DNA from: a virus
Lineage: Duplodnaviria; Caudoviricetes
Reading direction: 5' to 3' (one strand)
Length of the DNA: 64,000 nucleotides
Virus record (IMG/VR): IMGVR_UViG_3300021426_000070
Location: 32,001-96,000 of that record
Shown here: positions 1 to 64,000 of the stretch, piece by piece
Numbering within the stretch: the stretch's first letter is position 1
How the letters are laid out: every line of letters starts with the position of its first letter
Translations under genes and position numbers: made by a program
The notes under the pieces: generated by a model
What the model saw: only the letters and a program-made list of their open reading frames with translations
The model's database searches: none
Told to the model about the DNA's origin: nothing

Positions 1-292
1 ACCTCTCTCATGTTTTCATCAGAAGAGATACCACACTTGTCACACGTAGCATTAATCGCAATTTCTATATTTTCCATATCACAACATAATTACAATATTA
101 TTCTTTTTAATCCACTCTCTAAAGGTCAAAGGGATTGACCCCCATTTTTCAACGTCTTGCGAGTATTTGGCATACGCCCTTGCAGCCTCTTGTTCGGTCA
201 TCATACGGACATCTGCCGTACGACACCTAGACAAGAGACACAAGCCTATGAGGAACACCGCAAACGCAAAGAAAATAGCAACGGCAACCATA

Positions 293-589
293 TCACTCGA
301 ATTTGAAAATGCCGTTGTAATTCTTGAAGAGCTCGATAATCTCTTCATCGGATAGAGACTCGTAGTTTTCCCATTTCTCCCAATCCTCTTCATCGTACTC
401 ACTGTCGCAACCTAGCGACCAACCAAAGGATGCTAGCTTTCGTAATTCGTCTGCTGTAGGGCAGTTCTTCAGTTCGATACCATGCTCATCATGCTCTGCC
501 CACATTTCCAACACTTCCTTGTCCTCGCCGCCATTACACTTTGCGACAATCTTAATACTCTCAATTAATTCTTTGTACTTCATATTCAA
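293..589 (-). CDS. hypothetical phage protein
   Basis: Intact acidic ORF in the co-oriented minus-strand gene run. Confidence 0.6.
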   Translation of the reverse strand: MNMKYKELIESIKIVAKCNGGEDKEVLEMWAEHDEHGIELKNCPTADELRKLASFGWSLGCDSEYDEEDWEKWENYESLSDEEIIELFKNYNGIFKFE

Positions 590-594
590 CTCTT

Positions 595-1107
595 TTACTC
601 AAAATCACAAACGAAGCTAATAGTCTGTTTTGTAGGTTCAAAGCCCGCCCTCACAAGCTCTGTCATAAGACCATTGTCAACCTTAAAAGACTGAACATCA
701 AACACAGCATCTGAGATATGCTCTTCTAATACCATTGGTGGCACGGAATACAGCACCTCCATACAATAGTCTTCAACGCCGTAATTTTTGCTCAATATCT
801 TTCTCGAGATATATGATGTAAACTCTATCAACTTTATGCTGACATAGAAAACTTCATTGCATACGCTAACAGACTTCCAATCAAACGCTTCTTTAAGACT
901 AAGCGGATAATCTTTCATGTTAAATATCTTCGGCTTGTTTGTCGTGAATATAAACAACTTCTCTGGCGGGATATCACCAATATTATCTCGATAGCTTTTC
1001 AGACTTCTAATAAGCCCGTCTATATTGCCTTCGTCACGATTGATTTTAAGCAAATAGTTCTTTATGCACTCAGCCTTTTTAATAATCTTATCTATTCTTT
1101 TTTCCAT
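595..1107 (-). CDS. hypothetical phage protein
   Basis: 170 aa ORF, closely packed with its neighbours. Confidence 0.6.
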   Translation of the reverse strand: MEKRIDKIIKKAECIKNYLLKINRDEGNIDGLIRSLKSYRDNIGDIPPEKLFIFTTNKPKIFNMKDYPLSLKEAFDWKSVSVCNEVFYVSIKLIEFTSYISRKILSKNYGVEDYCMEVLYSVPPMVLEEHISDAVFDVQSFKVDNGLMTELVRAGFEPTKQTISFVCDFE

Positions 1108-1391
1108 AACTTATAATCCCTATTAAATCGTTTTTTCTCTTCTTCTTCTTTGATGAAATCTCGTGATGGAGTGTCGGCAACCTTGTTACTAACAACAGAA
1201 TTACACCCGCAGCCGCTTGAATGCCTCACCTCTCTGTACGGTCTACCATGAATAGCTGCACTGAGGTTTTGGTAATCAATCTCACCATGCTCAGACCAAT
1301 TATCAAAAAATTGGCACATACCTCCTTTTCTTCTGTACTTCTTTTCCATAATGCTAATCTTTTATTTTTCTTAATCTGTTTCATTCATAAC

Positions 1392-2810
1392 CTATAATCC
1401 TTTTATTTGGTCAAGTAATCCGCTTATTTCCTCTTTGTGCTTATTGTATGGTATATGATTTAATACCCATCTTAAAGCCACTATCTGCTCATTACTCGGA
1501 CTCCAAGTTGACTGAGGTCTGAGGGATTTGAGTTTATTTTTGAGCCATTTGATTTCATCTTCTATCCTGTCAGGTATATACTCATTCCAAGGATTCACGA
1601 GGTCTTTAATAATATCGCTAAGTATCTTTTCATCCTCTTCACTCCACTCATTTGTGGTTGTGCAATTTGCTTTACAGCCAACTCTGTTTTTGATGGATTT
1701 GAGCCAATCCTCTGCCCCTTCATAATATATTGCGTTTTTAACAAGTATCTTTATTGCATCATCTGTCATTAATGCTTCAAGAATAACTTTCTTTATTTTC
1801 TCGTCCTCTTCACTCCAAGGCTTCTGCTCAATCTTCTCCAATTTCTTCTCGTATGGATTCCATCTGTAGCCCGCTTCCATAATTGCCTTTTCAAGTCGTT
1901 CACGCTGTTCTTTGGTTGATGGCTTTATGTCTTGCATCCAAGTCCATTCACCATGTTCCCCATCTGACTCAATTTTGAAACCATCATCGACACTTATACC
2001 ACAATAAGCATAACTATATCCATTTGCATCTATCTTCTTGAAAATAAATGGCAAATCACCATCAGCAAGCACATCACCATCTTTTGCATCAGCAAGAGTC
2101 CACAAACGATAATTATCATCTATATGTTCTATGCAAAGTGTTCCAATGGTATCTTCGTCAAATTTAAGTCTATAATTGTCTTCTAATATATCAATAACCC
2201 TAACTACATTACCATCTTCAACGTTTACAAGCCAATTGTCTTTGTGAAACTTTGGCTTAACCTCAGCAGGCTTATGCTCACCTTGATTTTCAAGTAACAC
2301 AAAACAATCCGAACATATGTTTATTAGTTCTGCAACAAAGTTATCATCAACATAATAAAAATCACCATCACGGAAACAAGTATATTTCGGTGAAGCAATA
2401 CATTTATATGTTTCACCAATCTTAACAGAATTTTTGCTTTGCTTTTCGGTACTAACATGCTGTATAAGCTCTCTGTTGAAGCTTATATCAACGCCATTAT
2501 CTCTTGCGCACATACCCCATACATTGCCGTTATATGTAAAGCTCACACCACTATATGGATTACCGCTCTGCTCTTCAAGCCATGCGTAAATATCTTCTTT
2601 CCTTTTTTGTGTAAAGTCTTTATGAAGTTCTACTGCTTCTACAATATCTTTCTTTATCCTATCGTCATCAGACTCGGCAAGTTCGTGGAATAAGTTTCGG
2701 ATATAAAACTTGTCGTTTTCACTTATAGACGAATCACCAAGTATGTGTTTAGCATCGCTTAGTTTTTTGTCATAGGCTTTTGCCTTTTCATCAATCGTAA
2801 GTTCTCTCAT
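1392..2810 (-). CDS. modular hypothetical protein, WSEEDE-repeat family
   Basis: Repeated WSEEDEK and PKF modules shared with ORFs at 25246-28084; likely start MRELT (ATG at 2810). Confidence 0.7.
   Translation of the reverse strand: MRELTIDEKAKAYDKKLSDAKHILGDSSISENDKFYIRNLFHELAESDDDRIKKDIVEAVELHKDFTQKRKEDIYAWLEEQSGNPYSGVSFTYNGNVWGMCARDNGVDISFNRELIQHVSTEKQSKNSVKIGETYKCIASPKYTCFRDGDFYYVDDNFVAELINICSDCFVLLENQGEHKPAEVKPKFHKDNWLVNVEDGNVVRVIDILEDNYRLKFDEDTIGTLCIEHIDDNYRLWTLADAKDGDVLADGDLPFIFKKIDANGYSYAYCGISVDDGFKIESDGEHGEWTWMQDIKPSTKEQRERLEKAIMEAGYRWNPYEKKLEKIEQKPWSEEDEKIKKVILEALMTDDAIKILVKNAIYYEGAEDWLKSIKNRVGCKANCTTTNEWSEEDEKILSDIIKDLVNPWNEYIPDRIEDEIKWLKNKLKSLRPQSTWSPSNEQIVALRWVLNHIPYNKHKEEISGLLDQIKGL
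1512..1646. repeat. 135-bp near-identical duplicated segment (other copy at 26428-26562)
   Basis: Direct sequence comparison; encodes WSEEDEK.LSDIIKDLVNPWNEYIPDRIEDEIKWLKNKLKSLRPQ. Confidence 0.85.
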
Positions 2811-3048
2811 CGTGTTTCTTCGTCTATTATTGAATTGTTTTTGAGGAAAGGACAATCATCCAAAACCCCATTTTCGTTTCTAAAATCTTTATCACCACTA
2901 TTCAGATAGCAATGAATATATCTTCCAAGCATTTCACATCTATCGTGGTCGCAGTCATCATCATCCCCATGGAAACAATTGTGGGGACAGCCATAGCAAT
3001 TAGTGAAATGTACTATTGTAGTATAAGTAAATCTTTTATCATCCATAA

Positions 3049-3468
3049 TCACAACATCTTAAGTTTTTCTATTTCCTTTTCAGCCTCAATAGCTTTCTCT
3101 TTATGATAAGCAAGTTCTTTCTCTTTTTCTTTGATTTGAATTTCTTTCACTTTTCCGTTCCACATCAACCACTTTGCTTTGACTGTATCTCTGAAAGTAG
3201 CAAGATTTGCATATCTCTGAATGCTTTCAATATCTTTTGGATGCTCATCAAATATTATCCTAACCATAGGAGAAACAGCTAAGTAATCAATACTCAGATG
3301 CACCATATCTTCATACTCTTGTGGGTATGCTTTGATAAAGTCCTGAACTTCCTTGTTTTCTATCCAATAAAACAGCCAATGTTTAGTGTCTGTTATATAT
3401 TTGTGTATATCAGAATTTAACTCTGAAACCCTTTTAATTAACTCTGTTACTTCCATAATCACAACCAA
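3049..3468 (-). CDS. hypothetical protein
   Basis: Intact ORF in operon. Confidence 0.55.
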   Translation of the reverse strand: MVVIMEVTELIKRVSELNSDIHKYITDTKHWLFYWIENKEVQDFIKAYPQEYEDMVHLSIDYLAVSPMVRIIFDEHPKDIESIQRYANLATFRDTVKAKWLMWNGKVKEIQIKEKEKELAYHKEKAIEAEKEIEKLKML

Positions 3469-4009
3469 TAAAAAGAATTACCATTAGCATCTACTTTTAG
3501 CAAATGAAGCACTTTTCTATTAACCCATACAAGGGCTGTGAATATATATCTTTTCATAATAACTTATTTTTTAATAAATTCTCTCATCTTATCTAGCACT
3601 GATAATTTGTAATTGTCACCAACGGTATGTTCATATACCCATTTAAGGGCATCATAATATCCACTATCATATTCATTCATAATCACTTTTTCTTTATAAG
3701 GTTCTTTATTTCCTCTAAATCTCTCCTAAGCAAAACCCCTACATAAAGGAATAGTGCTACTGCGCCAACTAACACGAATATAATCAAATATCCCATTTCC
3801 ATAACTTCATCCATCTATTATCATTTTTATTGGGTAAGACAAAAAAGTAGCCACTATCTGACCTATTGCGGCAATCCCCGTGTACTCAAGACATTCGGAC
3901 AGATTATTGTCCTTATCAGTCCATATGGAGGCATAGAAAAACGCTGCCACGATAAACCATATGGTTATTATCGTAATCGAACCTTTCTTCATAATCTCAT
4001 TGTTATTTG

Positions 4010-4471
4010 TTATATTGCATGTGGTAGTATATCTCCATTCTCATAGTAACGGTTGCCTTTCACCTTACTTTCTTCGCCCTCGTCTTTCCGATTTGCTTTT
4101 TGGCGATGCTCTTCAACATCGTGTATCATCTTAAGCATTACCACACAAGCATCTATCGGGCTAGCAAAACCGCTTTTTATCATTGGCATGTGACTTGATG
4201 GAGAAAGACAACTGATAGTCCACCCATCGAAATCACGAAACAGCGTTGGCTTGTTCAACTGCTCGAGCAACGCAACCAATGACCAACAGGGACACCAATA
4301 AGTTTTAATAGCATCTTTATTAGGTGTGCCAACTTTAGGTGTGTTTCTTATTTCTTTAGAAACGTCACCTCTCCATGCTAACCAATAGTACATATCCGCA
4401 CTTTCAATGGGTAGCATCTTACTCAAAGCCTTACTTTGGGACAAGTCTGTGTATGCTTTAATTGTCGTCAT
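4010..4471 (-). CDS. hypothetical protein, paralogue of 5754-6149
   Basis: Shared YT..QS..L...LP..SAD and PCWSL.AL motifs. Confidence 0.65.
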   Translation of the reverse strand: MTTIKAYTDLSQSKALSKMLPIESADMYYWLAWRGDVSKEIRNTPKVGTPNKDAIKTYWCPCWSLVALLEQLNKPTLFRDFDGWTISCLSPSSHMPMIKSGFASPIDACVVMLKMIHDVEEHRQKANRKDEGEESKVKGNRYYENGDILPHAI

Positions 4472-4774
4472 AACTACTCATTTTAATTACAGGTTCAATA
4501 TCATAATTTTCACTAACAAATATTTCAGCACTGTATTCAAGATATCGGCACTGAGTTTTAAATGTTTTTATTTTTTCTTCTATAGTTCTTTTATTTGTTG
4601 CCATAGTTATTTCTTTAATCGTTTTTTAATAACATTAATAAAAATTGAGCCGATGAATATATTGTAAACCATTCCAATCGGCTTGTTATATTTCATAACC
4701 TTGAAGAATGGTTTCCAAACATAATCAAGTATCGTAAAATTCACTATAAACCTTTTAAACTCCATTGGTTTTTC

Positions 4775-5191
4775 TCAGATTAAATTTTCCAAACAGTATC
4801 TAATAGCAGCGTTACAAGCAAATTCATACTTGTCATAAAGTGGCAGCATTTCTTTTACATATACCCATTCTGAACCCCTAAGTTGCCATGGAGTAAAGGA
4901 ATACTTATCTTTTTGGGGATTGACAGATATAACAATATTGTACTTTTTCCTCAGCCACTTGCAAGCAAGCTGATGAGTTATTGCCCACACACATTCATAA
5001 TCATCTTCTGATTTATGAATACCATTAAGGTTGCAACAAAGAATAGGTTCACTATCCTTATATCGTCTAATATATCCCACCACAAATTTATGTGGGTACA
5101 AGAAAGTTTCGACCTCTTTATAATCAAACCCTTTCTCTTTCAATAGCTTTGCGACCTCGAACGAAATATAATCCTCAGTTATTGTTGCCAT
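4775..5191 (-). CDS. conserved Bacteroidota-phage hypothetical protein
   Basis: EDYISFEVAKLLKEKGF...THQLACKWLR motif. Confidence 0.65.
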   Translation of the reverse strand: MATITEDYISFEVAKLLKEKGFDYKEVETFLYPHKFVVGYIRRYKDSEPILCCNLNGIHKSEDDYECVWAITHQLACKWLRKKYNIVISVNPQKDKYSFTPWQLRGSEWVYVKEMLPLYDKYEFACNAAIRYCLENLI

Positions 5192-5753
5192 AGTTCTTTC
5201 TTTAATTGTTCAATAACGCTTTCTAAATATCCGTTTGCACGTGCATTCATACTAGTTAAGAACAGTTTCTGAAACTCTTCAATCTGCTCAAGCACATAGT
5301 TTGCACCATCTTCAATACCTTGGGAATAAGCAATGCTTTCTTCTCTCGAGAGTTCTACTCTTTTTTCGACCAACTCTTCTGCCTTTTCTTTGATACTCAT
5401 CATACCTTTTCTACTGATAAAGCGAATATTTTATAAAATCTGTCGTAGGGGAAGTCTTTAATCTCGACCTCCTTAACATTATCACTGCGCCCGTATAGGT
5501 TGCCGTTTACAAGCAGCTCAAGCCAATAGTGTTCACCTTTCTTGAACACCCCGAAATCTTTCTTGCAAATCAGCCAATGCGTCAATGCTGTTCTTAACTC
5601 TTTTTCACCCATAGCCTTATTTGTTATATTCTTTAAGTAGATAGCAAACTTGCTCGCAGAAATCAACACCGTCCATTTCACGATTATCTATCGCTTTTTG
5701 TATTTCTTTCAATACATTGTTCGCCTTTTCGTATTTCTTCTTATAATCCATGG

Positions 5754-6149
5754 TCACAACATTTTTGTTTCATGTAACTTCTCAATCATAGCCACACAAG
5801 CATCAATTGGGTTGCTTGCTGTGTCTCCTATGTGGCAGAAAGTACAATTCTCATTATAAGTGTCGCATCGCCAACCATTATAAGTTTTATGCAATGAAGG
5901 GTTTGGCAGAACACTAATCAACGCTGCAAGCGACCAACAAGGAAGATATATTGCATCTGTTTCTTTATAACTTTCAGCAACAATCTCACTATATCCAAAA
6001 GATGGAGATTTCAACGCATCAGGGTCATCCTTCCAAAAGAACCATTTCGAATCCGCACTATTATACGGTAGTATCTCAGCAAGCTTACGGCTTTGCTCAA
6101 TAGTTGTGTATGTTCTAATTAATGCCATAGTCGTTTTACTTAAAATCAA
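5754..6149 (-). CDS. hypothetical protein, paralogue of 4010-4471
   Basis: Shared motifs. Confidence 0.65.
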   Translation of the reverse strand: MILSKTTMALIRTYTTIEQSRKLAEILPYNSADSKWFFWKDDPDALKSPSFGYSEIVAESYKETDAIYLPCWSLAALISVLPNPSLHKTYNGWRCDTYNENCTFCHIGDTASNPIDACVAMIEKLHETKML

Positions 6150-6442
6150 AACTCACCTTCTTGCGCTTTCTTTGCCGTAATCTCTATGACACGCCAAAAG
6201 AAATCATGGAACGTATATACCTCTTTCTCAGCCTCAGACCATATCTTCGGCTCATCGGCAATATACGATAGCATAGCCACCTTCGACTTGTCAATGCTAT
6301 TGTAGCTGCTGTCCTCATTCCAAAGGATAGCGTCCTTGTCAACGCCAACGAACACATAGTAGTCTTTCGTCAACGCATAAAAAGCTATTTTCAGCCTTTC
6401 GATAAATGATGTTCTCTGTTTCATAATCATAATCAATTTTAG

Positions 6443-6516
<74 letters not shown>

Positions 6517-6569
6517 GTTGCCAACCGCCGTTGGCTTTGTTTAACCAAAAAAATCTCGCAAAATAACAG

Positions 6570-6643
6570 TGATTCCGATGGGGCTCGAACCCATGACCTA
6601 TTGTTTAGGAAACAATTGCTCTATCCTACTGAGCTACAGAACC
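6570..6643 (-). tRNA. tRNA-Arg(CCT)
   Basis: Anticodon arm ATTGT-TTCCTAA-ACAAT; canonical D and T arms. Confidence 0.92.
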
Positions 6644-6741
6644 AAGTGCCCACCACCGTGGGCAGAAAAAAATAACCAAAAATAAATAATTAAAAACCAA
6701 ATTACTAAATAGATACCTCACTATCTCAGTGATTTATGAAA

Positions 6742-6862
6742 GAGCCGTCACCCGTTTTATATCGCATATAAGACTACCACGAGGTACTTTCGGGGCGGGA
6801 ATTTGCCCCTATCCTTAAAGCCTCCCAAGGGCAAGTTTACGCTCATGCCTAACTAACGGCTC
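6742..6862 (-). ncRNA. candidate ~120-nt structured RNA
   Basis: Non-coding stretch closed by a GAGCCGT/ACGGCTC terminal helix, next to tRNAs. Confidence 0.35.
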
Positions 6863-6870
6863 ATATATAA

Positions 6871-7194
6871 AAGCGGCACTGCACAGACTTGTGAATAAGG
6901 CGAAACGGCTCTTGCAAGTTATCTTCGAGTACCATTCAGTTTACCTTTATGGCGTATTACCAAATGACCTTCTCATTGGAGCTTTAAGCCCAACTACCTA
7001 CATTCTACCTTTATTCGCACTCTCAGACAACCGTCACGCCAAAAGCCCCCTATCATAGAGCAACCCACATAACGGGCGCAACTATCGCTACCGTAAATAC
7101 CATCACCTTGTATCGTCTCAGCGAGCCTAGCCCAATTTGGCACACTGCACACGGATATAGAAGGGCTGCACGGAAATCTGTACTAGTGCCGCTT
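6871..7194 (-). ncRNA. candidate ~325-nt structured RNA
   Basis: No minus-strand ORF; ends AAGCGGCACT.GTACAGA / TCTGTGC.AGTGCCGCTT form a long terminal helix. Confidence 0.5.
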
Positions 7195-7469
7195 GTGTCA
7201 ATCTTTCAAAGAACGCTTTTTCTTCTTCTTACCTACGACCTCTGTCCGATACCCCTTTATGTGCCCGTCTCTGTCGTACACGGGGTGCTCGATGAACTCG
7301 TTGTAACTATCAATACCATTCGCATCAACCATACTAGGCTCATGAAACGCATCTGCCGTTTCTACCATCGGGTCGTTGTCGCTCAAGTGCATATCGTCAT
7401 CGTGCCATGATGGAGGCAGCAATGTTTTATTGATACGCTTGTTTGTCGTTTGGGTAAATGTATCTCGTC

Positions 7470-7898
7470 TCATAGCCCATTCTTGAGTCTTTTTAATTCT
7501 TTCTCTAACTCAGCAATCTTTGCCTTTCTCTTATCAGCCTCTTCTATCTCGTCTTCTAAGATACTCACCTCTTCGTTTGCCATACGCCAGAAACGCCCAA
7601 GCATCTCACCGTACGTCTCATCTTCATCTTTCTCAGCATAAAAGCCGTTATCCTCATAGCCGTGCCATTTCTGCACCAACCGAGTGTAACCTTGCTTCTT
7701 CAACTCACCAAGGAACTTAACCATCCTATCAATGTCACCAAAGAACTGTTCTTCGTCAATTTCTTTGCTGTGTACGGTCTTCTCTCTTACGAACGCAAAT
7801 GGGTTTCTCTTCTCTAAACGCTCAATAGCCATTTCAGCTAGCTCTTGCTCACTGCTGAAATAATCCTCTAAGAGCTTTTTTCTTATCTTCTTATCCAT
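7470..7898 (-). CDS. hypothetical protein
   Basis: Intact ORF. Confidence 0.6.
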   Translation of the reverse strand: MDKKIRKKLLEDYFSSEQELAEMAIERLEKRNPFAFVREKTVHSKEIDEEQFFGDIDRMVKFLGELKKQGYTRLVQKWHGYEDNGFYAEKDEDETYGEMLGRFWRMANEEVSILEDEIEEADKRKAKIAELEKELKRLKNGL

Positions 7899-7899
7899 A

Positions 7900-8172
7900 T
7901 CACTTTACCATTTGAGTGTCACAAACCAATACATCACCGACAATAAAGTCAGCCCAACCGCATTTCTGCACCTCTTCGGTTGCCTTAGAGTTGTAATCCA
8001 AGCCATCAAGCTTACCCTCTTCGTTAATAACCATAATCTCGTTATCTTGCAAAGGCAGTATCTCAATGTAACCGCCGACTATCTCTTGCAACTCTTCAAG
8101 ACTGAAGTCCGTGCCGTTCTTTGGCGTAACCTCAATGACCTCGTTGTTAGTCTTGATAATTCTAGATGTCAT
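7900..8172 (-). CDS. DUF3846-like protein
   Basis: LEELQEIVGGYIE...INEEGKL...N..AT...IVGDVL motif. Confidence 0.75.
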   Translation of the reverse strand: MTSRIIKTNNEVIEVTPKNGTDFSLEELQEIVGGYIEILPLQDNEIMVINEEGKLDGLDYNSKATEEVQKCGWADFIVGDVLVCDTQMVK

Positions 8173-8189
8173 ATATCTTACAGTTTTCT

Positions 8190-8268
8190 AACGTGTGCCT
8201 CACGCTCTATATTGTTTGTACTATTCTCTTTTAGGAAACTGCCTATATCTTCACAGACGTTGGCAGCT
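8190..8268 (-). repeat. conserved leader element (AACGTGTGCCTCACGCTCT plus TATATCTTCACAGAC hairpin); copies at ~38520-38576 and partial at ~29789
   Basis: Direct repeats located between a promoter and the first gene. Confidence 0.6.
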
Positions 8269-8324
8269 TTGAAAAACACATGACTAAAATCTAAAAACCT
8301 AAAACCTCACTCATATTTTTATAC

Positions 8325-8334
8325 TGCAAAGATA
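8325..8334 (-). promoter_or_regulatory. Bacteroidota -7 promoter box (TATCTTTGCA)
   Basis: Matches TAnnTTTG; recurs in intergenic gaps at 9854, 10722, 17434, 18554, 18970, 19732, 29822, 36114, 38626, 51183, 57147. Confidence 0.7.
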
Positions 8335-8400
8335 AACATTTCTTTTTTAACAAACAAGAAAAATCGAAACTTTCTTGCAGATTTTAACTTTGTTTAAGGA

Positions 8401-8622
8401 TTAAAGGTAATATTCTGCAACGATAGTGCCTTTTTGTGTCACTTTCTTGCGTACCTTAATATCCATACCTCTTTCTCTCAAATCCCATATACGAGCTGAT
8501 AGCCTCGTACACGAAAACATCATGATAGCATCCCAACTTGTAATGGTGCGACCATCTTCTAACCACGCCTTAATCTTGTCGCATTGGCTTGCGCTCTCGG
8601 AAATATTCAAATTATTGTTCAT
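8401..8622 (-). CDS. small winged-HTH protein
   Basis: G.TIT..DA......RLSARI.DLR..G motif typical of phage HTH proteins. Confidence 0.7.
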   Translation of the reverse strand: MNNNLNISESASQCDKIKAWLEDGRTITSWDAIMMFSCTRLSARIWDLRERGMDIKVRKKVTQKGTIVAEYYL

Positions 8623-8948
8623 AGGTTCTTAATCATTACGTAAGTACATTTTTCTCTCGATAGGACTACAAAGCCCAAACGCTCGTACCATTCTTTCAGC
8701 CAACCCGAGGCGAACTCGACCTCTAGCTGCAAGAACTTCATGTTTCTCGCTAATGCCCTTTCTGCACAAGCCTCCAAAAGCCGTTTGCCTACGCCCTTAC
8801 GCCTATGCTCTTCTAGGACACTCAGACCTTTTATAAACCCCGTATTGGGCATATCATAATCGAATTGGATTTCGACCATGCCGACACCGCCATCAACGAT
8901 AATGTTTTCAGAGATGCCCCACCACCATTGATTTTTATGTACTATCAT
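8619..8948 (-). CDS. GNAT family acetyltransferase
   Basis: V.EEHRRKGVG..LL acetyl-CoA motif; WYERLGF. Confidence 0.85.
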   Translation of the reverse strand: MIVHKNQWWWGISENIIVDGGVGMVEIQFDYDMPNTGFIKGLSVLEEHRRKGVGKRLLEACAERALARNMKFLQLEVEFASGWLKEWYERLGFVVLSREKCTYVMIKNL

Positions 8949-9981
8949 ACTTCTACCTTTTCTATTTGTTTTATTGTCAACACAAACAAGCGTGCTGTTG
9001 CGTGCGCTGTACCATCTTTCTTCATTTTGGCTACAAGAGGGCGGAGTGTGTTGTATGTGAATTCATACCCTAAGACTATACCAATATCTTTTGTGCCGAC
9101 AACCCTTACCTTTGTGCCAGTTGGATATGGCGCATAGTTATTGATATATTCTCTTCTGAGTTTCATCAGCTCACCTTTCAGTGCCGATATTGATTTTCTC
9201 GTCTCAGAAATCCTCTGCAATATCTCTTGCTCAGTCATAACATTATCTAGTATAGGTTACTAACGGCTCTTCACTCACACAGATAGGTTGCAGCGGCTTA
9301 TTATAAGTAAGCACGCTAACCCAAATCTTACGCCTAAAAAGGAGCTTTAAGGCTTCTTTCCACGTCAGCCGCCAACACGAAACGACCTCACCATCCTCGA
9401 ACTTACACACGGGCAATGGAATTACACCATCTTGGTCTTTGCCGTAAACGGCATTACAACCACTGAACTCAATTGGCTTCATACTCTTACAAGTCTGTTG
9501 GTGGAACAATACGGAAATGCTTGAAGTCCTCTTTAGTGGCTTCTCTGTAATCAGCAGCGACTACTACCCTATCTATCAGCGTTGGGTCGCCGCCTTTCTC
9601 AACGTCAACAGCCATCACAACCATACCTACATAACCCGTTACCTTGTTAGGCTCATCAACCACATAGCCGAAAAGGTTCTCATTATCTACGATGTATCTC
9701 ATAGTCGCTTGCGTGATACTTAACCCGTCACAGCCTACGGAAAAAATTGGGGAAAGAAAGCGGCAGCTTATCGTCACTGTAGCTACCATCTTTCAAATCC
9801 CCATGTATATTTCTATAGACCGCCACAGTGACAAGACGGCTCACAAATACCTCTGCAAAGATAAGTAGAATAATTGGTTCTGCAAAATATTTTGTGGTTA
9901 TTTTATCATATTTTGCGTTTATTAACTTATAAACACAAAGACACATAATTAATAATAGCCGCTATTGCTAACGGCTATCAT

Positions 9982-10347
9982 TTATGATTTACCTTTTATC
10001 CAAGCATCAAGTCCTCTTGCGCCATAGTTCTTTTCTATACGCTCTTCCAATTCACTCTCGAGCTTGTTTCTACGCTCGTACAAGTCACTTCTGAGGTAGC
10101 CGACCTTAGCATGCTCTTTGTTGACCTTGTTTAGCCTATCGGCAATATCGTTGTACCCGAACGCCTTAGCCATGGTAACACTAGCACCGCCATGGTCATT
10201 GTTATCCGTCTGCCTTTGTGCTCTTGACACCGCACTTCTGAACTTGCGGCTATCCAAATCAACTGTCTGCCTAGGACGCTCGAGTCTCTCAGAGCCTCGT
10301 GAACTTTTTCGTTCACCGCCTCTTGTGATATCTACATACTCACCCAT
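9982..10347 (-). CDS. basic hypothetical protein (possible internal virion protein)
   Basis: Arg-rich N-terminus; directly follows the GTC-start gene at 10360-10689. Confidence 0.55.
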   Translation of the reverse strand: MGEYVDITRGGERKSSRGSERLERPRQTVDLDSRKFRSAVSRAQRQTDNNDHGGASVTMAKAFGYNDIADRLNKVNKEHAKVGYLRSDLYERRNKLESELEERIEKNYGARGLDAWIKGKS

Positions 10348-10359
10348 AATTATCAGATA

Positions 10360-10689
10360 TTAACCATTTATACTACCCTTTGCAGCCGCTGCAGCTCTAT
10401 CTTCATTAGTTGCTCTCATGGCGTTTGTCATCAGAGTAGTAGCTAAAGTACCTTCTTGTGTTCTTGCACCACCAATAGTAAGGAAAGGTCTTGAACCTGC
10501 TATTTCTCTTGATGAAGTCCATCGTGAAGCTATCTCTCTAACTTGCTGTGCTCGTCTTATGTTACCAACAGCATTTGCTTGTCGGGCAAGGCGGCTTGCT
10601 GTCCTATTGATGTTCTCAGCAGTACGGAACGTGGTTCGCTTTAAACCATCACCACCGTAACTAATACGACCATTTCTATTTGTTCTGAC
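10360..10689 (-). CDS. GTC-start Arg-rich protein A (109 aa, VRTNRNG...KGSING)
   Basis: Open frame begins at GTC directly after an in-frame TGA; promoter at 10722; shares RTAENI..TA.RL with protein B; absent from the ORF track. Confidence 0.75.
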   Translation of the reverse strand, partial: VRTNRNGRISYGGDGLKRTTFRTAENINRTASRLARQANAVGNIRRAQQVREIASRWTSSREIAGSRPFLTIGGARTQEGTLATTLMTNAMRATNEDRAAAAAKGSING

Positions 10690-10721
10690 TCAGCTAAATA
10701 TTTTGATTATTAATACTCTGC

Positions 10722-10731
10722 TGCAAAGATA
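10722..10731 (-). promoter_or_regulatory. Bacteroidota -7 promoter box upstream of GTC-start gene A
   Basis: TATCTTTGCA. Confidence 0.65.
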
Positions 10732-10831
10732 CAAATAAAAGAGATAGTACGAATACCACATCTATTATTACTTGTTACACTTTCAAAATAATACCCAAAA
10801 CAGCAAAGATACTGAAATATCAGCAGAAAAA

Positions 10832-10872
10832 CGTTACAACTTTTGAGGTAGGCGTTACAACTTGCGTTACAA
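10832..10872. repeat. three CGTTACAA(CTT) direct repeats
   Basis: Seen in sequence; related to the cluster at 18644-18781. Confidence 0.65.
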
Positions 10873-10923
10873 ATAAAGGGCAGTAACATGTACCGCCCTT
10901 GTTTAGTGCCTTAATCAGTATTA

Positions 10924-13248
10924 TCAATAAACGCCCAACTCTTGCTTAGTAACCTTCTTCTTCACCAATGGATGCCCTAAGATGTTATGTAAAAAATAAT
11001 ACCGTACACCATCGAGTATGTGATTGTCGTGGTCTTCGGGTACGTTTGTGTAGTTACCGAACTTATCCTTTGCATAGACATAGTTTCGCAACTCATCTTG
11101 TGTATTCAAGGAACGCTTAGTTACATAAATCTCATAGTCAAGCATCTTTGACAAACCAGCCTCAATAGAGCCAGCACCTTTAGCCACGGGGTATATGATA
11201 ATACCGCCTAACGCTATCTCATCTACCAATCGTGGGTCTGCGCTCTCGGAATATACAAAACCATCATCACCTCTGTCCGCCTCTTGTCTAAGCTCACGGA
11301 TAATATCGCCACTTGTCATAGCATTTCGGTAACAGAGCTCGTCAATATACAAGCGGTTATCTATAACACCACACCTTGCGATAGCCGTAACGTCATTTGA
11401 ATATCCAAAGTCGATACATCTTCCTATCTTCTTTGCATAGCTCGGGAACTCATCAACGATACCCCATTTCTTGAACACAGCACCCTCAGCGACATCTGCC
11501 CACTGCCCCATGACGATATGCGCATACCTCTGAGGGTTCTTGACCTTCATATCAAGCACCTCTTTCAAGAACTGCTCGGAAAGGTTATTGATATTATCAA
11601 GGTATGTAGTATGGATATGTAGTACGTTCGGGTGTGTGCTTATCTGTACGGGTACGCCATCGAAATACTCTATCTTATGCGTGTCCTTGATAAACCGCTT
11701 ATACACCCAATGGTTAGAGTCGCATGGGTTCATGATGATGATTACCCTATTCTGCAGTCCTTTGACACGAATAGAGAGCATAATCTTCTCAAACTCTTCT
11801 TCCGACACCCATTCCTCAGCCTCATCGACAACAAACGTTGTGACACCTTGGATAGATTTAAGCTTTGCCGTCTGATTACCGCTTGAAGTGTGTATGCCTC
11901 GGAACATCACACGTGCCTTGGTCATATTGTTCACCACATCGGTCTTGGTCTTTGAGAAATACTCTTCTGTATTATCGACCTCCACCTTCTCCCAAAACTC
12001 GGGAATAACGGAGATAGCTGCCGACACCATGGTAAAACGGGTATATAGTATCTGATGGGCTAATTTCTTCTCGGGGTTATACTCAAAGGTGAGGCGTTCT
12101 ATAAAACGGGAAGTGTTGTACGACTTCCCACTGTTGTGACTAACAGTTCCATCTGCGTGTAAATAGCGTTGATTTCCATCCAAATGAATACCACACCATT
12201 CACCATTACCAACAGATTCAATAGTTAGCTTAGAAACCAACCAATCTGCTCTCTTATGTGGATATACTTTCTTACGTGCTATCTTACACGGAATACGCCA
12301 AACATCACCATTAATAGACAACCGATATACTATACCACAATCCTTTTCATATATCTTTGCTCTTCTTGTTCTTAAAGAAGTCCTAAAACCTAATGTATCA
12401 GCTATCAGCTTTATTTGTCTTGCAATAATCTCTTTCTTCTGTGTTATCTCATAACCATTACGAGACATATTGCCATCTGTATCAAGCAAACCAGCCAATA
12501 GCTCGAGTCGTACCTCTTCACTATTAGCTATATACTCTTGCGGAATATGCTTGTTACCTACAAGATTATAGAAACGCAACTTTTCCATAAAAGGATTATC
12601 GTGACACCCTTTTTTCTTTAAACGTAATGTTTCTGCCTTACCACGTTTACCATTCAATGACAACACCATTCCGTTTCTATCTACATACTCTTGCAGATAA
12701 TCCTTTATCTCTTTGTCGGGTGTTGTTATCTGAGGATATACCGAAGTACCGTCACCTAGCCAAACACCGAGCATATAGGGGTCAATCTTTACGGGCTGTT
12801 CTTTGTAAGGAATAGAGTTTGCCTTATAACCATACCAACGTTCTCTAAAATTCTTACTCTGTTTTAAGAACTCTTGAATATTGATATCTATCTTATCTTC
12901 TTTATTTGGATAGCGACCTTCGGAATATATGCCTCTGCCCTTTCTTATGCTTAATATGTGCCCATCGTTTACATAGTAGTCCTCAGCGTTCGTCTGATGT
13001 ACTCTATACATTTCACTATACCCGTGATAGGTTTTAAGCACGTTCCTTGGTGTGCCGTCATCACCCATCACCTTGTCACCAACCTTGATATCCTTAATCT
13101 GTTTAATGGTCATATCTGCCATTATCACCTCTTGGTCGGGTCGCTCACAGCCTCGTCCCCCCGTTACAAGAATGATGAATTTCTCCTTATCGTTATATAG
13201 CGGATAATATACGCTCTGTGTCTTACTCATACTCTTCTCCCGTTTCAA
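10924..13248 (-). CDS. terL: terminase large subunit (PBSX-like) containing an intein
   Basis: Walker A GGRG/SGKS split by an intein; Walker B FVVDEAEE; nuclease motifs DFGYSND and DHILDGVRY. Confidence 0.93.
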   Translation of the reverse strand: MKREKSMSKTQSVYYPLYNDKEKFIILVTGGRGCERPDQEVIMADMTIKQIKDIKVGDKVMGDDGTPRNVLKTYHGYSEMYRVHQTNAEDYYVNDGHILSIRKGRGIYSEGRYPNKEDKIDINIQEFLKQSKNFRERWYGYKANSIPYKEQPVKIDPYMLGVWLGDGTSVYPQITTPDKEIKDYLQEYVDRNGMVLSLNGKRGKAETLRLKKKGCHDNPFMEKLRFYNLVGNKHIPQEYIANSEEVRLELLAGLLDTDGNMSRNGYEITQKKEIIARQIKLIADTLGFRTSLRTRRAKIYEKDCGIVYRLSINGDVWRIPCKIARKKVYPHKRADWLVSKLTIESVGNGEWCGIHLDGNQRYLHADGTVSHNSGKSYNTSRFIERLTFEYNPEKKLAHQILYTRFTMVSAAISVIPEFWEKVEVDNTEEYFSKTKTDVVNNMTKARVMFRGIHTSSGNQTAKLKSIQGVTTFVVDEAEEWVSEEEFEKIMLSIRVKGLQNRVIIIMNPCDSNHWVYKRFIKDTHKIEYFDGVPVQISTHPNVLHIHTTYLDNINNLSEQFLKEVLDMKVKNPQRYAHIVMGQWADVAEGAVFKKWGIVDEFPSYAKKIGRCIDFGYSNDVTAIARCGVIDNRLYIDELCYRNAMTSGDIIRELRQEADRGDDGFVYSESADPRLVDEIALGGIIIYPVAKGAGSIEAGLSKMLDYEIYVTKRSLNTQDELRNYVYAKDKFGNYTNVPEDHDNHILDGVRYYFLHNILGHPLVKKKVTKQELGVY
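12133..13149 (-). mobile_element. intein (339 aa) with LAGLIDADG homing endonuclease
   Basis: Starts at Cys (CERPDQEV), ends VSHN followed by Ser; LGVWLGDG and LAGLLDTDG motifs. Confidence 0.92.
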
Positions 13249-13594
13249 TCACATAACCTTGCTTATGGCACTGAGGGCACTCTATATCCCTCAGCTTACA
13301 CCCGATAGGTCGGACGGCTAGCCACCTCTTCAAACAAGATAGGCAGACAACCTCACTGACCTTATGCGGGATATTCTCGTTTATATCCACGATATTGCTC
13401 ATAACTCATCTTCAGTATAGCAATCAATTTGGATAACGTTCTTTCTTCTCTTTGGATAAGCCACAAATTCGAAACGTTCCATTCTCTCCGTGTGCCCGTC
13501 CTTATAGTGGGCTACGATAACCTTTGTGTCGCCGCTGATACTCATCCATCCCTTTTCTTTCGGGTCTATCTTATAACTCTTCATATCTCACGTT

Positions 13595-13990
13595 TTACTT
13601 TTTACCTTTCTGTACCTTATAAAGACAATCGAACACCCAACTTTGGTAATAGGCATAACATTCGCTGTTGTAACTCCTTTCCGTCTCACCTATATCCTCA
13701 AAGAGCCAATCAGCGCAATGGGATGCCTCATGACTGAGCGACTTCAATTGCGTGTCTTTCCTTATAAGGACTAGACACCCCTTGATGTTCTGTGCTTTGT
13801 TGCCTACAATAAAAGTCTTTGCATCTACGCCGACATCCAATAGTGTATTGTTCTCCTTGAACGACATACCTATGTTATCATCATATATCGCCTCAAAAGC
13901 ATTATCTATCTCATCTATGGTAATGCCATCTAATGCCACCCATACCTTTGTAGGAAAGATGATAGGGTCGAACTCATATATCTTACTCAT
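13595..13990 (-). CDS. hypothetical protein with HExxH (metallopeptidase-like) motif
   Basis: SHEASH...SECYAY. Confidence 0.55.
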   Translation of the reverse strand: MSKIYEFDPIIFPTKVWVALDGITIDEIDNAFEAIYDDNIGMSFKENNTLLDVGVDAKTFIVGNKAQNIKGCLVLIRKDTQLKSLSHEASHCADWLFEDIGETERSYNSECYAYYQSWVFDCLYKVQKGKK

Positions 13991-14556
13991 TGCCCGCCCT
14001 CTTCTTTCTCTAACTCGTTCTCTCTCTCAAGCCATGCAGATATGCTTACGCCATTCTTGACCTTTATCTGCACGTCACTATCCTCTATGCCCCTTTGGAT
14101 ATTCCTAAACTGAGGGTCATGGTGGTAAAGGAAGTTAGCAAGTGCTTGCATGTTTGGTGCTGTCTCTTGCTCTGACTCGGTGATATCCTCTATGCGGTTA
14201 TTCTTGTCAGCAACGCCATTGACAACATTGTACCTCATACGTACAACCTTGCCTTTCACCTTAATGCCTCCGAGGGCTGCTTTGAGGTATCTACCCCTTA
14301 CAATTCCTAGTACTCGAGAACGTCCGTGTGCTAACTCTTCGGAGATACGAGCACCCCTTTTTGCGTTCTCTTCATCATTCCATCCTTTGTATTTACCCGC
14401 TTTCATTTCTGAAAATGTAGTGGGCGTTAATCCCGCAACCCCTAGACTATCACCTAGAGCATATGCAATTTCCCCATCTTGGAGACCTTGCATAGCGAGG
14501 GCATATATCTCTTTGTAGAAGTCCTCGCTATCATAGTCGAACTTTGGTTTTGCCAT
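13987..14556 (-). CDS. terS: terminase small subunit
   Basis: HTH-like N-terminus (QDGEIAYAL); APNMQAL..FL motif; lies upstream of terL. Confidence 0.7.
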   Translation of the reverse strand: MAKPKFDYDSEDFYKEIYALAMQGLQDGEIAYALGDSLGVAGLTPTTFSEMKAGKYKGWNDEENAKRGARISEELAHGRSRVLGIVRGRYLKAALGGIKVKGKVVRMRYNVVNGVADKNNRIEDITESEQETAPNMQALANFLYHHDPQFRNIQRGIEDSDVQIKVKNGVSISAWLERENELEKEEGGQ

Positions 14557-14702
14557 CTTGTTTGTATTTTACTTGAATTATATATTGTTTGTAATATCTT
14601 TTCTTTTCTCTTTTTATTCGTTTGACATCATTTTGTAATGTTTTCTCGGGTGTTTGTAAAGTTGCTTTACTTTTCAGAAAAATCCATGTAAAGATATTTC
14701 TT

Positions 14703-15044
14703 TTATCCCGAGATAGCTGCTTTTGCAGCGGTATTGGGTGTGTACGTCTGTGATTGTCGTGCAGCCACCTCATAGTTTACGGTGTTTCCTATTACCTTGG
14801 TGAGTACTGCACCACTATCATTAGTAAGGGCTTCATTGGGTCTAATGCTGTCTGCCCTACCTACTGCCCTTAGATAGTTAGCCTCTATGGTTCTGATACG
14901 CTGCTGCCTTTGTCTGTTGCCTCTTGCAGCCGCTACTAACCGCCTTGCAGTCTCCCTTATATTCTCAGCAGTTCTATACGTGCTGTTGTTGCCATCAAGT
15001 GGGCTTGTGCTATTGTAAAATGATGGATTCTTTAATCTTTTGAC
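14703..15044 (-). CDS. GTC-start Arg-rich protein B (113 aa, VKRLKNP...AAISG)
   Basis: No Met anywhere; in-frame TAG 5 codons upstream of GTC; AGGAGG 8 nt upstream. Confidence 0.78.
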   Translation of the reverse strand, partial: VKRLKNPSFYNSTSPLDGNNSTYRTAENIRETARRLVAAARGNRQRQQRIRTIEANYLRAVGRADSIRPNEALTNDSGAVLTKVIGNTVNYEVAARQSQTYTPNTAAKAAISG

Positions 15045-15060
15045 TCTGCTTCCCTCCTAT

Positions 15061-15309
15061 TTATCCGTTACTACTACCTTTTGCAGCTAGTGGTGCGTAC
15101 TTGTCACCGATACGAGCACCATAAGATACCTTGATGTTTGCCCTACGAGACCAATCCACGCTCTGCAAGCGGTCGTTGATATTGTTTCTATACTCTTGTG
15201 CGATACGTGAGATACTTGCTAGACGTGTGCCCCTAGCTGTATTCGACATACGGGCTGCTTGCTCGTTGATATCGCCTATAGACTTTGCCATTGGTTCTCT
15301 CCGTCTGAC
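15061..15309 (-). CDS. GTC-start Arg-rich protein C (82 aa, VRRREPMAKS...KGSSNG)
   Basis: AGGAGG 7 nt before the in-frame GTC AGA; alternative ATG at 15291. Confidence 0.7.
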   Translation of the reverse strand, partial: VRRREPMAKSIGDINEQAARMSNTARGTRLASISRIAQEYRNNINDRLQSVDWSRRANIKVSYGARIGDKYAPLAAKGSSNG

Positions 15310-15320
15310 TCTGTACCCTC

Positions 15321-15521
15321 CTATCCGTTTGAATTTGATAAGGCATTGAGCATATTCGCTCTTGCTCTGCCTATTCTGTTATAGTTATCTTGCCCATACT
15401 GCCTTAGTAATGCATTCGCACGGCGATTAATGGCTCGTCCTACCATGGCTCTTCTTGCATATTGCCCCAAACCTCTTACATCACTAGTACGATATTCCAA
15501 TGTTCTCTTACTTGCTCTGAC
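15321..15521 (-). CDS. GTC-start Arg-rich protein D (66 aa, VRASKR...SNSNG)
   Basis: AGGAGG-AAGC-TGA-GTC-AGA: in-frame TGA immediately before GTC. Confidence 0.72.
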   Translation of the reverse strand, partial: VRASKRTLEYRTSDVRGLGQYARRAMVGRAINRRANALLRQYGQDNYNRIGRARANMLNALSNSNG

Positions 15522-15532
15522 TCAGCTTCCTC

Positions 15533-15664
15533 CTATCTGTTAGATAATCCCATTTGACATACTCTAATTAAAGATTGTTGGATGATAACGCAACTGTCCG
15601 TTAGCGAAATGCTTCTTGGTCTTACCATTGCTCTCCAATTCGACAATGCCCTACCGAAATACAT
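15533..15664 (-). pseudogene. degenerate family member (43 aa, ends MGLSNR)
   Basis: C-terminus resembles the MGLSNG motif but lacks the terminal Gly. Confidence 0.35.
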
Positions 15665-15666
15665 TT

Positions 15667-15924
15667 TTAACCATTACTCAATCCCATATACGAGCTACGT
15701 GCAAACTGCAGTCTGTTGGCTCTGCCCATATTGCGCATATACTCATCTGTGTTGTCCTCAGCCGACACGTTGCCACGAGCCGCCTTATAGCTTGATTTGT
15801 TACGTATGTTGCTTACGTACCTCATAGCTGCTTGGAAAGCTCTATCCAAACGTTCCCCGTCTGTCCTAGCCGCTATGCGGTTGTACTGACGTGTTATATC
15901 ACTTACTGACTTTGTTCTTCTGAC
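15667..15924 (-). CDS. GTC-start Arg-rich protein F (85 aa, VRRTKSVSDI...YMGLSNG)
   Basis: TAG-TGT-CGG-GTC-AGA; conserved KS..DI..Q N-terminus lies upstream of the TTG used by the ORF track. Confidence 0.75.
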   Translation of the reverse strand, partial: VRRTKSVSDITRQYNRIAARTDGERLDRAFQAAMRYVSNIRNKSSYKAARGNVSAEDNTDEYMRNMGRANRLQFARSSYMGLSNG

Positions 15925-15930
15925 CCGACA

Positions 15931-16176
15931 CTAACCATTACTCATACCCATATAGGTACTACGTGAATACTTTCTGTTGTCTATCTCATTAATATTACCA
16001 TTGCCACGAAGTGCATTTCTGTATGCGCTCGAATAGCTTGGTGTGTTCTGAATGTTATTCAGATACCTAAGAAACGTTCTTCCTATGCGGTCTTGTCTCT
16101 GAGGATTACCCTCTGAGCGTTCCCACAAAGCTTGCGCTTGGTCAAGTATATCATTCTTACTCTTATTTCTTCTGAC
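15931..16176 (-). CDS. GTC-start Arg-rich protein G (81 aa, VRRNKSKNDI...YMGMSNG)
   Basis: TAA-AGC-CGA-GTC-AGA; paralogous to F and H. Confidence 0.75.
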   Translation of the reverse strand, partial: VRRNKSKNDILDQAQALWERSEGNPQRQDRIGRTFLRYLNNIQNTPSYSSAYRNALRGNGNINEIDNRKYSRSTYMGMSNG

Positions 16177-16182
16177 TCGGCT

Positions 16183-16395
16183 TTATCCGTTTGTAAGACC
16201 CATATAGGTAGAGCGTGAATACTTTCTGTTGTAAGCACCCTCACCGCCTTTTCGAAAGCTGCGTTGGCGCATAATCCTATCGGTGTATCTGTCAGCCGCT
16301 ATGTTAGCCGCTGCCACCCTAGAAGCCGTTGCTCGTGGATTGTTCTCTATCCTATCGGCTTGCTCTAAGATTTCTCCAAAACTCTTCCCTCTGAC
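16183..16395 (-). CDS. GTC-start Arg-rich protein H (70 aa, VRGKSFGEI...YMGLTNG)
   Basis: No ATG/GTG/TTG between the upstream in-frame TGA and GTC; shares NRKYSRSTYMG with G. Confidence 0.75.
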   Translation of the reverse strand, partial: VRGKSFGEILEQADRIENNPRATASRVAAANIAADRYTDRIMRQRSFRKGGEGAYNRKYSRSTYMGLTNG

Positions 16396-16484
16396 TCTTC
16401 TGTTACTTTTAATTGTTATTATACATCAAATGCTACGGCAGACACTCTAACGAGGGAAAGCCATAGCATATATTCCGTGTCGGG

Positions 16485-17015
16485 TTATCCCGCTGACAAG
16501 CCCATTGAATACGTGCCGTCTGCGTTCTGTCTGATGACATTGCCACCGCTACCCTCAAGACGACCTTCAACAACACGTGCCATGCCGTTATCAAGCCATG
16601 CTTGGATTACCCTAGGCGAAATGTTGTTCATACCCGTGCGAACATCATAGTCACGCTGACGGCGGTTAGAAAGCGACTTACGACCACTCTGTGACACAAG
16701 ATTTCCATCCATATCACGATTGGTAAACGTCCATGTGCTACCGCCAGCCCTACGACCATCTGCAGACATCTTACCAGACCTTGTGCGGGTGATGGTCTGA
16801 ATCTGCTGACCGCTGTTCCACGCTTGCTGCTGACCTTGCAACTCTGAAAGCTGATAGCCTCGAGAATTAACCAAAGGCTGTGCAGTACGTGCTCCACCAG
16901 TATAAGCGGAGTTTGCACCACGTCCATCAATACCCGCATTGATTCGGGCACGCTGCTGAGATACCGTATTGGTATTCGGATTGGTGCGATTTCGTTCTGT
17001 TCTTTTTCTTGGCAT
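16485..17015 (-). CDS. Arg-rich protein I, ATG start, ends MGLSAG
   Basis: Same C-terminal motif as the GTC-start family. Confidence 0.75.
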   Translation of the reverse strand: MPRKRTERNRTNPNTNTVSQQRARINAGIDGRGANSAYTGGARTAQPLVNSRGYQLSELQGQQQAWNSGQQIQTITRTRSGKMSADGRRAGGSTWTFTNRDMDGNLVSQSGRKSLSNRRQRDYDVRTGMNNISPRVIQAWLDNGMARVVEGRLEGSGGNVIRQNADGTYSMGLSAG

Positions 17016-17041
17016 AGTTCTTCTATATTAATTATTAAACA

Positions 17042-17413
17042 TTATCCTACCGCATTACCCATCTTTGCAGAATTGGACGAATTAGCTGATGAGCCACGAT
17101 AGACTTCCCTTCCTAGCTCTGCATAGCGTTCACGATTGTAATCACGGATAAAGCGTCCGTGCGTTGCATTTGCTGCATTGGGGTTAGCTGCCGCACGTCT
17201 CTCTATCTCTCTCTGTATGTTGTCGATATAACGCTGACCGATGGCACTAAGCCGCTCTCTGTTCCTATACCACGTGTCCGTACCATAGGTGCTGCCCTCG
17301 ATACGGGCTAACTGAGCCCTTACAGACTCGATAGAGCGACCTCTTCGGGTGCTACGCCTAGTATTGGCGTTCACCCTCGCATTGCCTAAGTATGATAAAT
17401 TACCTTTTCTGAC
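17042..17413 (-). CDS. GTC-start Arg-rich protein J (123 aa, VRKGNLSY...MGNAVG)
   Basis: The promoter box at 17434-17443 lies inside the ORF-track N-terminal extension; the first motif after it is AAAGGA-TTGCAGA-GTC-AGA. Confidence 0.7.
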   Translation of the reverse strand, partial: VRKGNLSYLGNARVNANTRRSTRRGRSIESVRAQLARIEGSTYGTDTWYRNRERLSAIGQRYIDNIQREIERRAAANPNAANATHGRFIRDYNRERYAELGREVYRGSSANSSNSAKMGNAVG

Positions 17414-17433
17414 TCTGCAATCCTTTCTTTTGT

Positions 17434-17443
17434 TGCAAAGATA
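17434..17443 (-). promoter_or_regulatory. Bacteroidota -7 promoter box driving the GTC-gene array
   Basis: TATCTTTGCA. Confidence 0.65.
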
Positions 17444-17706
17444 GGTATAATTCCGTATATAAGGAAAGTATTTCCATAATGAAAACGCACACTTTACAAA
17501 TAGTGCCAAATGACATCATTAGAGCATACTCATTTAGCATTTTTCTCCTTATCTTTGCATTGGTAATTTTTCGGTTCAACAAATCTTTTTTCTGTATAGG
17601 GGGTTGTCCGTGAGGATAGCCCCTTATCGTATGCAAAAAAAGTGAGCCTACTTTCACAAGCAAGCCCACAATAAGACAATAATAAATAAATAACGTGTAT
17701 AATTTT

Positions 17707-18540
17707 CTAGTCAATAAATTCTATCCTCTGTGAGAACTCTTCACCCTTGATAAAACGCATATCATCGGGATAGCCCGCACGTGCCATAAACTCTTGCTTC
17801 GACTTGAAGTCATCGAAAGAAAGCATGATGTACGCCTCTTGGTTCATGGCGTTCTCGATGGCTTGGGTCTTAACTTGCTCCTTGACATCTTTCATGTGCT
17901 GCTTCTTCTCTTCGTAGCTCTTCTGCTCATTCTTCTCTATCTGAGCGTCCTGCATGGCATTGGCTTGCACTTGTGCCGCCTTGATAGCCTCACGCTGCTC
18001 ACGCTGACGTTCTAAGTCCCGTTGGTGCTCTTCGTTGACTTGCGCCATCATATCGTCCAACTCTGAGGACAGCTTGTTCTCTTCCTCGGTCTGAAAAAAA
18101 TAGTCAGTGCCAATCATGGATAGGTCAACTTCTGTAAGCCCCGCTTTCTTGTAATCCATGAATGGGATAATCTCAGCCAACTTCTGATAGTCAAACTTAC
18201 CGCCTATCTGCGGGTTGTTCAGTGCCGTCAGCACCTCGAGCTCTTCCTTTTCATCGACATCAATAACCTCACAACGGAGCATATAATCCGTCTCGGGTTT
18301 CTCGGGTTCATACTTCTGCTGCTCATCGAGCAACGCCACCTTCTGATTACCGCCCACTAGAACATAGTCGTTACGCTTATTAACAATGATACCGCCTAAG
18401 ATACCAAAGTTCTTCATAGACCGCCTTAACGCCTTTCTACCCTCATCGTCAATGGTACGTGGGTTACGTGGGTGAAAATGTATCTGTGAGCGTTTGAGCT
18501 CTTGTATCTCACTATTTGCAAAAAACTTACTTAACTCCAT
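17707..18540 (-). CDS. ParB/Srx-like N-terminal domain protein
   Basis: HPRNPRTI...L..SMKNFG..GGIIVN....LVGGNQ motif; likely start MELSK. Confidence 0.8.
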   Translation of the reverse strand: MELSKFFANSEIQELKRSQIHFHPRNPRTIDDEGRKALRRSMKNFGILGGIIVNKRNDYVLVGGNQKVALLDEQQKYEPEKPETDYMLRCEVIDVDEKEELEVLTALNNPQIGGKFDYQKLAEIIPFMDYKKAGLTEVDLSMIGTDYFFQTEEENKLSSELDDMMAQVNEEHQRDLERQREQREAIKAAQVQANAMQDAQIEKNEQKSYEEKKQHMKDVKEQVKTQAIENAMNQEAYIMLSFDDFKSKQEFMARAGYPDDMRFIKGEEFSQRIEFID

Positions 18541-18643
18541 AATCTTATTTTTCTGCAAAGATAAACAGAAAATGTTTATTCAGCGCATTATTTGTACCAC
18601 AATAGCATACTCTTTTGAAAGTGTATCAAATCAATTTGTATGT

Positions 18644-18781
18644 GCGTTACTACTTATGCCGAAAAACGTTACTACTTGCGTTACTACTTATGCAATCATG
18701 CCACAAATAAGAGAAAAACACACTATTTGATAACACAAGCGTTACTACTTATGCCCCATGGCGTTACTACTTGCGTTACTA
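18644..18781. repeat. six (G)CGTTACTA(CTT) direct repeats
   Basis: Copies at about 18645, 18667, 18679, 18740, 18762 and 18774. Confidence 0.8.
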
Positions 18782-19034
18782 AAAAAAGAGAACGAGCGCA
18801 ATTTTGCGCCCGTCCACGAAATGCAAATTATCAAAAATAGCGTCTAACCCTTCTTGTCTGTCTTGAGGCTCTTTGTCTCATCCATTATCTGCTCTGCGGT
18901 TATGTAAGTCTCACCGCCACAGATTTGCTCATAATCTTTCTTACTCATAGCTGTATATTTTAAAAGTTATGCAAAGATAATCATTTATATTTATATAAAC
19001 AAGCTTTTTGCTAATTATTTCACCGCCTTTAACT

Positions 19035-19700
19035 TTATTTAATCTTTCTACGGGTAAAAGTCATGCCATTATCCTTTGCGAACTTCTTGATGACAGAGAA
19101 TTGTATGCCTACATTGGCTCTGTCGCTTATCTCTTGCGCCCTCTGCCTTGTCAAATTTCCTTGTCTCTTTGCATTTGCAGCCGTACTAAACGCATAAGCG
19201 TTCATTCTGCTCGAATAGGTCGCATCAAGCATATTGAGCTCAGAGAATATCTTCTGCTTGTCCCCCCAACCGCCTTTCGGTCTGCGGATAGAGTATGTAT
19301 AGGTCGGTGTTACGGCTCTCACTTCTTTTTGGTCGTACTTCACAGCGTTCCTAATATCTTGTGGTGAGAATGGTACGCCTATTCTACCCGCCATCGTGCC
19401 ATGGAGTCCAGAATTTGCACCCTCTGTCGGATGGTTGTGTGTAAGGATAGCGTCCTTTGTCTTAGCCAAATCACGAATTAAGAACTTAGCACTACTAGCA
19501 TTTCCGCTTACCGACTCTGCGATAATCTCACCATTAGACCCCACAACATACCCTTTTTCAGTCTTGCGGTTGCGTATCTTAGCCTCTAGTTGGCTCACCT
19601 TGAAAGCCTCTTGTCTGTTCATGCCGCTTTCGGTATCGTGAAGATAGCTTCTATCTGTCTTACGTGCCGCCCTTCCTATCGTCTGTATTCCTTCACCCAT
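19035..19700 (-). CDS. JAB/MPN-like (THNHP...FSPQDI) phage head-associated protein
   Basis: E...HNHP...S..D motif; basic protein. Confidence 0.55.
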   Translation of the reverse strand: MGEGIQTIGRAARKTDRSYLHDTESGMNRQEAFKVSQLEAKIRNRKTEKGYVVGSNGEIIAESVSGNASSAKFLIRDLAKTKDAILTHNHPTEGANSGLHGTMAGRIGVPFSPQDIRNAVKYDQKEVRAVTPTYTYSIRRPKGGWGDKQKIFSELNMLDATYSSRMNAYAFSTAANAKRQGNLTRQRAQEISDRANVGIQFSVIKKFAKDNGMTFTRRKIK

Positions 19701-19805
19701 ATCTTAACCAATACTTTTAAATTAAACTTTTTGCAAAGATAAACAAAAATCCCCCGTAATCCACATGGAAACGAGGGATAATCCGTTACATAACAAAAAG
19801 TGTGT

Positions 19806-20006
19806 CTATTTTGCCTTTTTTATAGCCGTAGAAAGCATTTCTACCTCTCGTACGATACCTTGTGCTATCAGCTCTCTGTTCTTGCCGTACGGCTTTGATT
19901 TGCCCGTCTTGTACTTTCTCATCAATGACGGGGTAATGCCTATCCTTTCCGCAAACGCTGATGCATTGATATAAGGGAAAGACTCGAAAAACTCTTTTAT
20001 ATCCAT
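19806..20006 (-). CDS. small HTH protein (antitoxin-like)
   Basis: INASAFAERIGITPSLMRKYKTG. Confidence 0.7.
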   Translation of the reverse strand: MDIKEFFESFPYINASAFAERIGITPSLMRKYKTGKSKPYGKNRELIAQGIVREVEMLSTAIKKAK

Positions 20007-20498
20007 TTCTCTTTCCTTTCTTTAAATCGTTTCAACACTTCTTGACACCAATCTTTATCTGTAAATCTCTTCGTCTTTCCTTGTTCCAAGTTCTCTGCCC
20101 AAAAATCAAGGAAAGCATTTAATATTATTTCCACATCTTCCAAAGTCAGCTCCAAGTCTTTCTCTGCTTGATGGTAGCCTTCGATATATTCTGCGCAAAC
20201 ACCTTTAAGGTGCTTTTCTATCCATTCTTTGCTTGCACCCTCATGCACGGGGAATCTCTCTAATGCTCTTTCTGTGGCTTTATTCATCTTCTTTTTCTTT
20301 TACGTTTATTCAATAATTCAATACCATAATTCTTTGGTGTCCTTTTTTGGCTGCAGCATGCGGCGTACACATCAGCACCAAACGATTTTGCTTCTACACC
20401 GTATTGCTCTTTGAGTACTTTCGCTATATCTTGCAGCTCTTTCATATCAGTCTCCAATAACGTTTCCGCTATCTTTCTTATATCAGCCATATAACATA

Positions 20499-22352
20499 TT
20501 ATTCTCCTTTATGTGATTTTATATATTCTAATAACTCTTGACCAGCTTTATCAAACTTCTCTTTCTCTTCTTTGCTTAGTGGCTTGTAAACCATCTTAAT
20601 TTTATACGTATCATCCACCTCTATCACTTCAAGATTGTTGATGAAATGTTTTAATATACCAAGATAAGTTGCAGCACCTAAATTGAATTCATTACTATTT
20701 TTGTAATTCCGATTCTCCAATCTTTCTATCTCAGCCAATAAAGCATCTTTGCTAATATAATTTGCCATAATCTATTTATTTTGTTGTTGTCTCACAATAA
20801 CCTCTTACGCCCTCGATGTAGTCGCTACCTACGGCAGAGAACCGCATACCACGCTCAAAGAAATGTGTGGCAATACCATTAAATGTATCGAACGGAATAT
20901 CATTACCCGCATTATGGATAGTTTTCCATCCATCTACTATTTCTTTTTCCAAGTCCACCCCTTTCACTTCAAGGGTGTCTATGAAAGAGAGAATGTTTAA
21001 ATCCTCTTCAACCATACCAAAATACTGAGGTAGCGTCTGCTTTCCACTATTCTCATCCATTCTTCCTTTTATCCACGCTACTAAAACGTCTTTATCTATA
21101 TACTTTCCCATAATCTATTCTCCTTTCTTTTATTTAAGTAATGGTTGAAATATCCAATACATTATTAATCCTACTATACTGATAATAAGACACATTCCAT
21201 CTAAAAACAAAGTAAACTTAGTAATTTCAAGCATTTTAACATTACGGAAATATCGCCAAGACAAATTACTTTTCTTATATCTATACCATTCAATAAAGAA
21301 AAGTATTATATGTAGCACAAGCCACACGATACTAAATCTAAATAGTACACTTTCCATAACTTACTCTCCTTTCTGTGCTTTAAGCCCAAGTTCGAAGAAA
21401 TGTTCTGCAAACTTGATTATCTCATCACCACCTTTTAATGTAAGGTTACAATATTTCCAATTAGGTTCTAAAGCCAATCTTTTTCTACCATCATGTGTAT
21501 AAATGTAGGCATCAATGGCTTTCTCCAAGTCCACCTCTTTCACCTCAAGGGTGTCGAGCAATTCAATCACTTCATTATATGCTTCTACCTTATATTTAGC
21601 CTCTGTAGAACTTCCATAACTCCATTCATTTTTTCTTTTCTCTATTTTCGCTAATAAAGCGTCTAATTCAATGTATCGTGCCATAACTATTGTTTCTTAA
21701 AATTCGACATACCTTTGTGTGATTTCTCAAACTCTTCTTGTAGCATTGCTAGACGAAATAACTCTCTAAAACCGAGATTACCATATTGTTCTTTATAGTT
21801 TATCTGCAAATCTTTTAGCTTGTCTTCAAATAATATACAATCACTTGCTTTAGTGAGGTCTATACCATTAGCGTACATCGACAATGCTTGAATATCATTC
21901 CAAGGCAACCATACCTCGTGACTAAGATAGTAATCAGTAGCTTCTTTGTATTTGCCGTTGTTTAACAGAGTTACCATTTCAATTTTATCATTCCATTCCA
22001 TACCTTACTCTCCTTTCTTTTCTTTAAGCCCAAGATTTTCCATTCTATATTTCTCATCATGGGTTAATTTAAATAGCCCAACGCTATGCAACTCTTTAAT
22101 TGCTTTTCTCAGCCTTGCGGCAACCATTGGCTTATTATGCGCAAGATTACTTGTGTGGGTGAAATCAAGGTACTCGTATGCCTCTGCCATATTCTCGCTA
22201 ATACTACTTACGTCCACCTCTTTTGCCTCGAGTGTGTCAAGGTGTTCTAATAATTGTTTATAGCAAACCTTTCTTACCATGCTTGCGTTCTCACACAAAT
22301 AAGTTTCCTTTGCCCACGCTAATAAAGCGTCTTTGTCTATCAAATGTGCCAT
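20499..22352 (-). other. cluster of paralogous small genes (M..YI.KDALLA...TLEVKEVD family: 20499, 20776, 21361, 22005)
   Basis: Shared N-terminal and LEVKEVD motifs. Confidence 0.7.
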
Positions 22353-23332
22353 AATCTCACTTTTTTATGTACTTTTCTATATACCGACAAATCATATCCC
22401 AATCGCCCATATCAAATGCAACGTTTATGTTTTTACACTCACCATTTGATAGACACATCTTACCTTGTGGTCGATTGTTATCAAGATAAGCCATCAGTGC
22501 CATAGCAAGTACTCTTTTGATTCTGTTATAATCCTCATCACAACGGAAATACCTTACCATACCACGAATATTACCATCTTGTCCTATACCATATTCTTGT
22601 TTTCTGTAATTTTCTTGCAAGAATATCTTTTGTGGAGTTTTTGTTTTATCTGTCATCATATCATATACTTTTTAAATTCATTTGCTCTGCTTTGCCAAAC
22701 TACCCTCTTAATATTTCTAATAATTCTTCTGCTCGCTCTCTGTCACCAAATCCTTTGATGTCAACCCACTTGTCTGTAAAGAACCCCTCTTCGAGTTTCT
22801 GAACAAAGTAGCCGTCATAAGGAATACAGCCACCATTAACATAACACGGGTATCTGTGTTCAATTCTATACTTTGCCATACTTCACTTTATATAAATGAT
22901 TATTTCGTTTGGCTTATCAGAGCATATAACTCTGCCACATACTATTCCATTTACAAACTCTCTCTTAAAAGGGCTTTCCAACCAAGAACGGTCGAAAATA
23001 ATATCACCTTTTTGTGGGATTTCACCTTGCCAATTCTCCCACCTTCCAATCTCGTAGGATGTTCTAGTCTGAAATATAATTGTCATATCTTACTCTTCTG
23101 TCGTTGTTTTATAGAAATCGTTGATAGTCACTTCGAGGTTGCGATATTTCAAGCCATCCATTGACTCTACCGCCTTTTTCTCTGCTTCTTTCTTTATGTC
23201 CTTTTTGTGGCAGTAAAAACGCTCTGCTTCAATATCTCTGTCTGAAATCCATTCGCCGCTCTCTTCCTCAAGCCACTCGTAAGTCCACGAATAACTTACC
23301 CACCAAGCATAATCACGTCCTACTTTCATACT

Positions 23333-23821
23333 CTACTCTCCTTTCATATACTTTCCCATGTTCTCCACAAAACTCTCAATATCTCCACATTCAATACAAC
23401 CTTCATTAAGTTGCTTGTATATGTATTCTTTTGCCATTTCTATAATGGTGTCGGTGCGAGCGTACTCTGTAAGTCCGCTTTTGTTAGGCTTGCCGAAATA
23501 TACACTTTTCGTGTCAAGCCATATCTTATTCGGTAATTCTTTTTTCTCCATATCTTACTCTCCTTTCATGTACTTTTTAAATTCATCAACATTGATAGTG
23601 TATTCGCCACAACCTAGAGTTGCTCTTGCGCCGTGTTTCAAGACTTGCTTTTGATTGTAATTATACAAGAACTGTGCTGCCTTTTTAATAAAGGCATCAG
23701 TTCTAACATATTCGATTGCACCCGTTCTATAAGGTGCTTCATACCAACAAATAGATAAATCATTAGGATTTTCGTCATTTGGTAGAATGTATATCTCCTC
23801 TGGTGCTTTTAATTCTTCCAT
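23333..23821 (-). other. two paralogous small genes (EY.RTD..I...YMKGE family)
   Basis: Shared motifs. Confidence 0.6.
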
Positions 23822-23832
23822 AATCTTATCTT

Positions 23833-24629
23833 TTAAAGTTCAATTTCTTTTTTGATACCACACATGCGCATAGCGTTTTGAAATTGATGAATGTATTTGC
23901 ATACGACAATAGTAACACCATTGCCCAAACCATCAAACATTGATATTTTTTGATATATACCTATTTTGTCAACGATTACTTCTATATGAAAGCCTTCTAT
24001 GTCTTGAACATAGGTCATATGCAACTCTCCATCAAATATAATTCTAAACCCATTCTTTTCAAGAATCTCGGGCGCAAGTGGGATAGGCTCTACATTACTT
24101 GCATTTACCCACACATCTTCTCTTTCGCCCCAACCCACTTCGTTACTACCGCCTTTATCGTAGAGCGATGTAACCTTTATAATCTGACCACGATAATTAA
24201 CGTAGTCCCCCATTTGAAGTTCTGTTACTCTCATAGTTCAATCTCTTTATTAATTCTACAAATACGCATAGCCTGTTGTAGCTCATGGACGAATTTGAAT
24301 TTCTTTTCCACGTTACATATCAAAGAGAACCCTTTCGATGTGTATAGAACCATACGAAAATCTTTGTACCACCAAGACTCACCATCACGGAGAAGCCCAT
24401 TCTTTTTGAGCACATCTGGTGTAAGCTGTATCGGCTCAAGATAATCGAGCCACACGCCGCCTTGCACATTATCGGTATCACCCAAAGCAACACACGTTGC
24501 GTACCCCTTTAATTCGTGAAACGTCCTATCAGCATCAATGCCACGTATCACGACAATCGTACCTTTTTTAAAACTCACGTCCTTGTTCACTCGGAAAAAG
24601 TCGCCCACCATCAACTCACTTGCAATCAT
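23833..24629 (-). other. two paralogous genes (EL..GD...EPI.L.P..L.KNG...H..Q.AMR.C.I family)
   Basis: Shared motifs. Confidence 0.65.
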
Positions 24630-25245
24630 AACTTTTTAAACTTTTCGTTCAAGAATTGGATATACCACGTTCTGTTCCGTGACCTTCTAAAGCTAACCTC
24701 AGCCAATATCATATCTCGCCGACAATAGGCAAGCCACTTCTTAGCTTCATCAAAGTCGAAAGACGCATACAACGCCTTTTCTTGCCTTAGCTTTTTGCGG
24801 TAGCCTACACGATAGAACAGCCTATCTTCAAAATCTATCACCACCAAGCCGTATATCTTGTTGGCACGTCTGCGGAGTTTCTTTAACAACCTTACTTTCA
24901 TAACTCTAACCTTTTAATTTCTTCAACTTTTGATATAATGAATCCAATACAGCATTTTTGCTCTCTTCGGCGGCTGCTGCAAGATACTCTATCTGCTCGT
25001 CACTCGGTTGGAGAGATTTAAGCAAACTATCAAAACTTTCATATCCTTCTGCATGAAGAAAATTGAGAAGTTCATCCTCTTCGTCATGCTTCCGCCTCTC
25101 TTCCAAATGTTCAGCCACAAAATCTGCATAGTTCTTAGCCACACCACGTATAGCTGCCCTTCCGTGAGAAACATTGCCACTTGTTAGTTTCTCACTTCTT
25201 TCCATAATGTCCTTAAACCATGAAAGACAAAGCTCTAAGACTTCT

Positions 25246-26280
25246 TTATCTGTTTTCATCATAGTTATATAACTTTAGCAATTGTTCTTTCAAATCCTTA
25301 AACAGATTGTAAAAATAATCGTTTTCTTTTGGACTTTCACTTGAAGCCATAAGATTTACCACATAGTTCAATGCGTGTATCTGCTCGTTAGTCGGCTTCC
25401 AAATGGTCTGAGGATAATATTTATCTCTTATGCTGCGTAACGCATCTGCCATATCTTCATTGTCAGTATTATCAAGATGACAAGCGATTGATTCTATTTC
25501 ATTATAGTCCTCGTCACTCCAAGGCTTTGGCTCAACAAGTTCCCATCCATCTTGGTCTTGAATATCAAAGTTTGTAGTATCGCCATAATAGCAAGTATTA
25601 TCAATACTCTCTATGGTGCATTCAAACCCATCAATAATTGATTTCACTTTATCACCAACCTTAAACTTTGGCTCAACCTCAGTAGGCTTCTGTACTAAAC
25701 GAAGATAAGGATTGTCAAAAGAGAAGTGAATAACAGCTTTATCTCCCATTTTTTCCTTACCTCGATACTCACATATATAGCATTCTTTATCCATATATAC
25801 AATCTCGTAGATAGGCTCTCCTTTATAATTTGTGTTCTTTACATAGTCACCAATTTTGTACTTGGGTATATATTTATGCTCACCTTGAACTTCAGTAGGC
25901 TTTGCCACCCTTTTAAGCTGTGACAGATTGATAAGTACACCATCTTCATTGCGTGTCACCTCGTCACCAATTTGGATAGAGTCACGGAACTTTTTGTGCG
26001 CACCTTGCGTTTCAAGCCATGCAATATATTCTTGTTTAAAGCCACCACGACTTTTGACAAATTCAATAAGTTCTTTCCTAATTCTCTCGTCCTTGCTCTC
26101 TTCTTTTGGCAAATTCCTCAGTTCTTCGATTGGCAAATAATAAGCATCTTTAGCTACAATTACCCCAGCGTTTGAACCTACTTTTGGTGGAATAGTGCCG
26201 TCATTTCTCATCAAGAGTGCATCACAAGGTAATTCCTCTCCCTTTGCTATTCTTCTCCATTGTATTTTATTTGTTTCCAT
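25246..26280 (-). CDS. modular WSEEDE-family protein
   Basis: ES.DERIRK.LI, PKFKVGD, WSDED and WKP..EQ modules. Confidence 0.7.
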   Translation of the reverse strand: METNKIQWRRIAKGEELPCDALLMRNDGTIPPKVGSNAGVIVAKDAYYLPIEELRNLPKEESKDERIRKELIEFVKSRGGFKQEYIAWLETQGAHKKFRDSIQIGDEVTRNEDGVLINLSQLKRVAKPTEVQGEHKYIPKYKIGDYVKNTNYKGEPIYEIVYMDKECYICEYRGKEKMGDKAVIHFSFDNPYLRLVQKPTEVEPKFKVGDKVKSIIDGFECTIESIDNTCYYGDTTNFDIQDQDGWELVEPKPWSDEDYNEIESIACHLDNTDNEDMADALRSIRDKYYPQTIWKPTNEQIHALNYVVNLMASSESPKENDYFYNLFKDLKEQLLKLYNYDENR

Positions 26281-26283
26281 AAC

Positions 26284-26994
26284 TTACTCCTCCCTTAGTT
26301 TCTTTAATTGCTTTTCTAATTCTACAAGTATCTCTGACAATGTTGGGTGCTCGTCAAAATCATCAACGACAAAAGACCTTGCAAGTCTTACTGCCTTAAT
26401 CTGCTCATCACTCGGCTTCCATCTATTCTGAGGTCTGAGGGATTTGAGCTTATTTTTGAGCCATTTGATTTCATCTTCTATCCTGTCAGGTATATACTCA
26501 TTCCAAGGATTCACGAGGTCTTTAATTATATCACTAAGGAACTTTTCATCCTCTTCACTCCAAGGCTTCTGCTCATAGAGTTTCTTAACGGCACTGATAG
26601 CGCATTCGTGCTCTAAAATGCCGTCATCAGTCTGATAGCCATCAACCTTGCCACGAGTTCTTTCCAAAATGGAAATAGCATGCCACAGTCCGTCAATACC
26701 ATAGTCTTCACCATTAGGTAAATCAGTAGGCTTCTTCTCACCTTGCTTTTCAATCCAAGCAAGTAGTTTTTCTTCACTTATTTCTTGTCCTTGATACTTT
26801 ATGCCATACTTATCACAAGCACATTTTACTATATGTATAAGCGTTTTTCTTATCTTCTCGCTCTCATCTATTTTGAGTTCTGGAGCTACAGCATCAAGTA
26901 CAGAGTTAAAAGTATATACCCCTTTCTCTTCTCTTGCCTTATTTAGCCTTTTAACGAGGTCTTTGTATTTCTCTTCGTAAGTTTCCATAATCAC
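26284..26994 (-). CDS. modular WSEEDE-family protein
   Basis: Contains the duplicated 135-bp segment. Confidence 0.7.
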   Translation of the reverse strand: MIMETYEEKYKDLVKRLNKAREEKGVYTFNSVLDAVAPELKIDESEKIRKTLIHIVKCACDKYGIKYQGQEISEEKLLAWIEKQGEKKPTDLPNGEDYGIDGLWHAISILERTRGKVDGYQTDDGILEHECAISAVKKLYEQKPWSEEDEKFLSDIIKDLVNPWNEYIPDRIEDEIKWLKNKLKSLRPQNRWKPSDEQIKAVRLARSFVVDDFDEHPTLSEILVELEKQLKKLREE

Positions 26995-27019
26995 GATTAT
27001 TTTAATTTACCAACTAACT

Positions 27020-28084
27020 TTAGCTTTGCACTCTGTTTTTGAGTTCTTTGAGCCAATTTGCACATTCTTTAGCACCGCTATCTTGAACCATGCAATTCTC
27101 ACAGAATGTAATAAGTCGGTTTATATAACACTCATCCTCGTCACTCCACTCTTTTGTGGTTGTACGATTTGCTTCACTACCAATACGGGATTTGAGCCAA
27201 TTAATGACTTCTTTTGCTGTTGTGTGGCATACATATTCTAATCGCCCTCTATCAAGCGCATTAGTGATTGTATTTAACATTTTCTCGTCCTCGTCACTCA
27301 ATGGCTTATTCTCACCTTTCTTGATAACAACCTTGTTACCATCTATTTCAGCGTGGAAGCCGTTGTGGATAAAATATGTTTCCTCTTGCAATTCGCTATC
27401 CTTTGCGCCAAAGGCAATTTCGGCATCAAGCCCAACATCATTAAGATGCTTGAGTTCTGCCCAATCCTTTTCCCTCTGCTCTTTCGGAGTGTTGGCAAAA
27501 TAATCCTTCAGTATAGCCACGAGGTCTATATGCTTCTGCTCACTCATTTTTTCGATTATTTCATCAATATCATTAAGAGAAAACATTTTTGTAGTTTCAT
27601 CAGAATAATTAGGCTCATGTCTGTTACCACTTGCCTGCTGATATACCTCTAAACGCATATTTTTCCATGTTTCAACAATGTTCTTATTAGGCTTCTGCTC
27701 ACCTTGCTTTTCGCGCCAATAAAGTTCATGCACTCTATCGTGTAAACTTTCAAGCTGCTCATACAAATCCTTATCTTTTTGCAAATTCTTTGCTGCTACC
27801 ATTGCAAATTGTAATGCAAGAACATCGTCAAATGTAAACTTAGGTAGGCTAATATTTTCGCCTTGCTTTTCAAGCCATTCAATACATTTGTTCACAGCAT
27901 TAGGTGTTTCATAAAAGCCTTTATCTCTTGCTATCTGTAAAAGTGAGATTGTACTTTTTCTCAACTTCTCGTCCTCGCTGCCTCCAAGCTCGGGGAAATA
28001 CTTTGCGGCTTGCTCTACTGAGATAACACCATCAGTAAGCATAAGCCTTACAATACCTATTGCGTTCAAATCTTTGTAATCCAT
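27020..28084 (-). CDS. modular WSEEDE-family protein
   Basis: Shared modules. Confidence 0.7.
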   Translation of the reverse strand: MDYKDLNAIGIVRLMLTDGVISVEQAAKYFPELGGSEDEKLRKSTISLLQIARDKGFYETPNAVNKCIEWLEKQGENISLPKFTFDDVLALQFAMVAAKNLQKDKDLYEQLESLHDRVHELYWREKQGEQKPNKNIVETWKNMRLEVYQQASGNRHEPNYSDETTKMFSLNDIDEIIEKMSEQKHIDLVAILKDYFANTPKEQREKDWAELKHLNDVGLDAEIAFGAKDSELQEETYFIHNGFHAEIDGNKVVIKKGENKPLSDEDEKMLNTITNALDRGRLEYVCHTTAKEVINWLKSRIGSEANRTTTKEWSDEDECYINRLITFCENCMVQDSGAKECANWLKELKNRVQS

Positions 28085-28107
28085 ATCTGTATTCTTTTTG
28101 TTATTAT

Positions 28108-28695
28108 TTAAATCATTTCACCACCGCCATAGAAAAAAGACTTCATATCATCATAATCTTCTGCATAGCGTGTATTTTTGTTCTTATTTCGTGATTTTTT
28201 TCTTGTTTCACGGAAGATTTTTCTCTCTTCGTCAGTCATCTTGAAATTCGTCTCTCTCTCAGCCCACGCTATATATGAAGGGTCTTTTTCGCATATCTCA
28301 ATCACATATTTGCCTTTGTACTTGCCATAGTCGAATTTTCTTTTAGTGGCTGTATTTGGGCGAAAATCGCCATCAATAAAGTTTTTATTCAGCTCGATAA
28401 TCTCAGCCAAAGATACACATACGTTAGTAACGAATCCGTCTTTGATAAAGACTAGCGTAAATTGGTTATCACTAAATTTAGCTTTGGTTATATCATTAAA
28501 GCTGAAATAGCTGGCTGTTTGTGTTTCGATTATGTTTGTTTTCTTCAAACACTTCAACAAATCCTTCACATCAACGTTTATCGAAAATGAATTATATTCA
28601 TCCCCAGACACAAATTCAGAATTACACTGAACATCATTGATGTTTTTGGAAATATAATTTTTAACCAACTCTATTAACTGCGTATTTTTTTTCAT
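28108..28695 (-). CDS. protein with exonuclease X C-terminal-like (FGKYKG..I...DPSY..W) domain
   Basis: YGKYKGKYVIEICEKDPSYIAW. Confidence 0.55.
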   Translation of the reverse strand: MKKNTQLIELVKNYISKNINDVQCNSEFVSGDEYNSFSINVDVKDLLKCLKKTNIIETQTASYFSFNDITKAKFSDNQFTLVFIKDGFVTNVCVSLAEIIELNKNFIDGDFRPNTATKRKFDYGKYKGKYVIEICEKDPSYIAWAERETNFKMTDEERKIFRETRKKSRNKNKNTRYAEDYDDMKSFFYGGGEMI

Positions 28696-28709
28696 ATTGA
28701 CTTGTCTTT

Positions 28710-29474
28710 TTACTCACTTTTCAATCTTTTCAACTCAGCCTCGAGGAAATCAATCGTCTTCTGACGTGCATCCTCGATAAACGTAGATAACGTATTTACG
28801 TCTAATGTCGCTTCTAACATCACTGCAGACCTCGATGTTGTCATTGCTCTCAGCGCATTCATCAATTGTGCTTGCACCACAGAAAGATAGCCGACAACGA
28901 TAGAATTGATAGCCGCCACAGCCGTTTCCAAGTCCTCAAAGTGTGCCTCTTGCCACATTTCTTTCTTCTCTGACGTAACGATACGCCTTACGACCTTGCC
29001 AACGGAAGAGTCAAAATTCGTTTTCACTTGTATCTCGCACAGATAGTTGCCATACACGTCAGACAATGTGTATTTCTCACCACGAAATGCACATCTATCA
29101 TGCTTAAAGCCTAATGATGTCAGATAGTCGTATGCAGCACATTCTATATTATAATTCTTTCTATGTGAGGGGTCGTACACGTCAGCCGCAAACGGCAGTG
29201 TGGCATTGTACTTATCCATAGCCTCAATCAAAGCCTCTTTGCTCTCGTAACGCTCATCACGGAACACGTACTTATTGCCCTCGTTTGATAAGTAGAACTT
29301 ACCGATATACATTGCGTTCGCCCTCTTACACTCACGCTTGTAATCGTAGAGTAGATACCCGCCATCCCAAGGAATGATAAGATACTGCTCACCGAAAGCC
29401 TTTATCATCGGGTGCTTTATTGTTGCTGCAAAAGCCTCACCCTCATCTTTTCTAGGGCGTCCTCTCTGTGCCAT
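28710..29474 (-). CDS. hypothetical protein with N-terminal AT-hook-like RGRPRK
   Basis: Intact ORF. Confidence 0.55.
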   Translation of the reverse strand: MAQRGRPRKDEGEAFAATIKHPMIKAFGEQYLIIPWDGGYLLYDYKRECKRANAMYIGKFYLSNEGNKYVFRDERYESKEALIEAMDKYNATLPFAADVYDPSHRKNYNIECAAYDYLTSLGFKHDRCAFRGEKYTLSDVYGNYLCEIQVKTNFDSSVGKVVRRIVTSEKKEMWQEAHFEDLETAVAAINSIVVGYLSVVQAQLMNALRAMTTSRSAVMLEATLDVNTLSTFIEDARQKTIDFLEAELKRLKSE

Positions 29475-30215
29475 AATCTCTTTTCTTTTTATTTATTAAC
29501 ACCTACTTATCTAAATCAACAACCTTTGAAGCGCAATAATGCTTGAAGAAAAAGTCTGTATGTATGAACCGCCCCATTATGATAGGCTCACCACTATACG
29601 ACCAATCCATATAACAAAGCGTATCGCCGCTCTCAGTCTCTACAATAGCAAACACATTGATTAGCATGCCATCGCTTTTATCTAAAAGCTTCTGTAAGTC
29701 CTTTGACACGTAAATCTTCTTGCTGTCTTCTGCTTTAAAGACAAACGACTTTGCTCTCTCTTTATCCATAACTCTTGTACAGTTTTTAACGTGTGTCTCA
29801 CGCTCTAAATAAATTTGACGATGCAAAGATAAGTAAATTATCCTACACCGCCAAACAAAACAGCAACAAAAATGTATTTGTTTACACTATTTAACCTTTC
29901 ACCACAACCGCTTAACAAAATTACACATTCTATGCGATTTGGTGGGCTTCTTACATATCGTCCAAGTCTTGCTCCAACTTCTTTTTCCTCGTCTCCAATG
30001 ACTGAGTGCGTAACTTGATAGCGTTCATAATGCTTTCATGTACCAATCCAGCAAGGTTGCAGCTATTTTTCATGACATAGACAATACGCTCCGCATATTC
30101 AACACTGTTAGGCTTCTTACTTATTTCACCAAGATGGTTCTTAAAGTCTTGCAGTTCCGCAATCTCTTTGTTTGTCTTTTCAAGACTTTCAATAAGTTTC
30201 TTAACTTCGATAGCT

Positions 30216-30956
30216 TTACTTATTTTCATTTTCTTTATCTTTTTTATAGTGATACTCTAATAATACTCTCTGACACAAGGGAAACGTCTGATATATCTTC
30301 TGTAAGTCTTGCGGATAATTGGTCTCAAGCCATAGTAGGCAATCGACATTAAAGCCTATGCCGTTGGATGCCTTTCCGACCTTTGCCCCGTCTCCGCTAG
30401 TAGCAAGCGAATACATAACGGGTTCGGGGAGATTATGCATCTTCATATAGCTGAGTATTTGCTTTTGCGAAAACTCCGCACACGGGTAGGCTTGATAGTT
30501 ATCTGTGTAATGGTTCTCCTTAAAGCGGGTAATCATAAGGTTGCGGTTCATGCCGTCAGCCTTCTTCATGCCTAGGAACACCCATTGCGTGTTGTATTTC
30601 AGCCGCAGAGCCTTGATGACATCAGCAAGCTTCAGCAACTTTTGGTTTGGGTGTGGCGTACAATACAATCCGCTTCTTAGTATATACGTCAGATTCCAAT
30701 GCGGCACTTCCAAGAACTCCACATTCGGGTATTTGGCTTTCACCCAATTTATCCATCTGTCTATATGCTCTAAGCCTTGAACGAAATACAAAAACACACA
30801 TATCACCTTCTTGAACCTCGGATATATTAAATCTAACGTTACTATAGAATCCTTTCCGAGCGAACACATGAGGATGCACGTATCAGTCTGACTAGCCACG
30901 TAGTCGATACAATCATTAGCCGCTATCAGCGGATTACTTCTTATCTTCTTTGCCAT
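30216..30956 (-). CDS. PAPS-reductase-like / PP-loop family protein
   Basis: SLGKDS PP-loop; GMKKADGMNR. Confidence 0.8.
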   Translation of the reverse strand: MAKKIRSNPLIAANDCIDYVASQTDTCILMCSLGKDSIVTLDLIYPRFKKVICVFLYFVQGLEHIDRWINWVKAKYPNVEFLEVPHWNLTYILRSGLYCTPHPNQKLLKLADVIKALRLKYNTQWVFLGMKKADGMNRNLMITRFKENHYTDNYQAYPCAEFSQKQILSYMKMHNLPEPVMYSLATSGDGAKVGKASNGIGFNVDCLLWLETNYPQDLQKIYQTFPLCQRVLLEYHYKKDKENENK

Positions 30957-32422
30957 ATATTAAAGTATATCTTCGTCTTCAATCTCTTCATTCTCGTTGT
31001 ACCACTCACAATCATTAGGCTTGAAATAATCTTCTACCCTACAACCTTTAAAGCAGAAATTATTCTCGCTTTCATATCTTTCACACATCACACAACAATG
31101 CTTTGGGATAGGGTACACCTCATAGATATCTGTTTTCAGATACGGCTTCTTCCGCCCTTTTAACTTATCACAAAAAGTATATTTCGGTGCATTGTTCTTT
31201 GTGATATAATGCGAATCAGCACCATCTATTACCTCTTCTAACGGCTTGTAATAAAACGCAAACGAGCCCGTTACCAACTCTTTTACCTTTACAACCTCAG
31301 CCATACGACCACCATCATGCGAATTGCCGATAAATATCTTGTCACCTACTTTGGCATTTCCGAACCAATAGAACCCTTCTGTGCGTTCATGTGGGTGTAT
31401 TATTGCCACACACCGCTTTCTATCTACCCACCCGTCATTACAACGATAGGCTTTAACGCCTAGAGCCATCAGCTTATCATGGAACTCTGAGCACGTCCTA
31501 TTAAACTCGTTGGTAATATCCACCATCATACCAACCAAGTTGCTGTCATTGACAACGACACTGCCGCCATTGCCTAAATCTATCTTCTTGCCGATAGACC
31601 CATCTTCATTAACATAAAGTGGGAACTTACCGCCTTTCAACCTCTCTTCCATTACTCATCAACCTTAGCGTATTTGACAATATCAAGGAAGTTGTTTATT
31701 CGTGACACAACAGAATCTATCTTGCCATAGGCATTAGAATACCTCCTTAATGCCGTCCTCATAGCCCCATCCTCAGAACAAGCCCCTACAGCCTTTTCTA
31801 CAATCCCTATCCTATCTTTAATGGACTGCATACGCTCCAAAGCCTTCTCGAGCTGCTTCATGGCAATATCCATCATGTTTTTGTCAACGCTGAATGTAAC
31901 CAAAGGCGGAATATCTTCCATCTTATCCGTATCAGACAAGGCTTGTATTAGTAACTTGTTCTGTCTTTGGGCTGTATCAAGCTGCTGCTGCAAGCCATCT
32001 GTCACATCCCTAACAACAGCATCCCTACTAGACTGCATTTCTTGCAGATTGATAGCTAGGGCTTTATTTTTCCTAACTGCCGCCTCATATTGGCTACGAA
32101 CAACAGAAATACGTTTCTGCAATCGCTCTTTGTCCTCTTTGAGCTCGCTGTTCTCTCTCTCCAACACCTCAGCATGCCTCCGTGCCTTTTCAACTTGCTC
32201 GTTAATTCTTCGGTAGTCCTTGATGATGTACTTCATTCGCACCTCATAAGGAAGTTCGTCTTGTGGTCTGCCCATAATAAATTGTTTGTGCCCATGTGGG
32301 CGGTTAATAAATACCTTGTATAATACGCATCACTTCTGCCGTGCTGATATTCGCTCTCATAGCCTCATGGCGGATGAAACGCTTGAAATCAGCATACACC
32401 TCTTCATCGGAAATCGTCTGTT

Positions 32423-32815
32423 TCATTTCTTATATCTCATCTTTAATCCAAAACTCTCTACAAAAGCCGCAACCTCTGTAACACACGCCTTGCCGAAATT
32501 GTGCCACATCATCATATCCATAATGGTATATTGTATGATATCACCCAACGTGGTAATGCCGTTACTTGTAAAGACGTTCCACACACGCCTCGAGAACTCG
32601 CTTTCTCTGAGCTTACGTTTGAGGATAGCACCCTCTTTAAGCCTTACCCTTATATCCTCGTTACGCTTTTCTTCTGCAGCGTTCTCTACGCCCTTGTAGT
32701 AGAAATCCATAAGGTACTTCACGAGCTCTTTGCGGAAATCATCAGCTATCGAGGCAGCAACGGTCTCAGCCATATCCCTTACCTTACCTATGCTTTCTTT
32801 GCTCTTTTCGTCCAT
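32423..32815 (-). CDS. protein with RNA polymerase alpha-CTD-like domain
   Basis: FSRRVWNVF...GITTLGDI...NFGKACVTEV matches the alpha-CTD pattern (LSVRS.NCL...I..IGDL...NFGKKSL.EI). Confidence 0.7.
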   Translation of the reverse strand: MDEKSKESIGKVRDMAETVAASIADDFRKELVKYLMDFYYKGVENAAEEKRNEDIRVRLKEGAILKRKLRESEFSRRVWNVFTSNGITTLGDIIQYTIMDMMMWHNFGKACVTEVAAFVESFGLKMRYKK

Positions 32816-33852
32816 TTTTCAATCAGTTTATCCATTACAGCCTTAGCATCGAACCCTTTTATCTGCGACAGCTCACCGAACTTACAAAGGTCATCAAAGA
32901 TAGCTTTCGCAATCTTCACACCCTCAGCATGTGCAAAGAACTTGTCGGCAGCATCTAGGAAATCGACTTCTGCCGTCTGCTCACCGATACGCTTGAAGGC
33001 ATCTGTATCACTCTGTTTGACATACCCCATATCAATGATAACCTCTGTTAGCAAAATACGCATACTCACGCCGAACTCGAGCTTTTTGCTCGACACACCC
33101 GACATGGCAGACACTTGCTTTATCTCATGGAGCACATCATTAGCAAAGTCCTTTGAGTGCGCTAAACGCTCTCTCTTAACCTCGTACGGCTCGAATATAT
33201 GGTTGTCATAGACCTCTCTGAGTTTCTTTGTCTCTCTCAACTGCTTATTATTCAGCTCTCGGTCTGTGAGATAGGTACGTATCTCGATGATTGGAGCGTC
33301 CTTCAACATCACACCACGCCCGATAGAGGCTGGCAGACGGACATCAACCTTTACACGCCCTTGCTCGTCAACACCGTTATAACCGAACATATAACCCGAT
33401 ATCACCTCGCAAAAACGCTGTACCATCCAACGGGAACGCATCTCTACACCCAATCGCTGACAGAACCGCAAGAAGAAATGGTTGGTGAAATGTATCACAC
33501 ATTTGTCGTCATTTTTGAAATCGTACATGTTACGACCCACAATGAAAGCACCGACAGACCCGTACGTCTCATAGTAACAGAACGCTACGGGCATAGTGTT
33601 GACACTACCCGCATCTTTGTAGTATTGGCAGCACTCGAAGACCATCCATCTGTTACCCTTCGGAGAGATATACTCTACGATATCAGAAATCTGTGTTTTC
33701 TTTGACTGCCGACATTGGAAAAGGAGCTTGTCACGCATAGCCTCATAGCCTTTGTCGCCATGATACTTCTTTCTCAGCCAAAAGAAGGCTTTCTGCTCTT
33801 CTTCGGTCAACTCGCTTACTATCTGCTTATGTGGTGTTAAGATGCTAATCAT
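32788..33852 (-). CDS. hypothetical protein
   Basis: 354 aa intact ORF. Confidence 0.6.
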   Translation of the reverse strand: MISILTPHKQIVSELTEEEQKAFFWLRKKYHGDKGYEAMRDKLLFQCRQSKKTQISDIVEYISPKGNRWMVFECCQYYKDAGSVNTMPVAFCYYETYGSVGAFIVGRNMYDFKNDDKCVIHFTNHFFLRFCQRLGVEMRSRWMVQRFCEVISGYMFGYNGVDEQGRVKVDVRLPASIGRGVMLKDAPIIEIRTYLTDRELNNKQLRETKKLREVYDNHIFEPYEVKRERLAHSKDFANDVLHEIKQVSAMSGVSSKKLEFGVSMRILLTEVIIDMGYVKQSDTDAFKRIGEQTAEVDFLDAADKFFAHAEGVKIAKAIFDDLCKFGELSQIKGFDAKAVMDKLIEKWTKRAKKA

Positions 33853-33863
33853 AATGTTATTTT

Positions 33864-34301
33864 TTATTTATTACCCGTATGACCGAAACCGCCATCGTTG
33901 CGCTCTGTATCATCAAGGACATCAACGGTTAAGAACTCTGCCTTCTCGTGCTTTGCGATAACCATCTGAGCGATACGCTCACCATTCTCAATAACGAAAT
34001 CCTCGCTAGACAGATTGACGAGTATCACGCCTATCTCACCTCTATAATCGGCATCGATGGTGCCGGGGGCATTAAGAACGGTGATACCTTTCTTTAAAGC
34101 CAACCCGCTACGTGGGCGCACCTGTGCCTCGTAACCCTTTGGCAAAGCGATAAACAATCCCGTTGGAACAAGCTTGCGCTCTAACGGCTTCAACACAATG
34201 GGCTCACTATTGTTTGCCCTCAAATCCATGCCTGCGCTCTGTGCTGTGGCATACGTGGGGAGCGGTTGCCCACCCTTATTCACTACTCTTACTTTTAGCA
34301 T
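33864..34301 (-). CDS. dut: dUTPase (trimeric)
   Basis: [29 protein letters not shown] and GGFGHTG motifs. Confidence 0.96.
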
Positions 34302-34445
34302 TATCTTTTTCTTTTAAACACTTCTTATAACCTTCAAGGAAGCCCAACGTCATGATGTGCTTCTCATAATCGGAGAATATAACGCCTATCGCATGCTGTT
34401 GCTGCAGCGCATACTCTTCTATAACCCATTTAGCATTGTCGTAAT

Positions 34446-34796
34446 TCATAATACAATCTTCTCACCTAACTTATACACAACTTGCGCCTTCAGATACTCT
34501 TCACCGTCTTCGACATACGACACGAGTTCGCCATTCTCGTCCTCGAAAAGCTCTATCCACGCCTCTTCAATCTTGCATGTGTACGTATCATGCCCACAAG
34601 CAAACTGAACGATATCATAGTGCCTAGGTTGGAGCTCACCGTTCACCTCTCGCACATACCCGTCTTCGTCCAAATCACAATACTTCTTTTGTGTGTTCGG
34701 GCGAATCTCTCTCTTGTACTCAGTTACAAGTTTCTGTCTGATAGCCTCTAGTGACTGAGGCTTTGTTGCTAACTTTAATATATCCATTTTAACCAC
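34446..34796 (-). CDS. ASCH/PUA-like protein
   Basis: K..EYKREIRP...Y...YD..QF..G pattern resembles ASCH. Confidence 0.5.
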   Translation of the reverse strand: MVKMDILKLATKPQSLEAIRQKLVTEYKREIRPNTQKKYCDLDEDGYVREVNGELQPRHYDIVQFACGHDTYTCKIEEAWIELFEDENGELVSYVEDGEEYLKAQVVYKLGEKIVL

Positions 34797-35457
34797 TTGT
34801 TAATCCTAACGTATTTCTGTTTACGCCACCTTTGGGCACTTCTTTGTTTCTTGCCTTAATCATAGCATCATAGCTCTTGTGGAGCTTTACCTTGTCACCA
34901 TCTACAATAGCCATACTATTATGCTTGCTGATAACCTCACCAAGTGATTTTGGCAATACCATAGCAAAGACATCGGGACGTTCGCTGCCATCCCATCCTT
35001 CAGGAGCGTATTCGTCATTGAACTTCACCCTACCCGTTGCCTTTGCGCCATACCTAGCATACATACTAGCTAGCTTGTCACCATAGCAGTCAAGCTTCTT
35101 GCCACCAAGAGCAACAGCATAAGGAATTAGCTTACCTAGGCTATTTGAACCCTTGACACTAGAGAATACCGACACCACATCACCATTACGTTTGATAGCT
35201 AACCCCGCTTTGCCGTCTGAGGTAAGATACAAACGCATACGCCCATACTCTTTTTCTGTGTGTAAGTCCACCTTCCATCCGTGGGCATTAGCAGCCTTAC
35301 CGCTTGCTATAGCAGCATGAAAAACCTTTGGCGACACTCTGTTAAGAGAAAGGTTGCTGTGCTTGATACCATTTCTCTCTAACTCAGAGTTTACACGGAG
35401 TGATACAGCCCTAGCGTAAATTTGTTCTCTTGTAAAACTACTCATCTTTCTTGTGAC
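34789..35457 (-). CDS. GTC-start protein K (VTRKMSSF...LGLTSG) with GNAT-like core
   Basis: GCCGA-GTC in frame 4 codons before the ATG at 35445; same C-terminal Gly motif; LDCYG...MYARYG is GNAT-like. Confidence 0.65.
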   Translation of the reverse strand, partial: VTRKMSSFTREQIYARAVSLRVNSELERNGIKHSNLSLNRVSPKVFHAAIASGKAANAHGWKVDLHTEKEYGRMRLYLTSDGKAGLAIKRNGDVVSVFSSVKGSNSLGKLIPYAVALGGKKLDCYGDKLASMYARYGAKATGRVKFNDEYAPEGWDGSERPDVFAMVLPKSLGEVISKHNSMAIVDGDKVKLHKSYDAMIKARNKEVPKGGVNRNTLGLTSG

Positions 35458-35462
35458 TCGGC

Positions 35463-35642
35463 TTACATAGTATAATAGTCAGCCCACTCTGTAGGGCTAT
35501 CATAAGTCTTGTTTACATACTCAAGGTAGTTATCATCCATTTTGTCGATAACCGCACGTGCCTCTGTTTCACTATAAACAGACTCGCCCGTAGCTTCATT
35601 CTTTACGGCTATAAGAGCCTTATACAAACCCTCTTTTGTCAT
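35463..35642 (-). CDS. small acidic hypothetical protein (59 aa)
   Basis: ATG-to-TAA ORF below the track cutoff; stop lies 5 nt before the GTC of K. Confidence 0.55.
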   Translation of the reverse strand: MTKEGLYKALIAVKNEATGESVYSETEARAVIDKMDDNYLEYVNKTYDSPTEWADYYTM

Positions 35643-36549
35643 ATTTAATAATTTATTTTGTTATAACCAATATTCTTTCACTTTTTCATTGTTCACTATC
35701 TGTTACGTGCCATTTGCCATCCAAATTCTCAGACAACCACTGACCTTTATAAGCCTTGGTAAACATCTTATCCGCCATAAGGGACGGACTGAGCAATACA
35801 ACAATACCACCCTTTGCCGAACTTAACTTTTTCAGTCCTAGTACACAAGGCAGATTAAACAAGTCCTCTAGACTCTTGAACTCTATCTTTATGCTCTGTA
35901 TATAACCTCTCTTCATTTTGCCTATTTTTAAGCCGCCTACGGGCTTTTACACCCGCAAGCGGTACGTTTTACCACTAATCATCTAAATCCTCGTCTGTGA
36001 GCCCGTAATCGGGGTCATGATGGTCGTAACCCGAAGGATTTGTTCTAAGCCATTCACTGAAATCCATAATCTTATGCAATGTTTATCGTGTTGCCCCCAC
36101 GTCTAAATGTTTTTGCAAAGATACGCATTTATACTTTAATAAACAAGAATTTAGACAAGAAAGTTATCTGATTTAACTTTTATTCAGAATACGCTGCAAT
36201 AATGTGCGTGATTTTAACTTTTCAATCTCGTCACGCAAATTTGCGACCTCTTCTAGCATCTTATCATTCTTAGCTCGGTATTTTTGGCATTTCTCTTCCA
36301 ACAAGTTATTGTTATGCCTAAGAGTGTCATTCTCTCTCTTGAACTTCTCGATATGCTCGGATAGAAAGGAGACTTGTCCTTTTAGGTCTCGCACCGTCTT
36401 TTCAAGTGACTTGATGGCAGCATTATTATAGAGATTATCCATTATGTTGCCTCTTATGACTCTATTTGAGCCGCCTATACTTTCTACTTCTCTTTGTTTC
36501 ATAGTTATTCTATTGCTTTAAAAAGAGAAAAGGGCACTAAGCCCCTTTC

Positions 36550-37071
36550 TTATAGGTTGGTATTAATTACTTCGCCCATGGCGAAATAGAAAAGTAGTGG
36601 TCGGTTCTTCTCACCTCGTGCCTCGAAAGCCGCAAGGTCATCGTCAAGCTCATGACAACCGAACTGCTCTTGTAGCATCTGAACATCTTCTTTGCAAAGA
36701 GCGATAACGCCGTTCTGAATGCACTCGCAATCCAAATGCCATGAATTGTTGTAGTTGTGGAAATGTACGCTGCGGACAATACGCAAAGGAGTGATAATAC
36801 CCGCTTGCAGCATTTCTTGTGTTTCTTTGTCGTTCTTGTGCAGCTCAATGTAGCGGTCAACGTTAGCATCGAACAGACGGCTGCAATAGTGCGGGCTGTA
36901 AGCACGGAACTCTACCGTCTTCTTACCATTCTTGATGTCCTCAGCGTAATTGCGCTTCATAACCAAGTTAAGACTATCTACTGCCGCTGACTTAGGGCAC
37001 TCGGGATGCGCCTTGTAAAAAGCTTCGTAACGCTGCATCCAAGCGTTCATTTCTTTTGCGTTCATACTCAT
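36550..37071 (-). CDS. ASCH domain protein
   Basis: L.MKRNYAEDIKNGKKTVEFRAYS..Y..RL = GxKxxExR ASCH motif; directly downstream of the GAC tRNA. Confidence 0.8.
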   Translation of the reverse strand: MSMNAKEMNAWMQRYEAFYKAHPECPKSAAVDSLNLVMKRNYAEDIKNGKKTVEFRAYSPHYCSRLFDANVDRYIELHKNDKETQEMLQAGIITPLRIVRSVHFHNYNNSWHLDCECIQNGVIALCKEDVQMLQEQFGCHELDDDLAAFEARGEKNRPLLFYFAMGEVINTNL

Positions 37072-37105
37072 TTGTTATTTTATCGTTTATTGAAATTTTT
37101 CAGAG

Positions 37106-37178
37106 TTGCGGCGGGGGAACTCGAATCCCCGACCTCCACCAAGTCAAAGTGGCAAGCTACCATCTGCTCCACGCCGCG
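37106..37178 (-). tRNA. initiator-type tRNA with valine anticodon GAC
   Basis: CGCGGCG-TG-GAGC-AGATGGTA-GCTT-G-CCACT-TTGACTT-GGTGG-AGGTC-GGGGA-TTCGAGT-TCCCC-CGCCGCA-A; C1:A72 mismatch, A11:U24, A73. Confidence 0.88.
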
Positions 37179-37755
37179 ATATTATTCTCTTGTTTATTAT
37201 AAAACTTAAAGTACCTTTACTGCTTATATTATATTCTTGCATTAACTTCTTATATGATACGCCATTTTGATTTTTCTTCTTTATCTCAAGTGCTATTTCG
37301 TCAGAAATCCTATTTTGTGTTTTTACCGCACTTGAAGCGTATTTTGCATTATAAACCCTAACTTCTTTAGGCACGTCCATCATATTTTCTTTATGTGTGC
37401 CAATATCTATATTACTATAGCTATTATCCTTAATATCGTTGTTTAAATGCCTTATTTCTAAATCTTTCTCATATATCTTATTACCAAACTTCTGATACGC
37501 TTGTAATCGATGGATATAAACCTTTATTACCTTCTTTTGGCTAACACGAACACCTAGATACATATAACCTTCTCTACCACAAGTACCTACTTTATTACCT
37601 CGTGGCGAATAGGCTTGTCCGCTTTTGTCAACGTAATAGCCCATTGATTTTGCAATCTCTTCGTAATGACTATACATATCTTTTCTTTTCTCGCTTGCAA
37701 AGATAGCCACTTTATCTGACTTTGGCATATGTTTATCCATTTCTCTCGTTACCAT
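37144..37755 (-). CDS. HNH homing endonuclease
   Basis: YIHRL...EIRHLNND..DN...NI..GTHKEN; its 3' end overlaps the tRNA. Confidence 0.85.
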   Translation of the reverse strand: MVTREMDKHMPKSDKVAIFASEKRKDMYSHYEEIAKSMGYYVDKSGQAYSPRGNKVGTCGREGYMYLGVRVSQKKVIKVYIHRLQAYQKFGNKIYEKDLEIRHLNNDIKDNSYSNIDIGTHKENMMDVPKEVRVYNAKYASSAVKTQNRISDEIALEIKKKNQNGVSYKKLMQEYNISSKGTLSFIINKRIISRRGADGSLPL

Positions 37756-37770
37756 TTATAAAGTGTACCA

Positions 37771-38274
37771 TCAAGCGACCTTTGTTATAATAGTGCGGTA
37801 TGACACGGACTTGATATTACCATCAGCGTCCATCAACCTAATCTTCTCGAGCATATAGTTAAACGAGACGAACTTGTATTCTACGCCATTGCTGACAACC
37901 CTATCGCCTACCTTGATATTACGGAAGCTGTCCTCTTCGAACTGCCGCCAAAACTCATCCTTGTCAAAGCCCTCGACCTCTTCGTCATTGGTATCGTCCC
38001 ACACATCGACATTACCTATTGCATCAATGCCGTCAGCGAAAACATAGCCCGCCTCATAATCTATCCACGTGCCGAAAACATGTTCAAAGTTATCGTCCCG
38101 AAACTCACTAGCATAAGTAACCTCTATATCTATCTGATACCTTACGCCTTCGTACTCTACATAGATGGTAGGGTAGAAATCGAACCCGTCACCGCAGTCA
38201 TAAGAAGACTGCTTATCCATAATCTTCTTATATACCTCTTTATAGAACTCTTGCGTAAAATCAATGTGCTTCAT
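37771..38274 (-). CDS. acidic hypothetical protein
   Basis: Intact ORF. Confidence 0.55.
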   Translation of the reverse strand: MKHIDFTQEFYKEVYKKIMDKQSSYDCGDGFDFYPTIYVEYEGVRYQIDIEVTYASEFRDDNFEHVFGTWIDYEAGYVFADGIDAIGNVDVWDDTNDEEVEGFDKDEFWRQFEEDSFRNIKVGDRVVSNGVEYKFVSFNYMLEKIRLMDADGNIKSVSYRTIITKVA

Positions 38275-38742
38275 ATCGTTGTGCAGTTTTTAATGTGAGT
38301 CATTTATATTGTTACCATCTAGATACCAATCATTCGTCTTCAAAACTTGCTCACCTGTTCTATTCTCACAAACTGCAATCCCACCATCATAAATACCATA
38401 TGTATCTGAACAAGGGTCACATGCAAAATGGATATATACATCATACTCGTCTAATAACGACTTGAGCTTATCTAAAAACTCTCTTTTCTTCTCATTTCTC
38501 ATAACTTTGTGCAGTTTTTAACGTGTGCCTCACGCTCTTAGAGAAAACCACCTATATCTTCACAGACGGGGTGGTTATAAACATTAGTAAAAAATTAACA
38601 AAAAATTAATAAAACTTGTAGATGATGCAAAGGTAAACAAAAAAATTTAACCCCGCAAGTTTTTACGGGGTTTTCTGTTCGACTTTAACGTTTATTAAAC
38701 TATCAACAATCGAACAGCGTGGATGAAAGTGGTTGTTGTTAA

Positions 38743-39177
38743 TCAATCCTCGACAAACTCTAAGTGACACCCTAGGGCTTCACCTATATTGCCTAGTATA
38801 TCTATTGAGACATCATAGCGTCCACACTCAATGCCATCTAGGTTACGCACCTTTATGCCAGTGGACTCTTCAATCTGTTTCAAGGTCTTGCCTTTCATCT
38901 TGCGTGTCATGGCAATGACATCACCAATCATCACCCGATGGAGGTTGCGGTTCTTGTATTTCCGTTCACCGCCTTGTGTGCTGAGGTACGCAATCTCGTA
39001 GTTGCCGACCTTCAGCGCATTTACATTGTCGGGCATTACCTTTGTCTTTGGTGGCATAGGGAAGAACTCGGAAGAGCCGTTGATGAGCTCTATATCCTCA
39101 CCATCACGTGCAGACAGATACTGAGCCAACCGCAGAGCATCGTCATAATACAATTCTGTGTACCTTATCTTTTTCAT
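38743..39177 (-). CDS. XRE-family HTH protein
   Basis: C-terminal IAMTRKMKGKTLKQIEESTGI...IECGRY.VSIDIL..I.EALG; likely start MKKIR. Confidence 0.75.
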   Translation of the reverse strand: MKKIRYTELYYDDALRLAQYLSARDGEDIELINGSSEFFPMPPKTKVMPDNVNALKVGNYEIAYLSTQGGERKYKNRNLHRVMIGDVIAMTRKMKGKTLKQIEESTGIKVRNLDGIECGRYDVSIDILGNIGEALGCHLEFVED

Positions 39178-39264
39178 GCTGCAAATATAATACATTTTCC
39201 TAAATGTAGCAAGCGAAATCAATAAAATATGTTGATTTTGTGAGAAAATAGGTAACTTTGCGGT

Positions 39265-39462
39265 ATGGAAAAGAGTAAATTACTTCGTATTGGAGACGTT
39301 CTTAAAGAGAAGAATATAACAAACAGAGAGTTTGCAAAGCGTTTAGGCAAATCTCCGCAATACACCAACGCCATCATCAAGGAGCGTTCGGGTGCATCAT
39401 TAACCATGCTTGCGACAATGGCGGACACCCTAGGCGTGAACATAAAGGAATTATTCATTTAA
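39265..39462 (+). CDS. XRE/Cro-like HTH regulator
   Basis: IGDVLKEKNIT..EFAKRLG...SLTML..MADTLGV.IKELF; plus-strand promoter TAACTTTG at ~39253. Confidence 0.85.
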   Translation: MEKSKLLRIGDVLKEKNITNREFAKRLGKSPQYTNAIIKERSGASLTMLATMADTLGVNIKELFI

Positions 39463-39473
39463 TTTTTATAGAC

Positions 39474-39770
39474 ATGTGGATAAAAGATACGCAAAAACAA
39501 GAGTACGTTCCGTTTGACACTGAGCACACATCAAAGGTGTTCTTGGACGGAGAAAAAGGTTGGGCGGTCAAACAGAAAGACGGCTCAGTCATTCATGTAA
39601 CAAAAGAGCAGTATGAAAAGCAGTTGCTCCGTGAGCTCGACCCCGATGCTTATTGGAAAATCAGAAACATCGAGGATGTGGCAAAGGGGCTTACCGATGA
39701 AGAAACTGCAAAAGTGAAGAAACTCTTAAAGCAGATTGAAAAGTCGAAAAAGAAAGAGGAGGATGATTAA
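39474..39770 (+). CDS. hypothetical protein
   Basis: Co-oriented with the HTH gene. Confidence 0.6.
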   Translation: MWIKDTQKQEYVPFDTEHTSKVFLDGEKGWAVKQKDGSVIHVTKEQYEKQLLRELDPDAYWKIRNIEDVAKGLTDEETAKVKKLLKQIEKSKKKEEDD

Positions 39771-40589
39771 TCCCCCTCTTTTTCATTCTTCAGAAGCTCG
39801 ATGGCAACGGCTCTGAGATAAGCATCACCCGCCTTAATCTGTTCTTCTTCCGATAGGTCTTTCACTTGCTGAAGCCTTTCTTTCCACTTTGGATAGATAT
39901 TCTTCTCTGCAACCAACACGGCTTTTACGACACTCATGAAATGTGCAATTCTCTCTTCATTCATCGTCTTTCTTGTTTAAATAATCCAACATATCGCTTA
40001 TTATCAAATCAACGCTGTTACGGAAACTCTGATAGGTGGAATAGAAAAAAAGAGCGGTCTTGTAGTCACGTGAAACGCCCGTTGGCGTACATCCTACTAT
40101 TGTCGATACACTCTCCCTAAGCCTATGCCTCATCACCTCACCGACCAATGTAGCGGGTGAGAAGATATACAATATAGCATAAAGGAACTTCTTTCGGTTG
40201 TTTGTATCGTTAGGCTCTGCCGTAGGGTCTTGCTTCCTTATGGAAAGACAGAAGACATCATACAGATTGCCTATCATGCCCATGTTCTGCGCAAAGGGTT
40301 CTGACAGCTCACGCTCCTTCTCCCTCAGCGCATCCATCTGCGCATGCACCTCTCTTAACCTCTCTACCTTACTCATTCTTTGCTCGCTTGAAATAAACGT
40401 CTCCTAACACTTCCCTAAACGTAGCACATGGCACATTGCCGCTGAATTGGTTATCATCGGCATAGTCATCACACAGATAGTTCAATGAACACTCGTCACA
40501 CTTCGAATAGTCATCATTAAGCACCACCTTATGCTCAACACCCTCGATAACTATCACGTTTTTCTTATTCAACCGCCTTGCCATTGTCT

Positions 40590-41345
40590 TTAAGCTCTTT
40601 GTTTGCGTTTCTTCTCTTCTTCCTCTTCCACGAGCTCGTTATAAGCTGCAGTAATGTTCTTTTCTATCCTATCATAATCGAGTAGCTTGGTGTCTATGGC
40701 TTTCAATGCCTCTTGACATTTCACGCACTCGGATAAGTTCACATCACTCTCTTGCTTGTCTTTCTCGAAAAGCTCGGTAAACATCATATTCCATTTCAGC
40801 AATGCCGACTTAGGACAGAACATAGTGTATAGCGGTGAGAAGTCACGCCCAAATTTCCCTCTCAGCTCTTTCATCAGCGTGTCGTACGAATTGATGCAAT
40901 ATTCCAAAAGGACTAACGAGGTATTGACATGTGCGTACAACTCTGCCTCTTTGACATTATGCGCCTCGAGCTCTTCTTTCATACTATCACGGAACGCCTT
41001 GCAGTCCGCCTCTACATCTATACAGCAATTGGTTGAATAATTCTCGAAGAGCTGCCTATTACCATACCGCAAGATAATATTAATCGTATCATTCAGCTCC
41101 TTTCTCGCCTCCTTAGCCAAACGCTTAATCTTGTGCTTGAATACATCTAGTCTCGTGTAGAAAACCTCGAAACACTCGGATATTGCCGTAGATGCCACCT
41201 CGCAGTTCACATAACAGCAATACATCAGCAACTTCTCCGACCAACGTAATTGCTCTTGCAGCTCTTTGACCGCCTCTTGCTCATTCTTCAAGCCGATAGG
41301 AAAACTATACTTACGCCCATTATAATTAACAACTACACTTCTCAT
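40590..41345 (-). CDS. hypothetical helical protein
   Basis: Intact ORF. Confidence 0.55.
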   Translation of the reverse strand: MRSVVVNYNGRKYSFPIGLKNEQEAVKELQEQLRWSEKLLMYCCYVNCEVASTAISECFEVFYTRLDVFKHKIKRLAKEARKELNDTINIILRYGNRQLFENYSTNCCIDVEADCKAFRDSMKEELEAHNVKEAELYAHVNTSLVLLEYCINSYDTLMKELRGKFGRDFSPLYTMFCPKSALLKWNMMFTELFEKDKQESDVNLSECVKCQEALKAIDTKLLDYDRIEKNITAAYNELVEEEEEKKRKQRA

Positions 41346-41781
41346 TTCTCTAACTCAAAATTTTGGTTGACTTCACTTACAGAAAAGACACGGTCTGCCA
41401 CCCCACTTGACTCCACTAACACGCCCCTTGCGTATGTGTCCTTTGACGTACAGACATTGACAAAACCTTTAATGCGATAGGAACGCTTCACTTCTTTTTT
41501 CGCACATAAGCCGTCAATATAGGACTCCACCGTTTCTATGCACGTCACATGGTCGCCAACCTTGAACTTACACTTGTCATTACCGCCGTAAAAACGCATT
41601 TTCGACAATGCTGTCGCTATATACTCCTGTGCCCTTATGATGTTCTCGTCATTGCCGCCTTTAAGGTCTGAGCATGCAAAGAAATTGGCAATGGGCACAC
41701 CCTCATCAATGTGCCTCATCACCTCATAGATAAACATCTTCAAGTGAGCTACCTCTGTTACTATCGTTATATCCTCAATCG

Positions 41782-42003
41782 TCATACCTCAACAAGCTTT
41801 ACTAAATCACCAACAGTCTTAACGTTACGGGCATCATCGGGAATATCCATCTTGAAGACGGTTTCCAACTCAATGATAATCTCGAGCATATCGAATGAAT
41901 CCACACCCAAATCATCTTGCAACGTGGTATCATCGTTCAGCTCGTCCGTCTCGACATACATTTTGTCCGCTATGATACTATACACTTGGTCTCTTCTATT
42001 CAT
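41782..42003 (-). CDS. acpP: acyl carrier protein
   Basis: DDLGVDSFDMLEIIIELE..F.MDIPDD....KTVGD; phosphopantetheine-accepting Ser. Confidence 0.9.
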   Translation of the reverse strand: MNRRDQVYSIIADKMYVETDELNDDTTLQDDLGVDSFDMLEIIIELETVFKMDIPDDARNVKTVGDLVKLVEV

Positions 42004-42111
42004 GCCTTACATCTGTATTTTGTTTGTTAAAAATCTTCTTCCACACGTTTGCATCGACCTCTTTCTGACAACATACCATTGTGATAATGTTGCCCCACCA
42101 ATCCTTTGTAA

Positions 42112-42612
42112 CTACTTTATACATACGAAATCCTCTACGTCCATATAGTCAATACCAAAATTCTCAGCCGCTTTCTTGTCAGAGTTAGAGAAATCGTTCG
42201 GCTTGCCGCTAGCATCACCGACCATCAGCATCAGCTCTTTCTTCCTTAATGATGGGAGCATAGTGAGCAAAGCCTCTTCGAACATACCCGTGTTGGGTTT
42301 ACGCCTTGGATTGGATTTATCTGTGTCAGCGCAATAGTACGATGAAACGGCTACATTACAATAGACAAAAACAAAGAACTCAACCGCCTTCATCTTTGCC
42401 TTGAAATCCTCTTCTGTCTGATACTCGGGAATACCGCCTTGGTTGGAAACGATAACCACCCTCTGTAGGTCTTTCAGAGAGCGTATCTTATCTACGACCT
42501 CTTTTCTTATTTGGAAATCGGTTACGTCCCTAGGGAACGTATCACCCGACACCGTCTTGATGAGCGTGTCATCAAGGTCTATGAATAATACCTTTTTCTT
42601 GTTTATATCCAT
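42112..42612 (-). CDS. HAD-IIIA phosphatase (polynucleotide 3'-phosphatase-like)
   Basis: DLDDTL, SNQGG, RKPNTGM, VGDASG...SNSDK motifs. Confidence 0.88.
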   Translation of the reverse strand: MDINKKKVLFIDLDDTLIKTVSGDTFPRDVTDFQIRKEVVDKIRSLKDLQRVVIVSNQGGIPEYQTEEDFKAKMKAVEFFVFVYCNVAVSSYYCADTDKSNPRRKPNTGMFEEALLTMLPSLRKKELMLMVGDASGKPNDFSNSDKKAAENFGIDYMDVEDFVCIK

Positions 42613-43249
42613 CTATCTGAAGAATTTGATTACCATCTACTAGCCCTCTAGCGTAGCCGCTATCGAACGCAGAAATATTCTGAATCGAGTCCTTTAGTGC
42701 TGCTAGGGAGTCAAAACGAATATTCTGCTTCTCTGCCTTTACACGATAATGCACCATCATCGCAACATGGTCAAAAGCAAAGGCTATACAGACGATAAGC
42801 AAGATTGTCTTCGGATATGTGTTCACCAACCTCTTAGCATGCTTATAAAGCCATACCGAGAAGCTTACAAGCCCCATGACCAAAGCATAGAGCGTGAGGT
42901 AAGCGAAAGAGCAAAGATTGCCAAACGCCATCTTCGCCACTTTCGCAAAACCTTTAACATCCAATAACACCATCTTTTTCATGCCACAAAGATAAACATA
43001 TTTTATTTACCGACAAAGAAAAAACGTATTATTTTAGACATTTTAACTTTTCGACCAAATGCCGCTGCCTTACATGAGGGTATTCAAAGATAACAATAGC
43101 CTTGTACCACATGGGGTATTTCTCATTCAGAAAGTCCGAAACGATGTTGTCATTGTTCTTTATCGCCTTGTTGGGGAAGAGGCTCTCATCCACCTCGAAC
43201 TCAGAAAATCCGTCCTTAGCATAGACTTTTAATATACACTTTCTCATAA

Positions 43250-43438
43250 TTACAGATATTGAAATTCATAACCACCTTTATAGACCCGTCCGCTCTTTGC
43301 ACATCGGCATATATGCGATGACGGGATATTCAAGTCTTTCGAGCACTCCTTTATGGAAGGATATGTTCTTACCACGTAGCCGCCCCTAGTAACCAAGACA
43401 GCCTTTCTTCTACTCAGTGTTGCATTTAACGTACTCAT
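43250..43438 (-). CDS. NUMOD1-like DNA-binding protein
   Basis: YPSIKECSKDL.I..S.I..C....GGYEFQY. Confidence 0.6.
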   Translation of the reverse strand: MSTLNATLSRRKAVLVTRGGYVVRTYPSIKECSKDLNIPSSHICRCAKSGRVYKGGYEFQYL

Positions 43439-44121
43439 TCGAATAAGCTTAACTCCTTTACCTTACGTCCGTTCTTAGTCTCATATTCACCCTTGCACAC
43501 CTTATCAAAGCGTGCGCATCCTTTATCAAAGTATTCTTTATCAAGTTCACAACCCACGAAATCATACCCCATCTTGTAGGCAGCTATACGGCTTGACTGA
43601 CTGCCCATCATCGGGTCAAAGATAGTATCACCTTCTTGTGCAAAGTTTCTTATCAGCCACCCGTAGAGCTCAGTAGGCTTCTGTGTAGGGTGAAACCGCT
43701 CTTTGTCTTGAGTATCGGAAATGAAACCCATCTGTCGCAGTCGGAAGATACGGACAACCTTTGACATGTTAGTCCAAGCCAATTCAGCATCGGCAAAGAC
43801 ACTCTTGTTCTCAGTGCCATCACACTTATCCCATACCAACCAACACTTAGACATCGGCAGTATGTGTGTGAAATAGTTTCCGCCCCATATGATGACCTTC
43901 TCCCCGACACGCAGCAACTCATCAAAGAACGCCTTTTCGGGTATTTGGCTATCCCATTTGACATCCTCTAACTCGGGTCTGTTATCACACACGCCCCACC
44001 CGTTCTTTCCTCTCGCATAGCTCACGCCATACGGAGGGTCGGCAAGAACCAACTGAAACGCATTGTCGGGCAACGTCCTCATAAAATCTATACAATCACA
44101 ATTAAACACTTCACTTCTCAT
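43435..44121 (-). CDS. DNA N6A/N4C methyltransferase (beta class)
   Basis: DPPY...HPTQKP...DPMMGSQSS. Confidence 0.9.
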   Translation of the reverse strand: MRSEVFNCDCIDFMRTLPDNAFQLVLADPPYGVSYARGKNGWGVCDNRPELEDVKWDSQIPEKAFFDELLRVGEKVIIWGGNYFTHILPMSKCWLVWDKCDGTENKSVFADAELAWTNMSKVVRIFRLRQMGFISDTQDKERFHPTQKPTELYGWLIRNFAQEGDTIFDPMMGSQSSRIAAYKMGYDFVGCELDKEYFDKGCARFDKVCKGEYETKNGRKVKELSLFE

Positions 44122-44122
44122 A

Positions 44123-44857
44123 CTAAAACAATGCTTGAGGGTTTTTCTTTTCTTCTTTTATTCTCTTGTTGATAAGGTCGTAATACTCATCATCTATCTC
44201 TGCGCCCACGAAATGCCTACCCGAACGGATGCATGCTAGTGCTGTCGTGCCGCTACCCATGAAAGGGTCTAAGACAATATCGCCTTTCTGTGAGCTTTCC
44301 TCGATAAGTATCTGCATAAGACTGACGGGCTTCTGCGAGTCATGGATATTCTCTCCATTAGCCTTCTTCGTCTTGACATTAGGAATAGTGATAATATCCC
44401 CTCTGCCGCAATCGTTGATGGGCACAGCCTTACCCTTTCGCAAGAAGATAATATACTCAAAGGCATTCATATAGAACGTGCCCATGATGAGATTTGTTTT
44501 GTTCCAAATAAGACATTTGATGAAATGGAAATCGCTCTCATCAATGACCTTTAGGAAATGCACGAGGTTGATATGGTTGCACATGATATAACAATGCGAG
44601 CCGTCCTTTAGCACCCTATAAAGCTCGGGAAGATAAGTATCTATCTCTATGCCGTTATGCTCGAACACCTTGCCTTTCTTGTTGATATCCTTCTGCATCA
44701 TGCCGCCGCTGTTACCCGCACTGCCACGTGCCGTTACAAGATACGGAGGGTCTGACACCACCAAGTCAACGCTCTCACTAGGAAGACTCCTCAACAGCTC
44801 CATGCAGTCGCCGTGAAAAATGCTGTCTATCTTATCCATGCCTATTAACCCTTTCAT
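44123..44857 (-). CDS. DNA N6A/N4C methyltransferase (beta class)
   Basis: DPPY...HDSQKP...DPFMGSGTT. Confidence 0.92.
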   Translation of the reverse strand: MKGLIGMDKIDSIFHGDCMELLRSLPSESVDLVVSDPPYLVTARGSAGNSGGMMQKDINKKGKVFEHNGIEIDTYLPELYRVLKDGSHCYIMCNHINLVHFLKVIDESDFHFIKCLIWNKTNLIMGTFYMNAFEYIIFLRKGKAVPINDCGRGDIITIPNVKTKKANGENIHDSQKPVSLMQILIEESSQKGDIVLDPFMGSGTTALACIRSGRHFVGAEIDDEYYDLINKRIKEEKKNPQALF

Positions 44858-45168
44858 ACAATTCGTTCACCAATGCCAATGCCACGATGATTTTCTTTCT
44901 TATCGGTTGGTTGTTTGTGAGAATACCCGACAACAGATAGATATTACTGATATAGCTTGCCTTGATACTTCCTCTGTAGCCCTCAGTCATGCTCTTTAGG
45001 TTATCCATCTTCGACTTTGCGCACCTCAGCAGCATATCCAACACCTTTTCGATACGCTCTCTGTCATCACCATCGGAGAACGCTTCTTTCATTACCAACT
45101 GAAACATCTGATAGTCCGTAACGGGCTTCATATCCTTTTGCGCCATCATGCGCTTTTCTAATTGTGCT

Positions 45169-45972
45169 TTATTCATCTAAATCCAAACTTAATTGTTGTT
45201 TCTCTTCTGTTATTCTCTTTTCCGCCTTACGGAAATACTCTTCATTCTTCTCAAAGCCTACATAATGCCGACCCTCTTTGATAGCCGCTACCGCCGTTGT
45301 ACCGCTACCGATAGTAGCATCAAGTACCGTATCACCTTTGTTGGTGTAGGTACGTATCAGATAGCGTATCAAGTCAACGGGCTTCTGTGTGGGATGCCAT
45401 GTATCTGCAGTATGCTCTTTCGGGAAATGCAAGATACTGATAGGGTAGCCCTCCGTCTTTGACTCGGTGCTTACAGCCTCGAACTTGCCATAGCACTGAT
45501 TTGTCATCTTGTTACCGCCCTTACCCCTTGCATGCGTATTACACGCCCTCTTCTGCGGGTTATAGGTAGGCTGTTTGCGATAGAACACCATGATATCCTC
45601 ATGTGAGCGTAAAGGCATACGCTTTGCATTAAGAAATCCCGTTGACCGCCCTTTATCCCAAATCAGATTGTATCGCCAAATCTTAGGCTGCGACATCATC
45701 ATCTGTGCCGTGAACATACCTTGCCCGAACAAGACGATAGCACCATTCTCTTTCGTCACTCGGAGCAGATGCGCCCATAACGGCTTATCGGGTATGACCC
45801 TATCCCATGCGACTTGCTGATTGTTCTTGTGCAGCACCTCGTAAGGAAGGTCGCAGATAACACAATCAATGCTCCCATCGGGTATGCCCGCCATCAACTC
45901 TAGGCAATCGCCGTTGTATATTCTATCAAGCTCTATCACCATAAGCCTTTTTTTCTTTGTTCCTCTTCCCAA
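45169..45972 (-). CDS. DNA N6A/N4C methyltransferase (beta class)
   Basis: DLPY...HPTQKP...DATIGSGTT. Confidence 0.9.
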   Translation of the reverse strand: MGRGTKKKRLMVIELDRIYNGDCLELMAGIPDGSIDCVICDLPYEVLHKNNQQVAWDRVIPDKPLWAHLLRVTKENGAIVLFGQGMFTAQMMMSQPKIWRYNLIWDKGRSTGFLNAKRMPLRSHEDIMVFYRKQPTYNPQKRACNTHARGKGGNKMTNQCYGKFEAVSTESKTEGYPISILHFPKEHTADTWHPTQKPVDLIRYLIRTYTNKGDTVLDATIGSGTTAVAAIKEGRHYVGFEKNEEYFRKAEKRITEEKQQLSLDLDE

Positions 45973-46273
45973 AGGTATTGTCTATCCCAATCCTTGTAAA
46001 AAAAGCTGCATTTAAACACCAACCATGCAAAGCCTATACATAATTCGCTATGATTATAGAAATAGCATATACAAGGCAATACATAGACCTTATCCTTCAT
46101 CACGTTCACATTATCATGGGCTCTCCACGTGCCGAAACGGACAACGAACCTTACAAGCTTATCGTTATCCCATTTCTCCCAACATATCTGCCGTTTCAGA
46201 TGCGGCTTGACATCTTGACCATCCATGATACACGCTATCGTGTATATGATGAACGCCGCAAATATAGAAATTG

Positions 46274-46486
46274 TCAAAGTACCCATCCGCTTGATTTTTT
46301 GAAGTCCACACCGCCTTTCCCGTCCGACTTAAACGAACCGAAATGCTTTACCACCACTTGCTCACCGCTATTGACCAACATCTTTATATGGTCAAAGATA
46401 AGGTCATAGGAATAGCGCACATCTTCGGGCTTCAACCCTAGCTCTTTTGCAATATCCTTGCACATTTTCATCTTGTAGTTTACCAT
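46274..46486 (-). CDS. HU/IHF-like DNA-binding protein
   Basis: IAKELGL...GEQVVVKHFGSFK. Confidence 0.7.
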   Translation of the reverse strand: MVNYKMKMCKDIAKELGLKPEDVRYSYDLIFDHIKMLVNSGEQVVVKHFGSFKSDGKGGVDFKKSSGWVL

Positions 46487-46498
46487 AACCGAATTTAT

Positions 46499-47323
46499 TT
46501 AATCGTCAAACAAAGACAACTGACCATAGTCATCATACTTCTTCACGTTCTTAATCTTCACCTCTTTCGTCTCCACGCCATCTTTCAGCAGCTTTATATA
46601 TCCGCAGCATACGGGACAAGAATACCACTCATCGAACCTAGCATCGTAAACCTTATGAGTGCCATTACAGCAGTTAGGAACATACATGGCGTCCTTTGTC
46701 GGTGCTTTCTGTTCTTTGTATAACACCTTCAGACTCTTATCCAACAGATAGCAATACCTATGCTTTCTTGGTCGTTCCACCCATACGCCGTGCCTTTCCT
46801 TGGTATAGCCACGGAAATTCTTTATGCCGTCATCGGTGTAAAAGTCGCTCTTCTTATCCGTAAGCCCATAGTACTTGAAATTACATACTTGGTAGATACT
46901 GCCGACATGCCTAGATGCATCGGCTAGCGTTATCACCGCCTTAATGCCATGTTGTTTCAGCAGCTTCATCGAATTACCCAAAAGGAAAGACGTTGCATTC
47001 GTCCCATTAAGACATGGCAGCAGACAAAGCCTAGACAGCTCCAACACATATTGGCAGTCGTTCTTCAATCCGAACCACCCTTTGAGAGCAACAGTACCTT
47101 GCGGGTTGGAGAATGTTGCGACACCAACCAACTCTTCCGTGCCATCAATAGCACGATAATACATACCATAGCCATGCACACAGAAAAACTTTGCATTGGC
47201 AAGATAGTGGTACTTTCTGACAAACGCATAGCACGTGTTCTTGTCTATCTCACGGATAGAAAAGATACTCCTTGCGCCCAATCTGCGTGTCTTAAATCCT
47301 TCCAAATCAATATCACTAATCAT
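46499..47323 (-). CDS. Mom-like DNA-modifying GNAT protein
   Basis: HYL, LELSRLCL, N..SFLL, ITLAD...H.G.IYQ.CNFKY.G and KHRY motifs as in the Mu Mom family. Confidence 0.75.
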   Translation of the reverse strand: MISDIDLEGFKTRRLGARSIFSIREIDKNTCYAFVRKYHYLANAKFFCVHGYGMYYRAIDGTEELVGVATFSNPQGTVALKGWFGLKNDCQYVLELSRLCLLPCLNGTNATSFLLGNSMKLLKQHGIKAVITLADASRHVGSIYQVCNFKYYGLTDKKSDFYTDDGIKNFRGYTKERHGVWVERPRKHRYCYLLDKSLKVLYKEQKAPTKDAMYVPNCCNGTHKVYDARFDEWYSCPVCCGYIKLLKDGVETKEVKIKNVKKYDDYGQLSLFDD

Positions 47324-47338
47324 CTTTCAGAACTTTTT

Positions 47339-48145
47339 TTATAATTCATTTCTTTCTGATTTCTCAACCACCTCTTCTGGTGTAAGCCCATTTTTCTCAA
47401 TGAACATCTTGCGCATATCCAACAGCGACTTCACGGAAACATTGTATCTGTTCTCTATAAGGGCTTTTGCGCCGTCCACAAGCGTTTCTAACGGCTTGGG
47501 CTTATAACTTACAACCCTTTGGTCTTCTGACCGCTCTACGACAAAGGAAATAGGCTCTCCTTTCGCTTCTTTCTCTTTCCGCCACTCTTCATACGACAAG
47601 GTAGGCTTTTTCTTCTGCTCTTCTATCGCCTTCTTAGCCTTGAACTCTTCATAGTCCGCATACACATCTGACCGATACACAAGGAACTCTCGGAACGCCC
47701 TTGTAATAACCATAGGGTCAACAGTACCATAGAACTGCCCATACTGACCTAGCTTGAACTTCTTGCAGAACACCATGAACTCTTTCACCTTTATCCATGG
47801 GTATGATGTGGCTATCAACAGAGCCGTTTCGCTTATCTGTGATTCCGTGAACTTATCCTTAGCACCGCAGAACTCCGAAAGGTTGAACAACTGAGGAACA
47901 AGAAACATCGCCGCCGTATTCTTACCATAAGTGGCATTAAGCTCTGTCAGTGTCGGTGAATCGCTTAGTATAGCCATTGTCTCATCTTGACACAACTCAT
48001 ACTGCCTATCGGGTACAAAGAACATTAGAAAGTGGTTTCTATCACCAAATGTTTTAATAATCTCGTTCTTCTTCTGCAGCAAGGTTGGCGATAACTCTTG
48101 CCGCCCCCTCTTGCCTTCGCAGTAAATCATTAGCTCGTTGCTCAT
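47339..48145 (-). CDS. replication-associated protein (DUF6633-like)
   Basis: F..FK.G.YG.FYG.VDPMVIT.A.REF; follows the initiator gene. Confidence 0.6.
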   Translation of the reverse strand: MSNELMIYCEGKRGRQELSPTLLQKKNEIIKTFGDRNHFLMFFVPDRQYELCQDETMAILSDSPTLTELNATYGKNTAAMFLVPQLFNLSEFCGAKDKFTESQISETALLIATSYPWIKVKEFMVFCKKFKLGQYGQFYGTVDPMVITRAFREFLVYRSDVYADYEEFKAKKAIEEQKKKPTLSYEEWRKEKEAKGEPISFVVERSEDQRVVSYKPKPLETLVDGAKALIENRYNVSVKSLLDMRKMFIEKNGLTPEEVVEKSERNEL

Positions 48146-48923
48146 CCCTAGACAAATTATTGTTGTTAAACGTTGTTGTTCTGTTATCGTAATTACCTTC
48201 TAATACCTTGGGGAAATTATTAGGCTTGAATAGCCAATCAAAATCGGCAGTCCACCCTCTGTTATTCTTTCCATTCAGAAAATCCGATGCCGCAGCTTTA
48301 CGGATAACCTCTTCTACCGATTGATAGCCATACTCACGCAATCTTGCTCTCATGCTCTGCTTACGTTTATCCGTAAGCCTTGATATGGGCTTGATAGCCT
48401 TGTTACTCATAACAGCATTATAGAGAGAAACGATATTATCCAACTCTGACTCCTTTTTGTTCGAAAGTGTACTTTCGACTTCAATAGATACGTTAGTATC
48501 TTGTTTTCTCTCTGTTATATATATATCTTGTTTCTCTATATTATCTCTTTTATTTAGTGTGGGGTTTTCTCCGTGTCGGGAAAAGTCCGTGTCGGTATTT
48601 TCCGTGCACGGTTTTTTCCGTGTCGGTATTTCTTTGTTTGCCTTCAGTGTATATACAACCGACCCAAACTGCCCCTTCTCATTAGTACCCTGCTGACCTT
48701 TGGTTATCCACCCACTCAAAGCAAGCTCATTAAGGTACTTTCTAAGTGTCTCCACACTATACCCCAACTCATTTGCCATCGGCTCAAGCAAGAAATCCCA
48801 ACCTTCGGGCTTACAAGCCATATAGACATACACAAACCTAGCTCTGTCTGATAGTGTCTTATCAAAGACAAGGCTTCTAGGAACACTTTCGTAATTCTTT
48901 AATTCGCTTTTAAAATTACCCAT
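48054..48923 (-). CDS. phage replication initiator (HTH N-terminus)
   Basis: N-terminal HTH; C-terminal FLNGKN.RGW.ADFDWL.KPNNF.KVLEGNY. Confidence 0.8.
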   Translation of the reverse strand: MGNFKSELKNYESVPRSLVFDKTLSDRARFVYVYMACKPEGWDFLLEPMANELGYSVETLRKYLNELALSGWITKGQQGTNEKGQFGSVVYTLKANKEIPTRKKPCTENTDTDFSRHGENPTLNKRDNIEKQDIYITERKQDTNVSIEVESTLSNKKESELDNIVSLYNAVMSNKAIKPISRLTDKRKQSMRARLREYGYQSVEEVIRKAAASDFLNGKNNRGWTADFDWLFKPNNFPKVLEGNYDNRTTTFNNNNLSRDEQRANDLLRRQEGAARVIANLAAEEERDY

Positions 48924-48934
48924 ATCATTAATTG

Positions 48935-51067
48935 TTAATCGTTTTGCAACCTTGCTTTCAACATAGTATTTCTTTTGAGCACCACCATGTTCTTGATGGC
49001 ACGTCCCAACGCCCTAGAGTCACCTACGATGATACACAACTTCTTAGCTCGTGTAACAGCCGTATAGACGAGATTACGCTGCAGCATGATATAATGGCTC
49101 ATAAGCAACGGAACGACCACCACGGGGTATTCTGAGCCTTGTGACTTATGGATAGTGGTCGCATACGCCAATGTAAGCTCGCTCAAGTCCTCACTCTCAT
49201 AGACAACAGCTTGGTCGTTGAAATTCACCCTCAGCATACGCTCTTCGGTGTCTATGAAGTCGATAGTGCCAACGTCACCATTGAACACGTTCTTATCATA
49301 GTCATTCTTAATCTGCATGACTTTATCACCGCTACGGAACTTGTACTGCCCGACTTGGATATACTCACCCTCGGGGTTCACCGCCTCTTGCAGAGCATTG
49401 TTCAGACTGACAGTACCCGCCTGCCCGTTCTTCATCGGCACTAGGACTTGCATATCATCAATAGTGTAGTTATATGCGTTAGGTATTCGGTTCTTGATAA
49501 GGTCAACGATACTATTAGCTGCCAACTGAGCATCCTCTTGCTTGATAAAGAAGAAATCCGTATCTTTGCCGTTTGACACATCGGGATATTCGCCCTTGTT
49601 AATCAAGTGGGCATTGGTCACGATACGGCTTGTAAGAGCTTGTCGGAAGATACGTGTGAGCCTTACCACGGGCACGACACCCGAATCAATGACATCCCTC
49701 AGCACGTTACCCGCACCGACACTCGGTAATTGGTCTATATCACCTACGAGTATCAGCCCCATCTTCTCGGGAATAGCCTTCATCAGCGAATGCATCAGCA
49801 TGACATCTATCATCGAACTCTCGTCAACGATAAGCACATCACCATTCAATGGGTCATTCTCATTCTTCGTGAAACCTTTGTCGGGCATATATCCTAGCAG
49901 TCTATGGATAGTCTTTGCATCCTTACCCGTTGCCTCGCTCATACGCTTTGCGGCACGACCCGTTGGAGCAGCACAGAGGATAACCTTGTCTTGCATCTCG
50001 AGGGCAGTAATGATACCTTGAACGGTTGTTGTCTTACCAGTGCCCGGAAGTCCCGTAAGCACCATCACCTTTGAGCGCATGGCTTGACGGATAGCATCGG
50101 CTTGTATATCGTCATAGTCCATCTGCGTTTTCTCGGAGACAGCCTTAATATCCACCTCTTTGTTCGACACACTACCCGACTTCAACAGCAGCTTCATCTT
50201 CTCTGCAATCCTCAGTTCGGAATAGTAGTACATCGGAAGGAAATACTTTTCATCTTCTTCTATAACCTCGAAAGCGAACGTCAGCAGCCCTAGACCCTCT
50301 TCAATAGCCGCCTCATCAGAGCCTAACAACTCTTTGGCAGTAGCCATAAGCTGAGACCTTTCGGCATAGCAGTGCCCGTCATTGGATAGCTGCGACAGCG
50401 TATATAGAATACCCGCCTTACACCTACGGACATCATTGAGCCCATAGCCAAAGGAACGGGCTATTTGGTCAGCCATCTTAAAGCCGATACCCGTCACATC
50501 ATCAGCAAGCACATAAGGGTTTTCTTTAACCGTCTCAATACTCTTATCGCCGTATTGTCTGTAAATCTTTACCGCATATGCGGGGCTTATATCATGCCCT
50601 TGTAGGAAAAGCATAATCTCACGAACCTCTTTGTTCTTACCCCACGAGTCCTTAATCCTCTTAACCTTATCCTTGCCTAAGCCCTTGACCTTAAACAGCT
50701 CATCGGGATTATTATCCAAGATATTCAGCGTGTCCTTGCCGAAATGCTTGACAATAAGCTTTGCCGTCTTCTTGCCTATGCCCTTGATACAACCGCTAGC
50801 AAGATAACTCTCGATACCTTTCTCTGTAGCGGGCAGCTCTTCATACCATTTCTGTACGGCTAGCTGCCTACCATACTTTGTAGTCTGCCACTCACCTTCA
50901 CAAACAAGCGTAGCACCGACAGAAACGCCTTGAAACGTACCCGTTATCGTATGATAGACGAAACCACCATCGACAGACACTTGAAAAACTGAATAGCCGT
51001 TTTCTTCATTTCGAAAAACAACCCGTTCGATTACACATTTTAATTTATCCATGACTAGAAACACCAA
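48935..51067 (-). CDS. recD2: RecD2-like SF1B helicase
   Basis: HhH repeats, GLPGTGKT, VDESSM, GDIDQLPSVGAG, TIHKSQGSE, YTAVTRA. Confidence 0.95.
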   Translation of the reverse strand: MVFLVMDKLKCVIERVVFRNEENGYSVFQVSVDGGFVYHTITGTFQGVSVGATLVCEGEWQTTKYGRQLAVQKWYEELPATEKGIESYLASGCIKGIGKKTAKLIVKHFGKDTLNILDNNPDELFKVKGLGKDKVKRIKDSWGKNKEVREIMLFLQGHDISPAYAVKIYRQYGDKSIETVKENPYVLADDVTGIGFKMADQIARSFGYGLNDVRRCKAGILYTLSQLSNDGHCYAERSQLMATAKELLGSDEAAIEEGLGLLTFAFEVIEEDEKYFLPMYYYSELRIAEKMKLLLKSGSVSNKEVDIKAVSEKTQMDYDDIQADAIRQAMRSKVMVLTGLPGTGKTTTVQGIITALEMQDKVILCAAPTGRAAKRMSEATGKDAKTIHRLLGYMPDKGFTKNENDPLNGDVLIVDESSMIDVMLMHSLMKAIPEKMGLILVGDIDQLPSVGAGNVLRDVIDSGVVPVVRLTRIFRQALTSRIVTNAHLINKGEYPDVSNGKDTDFFFIKQEDAQLAANSIVDLIKNRIPNAYNYTIDDMQVLVPMKNGQAGTVSLNNALQEAVNPEGEYIQVGQYKFRSGDKVMQIKNDYDKNVFNGDVGTIDFIDTEERMLRVNFNDQAVVYESEDLSELTLAYATTIHKSQGSEYPVVVVPLLMSHYIMLQRNLVYTAVTRAKKLCIIVGDSRALGRAIKNMVVLKRNTMLKARLQND

Positions 51068-51477
51068 GAGAAGGATAAATACTCAACGCTTCTACTCGTC
51101 TTTCTTCACCCCTCTCTTTTTCGGTGTGTATTTTATTGTTCTGCGCCTAGTGTAGAAGTCAACGCTAAACCTTTATTCTGAGTGCAAAGGTATATAAAAC
51201 TATCAACACTAGCAAATTTTCAGCCGATTTATAACATTAATTAAGAATTAGATTCTTTCTTTCACTTTCTTCTTGCTCATTAGCGTCACGTAACGCCTCC
51301 TCGATAATCTCTTTCGCCGTTTCATAGTTTGTGCATAAAGCACGTATGGAATTATAGATTAAATCACCTTCACAATGCACTATAGATAGCACTGCGTGGT
51401 CTTGCTCCACGAAACACATATAGCCCTTATCTAAATCGGTAAGTGCCTTTTCCAACTTCTTCTCTTTATCGCCCATA

Positions 51478-51783
51478 CTACTTCAATTTATCTAATCGCC
51501 CATACTGCTTCAATTTATCTATTTGCCTTATACGCTCTTCACAGTCATGGATTATCTTCTCATAATCCAACCTACGAGGGTCTGTTTTCTTGTTCCTCAG
51601 CACACGCTTGACTATATCCGCATCCCAAGAATTAAGATTATATTCAAGCCACAAAGTCCATGCTTGAATGATATGTTCCGAGTAATCGGATTCACCAACA
51701 TTGCTACTACGTACGTCATTGGGGATAATGCCCAATATATCAAGCTGCTCGTACAGCTCATCACTTATCTCTTTCATCTTCAA
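51478..51783 (-). CDS. DUF3310-like protein
   Basis: NVGESDY..H.IQ.W......LN.WDADIVKRVLR. Confidence 0.6.
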   Translation of the reverse strand: MKMKEISDELYEQLDILGIIPNDVRSSNVGESDYSEHIIQAWTLWLEYNLNSWDADIVKRVLRNKKTDPRRLDYEKIIHDCEERIRQIDKLKQYGRLDKLK

Positions 51784-51981
51784 ATATGTTTAATGAATAA
51801 TAATCTTGTCTTTCTCTCTTATACTCTTTCTTAGGGTGTCGTTGCTTATAGATTTTTTGGCAGTCCTTGCAATAGCTCTGTATCTTCCCTTTGGAGATAT
51901 AGAACTCAGATATATCCTTAACCCTCTTGCAGTAAGGGCATTGTTTCTTCGGCATGTAACCGCCAAAAATATCTTTCTGCA

Positions 51982-52506
51982 TCACATTTCCTTTTTCAAT
52001 TCCAAAACTTTCTCTGCGAAATACATATACCTAGCTTTTAACTCGTCCACATCCCATTTCTTGGATTCATACTTCTGTTTCTCCAACTCTTCCACACGCT
52101 GCTCACCCATCTTCTTGATAAGCAACAGCTTCTTGTCGTTAGGAAGGCTCTGTGCGACAACACTTCTGTCAACTATCTTACGTCCTAGCTTTAATATCAG
52201 ATTCTTCCGATACCCTAGCAAATGGTCGCCCTGCAGCCTATTGCATTTGCTACACTCCGCATGGACGTTGTCCTCCTCCCACCTTAGCGGCATACAGTTT
52301 CGGCTTACAAAATGTCCCGCATCAAACATATCATAAGGCTTTACTTTACCGCAAGAGATACACCTACACCCTTTGAAATGGAACTCTTTAGAATCCCTCA
52401 AACGGATATATAAGGAGAAGACCCTATCAAGCTTCTCTATCCACGTCTTACGCTCGTCTGAGCCACGTTTCCGTTTTGTCTTTTTTTTATTCTTACTTAT
52501 AAACAT
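51982..52506 (-). CDS. ninG: NinG/Rap-like endonuclease
   Basis: FS.YIRLRD...CISCG...DAGHF.SR...R..EDN.HAEC..CN. Confidence 0.88.
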   Translation of the reverse strand: MFISKNKKKTKRKRGSDERKTWIEKLDRVFSLYIRLRDSKEFHFKGCRCISCGKVKPYDMFDAGHFVSRNCMPLRWEEDNVHAECSKCNRLQGDHLLGYRKNLILKLGRKIVDRSVVAQSLPNDKKLLLIKKMGEQRVEELEKQKYESKKWDVDELKARYMYFAEKVLELKKEM

Positions 52507-52582
52507 AACTCTTAATTAGAAAATCCCGCCCTATTCTCACGAACGAGGCGGGCAAACTTATAAACTCTCAGAAACAATCCCC

Positions 52583-53035
52583 TTAACGGGTTACTTCCTT
52601 TGTCTCGCAGACAATGATATCTTCGATGACTGTCTCATGAACGCTTTCGACAACATAGTCTGCCATGCTGTCGTGCATGACCTCATCAAACACCTTCTGA
52701 GCTCCCTCGATAGAATCTGCCTGTACGAGATATGTTACCTTTGACTTCTTCTGCTTCTCTGTCTTCTCATCAATGGTGATAAACGCCACCTTCAGCTTGT
52801 AGAACTTCTCGCCTTCGGTGAGGAACACCTCCTTGTAGGCGGCTTTATTCTCAGTCAGCACCTCAAACTCACCATGGTAGTTGTCACCCGCATACTCGTT
52901 GATACGTGTCTCACACTCACTGAAAGACAGAGCGTCAACAACCAAAAGGCTATTCATCTTCACTTGTGTACCATCTTCCGTTGTGCTCTCGTGTCTTACC
53001 TTAGACTCAAAGAAATTACTTACAATACTTTTCAT
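52583..53035 (-). CDS. DUF4494-like protein
   Basis: VDALSFSECETRI...FYK.KV.FITIDEK...YLVQA. Confidence 0.75.
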   Translation of the reverse strand: MKSIVSNFFESKVRHESTTEDGTQVKMNSLLVVDALSFSECETRINEYAGDNYHGEFEVLTENKAAYKEVFLTEGEKFYKLKVAFITIDEKTEKQKKSKVTYLVQADSIEGAQKVFDEVMHDSMADYVVESVHETVIEDIIVCETKEVTR

Positions 53036-53214
53036 AATCTTTATGTTTAATAATTAATTGAAACAACCTAACTTCTCATTACGCTTAACCTTCCGTTTGA
53101 ACTTCATGCAAAAGCCATACTTCCGACACATAGCGTCTGAAAAAGAGTGGCAATACTCACATGTATCTTTGTCGTAATTAACCTTTCTCATCTTATATCG
53201 ACTTTCTAAATTAG

Positions 53215-53292
53215 TGGGCTTTGTCGGGTTCGAACCAACGTCACTCTTGCGAGTTCACTAGTACAAGCTCTACCAAATTGAGCTAAAAGCCC
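53215..53292 (-). tRNA. tRNA-like element with aberrant anticodon arm
   Basis: Intact acceptor (GGGCTTT/AAAGCCC), D and T arms; no standard 5-bp/7-nt anticodon arm. Confidence 0.6.
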
Positions 53293-53301
53293 GTATTATA
53301 G

Positions 53302-53372
53302 TTAGCTCAATCGGATTCGAACCGATAATAACAGAACCAAAATCTGTTGTGTTACCATTACACCATGAGCCA
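53302..53372 (-). tRNA. tRNA-Gln(TTG)
   Basis: ACAGA-TTTTGGT-TCTGT; U1:A72. Confidence 0.9.
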
Positions 53373-53377
53373 GTGTG

Positions 53378-53458
53378 TAGGGGTAATAGGACTCGAACCT
53401 ATATACATTTCTGTGCTTGCTTTTGAAACAAGTGCGTCTACCATTTCGCCATACCCCC
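53378..53458 (-). tRNA. tRNA-Leu(CAA)
   Basis: CTTGT-TTCAAAA-GCAAG; long variable arm. Confidence 0.88.
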
Positions 53459-53528
53459 GTTTCCCGCCGCTGCGGGACTTGTTCTTTGTCGAACTAATAA
53501 GCTTAAGAATTTTATCACATTTTATAGT

Positions 53529-53617
53529 GGAGGGGAGACGGACTCGAACCGCCGACCATACAGCTATAGCGCAAAGCCTATAAGTTACTGCTGCTCTACC
53601 AACTGAGCTATCCCCCC
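53529..53617 (-). tRNA. tRNA-like element with elongated anticodon arm
   Basis: Canonical acceptor, D and T arms; about 15 extra nt in the anticodon arm (TATAG-GCTTTGCG-CTATA). Confidence 0.65.
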
Positions 53618-53688
53618 ATGCCCCACCGCTGTGGGAATTATGAAATTTAAAGTTATAAATATTGCTATTCGTTTCACAACGTTTTTTG

Positions 53689-53769
53689 TGCCCCGAAAGG
53701 GAGTCGAACCCTTACGCCTTACGGCAAATGCTCTTAAAACATTCGTGTCTGCCATTTCACCATCAGGGC
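53689..53769 (-). tRNA. tRNA-Leu(TAA)
   Basis: AATGT-TTTAAGA-GCATT; variable arm GCC-GTAA-GGC. Confidence 0.9.
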
Positions 53770-53798
53770 TACCTCAATATGCCAAAGAAATACATCAG

Positions 53799-53871
53799 TG
53801 CAACGTGTGGGATTCGAACCCACGACCCCGAGATTAAAAATCACGTGCTCTGCCTACTGAGCTAACGTTAC
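53799..53871 (-). tRNA. tRNA-Lys(TTT)
   Basis: CGTGA-TTTTTAA-TCTCG. Confidence 0.88.
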
Positions 53872-54073
53872 GGATTACCTTGCACACCGCCATGTCGTCA
53901 CAGGCAACATCCCCAAGGATTTTAGGAGAAATCCACCCACATGCTACCCTTTCGGTCTTTTTGGGAATTACACCGATACTATCACATGCTTTAGTCCCGC
54001 TTTCTATATAGGTTGCGCCCCTTAACGCTTCCAAATGTACTCACTCGTGGTGCGTGTGCTGATACAATACTTG

Positions 54074-54145
54074 TAGTCGTATGGAGAATCGAACTCCAAT
54101 TATGAGAATGAAAATCTCACGTCCTAACCATTAGACGATACGACC
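54074..54145 (-). tRNA. tRNA-Glu(TTC)
   Basis: TGAGA-TTTTCAT-TCTCA. Confidence 0.9.
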
Positions 54146-54256
54146 TTGTTTTTTTTCAAAGAACTCACGACCAAAAGGTCTTTTGGAAACCTATACGGCT
54201 TTCACAAGTGGTATAGGTTGAATATCTCAAATCTAATCAATGAAAAACTGTTGTAT

Positions 54257-54724
54257 CTAAAGGAACTCACGGTTTTCCTCGATTATCTTCTCTGCGTGAA
54301 GCATAAAGGCATAGTCCGTGGAGTCGGGGATATATATCTGATACTCGAAAGAACAGAAATTGCGCCATCGTGTGATTGCCAACGACAACTCACCCATATC
54401 CAACTCGTCCATATGACGGACGTAACCTATTTCTTCACCTTTTCTGTTAAGCTTTTTTTTGTAGAAGATATCGTGGTTCACCCTATTCTTGAAATACTCC
54501 ATTTCCGCTTCGTACTTCGAGATGCCATACTCTGCGGCAAAATAGCCTATGCAGACGAAAGCAAACCTAAGCTGCTGCCCGCTTTGATGGGGCTTGAGGG
54601 CTTTCAGCTCTGCGCCGAAAGCACTCTTACCCTCTGCCTCTGCTTTCTCACCCCTTGCTATGAGTGCCTTTGCATCGGCAAGCATTTTCTCTCTGTCGTA
54701 TTTGGAAACAAGATTGTATTTCAT
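54257..54724 (-). CDS. NinB-like protein
   Basis: S..Q..F.......A.EYG...LD..ELS.AI..WRN.......IP pattern; recombination context. Confidence 0.5.
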   Translation of the reverse strand: MKYNLVSKYDREKMLADAKALIARGEKAEAEGKSAFGAELKALKPHQSGQQLRFAFVCIGYFAAEYGISKYEAEMEYFKNRVNHDIFYKKKLNRKGEEIGYVRHMDELDMGELSLAITRWRNFCSFEYQIYIPDSTDYAFMLHAEKIIEENREFL

Positions 54725-54740
54725 ACCGCTTGGTTAATTA

Positions 54741-55193
54741 TCAGAAAATCTGTGGAACGCCCTGCTGACCATTGCCTTGAGTCTGTGGCTGTGGCTGCTG
54801 TGTCTGCGGCTGCTGCTGTGGGCGGTTCTGTGTCTGTGGCTGTGACGGCATAGGAAGATTGACGTTAAGCCGCTCAATACGCAGTGCTCGTACAGAGTTG
54901 AAATAGCGCACATTGTGGTTTTGGTCTTCATAAGAACGACCCTCAATAGCGATGCCTACCTTTACAACATCACCGACCTTAAAGCCATCGAGCATACCGA
55001 CCTTGTTTTCGCCGTTAATCTCGAGGATAGGTGTATTGGTATCACTCAGCTCGGGAGTACCGTCCTCGGGATTAAAGCGCATAGCACGGATTACAAACTC
55101 ACGCTTGATAAGCGCATTACCTTGCCCATTCTTTGGGGCGATTGTCTGTGTCTGACCGATTGCAAGAATCTGTCCCGAAATTAAATTTGCCAT
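54741..55193 (-). CDS. single-stranded DNA-binding protein (DUF3127 family)
   Basis: KREFVI...GDVVKV.I.IEGR.Y.....YFNSVRA; Gln/Pro-rich tail ending in Phe. Confidence 0.8.
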   Translation of the reverse strand: MANLISGQILAIGQTQTIAPKNGQGNALIKREFVIRAMRFNPEDGTPELSDTNTPILEINGENKVGMLDGFKVGDVVKVGIAIEGRSYEDQNHNVRYFNSVRALRIERLNVNLPMPSQPQTQNRPQQQPQTQQPQPQTQGNGQQGVPQIF

Positions 55194-55197
55194 AATT

Positions 55198-56124
55198 CTA
55201 ATCTCTATAAGTTATTTTAATCGTTTCTTTCGTCTCAGAAGTCTTCAGATATTCTTTATACATATCTTGGTGCTCTTCTTGAAATTTCTTTGCATCAAAG
55301 GTGTTACGGACTGAGCCCTTAACCCTAGTAAATAGTATCAATCCCGAGTCAATACTCTCAGACTTGTCTTTCTTCATGTGCTCGAAAATCTCAGACACGA
55401 TAGCATCCCTCTCAGCAGAGAGCGCAGCAATACGCTCTTTGAGGAAAGCCAACTTATCCATGTTCTCAGCAATATAGCTAGGCAATACAGACGTGTTGAA
55501 AGGTCTGTCCTCGATATCACACATGATAAGCTCTATAATCTTTTCTACGGGCTTACGCTCGATAGGATAGTACTTAGCGATAGAACCACGCTTTGCATCC
55601 TCTCTAATCCACAGCCCCGAAAGTCTTGCAACCCTCAGCTTTGGATTCATAAGCTCAAAGAAATAGGCATAGACACTGAGCTGCCATGATACATACTCTC
55701 GGTTAAAACGATAGGTTGTCTTCACATCGGAAATCTCGACCTCGTTGTCGGCAAGACCCTTAGCATGAAACACCTTATCAATGGCACTAGCGTAATTCTC
55801 GTCATCTGATACAAGGTACTCACTAGCGATATGCTCGAGTCCGTTCTCTTCACACAGCCGCTTGTAATTCTGTACCTCGGGCATATCATCACCTAACCCC
55901 ATGTTATCGTACAGCTCGAGGCGGGAATGGATTAAGTGCCCTCTGTTTGCAGCGTTATCTAACACCGCTTGACTGACCCCCGAATAGCTATCCATGAAGA
56001 TACGCCTTTTGAGGATGCCCGTCACGCCATTCAGCTCTTTGCCATCTTTGTTAAAGTATCGGTGCTCGTCAGCAATGAACGAGCCCGACCACTTTTTCAG
56101 CTTTATCCGATTTACATTCATCAT
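55198..56124 (-). CDS. PD-(D/E)XK exonuclease
   Basis: GVT.IL, RG..IH, ASAIDKV, ISDVKT and WQLSVYA motifs. Confidence 0.8.
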   Translation of the reverse strand: MMNVNRIKLKKWSGSFIADEHRYFNKDGKELNGVTGILKRRIFMDSYSGVSQAVLDNAANRGHLIHSRLELYDNMGLGDDMPEVQNYKRLCEENGLEHIASEYLVSDDENYASAIDKVFHAKGLADNEVEISDVKTTYRFNREYVSWQLSVYAYFFELMNPKLRVARLSGLWIREDAKRGSIAKYYPIERKPVEKIIELIMCDIEDRPFNTSVLPSYIAENMDKLAFLKERIAALSAERDAIVSEIFEHMKKDKSESIDSGLILFTRVKGSVRNTFDAKKFQEEHQDMYKEYLKTSETKETIKITYRD

Positions 56125-56849
56125 GACACCTTATTCTTGTAGCTCATAATAACGTCAATGAACTTCTGTAACTTTTGGTAGTCTGCGTACTCGTCCCATA
56201 CCCTCTTCACATCTTCTTGTGTTCGGGCTTGTTCGAGTGCGGGGATAATGTACCCGTTGAGCACATCGTTAAAATCACGCTCTTCGTCAGACATAGAGCT
56301 AGGCTCTTTCTGTGGCTCTTCGTTCAGCTTGTAACGGGTATTACCAACCCTATCAACAATGACAAGCTTATTGATATTTCGGGCTTCATCATAGCCAATT
56401 TCTTTCACGATGAAAATCGTCTTAGCAGATACCTTGACCTTACCATTATCATCTTTCCACTCGTCTTTATTGAGGTTGATAAAAATCTTCGGTGAAGTAT
56501 AGAGCTCACGACCAATACCCCAATTGAAACAAGCTCGCTTGAACGAGTCAGAGAAAGAGCCCTTGACAGCCTCCGTGTTACTCTCTACGCCAACGTCTTG
56601 CTTTCCTATCCACTCACCCGTTGCTTGGTCTTTGATGGATACGGTACAACACATCTGACCATTGATAACATCGTGCTTGCGCTGCCAACCGAACATGCCG
56701 AAAAGCTCATCGAGTATTCGTTGGTCGCAACGTGCATCCTTATACAAAAGGAGAGAGCACCATGCACCGTTTTGTGTCTTGCCGCACTGACCAACTCGAC
56801 ATTCAATCTCGTCAGCCCTCAGCACTCGAATTTCTTTTGTTTCTGCCAT
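56121..56849 (-). CDS. Rad52/Sak-like single-strand annealing protein
   Basis: LLYKDAR....LDE..G..GWQ...KQDVG.ES.....KG..SD.FKRA...WGIGRELY. Confidence 0.88.
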   Translation of the reverse strand: MAETKEIRVLRADEIECRVGQCGKTQNGAWCSLLLYKDARCDQRILDELFGMFGWQRKHDVINGQMCCTVSIKDQATGEWIGKQDVGVESNTEAVKGSFSDSFKRACFNWGIGRELYTSPKIFINLNKDEWKDDNGKVKVSAKTIFIVKEIGYDEARNINKLVIVDRVGNTRYKLNEEPQKEPSSMSDEERDFNDVLNGYIIPALEQARTQEDVKRVWDEYADYQKLQKFIDVIMSYKNKVS

Positions 56850-57540
56850 ATCTTATAAGTTTAAAAGTTACCAAAACTACTTGTTACACTTGACCGCCAT
56901 CGTACCTAGTTTCTTACTCTCTACTATAGAGTATTTGACATAGCCCGCTTCTTTGTTCAGCCGACTAGCCACCGTTCGCCACGACTGAGGATTAACATCT
57001 TCTAACGGGTATTGTCGAAATTCGCCCGCCCTCAGCGTTGTCATTATCTGACGCATGTAACCATCTTCTACTTTATTAACCATCTTTTTTCTCTTTAATT
57101 TCAAACATAAAACACATGCCGTTTGCAGTGTTATAAACATCACGAGTGCAAAGGTAATACATTATTTTGTATATTGCAAATGTTTTGCCAATTTTCTTTC
57201 TTTATTTTGCATTTATTAACTTATAAACACCTCACGCACGTACATAATATAAAAAGGCGGCAATCTCAACGACCACCGCCATGTTATCAGTCCCAACCGA
57301 AAAGCGAATAGATATCACCGCACTTCTCTCGCACAAGCTTTCGGAAGGCATCCTCTCTCATTCCGTGCTGCCTAGCGAAATCACGCCAAACGCCATCTAT
57401 CCACTTTATGATGATGATATAGGTATAGACGTTCTTCCGTTCCTCGGGCATGTAACGCTCACAGACACCCAACAGCATTTGCTCCTTGTTGCTGTTCGCC
57501 TTGTTCGCCCGCTCTATCTTTCGTAAATCATAAATCAGAC

Positions 57541-58185
57541 TCATAGATTCTCGTATAATAAAGTTAAATGGTTCTTCTTTATTTCTGGCAACTCGTATGA
57601 TTTTCCAAACTGCCACTCGAACTGTTTTTTAAACTCTGCAACGTCAAACGGACGACATATAAGATGAAATCCACTTTTTGTTGGAAAACTCATCATAACA
57701 TTCTGCTTATTCTTGGAGCGTATATCATTTATATATCTTACAAGCCGTGTAAAATAATGCCCATCAGTGATATTGTCAGTATCAACCACCCACAGATTAT
57801 TATCCTTAGCCTTGTATTTCCCGCAACAAGAATCAAAGATATGGTCAAACTGCTTATAGTCATGGGCAGCTATCCTACGTGCCTCTTCCGCTATCGTATC
57901 GAGGGCTATCTGCGACATCAGCTTGTAGTTGACGGATGCATACGCTCTGCAGTGTAACAGAGTGCATATATCCTTTATCTCTTGCTCATATTTCCGCAAG
58001 TCTGCCATGGAAAAGATATGGTAGTTCTTGAAGTGATAGTTTGCCGCTGGCATATCGGCATTATCCTTTCCTCTGCGTATCAGCTCTATAACATAGAACT
58101 TATCAAGATTACCCTTCTCATTGTCCTCGGGCAACCCACCACATAGCTCTATAAGTTTTCTGTATAATTCAAAATTATCGGTCAT
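57541..58185 (-). CDS. conserved phage hypothetical protein
   Basis: RRGKDN...RAYASVN...WVVD.D...PTKSGFHLI..PF; likely start MTDNF. Confidence 0.6.
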   Translation of the reverse strand: MTDNFELYRKLIELCGGLPEDNEKGNLDKFYVIELIRRGKDNADMPAANYHFKNYHIFSMADLRKYEQEIKDICTLLHCRAYASVNYKLMSQIALDTIAEEARRIAAHDYKQFDHIFDSCCGKYKAKDNNLWVVDTDNITDGHYFTRLVRYINDIRSKNKQNVMMSFPTKSGFHLICRPFDVAEFKKQFEWQFGKSYELPEIKKNHLTLLYENL

Positions 58186-61100
58186 ACTAACAATTATTAC
58201 ACCCAACACAAATCTCGTTACCACAGACGGGGCACGTGATATAATACTGATACTCGTTCATGTGGCTCTGCTCCCTGCGGCATTCATTTGGGAAATAGCC
58301 CAACTCAGAACCACACTTATAGCACTTGGTACGCTTTTCTAAGCTACCTTTCTTGATAATCCTTACCATAACTATTCTTGTTTTAGACTTATTTTTGCCA
58401 ACGGCTCACTTCCTATCGCACTCGTCGGGTTCTCAGCGTCAACAGTCCATAGCGACCTTTCGGGAGCTTCCTTCCACAGCTGATGACGCATAACCCGATG
58501 TATATCCCAAAGGATATCAGCCGCATCGTCATAATGAATACCATACTGCCGTCCTCTGCCGCAATTCCAAAAACGGCTTTTTATCTGAGCGCATATCTCT
58601 TCTGCATCATGGCGCATATTATGCCAACCGCCTTCCCACTCGTCATCCATAAACGAGCCTACAGCCTTCTTGCAGCGTTTCTCCCAAGCATCCTCAAACA
58701 GACCTTGATAAGCAGAACCTTGACCTTGTATGAGCCTCGGAAACTGGTCACAGACATACGATAGAAGTTTTGCTTGTCGCTCTGACAGCTCTAACAGATA
58801 TCTCTTTTCCATATCACTTCTTGTTTACCTCAATCTCAATCTTTGACGTAAAAACAGAATCAAGCACCTCACACGTCTCAAGCTGACGCTTCACCTTACA
58901 ACGCTCACACGTACATAGATGCTGCTGCTTAATAGGGAATAACGAGCGTTTCGCTACATCATACAGCGTCTCACCAATCACAACGCCTACCAATGCTGCA
59001 GACGCATACACAACCCAAACAATTAAATACTTTTTCATTTATAAATCCTTTCTTTTATATACAAATAATCACTTTCCCTCAATAAGAAAAAATTCTCACA
59101 CTCATACCAAAAGCCATCAAGCTCAAAGGAAACACTGCTTATAAGCATGCCTATATCTATATTTGTATGCCCCGTCTTCTCTACTATAAGATAGGTCATT
59201 TCTCGCAGCTCTTTAAACACCTCTCCTAATGACTTGATACTATTAGCACCAACGAGCCACGGCTTACCAAACATATAATACAAGTCTTTTCTTAGCTCAA
59301 TCATGACAACGCCGCCCATTTCAAAGAACTTTTTCACTCTTATCTTGTTGTTCATTTTTCTCTCTTTCTATTCGTTTTAAAACTTGTGTTACCTTTCTCG
59401 AATATTGCACTTTCTCACGCCCACCTTTGTAGCGATACCAATTACGCCACTCTTCCTTGCGGCTCTTCTTTTCGGTTCGGGGCTCTTTTTCCCTACCGCC
59501 GCAGAAGGTCTTACGCTCCAATAGGCTATCCGTGTTTAGCTTACTGCAATAGTAAAAGCCGTGCCCACCGCCCTCAGAGGCGAAAAGCCAATGCTTACAG
59601 CCCGCACAGAATATAGTATTTGCCATTACTTAATCTTTTATTCTTTTAGTTCTTTTCTTGTCATAGCTGTTTTTGATTCTTATCTCCCCAAGTTACTTTA
59701 TAATCTTCTTTAAATGATAAAACGCTACCACGAAAAGCAACACTACATTCCATATAGTCGCTATTCATAATACGCTCTATCTGCTTCTTAACGTAAGTAT
59801 CTCCTACACCGATGCAGTTAAGATAACCGCTATCTGTTGACTGCCATTCTTCCTTTTTCATAACCTATTCCTCTATAACATCTATTAGCGCACAATGCTC
59901 CAACAAATCCTCTTTGAGCTTTGCAAATTGGCAGCTAGAGACAACATGCTTTATCAATTCTCTTTTATGCGTCACCGTCATAATATGCTTGCCGTCATTT
60001 GTGGTGGCAATAATCTGTAATGATTCAATATCGTCTGATGTCATTTCTCTTTCCTTTCCTTATAGTCTTTGAAACGTTTAAATACTTCTTGATAAAATCC
60101 CCAATCTCTTATTCCATCCCATGGTGTACTATGTAACCATTCATCTTCTAAAAGATTGGCAATTTTTACAATTTCTGCCATGTCTCTCCAATTGGGTTCT
60201 AAGTCACTCACCGCTTTATTGTAGCCTTTAACAAACGCATGTACGCATTCAATATCAACCTCCGCTGGCTCATAGTCACCCGTCCCAAACGCACCGCTTG
60301 ATGGGGTTGTATATAGCTGTACCGCATAATCTTCTATCTTACTCATATCTCGTCATCATCATTTAATTTCATACCATACCGATAAACATCAACAACTATT
60401 CTTTCATTGGGCTTTTTGGTCTTCACCAACTCATTAATACCCTCCATAAATGAATAAAACTCTGCATTATTCATCTGTCATTGCTTGTTTTAAATCGCTA
60501 ATAAAATCTTCTGTCATACCCGACTCTCCTTTAAATTCATTATACCATGTGTAGGTGTCAGCATGCTCTTTTAGCCACTCATAGATTTCGTTCCTCGCAA
60601 TCTCCACAGCCCTCCTTGCTTGGTCGGGAGTGAGCCATGGGTGATATTCTTTCAAACGTCTAATGCCATTTTCAAAATATTCGGGAAAATCATATTCATT
60701 GCTACAATTTCTTGTGCAATTACTGATAAATTCTTCTGCTTTACTCATAATTCTATTTCAATTTAATCTTACATACATGCAAGTGCTTTGTTTTCAAATC
60801 TTTTGTAGATGTTCCGAAGTACGTTTTTGGTGTTCTCGGAATCTTTTGCAATTGGGTGCGAGCAACGAGAAAAGAACACATCTTCAAGGTCTCTTGCATC
60901 CCAATCAAACTCAAGTCCTTTGTGGTAAGGGCACTTTCTACATCTGACACTTCCCACTTTTATAGGCAAACCACTCAAACGACACTTCTCATCATTCCGT
61001 CTGATATGCCAATCACGGGTGATTTTTGTTGTATTGTAATCATAGGTCATCATACGTCAGTCCTCCCAATCTTGTGTAGCTTTATCAAACACGCCCATAA

Positions 61101-61230
61101 CGGCATCATAATCCCATTCATACAAAGGAACGCCATTACAACAAAGCACCTTACAGCACTCAATAATCGACTCTACAATACTCGAATCCATACATTCAAG
61201 TTCTTCTCTTATTTCTTTCTTACCCATACG

Positions 61231-63997
61231 TCAGTCAGCATTAATTGTGATTACTTTTACTTTGTCGCCGCTATGTAAAGGGTGTGTTATACCTTCTTGT
61301 TTTATAAGGTGTCCTCCAAGCAATGTTCCATCAACAGCCTTTGCCATTAGCTGCTCTTTCTGCAACCTCATCCCATACTTGATAGCATCGTCAAAGGTTG
61401 GCGGGCGGTGTTCTTTCTCAATTATATCAAACACAAAGTCACGTTCTACCTCTGCCTCTTCCTCTGTCTGTGCATCACAGGCAGCAAGGCTGTTCTTTTC
61501 AAACTGCCCTATTTGCCAATTAGCACCAAAGCAAACAGCACGTCTTAATTGCAGTCTGTAGCCTAACTTGTCTGTGATGTTGTTAGCATACTCTTTTGCA
61601 GCAGTATTCAAGTCCTCGCTTATAGGCTCTTCTTTATGATACTCATTGACAATGAATTGGTGGTACTCGTCCATCGCCTTTCTTATCGGTCTTGTGTCAC
61701 TTGTAAGATATGCCATGTTGGAGTACATCTTATCAGCCAATTCCTTAATCTTTTCAAGTTTTTCTTTGTCTGTCATAATCAATCTTTCTTAATTAGAACT
61801 ACACTATACTTATCACCTTCTTTTGCCAAAGGAATATCCTTGTCATAGTCGTAGAGTTCCATTTGTGGGATATATGGGTAGTTACCATTATCAATGTGTA
61901 CTGTAACATCAACAGCTTTTTTCATCATCTGCTCTTTCTGCCAGTTAGCACCGAACTTGATAGCCTTTATTATTAGAGGTATATCATCTTTCTTTATAGG
62001 ACTTTGCTTAAATCCGACATCTATGTAGGTTATAAAGTTTTCGGGGTTTGAACAGTACTCGCCTATTGCCTCTTCCAAATCCTCGATTATAGGCTCATCT
62101 TGCAAATATTCTATTGCTTTTATAATTGGAAGGCGATGTGGACTTGTTACGCCCAAGTCATCAAGCACATCTTTTAGATTTGATATTATTTTCTGTACTT
62201 TGTCTGTCATATTTTATCCCTCTTTAATGATAATCATCTTACATTTGTCCGTGTCTTTTAATCCCAAATCATCAAGGCAGATTGGGTAATGGGCAATAGT
62301 TCCATAGGCTTTTCCTTCAATCCCATAAAACTCAAAAGTAGCGTGCCCATCAACAGCTTTTTTCATCATCTGTGCCAAACGCCACTCAGCACCCGAAATA
62401 AAGCCGCTGTACCTATCAAGGTTATACCCTACTTCGGTATCATCAGACCTCACGACTTTAGCATCTTCCCTTGCCGCCTTGTCTAATTCATCGCTTACAG
62501 GCTCTTGTGTTAAGGAATTGCCATTTTCTTTACACGTTTTATCATCATGTTTAGAAACAAGTGATTCTTTAACTTGTTCCTCGCTTACAGGCTCATCTTC
62601 TATGGAGTCGATATACATTTCCAATGTGGTGCAAATTCTATCTGCATAGTTTACGGAAATGTTATCACCATCCATAGTTGGTAGTAAGTTATGCAGTCTT
62701 ACAACCTCTTCACGGATTTTCTGTACTTTGTCTTTCATAACTCGCTATTCTTTTGTTCTATTATGTTTGGATGCACGTTTTTTCAAAACAGCACCCCACC
62801 ACTCAAGTCCTCTTCCTTCGGCTATCGCCTCTTCTTGAGTCATTTCCTCAATTGGTTTTATTATATCATTCATAACTTATAGTTTTAATAAATCCTCAGT
62901 TCTCGCCCAAGAAAGTACATCACTAAGCTTGCAATTAATGCAACACTCGCTCACGCAACCCGTATAAAAGAGCCCGTTAGCATAGATACAAACATATTTG
63001 CCATATTTACTAACGATAAGGCACTCGTTCTTTGCGGATGGCTCTTCGGTAGCCTTATGCCACACATCGGTTGGTCGCTCGTTTTGCTGCTCAATGAATC
63101 CAAGCAACTCCGTTAAAACCGCCTTCTGCCCGACTGCAAAATCGGACTTAAGCCCCATCACCTTTAGCCGCAGCCTTTCTATCTCTCTGTATATCTTTGT
63201 AACTGCATCCATGTTATTTATTCATCTTTGAGGTTGTTTGCGCCCCACGCAGCAAAATCCAAACACAACTGCTTAACGATATGCTTTGCCACATGTGCAA
63301 ATTGTAGGCAGTTTATTGTCTGCCATAACGTGTTAAACTCGTTCTCAAAGGCTGCTTTCTTCTCACCACGCAGCACGATAGGAGTTCGCTTTCTGTTCAG
63401 CCGACTTACAAAACCTTCAGCCACCTCTTTTTCAATACCCTCTAACCGCTCACCATCCATGCTGTCAAGCAAACAATCAACCTCTGACAAGGCATTGTAC
63501 CTACCCTCATCAAAGAACGAACGGAAATTCTTGTTTTCGTCCATGGTGTCGCTCTGCAGTTTGGCTATCTGTTCTCTCAGCATCTTTATTTCGTCACTAA
63601 GCTGCTTTCTGCCATCGTCTGCGCTCTTTTGCTTATCACCACGATAACCAAGACGTGATGCAGCAAACTCAACGAAATCATTTTGCAGTCTTGCGGCTTC
63701 TTCAGCGGAAAGGTTATATCCGCCCGTACCCGTAAGCATACCCCAACCACGGACACACAGCAACGGAGTGTGACCATCACATATATACTGCCCGTCAGCA
63801 CTGATGCCGATGTCATCAAACCCCTTAGCATTATGTACGTAATTAAGGCAGTCAGCAATGCGCTCACCAAGCTTTGCATCCCGCTCGTCCATCACGTCAA
63901 AGCATACTTGTGTACCGCCATTACACCAAATGTAACAGCAATTCTCATCAGCCTTGAACGGGGCTTTGAAAACGTCATAATATTCTAACTTTGCCAT
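61231..63997 (-). other. cluster of paralogous genes (MTDK.QKI...EP.SEDL..A...GA.WQ.EQMMK.AVD family and relatives)
   Basis: Motifs shared among 61231, 61779 and 62214, with partial similarity in 62877 and 63218. Confidence 0.65.
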
Positions 63998-64000
63998 AAT

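Follow-up and report, generated by a model that had tools for sequence, protein, structure and literature searches.

What is the function of a short C-terminal element, ending in glycine, that closes a series of small basic proteins encoded beside the packaging genes of a tailed phage and recurs on a larger protein encoded elsewhere in the same genome? The phage is a Bacteroidales-type gut phage with a 129-kb genome, and the window, by which is meant the whole stretch of DNA analysed, comprises 64,000 nucleotides of it (positions 32,001 to 96,000 of IMG/VR record IMGVR_UViG_3300021426_000070). The initial annotation had listed ten C-termini of this kind (A, B, C, D, F, G, H, I, J and K), and all ten were found to be as written, each with glycine as its last residue. 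The consensus of the tail is [TA][YA][MK]G-x-[STN]-x-G-stop, with the fuller form [TA][YA][MK]G[LNS][STN][NVA]G. Chance is excluded as the origin of the shared tail because the pattern [MKLSA][GA]x[STNI]xG-stop, when run over the six-frame ORFs of at least 40 aa in the whole 129-kb genome, matched 8 of 1442, all eight being tailed genes with no false positive. Only 14 of the 230 ATG-started ORFs on the same strand end in glycine.

The tailed genes and their neighbours

The tailed genes, one decayed copy and the neighbouring features are located as follows.

10360-10689, minus strand: gene A, stop-to-stop frame; 109 aa from GTC; tail ...AAKGSING
10924-13248, minus strand: TerL gene with an intein/LAGLIDADG insert, identified in part from the Pfam annotation of relatives
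13987-14556, minus strand: TerS-like gene, directly downstream of the array
14703-15044 (stop-to-stop frame 14703-15056), minus strand: gene B, the last unit of the array; 113 aa from GTC; tail ...AAKAAISG
15061-15309 (stop-to-stop frame 15061-15378), minus strand: gene C; 82 aa; tail ...AAKGSSNG
15321-15521, minus strand: gene D; 66 aa; tail ...ALSNSNG
15533-15673, minus strand: remnant E, a degenerate unit without the start motif; end ...QMGLSNR
15667-15924 (stop-to-stop frame 15667-15930), minus strand: gene F; 85 aa; tail ...SSYMGLSNG
15931-16176 (stop-to-stop frame 15931-16182), minus strand: gene G; 81 aa; tail ...STYMGMSNG
16183-16395 (stop-to-stop frame 16183-16425), minus strand: gene H; 70 aa; tail ...STYMGLTNG
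16485-17015, minus strand: gene I; 176 aa; tail ...YSMGLSAG
17042-17413 (stop-to-stop frame 17042-17515), minus strand: gene J; 123 aa from GTC; tail ...AKMGNAVG
17707-18558, minus strand: ParB-N-like gene, directly upstream of the array
34789-35457 (stop-to-stop frame 34789-35478), minus strand: gene K; 222 aa; tail ...NTLGLTSG
37105-37178, minus strand: initiator-like tRNA with a GAC anticodon

Arrays of this kind always lie just upstream of TerS/TerL. Gene A stands alone just downstream of TerL, with a TGA immediately 5' of its GTC-AGA, and gene K lies 17.4 kb away from the array. Remnant E is a decayed copy that has lost the terminal glycine. An in-frame GAGTCAGA-type start motif was found in nine of the ten tailed genes, and in gene K the GCCGAGTCACA motif stands four codons upstream of an ATG. 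The 117-codon open frame of gene B contains no ATG, GTG or TTG start that would yield more than about 19 aa. Gene I has an ordinary ATG start and its homologue in one related contig (L004) starts with GTC. Sister phages (L018, L022 and L024) carry arrays started by ATG (MARRKS…YMGLNxG), which shows that the tail is independent of how its gene starts, whether with GUC or with ATG.

The possibility that the array is one long recoded ORF was rejected, as a common frame running through TAA and TAG stops was found for H, G and F but not for D, E, C and B. That no suppressor tRNA was found within the window also counts against such recoding.

Protein cores behind the tail

All ten tailed proteins are Arg-rich, with pI values of 9.9 to 12.0. 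The initial annotation had described them as divergent apart from their ends, which fails for A, B, C, F, G, H and J; these are, as judged by alignment, paralogues in a single helical Arg-rich family, with HMM matches for B, C, F, G, H and J (E = 0.0027 for B and 2e-7 for J) and an hhalign probability of 88.6% between the A/B type and the main family. Homologues of B were also recovered (P0003-P0008), and H is the most conserved unit type among phages. The description does stand for I and K, the cores of which appear unrelated to this small family, and perhaps for D, a subtype of its own for which no profile match to the main small family reached significance. When I was compared with the small family by hhalign, the alignment consisted of six tail residues only (MGLxxG), and in the comparison with K no similarity was aligned. 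The tail was shown to be carried by at least three unrelated cores within one phage. It is also predicted to be disordered in AlphaFold2 models, with pLDDT < 50 at residues 211-222 of K and 76-85 of F. The alignment with I and these low values support the central proposal of the initial annotation, that the tail is a portable C-terminal signal.

The AlphaFold2 model of F consists of four helices (pLDDT 73.4). The basic N-terminus (MARRKS / VRRxKS) is conserved in the small family as the tail is, and no stretch of 7-10 residues is conserved family-wide. Searches of Pfam, PHROGs, ESM Atlas and PDB folds gave nothing usable for the small family or for I. Identity of the small family with ribosomal protein bS20 was rejected, as the weak hints of it were lost with a larger profile, with the Pfam model and in a member-wise scan. 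An hmmsearch against the PDB gave bS20 at E = 0.19, weakening to E = 3 with a 100-sequence profile, and Foldseek matches were at chance level only (probability 0.16-0.23). No match to PF01649 (Ribosomal_S20p) was found in the genome at E <= 10, nor did any member match PF01649 in Pfam.

The core of K is, as had been noted from the sequence, different and GNAT-like. Its AlphaFold2 model (pLDDT 85.6) has a basic N-terminus, a GNAT-fold core and a disordered 12-residue tail, and is a structural match to GNAT domains: the top Foldseek matches in the PDB are all GNAT enzymes (probability 0.9-1.0, E from 2e-3, TM 0.36-0.59). In Pfam K had no match at E <= 1, and so no GNAT family match, and its sole PHROG match is 2563, the function of which is not known. 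The K domain occurs in other settings. It forms the C-terminal part (approximately residues 361-491 of 525) of the ‘minor capsid protein’ encoded after the portal in Microbacterium phages, with 39% identity (E = 1e-23); one such fusion protein, gp4 of Microbacterium phage Caron, matches VG15 in Pfam and not Phage_Mu_F. It likewise occurs inside giant ORFs with several domains (3125, 846 and 1124 aa), and a Streptomyces phage version of 128 aa is tailless. In one related contig (L017) the K homologue is located between the portal and the major capsid protein. Homologues of K are also present in Muribaculaceae strains, among them Paramuribaculum intestinale DSM 100749.

Conservation and codon usage of the tail

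The tail was shown to be conserved across a large uncharacterised phage family. The initial annotation had made its proposal depend on the terminal glycine being kept in homologues; glycine is the last residue in 46 of 48 non-redundant members from related contigs, in 39 of 41 homologues and in 139 of the best 150 of 719 cluster representatives, and this holds also for longer tails, extended to 5-8 residues past YMG. In the alignment of the small family the terminal glycine is the sole invariant column. Overall 93-96% of members end in glycine and the penultimate residue may be N, V, S, Q, A, E or K and is rarely G. We propose that the tail is a portable short linear motif in which a small hydrophobic or basic anchor ([YA][MK]G) is followed, as a rule, by four further residues and in which a free glycine at the C-terminus is obligatory. 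A search with the H-type profile returned just the same two IMG/VR contigs. None of the GenBank phages carries the tailed family and no cultured relative with it was found, nor did a literature search for the tail motif find a paper containing it.

Codon comparisons show that the tail is under selection at the protein level. Serine at position -3 is encoded from both of its codon families (AGY in 14 cases and TCN in 13), codon choice for the glycine at -5 matches genome usage, and all four GGN codons are present at the last position. A pure DNA-repeat origin of the tail is ruled out by this synonymous and codon-family variation.

Possible functions of the tail and known systems

Capsid loading or ejection and conjugation of the terminal glycine were the two roles put forward in the initial annotation. 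Our best guess, offered tentatively, is that the tail is a C-terminal docking signal that loads its carriers into the procapsid. This is preferred because the tailed genes sit with packaging genes and because the K domain occurs elsewhere as part of a minor capsid protein or within giant ORFs; the support from gene position and from fusion to a head-module protein is circumstantial. While the head is being assembled, all carriers of the tail would dock on one common partner, most likely the inside of the procapsid or else the portal. In that case both the GNAT enzyme and the basic helical proteins would be packaged along with the DNA and carried into the next host, and the variable array of tandem genes would be a hyperplastic locus that encodes injected proteins. 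The mode of action would resemble that of the T4 internal proteins with their capsid-targeting sequence, or of encapsulin cargo with C-terminal targeting peptides on an HK97-fold shell. The major capsid protein of the phage, encoded at 21937-23031 in G000, is of the lambda-E/HK97 type; the portal gene lies at 30116-31558, and the head module includes proteins of 307 and 198 aa. A docking motif alone would not obviously require an invariant last residue, which counts against loading. Also counted against it were the strong GGA/TAA bias at the last codons, the difference of the tail from every known targeting peptide and the absence of the tail from the scaffold-like and capsid genes of this phage.

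A second and rather unlikely explanation is docking of the tail on a single host protein, such as a hub of replication, transcription or translation, to which unrelated phage effectors would be recruited after expression and without packaging. A disordered terminal linear motif on unrelated cores would suit this role, and the proteins are small, basic and diversifying like many host-takeover proteins. However, no search pointed to a host partner (relatives in Pfam, PHROGs and the PDB being absent), and the virion is indicated instead by the location beside packaging genes and by the fusion of the K domain with a head protein. To our knowledge there is no resemblance between the tail and the hub motifs known in bacteria, such as those for the clamp and SSB, which also counts against a host hub.

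It is unlikely that the tail is instead a handle for conjugation or modification, whereby an ATP-dependent phage enzyme (Amidoligase_2 with its GATase partner, or a PAPS-reductase-type PP-loop ATPase) would activate the carboxylate of the terminal glycine, which would then be either amidated or linked to an amine such as a polyamine, a DNA adduct or a lysine on a capsid or host protein, loosely as with Pup, ubiquitin and ThiS. The status of this glycine as the one invariant column, surviving changes in tail length, speaks for such chemistry, as do several neighbouring genes. Amidoligase_2 and GATase_4 are encoded within the head module of this phage, and the same pair, with FGase, adjoins the K homologue in L017; a PAPS_reduct (PP-loop) gene lies directly upstream of arrays or K in five relatives (L018, L019, L022, L024 and L028), and a RadC/JAB-like gene adjoins the array. 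Yet 13 kb separate the PP-loop gene of this window from the array, and amidoligase-GATase pairs are common among phages and have no reported connection with proteins of this kind. One relative (G001) possesses the amidoligase and a PP-loop-ParB pair while its 65 kb contain no member of the family, although this check of the amidoligase rests on that single relative and most contigs are partial. The penultimate residue is variable and often bulky (N, V, A, Q, E or K), in contrast to the glycine typical of E1-activated modifiers, and a C-terminal Gly-Gly is not a feature of the tailed family, glycine being rare at that position. Neither are the cores beta-grasp folds, the model of F having four helices and K a GNAT fold, and 8-12 paralogues per genome would be odd for a modifier. 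The specific version in which Amidoligase_2 and GATase, or the PP-loop ATPase, covalently join the terminal glycine to capsid or host lysines, packaged DNA or polyamines, as a phage ‘pupylation-like’ tagging with basic helical modifiers, is quite doubtful.

Very improbably, the tail may be a by-product of selection on RNA, the last codons AAC-GGA-TAA being conserved by overlap with the initiation region of the next coupled cistron or by tuning of termination: the last glycine codon is GGA in 35 of 46 members as against 16% of glycine codons in the genome as a whole, AAC is over-represented at -2, the stop codons are biased (TAA 35, TAG 12 and TGA 1, against 41/12/21 for TAA/TAG/TGA in the genome) and gene junctions are only 3-20 nt, but GGA is not in the upstream context of the stand-alone GUC genes A, K, H and J, the tail and its glycine are retained in last or isolated genes with no coupled gene downstream (B, and K in L017, which a convergent gene faces), in ATG and GUC lineages and in K homologues of other genomic contexts, all four glycine codons and both serine codon families occur, and the Y-M-G anchor lies farther upstream, its glycine with normal codon usage.

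If the tail is indeed a loading signal, it would be a simple transferable C-terminal address into the heads of widespread Bacteroidales gut and rumen phages, useful in engineering cargo-carrying phages, and would mark an easily recognised class of injected proteins that includes a GNAT enzyme. The fast-evolving array would then encode injected proteins that neutralise DNA-like charge or act against host defence, and an unannotated family of at least 719 sequence clusters would gain a function. If the glycine were activated and conjugated instead, the result would be a new chemistry of protein tagging in viruses. The tailed proteins do share with Pup and the ubiquitin-like and ThiS/MoaD modifiers small size, a flexible tail and an invariant terminal residue, and the gene products of the phage include an amidoligase of the glutamine-synthetase-like kind as well as a PP-loop ATPase and a JAB-like protein; the tailed proteins differ in being very basic and in having many paralogues per genome, and the candidate enzymes occur without the family.

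The targeting peptides of family 1 encapsulins (GSLxIGSLK, GGDLGIRK and TVGSLIQ) are short, flexible, C-terminal and Gly-rich with one to three hydrophobic residues (PMC10960027). The tail does not fit the published motifs GSLxIGSLK, LGIxK and TVGSL (PMC10960027). The likeness is that these peptides are portable among unrelated cargo and bind the inner face of an HK97-fold shell, in a pocket of the P-domain; the phage capsid protein is of the same fold type. They usually end in K or R, whereas in the tail consensus [YA][MK]G-x-[STN]-x-G the final glycine is obligatory, and the phage shell, to which the tail would bind, is a DNA-filled capsid.

Phage T4 packages its internal proteins (IPI-III), the products of a variable locus of several genes, into the head and injects them together with its DNA; these small basic proteins and the enzyme Alt share only a short terminal signal, the capsid-targeting sequence, which is N-terminal and removed by the prohead protease. 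No such cleaved N-terminal signal, cleavage motif or prohead protease was identified in the phage, in which the tail is C-terminal, reaches the stop codon and ends in glycine, and in which packaging of the tailed proteins would be the proposed counterpart. The likeness lies in the tailed small basic proteins and the K enzyme sharing only a short terminal element, and in the variable locus. MuF-type minor capsid proteins and polyvalent proteins carry effector domains, and the GNAT-like domain of K, as it occurs in fusions and giant ORFs, would similarly be an effector delivered with the virion; K itself differs in being a free protein of 222 aa, with a basic N-terminus and a glycine-ended tail in place of covalent fusion.

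Layout and C-termini of the tailed genes

The window derives from a complete 129-kb phage genome (CheckV completeness 100%) and carries nearly all of its genes on the minus strand. Small open frames form a tandem array (14703-17413) between ParB-N-like and TerS-like genes; of the tailed genes, A follows TerL directly and K lies outside the array, 17 kb distant.

17707-18558, minus strand, ParB-N-like gene, one flank of the array
13987-14556, minus strand, TerS-like gene, the other flank of the array
10924-13248, minus strand, TerL, intein-bearing, with A directly after it

TerL (774 aa) contains an intein with a LAGLIDADG endonuclease. Intein content is polymorphic: in close relatives (L004, L005, L007, L009) the protein is either uninterrupted, at 429 aa, or has additional inserts and reaches 1089 aa. 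Just upstream of the ParB-like gene, a 221-aa protein (19035-19700, minus strand) carries a RadC/JAB-like HNHP...SPQD motif, although Pfam and PHROG searches gave no match to it.

The initial annotation had listed ten C-termini, all ending in Gly, and re-derivation from stop-to-stop frames agreed exactly (10/10). A loose form of the tail pattern matches 8 of the 1442 six-frame ORFs of the genome, all eight being tailed genes. The tailed proteins are Arg-rich, with pI values of 9.9-12.0. In the decayed remnant E the terminal Gly is replaced by Arg.

Kinship of the tailed proteins

The cores bearing the tail had been described as otherwise divergent. This holds for I and K, which show no core alignment, but not for the A/B subtype, F, G, H, J and C, which alignment, HMM and hhalign place in one homologous small family. 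Twenty-one small members align over their whole length (VRxKSxxxIxxQxxRL...RY..NI), the sole invariant column being the terminal Gly, and F, G, H, J, C and B are all hit by an HMM built on 100 representatives from the database. In hhalign the A/B subtype is linked to the main family with a probability of 88.6% (E = 2.6e-6); profile comparison of D with the main family gave no significant match. With hhalign, the alignment of I to the small family is restricted to six tail residues and K gives none, so the tail is common to no fewer than three unrelated cores, those of the helical family, of I and of K. The small family had no match in Pfam, PHROG, the PDB or the literature, and no cultured phage was found carrying it.

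The model of K, made with its alignment, has a confident fold (pLDDT 85.6, pTM 0.82) whose leading PDB matches are all GNAT acyltransferases. That of F consists of four helices (pLDDT 73.4), for which a PDB fold search gave no match. As pLDDT falls below 50 over the last 12 residues of K and the last 10 of F, the tail is predicted to be a terminal linear motif outside any domain.

Start motif and conservation of the tail

An in-frame nGA-GTC-A(G/A)A motif precedes any ordinary start in nine of the ten tailed genes, the exception being I. The GTC follows immediately on a TGA stop in A and D, and B runs for 117 codons without a usable ATG, GTG or TTG. The phage also encodes an initiator-like tRNA, which is absent from the output of the Rfam gathering scan.

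37105-37178, minus strand, initiator-like tRNA, anticodon GAC

I starts with ATG here and its L004 homologue has the GTC motif, while sister phages (L018, L022, L024) possess arrays of 7-12 ATG-started members (MARRKS...) ending ...YMGLNxG; tail and start type are thus separable features.

B, C and D each have a perfect AGGAGG ahead of their GTC codon, at a distance of 7-8 nt (15040-15060, 15305-15325 and 15520-15535, minus strand), which is odd given that the other genes of this phage lack Shine-Dalgarno sequences and that it has promoter-like boxes of Bacteroidales type (TAtcTTTG upstream of J). In the tRNA cluster, ARAGORN predicts a tRNA of 89 nt whose anticodon has four bases, 'atag' (53529-53617, minus strand), and misses a further one matched by Rfam (53215-53292, minus strand).

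Homologues were checked for loss of the terminal Gly, and it is largely kept. It ends 46 of 48 non-redundant GTC-motif ORFs from related contigs (L001, L002, L004-L009), the exceptions being a one-base-shift variant (LGNSNT) and an L009 ORF (...TYMGTQGNKASIIL) that extends beyond the YMG anchor. A word-indexed search gave 39/41. An exhaustive profile search returned 719 cluster representatives at E <= 1e-3 (146 of them at E <= 1e-10); 139 among the best 150 of the 719 are Gly-terminated, and exactly four residues follow YMG in 136/146. The rare longer tails are also mostly Gly-ended (VAKGGNAG, IANNAG and LAGSKG in the profile search; LNTGG, LANSKG and LANGGNAG in the word-indexed search). One 166-aa database representative (P0070) comprises two family units joined by read-through (...YMGINAG-Q-EVSRVKQKRTKS...), its junction preserving the tail as well as the SRVK start motif.

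Homologues of K mostly end in ALG[LM]xxG and distant ones in PGIG, PNMG or ALGGG[KR], with three exceptions; a 128-aa Streptomyces phage version of its domain has no tail. In cultured Muribaculaceae genomes (prophages L027/L028, 7830-8519) a K homologue has the start motif ahead of it in a GTT form (TAGCGAGTTAAA), ends ...ALGGGK instead of in Gly, and is flanked by PAPS_reduct and an endolysin-TerL-portal block.

Genomic context and possible function

Wherever an array occurs it heads the packaging genes, usually lying between a PP-loop gene of PAPS-reductase type, a ParB-N gene and terminase. In G001, a 65-kb fragment from a more distant relative, PP-loop, ParB, TerS and TerL are adjacent, with neither array nor family member, so the array looks like an accessory insertion. 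The array-less relative (L003) has a 73-aa Gly/Arg/Asn-rich basic ORF (4185-4406) just upstream of its PP-loop gene, with no tail and no family match. Between its portal and capsid genes this phage has an Amidoligase_2 gene paired with one for a class-II GATase (25613-26719 and 24823-25362 in its genome coordinates; 11613-12719 and 10823-11362 in L010); the pair is present in G001 too, and in L017 adjoins the K homologue, together with FGase.

The GNAT-like domain of K recurs in Microbacterium phages, where it makes up the C-terminal part of the 525-aa post-portal 'minor capsid protein' (about residues 361-491; 39% identity, E = 1e-23). It is also embedded in an ORF of 3125 aa in Limnohabitans phage DC33 and in ORFs of 846 and 1124 aa. 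In L017 the K homologue is placed between portal and capsid protein. Fusion to a minor capsid protein, giant ORFs and a portal-capsid position are typical settings for virion-delivered proteins. These settings, with the basic, diversifying array, make loading of the tailed proteins into the procapsid the best-supported reading, albeit a tentative one. Docking of the tail to a hub protein of the host would be a less likely alternative. If the terminal Gly carboxylate were conjugated or amidated, this would suit the invariant last residue, the Amidoligase_2/GATase pair within the head module and the neighbouring PP-loop gene; however, the penultimate residue is rarely Gly, the folds are not beta-grasp, paralogues are many and the candidate enzymes occur without the family in the G001 fragment, and we regard this as quite improbable.

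Both AGY and TCN codons are used for Ser at -3, codon choice for Gly at -5 matches that of the genome, all four GGN codons are represented at the terminal Gly, and the tail is retained where no downstream gene is coupled (B, and K in L017, which faces a convergent gene). These codon patterns and the retention are evidence for selection at the protein level, and an explanation by translation alone is very improbable. The terminal Gly is nevertheless encoded by GGA in 76% of members, compared with 16% across the genome; at -2 AAC is preferred to AAT, and tailed units hardly ever stop with TGA. Gly at -5 lacks such a bias. This suggests that, besides the protein motif, a secondary RNA-level pressure acts at the cistron junctions.

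The proposed procapsid loading would have analogues in the internal proteins of T4 and in encapsulin targeting peptides (PMC10960027). Targeting peptides at protein termini are an established device, of which a C-terminal type that ends in glycine and is common to unrelated phage proteins would be a new form.

Follow-up and report, generated by a model that had tools for sequence, protein, structure and literature searches.

The window analysed here is the whole stretch of 64,000 nucleotides at positions 32,001 to 96,000 of the IMG/VR virus record IMGVR_UViG_3300021426_000070, a record of 129,359 bp that was judged complete. The analysis concerns first a short minus-strand segment comprising a tRNA gene and two flanking open reading frames:

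37105..37178, minus strand: tRNA gene with anticodon GAC, initiator-derived (tRNA-Val(gac) of 74 nt by ARAGORN; sequence reading; cloverleaf)
37144..37755, minus strand: HNH endonuclease ORF (PHROGs and Pfam HNH), sharing its 3' end with the initial 35 nt of the tRNA
36550..37071, minus strand: ASCH-like ORF of 173 aa, starting 33 nt after the tRNA

A preliminary description, made from the sequence alone, had placed an initiator-type tRNA at 37106-37178, which corresponds to tRNA positions 1-73. The ARAGORN call, our reading of the sequence and the cloverleaf agreed on all the features it had listed. The acceptor end, read from the sequence and the cloverleaf, begins 5' CGCGG and has C1 opposite A72, followed by G2:C71 and C3:G70, with A73 as the discriminator; the D-stem contains A11:U24, that is, a purine at 11 paired with a pyrimidine at 24. 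An elongator tRNA-Val would have a Watson-Crick 1:72 pair, a pyrimidine 11 with a purine 24 and a purine at 37, whereas these positions are C1xA72, A11:U24 and U37 here. The anticodon loop reads UUGACUU, so that the anticodon GAC is followed by U37 and U38. The anticodon stem consists of C:G, C:G, A:U, C:G and U:G pairs (the last three being A29:U41, C30:G40 and U31:G39), and the three consecutive G:C pairs (29-31:39-41) are missing. The T-stem contains A53:U61, and the CCA end is not encoded in the gene. A pair A53:U61 and a U37 are atypical in tRNAs, and the preliminary description had flagged both, together with the absent G:C pairs, as caveats. All three are real, although U37 proves to carry information and is no flaw.

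The Rfam tRNA model did not report the window tRNA at its gathering score or at E<=10, and our own covariance model (R1) scored it at 98.2 bits. As ARAGORN, covariation and our own model all support a tRNA, we did not count the silence of Rfam against this identity. Single-strand minimum-free-energy folding of the tRNA did not return the cloverleaf (z = -1.6), which is usual for tRNAs. In the GenBank record of the cultured Bacteroides phage BS-TP2, no tRNA is annotated at the homologous position; together with the Rfam result, this indicates that standard pipelines overlook the gene. The complete 129,359-bp record encodes nine other tRNAs besides the GAC tRNA, and a canonical tRNA-fMet is absent from it.

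The tRNA belongs to a family carried by more than 130 IMG/VR viral contigs in at least five sequence variants. A search pattern built on the anticodon arm matched more than 109 IMG/VR contigs, nearly all with one sequence, that of BS-TP2, and a second pattern recovered a third variant on 21 contigs. A further variant occurs in contig L149 and a divergent one, missed by ARAGORN, in L158, while three variants carry the anticodon AAC (in L139/L143, L145 and L146). Among 185,579 species-representative genomes, the pattern was found in only two, both Bacteroides and one of them on a short MAG contig; it is thus not a host tRNA. We assessed the cloverleaf by covariation across seven variants, using 500 shuffles and a slid alignment as controls. 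Paired cells made up 94.6% of the cloverleaf, and both sides had changed in 12 of 21 pairs; none of the 500 shuffles reached the observed pairing or covariation, and no slid control approached either. The conservation of the cloverleaf is thus far beyond chance. The tRNA could conceivably have been an attP or integration-site remnant, a candidate that we ruled out since it is complete and covarying and lies far from the integrases of BS-TP2. Two integrase genes are annotated in that phage (1708-3000 and 6087-7301), and the tRNA, located in the replication/packaging region, is separated from them by ~27 kb and ~23 kb and adjoins neither.

Specific positions are conserved along with the fold. 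Position 1:72 never forms a standard pair in any of the seven variants, being either CxA or CxC, and G2:C71 and C3:G70 are invariant in all seven, as is the run G2-G5. A11:U24 is present in six of the seven, with U:A in L146. The anticodon bases A35 and C36, the discriminator A73, the pair U31:G39 and the loop UUNACUU do not vary. As reference for comparison, we took tRNA-fMet from a Bacteroides genome in which a prophage of this kind is present. The window tRNA is identical to this tRNA-fMet at 45 of 57 positions outside the anticodon arm, and inside it at 2 of 17; across all variants, the corresponding values are 40-48 of 57 (70-84%) and 2-6 of 17. Shared with the Bacteroides tRNA-fMet are C1xA72, G2:C71, C3:G70, A11:U24, A73 and the sequences of the D-arm, variable loop and T-loop. 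The host tRNA has CAU, A37, A38 and the three anticodon-stem G:C pairs, whereas the phage tRNA has GAC or AAC, the loop UUNACUU, U37 and U38, and none of its variants has the three G:C pairs. Judged by sequence, the phage tRNA is the body of a Bacteroides initiator tRNA with its anticodon arm replaced. It further differs from tRNA-fMet in being phage-encoded and located beside dedicated client genes.

In every tRNA-bearing lineage, a homologous ORF of 119-173 aa (by BLAST) lies 20-100 nt downstream of the tRNA. Against the cut-off of 21.2 bits for the Pfam ASCH domain (PF04266), the protein from the window scored 18.1, that from L158 19.8 and that from L149 24.8, which passes; the L117 and L139 proteins had no match to this Pfam domain, though they are homologous to the others by BLAST. 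The BS-TP2 record names the gene after the tRNA an ASCH-domain protein. The AlphaFold model of the ASCH-like protein is poor (pLDDT 56), and a sequence search of the PDB with it returned nothing meaningful; any role of this protein in initiation is putative. On the other side of the tRNA, a TAYCTTTG box is found 10-18 nt before the tRNA 5' end in other lineages, and in the window the HNH ORF occupies this site of the tRNA's own promoter.

Almost all genes in the window are on the minus strand and begin with an ATG near the preceding stop codon. The exceptions are eight paralogous minus-strand ORFs of 66-123 codons, small and basic, whose 5' ends contain no ATG, GTG or TTG. All eight begin V-R/K at a GTC in the motif GA-GTC-AR, and the GTC is located 0-23 codons past an in-frame stop (0-4 codons in five of them). 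These ORFs, their promoters and one further candidate are as follows:

17434..17443, minus strand: Bacteroides-type promoter -7 box TATCTTTGCA, upstream of the start at 17413
17042..17413, minus strand: GTC-start gene of 123 codons, the first of the array, starting 30 nt after the -7 box
16183..16395, minus strand: GTC-start gene of 70 codons, context AGA GTC AGA
15931..16176, minus strand: GTC-start gene of 81 codons, GTC 2 codons past an in-frame stop
15667..15924, minus strand: GTC-start gene of 85 codons, GTC 2 codons past an in-frame stop
15321..15521, minus strand: GTC-start gene of 66 codons, GGAGG-7 nt-GTC, immediately past a TGA
15061..15309, minus strand: GTC-start gene of 82 codons, GGAGG 7 nt upstream
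14703..15044, minus strand: GTC-start gene of 113 codons, GGAGG 8 nt upstream; the first canonical start is codon 92
10722-10731, minus strand: promoter -7 box of the TATCTTTGCA type, 42 nt before the GTC start at 10689
10360..10689, minus strand: stand-alone GTC-start gene of 109 codons, TGA GTC AGA, with its own -7 box; the first canonical start is codon 86
34789..35457, minus strand: candidate ninth GTC start, in an unrelated protein of 222 aa, reading AGC CGA GTC ACA AGA AAG ATG

The array is located between a ParB-like gene and the genes of the small and large terminase. The TATCTTTGCA box recurs ~25 times upstream of minus-strand genes, at an equal distance from their ATGs. The start at 35457 shares the motif AGCCGA-GTC-A but is ambiguous, as an ATG follows 4 codons downstream. 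With this candidate and the eight paralogues, which have no canonical start upstream, the earlier count of nine GTC-start ORFs holds.

A profile search of 1.8 billion proteins recovered ~100 clusters of homologues of the eight paralogues, typically 80-100 aa long, with the consensus 'MARKKS..DI..Q....YSRSTYMGLSNG' (also given as 'MARKKS...YMGLSNG'). In the alignment, the initiator M of these homologues falls on the V of the window proteins. The fold model of the family is confident (pLDDT 94) and shows a four-helix arrangement in which the N-terminal K-S residues pair with the C-terminal strand, indicating that the N-terminus belongs to the folded protein. PHROGs and Pfam contained no named family for the client proteins, and a Foldseek search of the fold against the PDB found nothing at E<=0.001. 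A wide VIA-align search gave only generic helical matches (Z<=6.1, within noise for helical proteins), and the ESM Atlas yielded only unnamed viral clusters (0.83). In our search for related loci, the alignment of the eight paralogues contained no conserved stretch, and a single paralogue used as query recovered no relatives. Other basic client families are also found near the tRNA, with the signatures V.RRINR.AGPRRNMNGAG and VRTNRSTF.

We considered whether these ORFs are independent genes at all. They could be silent cassettes, parts of a readthrough polyprotein or decaying paralogues, with the tRNA unrelated to them. Consistent with this, the copies form tandem arrays, the next copy twice lies in frame, one stop and two codons away, and the database protein P0001 fuses two copies in one ORF. 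Yet the paralogues have remained open while diverging to 20-30% identity, with a family fold predicted at high confidence, and adjoining copies are often in different frames. Moreover, single-copy members follow unrelated genes with their own Shine-Dalgarno sequences, some have their own promoters, and the signature recurs in at least five phage lineages. We thus regard this explanation as very improbable indeed; for stop-codon readthrough of a polyprotein in particular, the differing frames and the own promoters of some copies rule it out.

If the tRNA serves the GTC-start genes, the two should occur together across related phages, a check that the preliminary description had proposed. We examined this association in both directions. 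Starting from the tRNA, we ran the family HMM on six-frame translations of all tRNA-bearing loci. Family members were located 1.2-2.6 kb downstream of the tRNA, and none had a canonical start; all began at GA-GTC or GA-GTT, often immediately past a TGA and 7-9 nt after GGAGG. We also applied a definition independent of the family: the GA-GTY had to lie no more than 6 codons past a stop, with the interval free of canonical starts, and to open a frame of at least 45 codons. Of the 78 tRNA loci with 3 kb or more of downstream sequence, 77 contained one or more such ORFs, a count that overstates the independent observations because the loci share descent (~100 loci represent one BS-TP2-like lineage, and the family comprises roughly 5-6 tRNA lineages with ~35 distinct start contexts). 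The identical definition applied to other start codons gave 8 for GTA, 4 for ACY, 7 for CTY, 25 for ATY, and 0 for GCY, GAY and GGY; GTA was not above background.

In the reverse direction, we fetched loci through a conserved C-terminal peptide, blind to the start codon:

L139/L143 and L145: V-start (GTT), with an AAC tRNA ~3 kb upstream
L144: V-start (GTC), with a GAC tRNA elsewhere on the contig
L141/L142: V-start (GTC), with no tRNA on these fragments of 11-14 kb (G005, ~15% complete), which are too short to judge
L140, a complete phage of 165 kb: M-start, with eight ATG-GCA paralogues and no tRNA
L137, L138 and L148: M-start, with no tRNA

Independent contigs were obtained from ENA via database proteins annotated with an ATG slightly ahead of 'V-R-R-K-S', by a few codons. 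This ATG is spurious, as it touches or overlaps the Shine-Dalgarno sequence, and the contigs repeat the GA-GTC-AGA motif. The sole long one, L158 (49 kb), contains ten GA-GTC-start ORFs and the tRNA. All of the V-start contigs L139, L143, L144, L145 and L158 therefore carry the tRNA, and among contigs long enough to judge, none retained GTC-start genes while lacking it, the observation that the preliminary description had named as decisive against its proposal. The only mixed case is L146, in which an AAC tRNA accompanies main-family members that start with ATG; its sole GTT-start candidate is a 237-codon ORF of another family, 700 nt past the tRNA, preceded by GGAGG-N7 and reading TGA GTT AGA AAG. 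The cultured phage BS-TP2 has a single candidate client, AGC TGA GTC GGT before gp53, which emerged from a motif-based scan; a generic scan of this phage for start-less open frames was swamped by antisense noise.

The anticodon also follows the start codon. Phages with the GAC tRNA have 36 distinct genes starting at GTC and 6 at GTT, and phages with the AAC tRNA have none at GTC and 6 at GTT (Fisher p=7.5e-5); the use of GTT by GAC phages is allowed by G:U wobble. Thus, the core proposal that an initiator-type tRNA with a valine anticodon serves the GTC-start genes is strongly supported by the co-occurrence, by the lack of the tRNA where the homologues start with ATG, and by the match between anticodon and start codon.

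These findings bear on one alternative, an ordinary elongator tRNA-Val for GUC and GUU that merely hitch-hikes with genes initiated in another manner, either by host fMet-tRNA with a strong Shine-Dalgarno sequence or by termination-reinitiation. ARAGORN types the tRNA as tRNA-Val, its anticodon stem is of the elongator type in lacking the three G:C pairs, and elongator tRNAs are common in phages, this one having nine others. Nevertheless, the 1:72 mismatch, which disfavours EF-Tu, was kept in all variants while adjoining pairs covaried, and the tRNA has the body of the host initiator. Of the valine codons of the phage, GTC is used least (17%), a poor motive for supplying an elongator tRNA, and GTY makes up only 3 of the 20 internal valine codons of the client genes (p=0.004), both of which disfavour a role in elongation. 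An elongator would also leave unexplained why the anticodon tracks the start codon and why GTA never serves as a start above background. As for the other modes of initiation, GUC and GUU each depart from AUG in two bases and are thus not near-cognate for fMet-tRNA, and reinitiation is excluded for the stand-alone clients, which have their own promoter. Overall, we consider the elongator explanation quite unlikely.

The sequence surrounding the start codons is strongly constrained. Across the 35 distinct V-start contexts, position -2 is always G, position -1 is A in 33 and G in the other two, position +4 is always A, and position +5 is a purine, with 29 G and 6 A; a Shine-Dalgarno-like run precedes 24 of the 35. 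The M-start homologues read ATG-GCA, and 13 of the 17 carry T at -1, a significant difference from the V-starts at this base (p=4e-8). In each case, the base at -1 complements position 37 of the matching initiator, with A opposite the phage U37 and T/U opposite the host A37. Pairing of U37, and perhaps of U38 with G(-2), may extend the codon-anticodon helix, and pairing at U37 would explain the odd pyrimidine at this position. The near-invariance of A(-1) and the invariance of G(-2) opposite U38 suggest an obligatory interaction of 4-5 bp. Part of this context could also have origins other than pairing with the loop: TGA stop codons could account in part for the GA ahead of GTY, and Arg/Lys coding for the AGA that follows. 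Likewise, the AR at +4/+5 may do no more than specify Arg or Lys.

The loop UUGACUU matches the conserved heptamer of the mRNAs by complementarity over its full length, which also raises the possibility of a tRNA-shaped regulator or decoy, whose 7-nt loop pairs with GAGUYAR mRNAs or which soaks up a nuclease or toxin targeting initiator tRNA, with the ASCH-like protein as its partner. The constant presence of a gene of RNA-binding type next to the tRNA, and of toxin-antitoxin genes in BS-TP2-like phages, would fit such a function. It leaves unexplained, however, how a gene without a start codon is initiated. The features that have been kept are the identity elements for ValRS (A35, C36 and A73) and for the formyltransferase (C1x72, G2:C71 and C3:G70), and the switch between GAC and AAC obeys wobble at codon position 3, as decoding predicts. 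In addition, a decoy for initiator-tRNA nucleases should retain the initiator anticodon arm, and it is exactly this arm that was replaced. We therefore hold a regulator or decoy to be unlikely.

Our preferred reading, to which we assign a probability of roughly 80%, is that the tRNA acts as a natural, valine-charged initiator that starts translation at GUY codons. A35, C36 and A73 are ValRS identity elements under the E. coli rules, and a 1:72 mismatch, in combination with G2:C71 and C3:G70, promotes formylation by the formyltransferase while disfavouring EF-Tu. When E. coli initiator tRNAs are given valine anticodons, they become valylated and start translation at the corresponding codon. On our reading, a second, phage-encoded initiator tRNA would have descended from the Bacteroides initiator and acquired a new anticodon arm. 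The host ValRS would charge it with valine via A35, C36 and A73, and the host formyltransferase would probably formylate it via the C1x72 mismatch, G2:C71 and C3:G70. As the phage encodes neither a formyltransferase nor a deformylase, host enzymes would act on the formyl group. The tRNA would then enter the P site at a GUC or GUU start codon that is suitably spaced from a Shine-Dalgarno sequence and embedded in the fixed context G(-2) A(-1) GUY A(+4) R(+5), where U37, and perhaps U38, would pair with A(-1) and G(-2). For formylation and P-site use, the co-occurrence of the tRNA and the GA-GTY-start genes is indirect evidence. The small, very basic client genes beside ParB and terminase would be invisible to the host initiator, and their products would begin with (formyl-)valine. 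The absence of the three G:C pairs from all variants counts against an initiator, since initiator function in E. coli needs these three anticodon-stem pairs (PMC6393288); the longer helix formed with the mRNA may offset their loss.

A more ambitious form of this reading seems to us possible but doubtful. It holds that the initiator tRNA-Val with a helix of at least 5 bp, the ASCH-like RNA-binding protein and an arginine-rich regulon constitute a complete orthogonal system. The U37/U38 helix with GA-GUY would take over from the three G:C pairs that are otherwise universally required, and the ASCH-like protein would mature the tRNA, protect it or load it on the ribosome. The regulon in the packaging region would be made solely via this channel, with its N-terminal formyl-valine kept. 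For our preferred reading itself, candidate purposes are insulation of a late regulon from host translation, the formyl-valine N-terminus, and resistance when the host initiator is attacked. The preliminary description had suggested a switch that the host is unable to operate; the tRNA and the client genes of BS-TP2-like phages lie in one late region, which favours insulation or N-terminal chemistry over a temporal switch.

The principle has precedents in engineering. The Schulman and RajBhandary laboratories reportedly engineered an E. coli initiator tRNA with the valine anticodon GAC in the 1990s. An engineered E. coli initiator tRNA with the anticodon AAC is valylated and yields Val and formyl-Val N-termini from GUU starts, as seen by mass spectrometry (bioRxiv 10.1101/2021.05.25.445580), with partial formylation, slow deformylation and altered protein stability (bioRxiv 10.1101/2021.05.25.445580; 10.64898/2025.12.21.695813). 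Like these tRNAs, the phage tRNA combines an initiator body with an anticodon matched to GUC or GUU starts. The engineered tRNAs, however, are inefficient laboratory constructs that retain the native anticodon stem and A37, whereas the phage tRNA is natural and conserved, with a remodelled stem-loop, an A(-1) context, an ASCH-like gene and native clients. Pairing beyond the codon is also known from E. coli, where A37 of tRNA-fMet pairs with U at -1, as shown at scale and with compensatory A37 mutants included (PMC10018350). In both cases, the base 5' of the start codon complements initiator position 37 in a quadruplet, but the effect in E. coli is modest and modulatory (PMC10018350), whereas the complementary base in the phages is nearly invariant. 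Ordinary phage elongator tRNAs and the suppressor tRNAs of recoded gut phages are likewise phage-borne and alter mRNA decoding, but they act at the A site or in stop-codon reassignment, whereas the GAC/AAC tRNA has initiator elements and a link to start codons. A full-text literature search for a natural valine initiator tRNA found only engineered initiators with changed anticodons. The phages thus appear to carry a private start-codon system of natural origin for which there is no earlier description in the literature searched, although its principle is known from engineering.

To our knowledge, natural bacterial translation is held always to start with fMet-tRNA-fMet. If our reading is true, a second natural initiator for valine codons would be an exception to this rule, and phages would be able to run a private initiation channel. 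It would also provide an evolved test of an initiator without the three G:C pairs, and of 37/-1 pairing as compensation for them. Gene finders and tRNA models miss the clients and the tRNA alike, so that Bacteroides phages abundant in the human gut contain a class of mis-annotated genes. For synthetic biology, these phages may offer naturally optimised orthogonal pairs of initiator and start codon.

In L020, a locus resembling the cultured Bacteroides phage BS-TP2, the candidate GUY-start initiator tRNA and the client genes, which lack ATG, GTG and TTG starts and begin at GA-GTC or GA-GTT (V-start genes), occupy a fixed gene order on the minus strand, at roughly 1996-4584 in plus-strand numbering:

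promoter, tRNA, ASCH-like gene, small Gly/Arg-rich V-start ORF, PAPS-reductase-like gene;
then V-start gene, ParB-like gene, V-start gene, small terminase-like gene.

Client genes are interspersed among packaging-region genes. The GenBank record of BS-TP2 itself (PQ571275.1) leaves unannotated both the tRNA at 30189-30268 and, at 30718, the GTC start codon of gp53, which is the phage's single candidate client; the record's gp53 CDS begins at an ATG located 11 codons 3' of AGC TGA GTC.

Across the eight client genes of the window (14703-17413 and 10360-10689), 12 of the 20 valine codons inside the genes are GTA and just three are GTC or GTT; genome-wide, the latter two codons have a combined share of 46%. 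This scarcity may reflect avoidance of internal initiation, or simply an A-rich codon bias.

In the 166-aa database protein P0001, a single ORF joins two family copies (junction ...YMGINAG-QEVSR-VKQKRTKS), and the second copy retains the R-V-K start motif internally. Among phages in which the family has ATG starts, some copies carry an ATG-GCA-CG start that is out of frame with the body of the gene, with a run of 8-9 G between the two:

L137, 9651-9933
L138, 11046-11328
L148, 9998-10262

The frame offset at the G run in these copies may be an artefact of sequencing, or it may reflect phase variation by strand slippage.

The tRNA cluster of the window also includes two tRNAs that could be intron-bearing, suppressor or frameshift tRNAs:

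53529-53617, minus strand: 89 nt, four-base anticodon 'atag', type undetermined (ARAGORN; Rfam, 44.4 bits)
53215-53292, minus strand: additional tRNA (Rfam only, 43.2 bits; missed by ARAGORN)

Finally, the sequence GA GTT AGA GAA precedes three more ORFs in the window:

7509, minus strand: GTT immediately 3' of TGA; first ATG 12 codons downstream
41354, minus strand: GTT immediately 3' of TGA; first ATG 3 codons downstream
14014, minus strand: context CGA GTT AGA GAA, 4 codons past an in-frame stop; first ATG 8 codons downstream

Because of these three occurrences, the set of GUY-start genes may extend beyond the basic-protein family.

Follow-up and report, generated by a model that had tools for sequence, protein, structure and literature searches.

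How much of its anticodon loop can a phage tRNA use in choosing where translation begins? The question is raised by a tRNA gene with a GAC anticodon on the minus strand of the window, the 64,000-nucleotide stretch of DNA analysed here, which lies in a phage contig of 129,359 bp whose 693-bp terminal overlap indicates that the genome is probably complete. A sequence-only reading of this locus had pointed out that positions 31–38 of the tRNA are UUUGACUU, with an unusual U37 and a weak U31:G39 pair, and that all eight bases can pair with a start-site motif, GAGUCAGA, with a possible extension into G39-G40-U41; it proposed that such extended pairing could provide start-site specificity. The loop bases and the weak pair are as described when the minus strand is read, and the arithmetic of the eight pairs is right. 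The proposal itself divides in two: the 5’ side of the codon behaves as the pairing predicts (A-1 with U37 and probably G-2 with U38), and the 3’ side and the stem do not.

An initiator-type tRNA with a valine anticodon

ARAGORN calls the 74-nt gene as tRNA-Val(GAC) (Table 1). The acceptor stem carries a C1xA72 mismatch followed by G2:C71 and C3:G70, with A73 as discriminator, and the D stem contains A11:U24; the anticodon stem is C27:G43, C28:G42, A29:U41, C30:G40 and U31-G39, closing a loop of U32-U33-G34-A35-C36-U37-U38. In an alignment of 11 distinct homologues position 1 is unpaired with 72 in all 11, the formylation determinants at 2:71 and 3:70 are GC and CG in 10, and 11:24 is A:U in all 11. 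Two further initiator features are missing. The three consecutive G:C pairs at 29–31:39–41 are replaced here by A29:U41, C30:G40 and U31-G39 (in relatives 30:40 is G:C in some, and 31:39 is either U31-G39 or U31:A39), and in place of a CAU anticodon with A37 there is GAC with U37. An elongator tRNA-Val(GAC) would be expected to have a paired 1:72 and a purine at 37, whereas this tRNA has C1xA72 and a U37 that is conserved in all homologues. As far as sequence can tell, the valyl-tRNA synthetase (ValRS) identity set of A35, C36 and A73 is complete. Judged by these elements, the body of the tRNA is of the bacterial initiator type and its anticodon is of the valine type.

The same alignment contains 10 stem pairs with changes on both sides, and 91% of its cells are paired, compared with 39–49% in slid controls. 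Pattern scans recover homologues in more than 100 IMG/VR contigs, and although their stems differ by compensatory changes, U31, U33, the GAC anticodon, U37 and U38 never vary; position 32 is C in one variant. It had also been suggested that the RNA could act as a guide or antisense adaptor, and nothing favours this for what is a covariation-supported cloverleaf. The Rfam tRNA model does not report the GAC tRNA on a 301-nt slice, even with E values up to 10, and we therefore rely on ARAGORN and covariation for its identification. The 5’ half of the tRNA does match the 3’ end of a Staphylococcus sRNA model in Rfam, the matched part of which looks like the beginning of an initiator-type tRNA gene. 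Elsewhere in the window, a six-tRNA cluster includes an ARAGORN-called tRNA with a four-base anticodon (atag) at 53529–53617 (minus strand), and Rfam adds a tRNA (43 bits) at 53215–53292 (minus strand) that ARAGORN does not call.

Table 1. The GAC tRNA, the GUC-start genes and the ATG-started paralogue, in window coordinates
Feature	Position	Strand	Start context	Start codon	Codons	Remarks
Initiator-type tRNA, anticodon GAC	37105..37178	-				74 nt; ARAGORN tRNA-Val(GAC)
tRNA positions 30–40	37149..37139	-				C30 U31 U32 U33 G34 A35 C36 U37 U38 G39 G40
tRNA U33/U32/U31	37146–37148	-				
tRNA G34-A35-C36	37145–37143	-				Anticodon
tRNA U37	37142	-				
tRNA U38	37141	-				
Gene A	10360..10691	-	GCTGA-GTC-AGA	GTC 10687–10689	109	First canonical start at codon 86
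Gene H	14703..15046	-	GCAGA-GTC-AAA	GTC 15044	113	First canonical start at codon 92; AGGAGG-like box upstream
Gene G	15061..15311	-	ACAGA-GTC-AGA	GTC 15309	82	AGGAGG-like box upstream
Gene F	15321..15523	-	GCTGA-GTC-AGA	GTC 15521	66	AGGAGG box upstream
Gene E	15667..15926	-	GTCGG-GTC-AGA	GTC 15924	85	
Gene D	15931..16178	-	GCCGA-GTC-AGA	GTC 16176	81	
Gene C	16183..16397	-	GAAGA-GTC-AGA	GTC 16395	70	
ATG-started paralogue, basic-protein family	16485..17015	-	GAACT-ATG			U at -1; internal control
Gene B	17042..17415	-	GCAGA-GTC-AGA	GTC 17413	123	
Gene K	34789..35459	-	GCCGA-GTC-ACA	GTC 35457	222	1.65 kb downstream of the tRNA

Genes with a probable GUC start

Nine minus-strand frames in the window, of 66–222 codons, open at an in-frame GTC that lies inside a GA-GTC-ARA motif or a one-base variant of it (Table 1). 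Genes A–H form a family of small Arg-rich proteins with a C-terminal tail resembling Gly-x-Ser/Asn-x-Gly, and their genes are grouped around the large terminase gene, within the late packaging region. Gene A has an in-frame TGA immediately upstream of its start, and gene B is the first gene downstream of a TAnnTTTG-type promoter box. Neither A nor H has an ATG, GTG or TTG for 86 and 92 codons respectively, and yet the two are homologous over residues 19–57, which requires translation to start ahead of any canonical codon. Gene K has an orthologue in a related genome (G001), a frame of 222 codons that also opens at GTC and is adjacent to the tRNA; the two products share 41% identity (E 1e-54), and their alignment begins 40 codons ahead of the first canonical start of the G001 frame. 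In every genome that carries the tRNA, frames of the same protein family that open at GTC lie downstream of it, usually at a distance of 0.45–1.4 kb. We regard initiation at GUC by the phage GAC tRNA as highly probable, and it is the working frame for what follows.

Start sites were called by open-frame rules and not by a trained gene finder, because searches with the gene H protein gave no usable matches (none in five related records, and marginal ones only by local tblastn). A search for relatives of the 222-aa K protein returned only domain matches within very large proteins, which are uninformative about the start codon; Pfam and PHROGs assign no function to the GUC-start proteins, and megablast against deposited phages gave no match.

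AGGAGG-like boxes lie 8–10 nt before many of the GUC starts, right after the preceding stop codon (14990–15540, minus strand, and related loci). Promoter boxes in the phage are of the Bacteroidetes TAnnTTTG type, and a Shine-Dalgarno box is missing before most of its ATG genes; in so Shine-Dalgarno-poor a genome, a count of the codons that follow such boxes is noisy. Cleavage to leaderless mRNAs was considered and is unlikely, because an AGGAGG-like box stands at the usual distance from many of the starts.

The octamer motif and chance

The octamer GAGTCAGA occurs 10 times in the window, as compared with 1.6 copies expected from shuffles, and 0 of 100 shuffles reach 10. Six of the ten are the exact 5’ end of 66–123-codon frames that have no earlier canonical start, and one-base variants stand at three more starts (GGGTCAGA at 15919–15926, GAGTCAAA at 15039–15046 and GAGTCACA at 35452–35459). 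The other four exact copies are away from gene starts, three on the minus strand (1963–1970, 14171–14178 and 48445–48452) and one on the plus strand (56545–56552), from which it follows that the motif alone is insufficient: either the octamer by itself does not mark a start, or the off-start copies give very short peptides. At the off-start copies on the minus strand the GTC frame is open for just 4–13 codons.

Eight of the nine start sites in the window are compatible with U over all eight bases, although this is a count in which any purine scores as a pair, because all five of the flanking tRNA bases are U. The ATG starts of the same genome are also purine-rich (61% at -2, 89% at +4, 57% at +5 and 70% at +6), and what is specific to the GUC starts is only the -1 position, A and not U, and the -2 position, G and not A. 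The nominal energies, in which the ribosome is ignored, are -6.9 kcal/mol for the 8-nt duplex, -3.4 for GAGUC/GACUU and -0.5 for the codon triplet.

A DNA-level palindrome or methylation site (GANTC, CTGAGTCAG) was rejected as an explanation of the motif, which keeps a fixed frame at the 5’ ends of open reading frames on one strand; the GANTC reading is also broken by the gene E site. On the sense strand, GAGTC is present at 0.51 and 0.58 of its Markov expectation in two relatives (G001 and G002; whole records, L028–L039), where GAGTT is enriched about 1.5-fold, and the depletion is weak in the window’s own genome (0.82). The depletion in the two relatives is consistent with an avoidance of internal GA+GUC signals.

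The 5’ flank follows U37 and U38

When the GTC-start proteins, drawn from more than 100 phage contigs, are clustered at 50–60% identity, at least 17 clusters result; many of the contigs are related, so that the counts are not fully independent. Position -2 is G in 100% of these clusters, and -1 is A in about 95%, in fact in all but one; the exception is gene E, the sole site with G at -1, where a G-U wobble with U37 would form. Elsewhere in the flank, U, A or C occurs at -3, C or U predominates at -4, and G predominates at -5. Positions -3 and -6 to -20 vary freely, and the sequence upstream of the flank is unrelated among clusters. Chance frames that pass the open-frame filter and lack the family tail have no flank, which provides an internal negative control.

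The contrast with ordinary starts in the same genome is clear. Of its 64 ATG starts, 64% have T and 20% have A at -1, and 14% have G at -2, with a similar picture in G001; eight of the nine GTC starts, by contrast, have A at -1 and not one has T, and every one of the nine carries G at -2 (Fisher p = 1e-4, 3e-4 and 5e-7). The U favoured at -1 of the ATG starts is the complement of A37 in an ordinary initiator tRNA, and at the GTC starts U37 is matched by A-1 at eight sites and by G-1 at one; the base at -1 is thus complementary to N37 at the sites read, as a quadruplet interaction predicts.

Covariation of N37 and N38 with the start context

Other phage contigs provide natural changes of both anticodon and loop. 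The anticodon and the start codon switch together, in the combinations GAC/GTC, AAC/GTT, ACU/AGT, CCU/AGG and UAU/ATA. On three contigs (L268, L194 and L203) AAC tRNAs with U37U38 are followed by GCTGA-GTT starts, three in all, and an ACU tRNA with U37U38 (L196) is followed by a GCTGA-AGT start, so the start codon tracks the anticodon and GA tracks UU.

A scan for other anticodons also found initiator-type tRNAs, with the 1x72 mismatch, that carry CCU (G006–G010, corresponding to L162 and L164–L167), and these differ at position 37. With A37 (G007), T is at -1 in 11 of 16 Shine-Dalgarno-led AGG starts; with U37 (G008 and G010), -1 is A in 7/9 and 6/8 AGG starts and is never T, and the A37 versus U37 contrast has p = 0.001. 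There is a counter-case, G006, which has A37 and yet A at -1 in three of four candidate AGG starts. The U37U38 member of this family (G009) has three AGG starts with flanks GCGGA, TCGGA and GCUGA, all with GA at -2/-1 and with C at -4, as in the flank of the GAC family. A UAU tRNA with U37 and A38 (L236) has TGA before an ATA start, and for a CGU initiator-type tRNA (L161) no convincing matching start was found.

The largest comparison is between CAU initiator-type tRNAs with U37 or A37, for which 139 contigs were usable and ATG starts on the tRNA strand were counted. With A37 A38 the -1 base is A in 36% and U in 39%, and with A37 C38 it is A in 29% and U in 34%; with U37 A38 these values are 48% and 26%, and with U37 C38 they are 67% and 10%. 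The effect of N37 on -1 is strong whether computed per contig (p = 1.4e-12) or over 83 tRNA clusters (p = 7e-6), and it persists inside GC bins. In the same four groups -2 is G in 12%, 34%, 13% and 31% respectively, so C38 goes with G at -2 (33% versus 12%); this association is weaker, and GC content accounts for part of it (t = 2.6 once GC is controlled for). The A38 tRNAs, in both the CCU and CAU sets, show no U enrichment at -2, which indicates that -2:38 pairing is not general. The sequence-only reading had called for covariation between the tRNA loop and the start flanks, and this is found for N37 with -1 in three comparisons (the CCU family, the CAU family and GTC versus ATG starts), and for positions 39–40 it is absent.

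Initiator-type tRNA(CAU) genes with U37 are common in phage contigs (L181–L285), with loops such as CUCAUUC, UUCAUUC and CUCAUUA. These CAU/U37 tRNAs mostly keep the GGG/CCC stem, whereas in the non-CAU tRNAs that carry U37U38 the three G:C pairs are missing and U31-G39 is frequent.

The 3’ side and the stem

A pairing of AGA at +4 to +6 with U33–U31 had been part of the original proposal, and it is unsupported, as the second codon varies while the 5’ flank is fixed. In the window the second codon is AGA in seven of the nine GTC genes, AAA in one and ACA in one. In the orthologous gene located about 507 nt after the tRNA, however, it is GCA, GUA, GGU, GGA or AGA with an unchanged 5’ flank, and in the sister families it is CAG, CCC or GCU; wherever C stands at +4 or +5 in these codons, it breaks the pairing. 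The bias is generic, in that the ATG starts of the same genome show it too, with 89% purine at +4 and 58% A at +6, and an Arg/Lys-rich N-terminus combined with a normal start context would give the same match to U33–U31. Across the CAU initiator tRNAs the base at +5 has no overall dependence on whether N32 is C or U, so that this arm of the covariation check gives no general signal, and there is a weak trend within the U37C38 group for C32 to go with G at +5. U33 makes the U-turn of the anticodon loop, and +4 to +6 constitute the A-site codon, which must stay free.

The extension into G39-G40-U41 has a real counterpart in GCCGA, found only at the starts at 16176 and 35457, but it is not accompanied by covariation. 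Relatives with A39 and C40 (G001, G002 and L050) still have GCUGA, and since this flank is kept with C40 as with G40, the C at -4 is independent of position 40; with G39 tRNAs, -3 is A at about a third of sites. Pairing with positions 39–41 would in addition need a melted anticodon stem. The match to G39–U41 is chance, and the remainder of the 8-to-11-base match beyond the 5’ flank is probably coincidence.

Discussion

We have described here a phage tRNA in which an initiator-type body is combined with a valine-type anticodon, and a set of GUC starts whose immediate 5’ flank matches the two bases that follow that anticodon. From the observed conservation and covariation, we think it rather likely that the tRNA reads a start signal of four to five bases, in a start helix of 4–5 bp that would be a phage version of the quadruplet -1:37 interaction. 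In this model the phage initiator-type tRNA would start translation at GUC on a set of late genes, namely those for the small Arg-rich proteins by the terminase gene and for the 222-aa protein. From its identity elements we infer that host ValRS charges the tRNA through A35, C36 and A73, and that host formyltransferase and IF2 accept it via C1xA72, G2:C71, C3:G70 and A11:U24. On the ribosome, G34–U38, as the stacked 3’ side of the anticodon loop, would pair with mRNA bases G-2, A-1, G+1, U+2 and C+3, giving 4–5 bp in place of 3 bp, and the GAGUC/GACUU helix would be a natural geometric extension of the codon-anticodon pairing. Such added pairs may make up for the absence of the three G:C stem pairs, and they would tell true starts from internal GUC valine codons and set these sites off from those of the host initiator, for which A37 makes U the favoured base at -1.

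The loop and flank sequences suggest that G-2 probably pairs with U38, although simple pairing is not a full account of this position, because G-2 is invariant even though pairing with U38 would be no weaker for A. U38 normally takes part in a 32–38 non-Watson-Crick pair that shapes the loop. There is also conservation of G at -5 and of a pyrimidine at -4, neither of which is explained by any base of the tRNA. Taken with the lack of U enrichment at -2 where the tRNA has A38, these features make a second reader of the flank, either the ribosome or a factor, possible. More tentatively, phages may use N37/N38 as a private address, in which a five-base signal (GA+GUC read by GAC+UU) steers initiation to chosen, mostly late genes and away from host mRNAs, and does so across tRNAs with CAU, GAC, AAC, CCU and ACU anticodons. 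If so, the virus could program the choice of start on two levels, that of the codon and that of its context.

There are several alternative models to consider. One, which we think unlikely, is that something else reads the flank in place of the tRNA (16S rRNA, the ribosomal platform, an initiation factor or a phage protein, for instance), and that U37 and U38 are present for some other reason, candidates being the evasion of host anticodon-loop nucleases such as VapC, an enzyme that cleaves initiator tRNA, or a need to stay out of elongation. The conserved G-5 and Y-4 without a tRNA partner, the absence of A at -2 and the TGA that still precedes the ATA start in L236, whose tRNA has A38, all fit such a reader, and phage tRNAs often have anticodon-loop changes that are predicted to block host anticodon nucleases and have been proposed to evade them (van den Berg et al. 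2023, PMC10264068). However, this model gives no account of the switching of -1 with N37 in three anticodon families and within genomes, nor of the way in which G at -2 tracks U38 or C38 and not the anticodon, and nuclease evasion and pairing can in any case both hold.

A second model, quite improbable in our view, is that the flank has no function and was inherited by paralogues, with a U-rich loop meeting a purine-rich initiation region. The genes do belong to a single family of paralogues and orthologues, and about 7% of ordinary start contexts are estimated, from ATG-start frequencies, to be fully U-compatible. Against this, -2 and -1 are fixed while -3, -6 to -20 and the proteins themselves have much diverged, and the same flank is present at unrelated genes in G009 and L196 alongside other anticodons. 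A third model, which we consider very improbable, is that GUC is not the start, that the frames are expressed by read-through, re-initiation or internal canonical starts, and that the tRNA is an odd elongator tRNA-Val. The frame of genes D and E is indeed that of the preceding gene, with just one stop codon in between, and a TTG or ATG lies 6–26 codons downstream at several sites, but genes A and B head their units, the homology of A and H runs throughout frames that lack a canonical start for 86 and 92 codons, and the 1x72 mismatch is present in all tRNA variants, with anticodon and start codon changing together. Least credible is the proposal that positions 31–38 pair as a whole with the 8-nt motif, optionally with G39–U41, in an 8–11 bp helix that defines the start, for although the eight fully U-compatible sites, the nominal duplex energy of -6.9 versus -0.5 kcal/mol for the codon alone and the weak C32/G+5 trend are in its favour, it conflicts with the C at +4 or +5 in relatives with a constant 5’ flank, the generic second-codon bias of ATG starts, the lack of overall dependence on N32 and of -4 on position 40, and the structural demands of the U-turn, a free A-site codon and an unmelted stem.

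The four- to five-base reading that we favour has close precedents among known systems. In the quadruplet (Ganoza) model the base 3’ of the anticodon complements the base 5’ of the start codon, and a change of N37 shifts the preferred -1 base, with G-U wobble tolerated. With compensatory A37 mutants of E. coli tRNAfMet the -1 preference shifts accordingly, A37U favouring A and, less so, G (Hollerer and Jeschek 2023, PMC10018350), which is exactly the natural arrangement in the phage, and earlier support for -1:37 pairing came from chloroplasts (Esposito et al. 2003, PMC140755). The phage case differs in being natural, in involving a non-AUG codon and a tRNA without the three G:C stem pairs, in being probably one base longer (G-2:U38), and in that -1 and -2 are near-invariant and do not show just a mild preference. 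An engineered E. coli tRNAfMet with G34C36, and hence a GAC anticodon, initiates at GUC with formyl-valine (Wu and RajBhandary 1997, as cited in PMC2268962). It resembles the phage tRNA in having an initiator acceptor and D stem with a GAC anticodon that reads GUC as a start, and its efficiency in re-initiation fits the tandem gene array of the phage; unlike the phage tRNA, with its U37, U38, A29:U41, C30:G40 and U31-G39, it retains A37, A38 and the three G:C pairs.

Canonical tRNAfMet, including the copies carried by phages, shares with the GAC tRNA the C1xA72 mismatch, G2:C71, C3:G70, A11:U24, A73 and the overall 5’ half, and is distinguished by CAU in place of GAC, AA in place of UU at 37–38, and three consecutive G:C pairs. 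Phage tRNAs proposed to evade nucleases are similar in having unusual loop nucleotides beside the anticodon, but the evasion model makes no prediction about mRNA, whereas the -1 and -2 bases of the mRNA here go with those of the loop. We found no published account of private start codons, or of private -1/-2 contexts, for initiator tRNAs that phages carry naturally.

If the 5’ pairing is real, the choice of start site in bacteria is not fixed by the host, as a single viral tRNA gene would redefine both the codon and its immediate context. This would be a natural orthogonal initiation channel, the hand-built counterparts of which include the GAC, AAC and CUA initiator tRNAs and the A37 mutants. 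It would also account for the truncation or omission of these genes by gene finders, and would supply a simple rule for annotation, in which N37 and N38 are read off the phage's initiator tRNA. The natural compensatory pairs make it testable whether an initiator tRNA reads more than three bases.

We also note minus-strand frames in the window that have the same flank before GTT, at 7198–7511 and also at 41354 and 14014. The frame that opens at 7509 has the context GCTGA-GTT-AGA and is 103 codons long, with its first canonical start at codon 12. Their sequences suggest that these could be GUU starts read by the GAC tRNA through a G34-U wobble.
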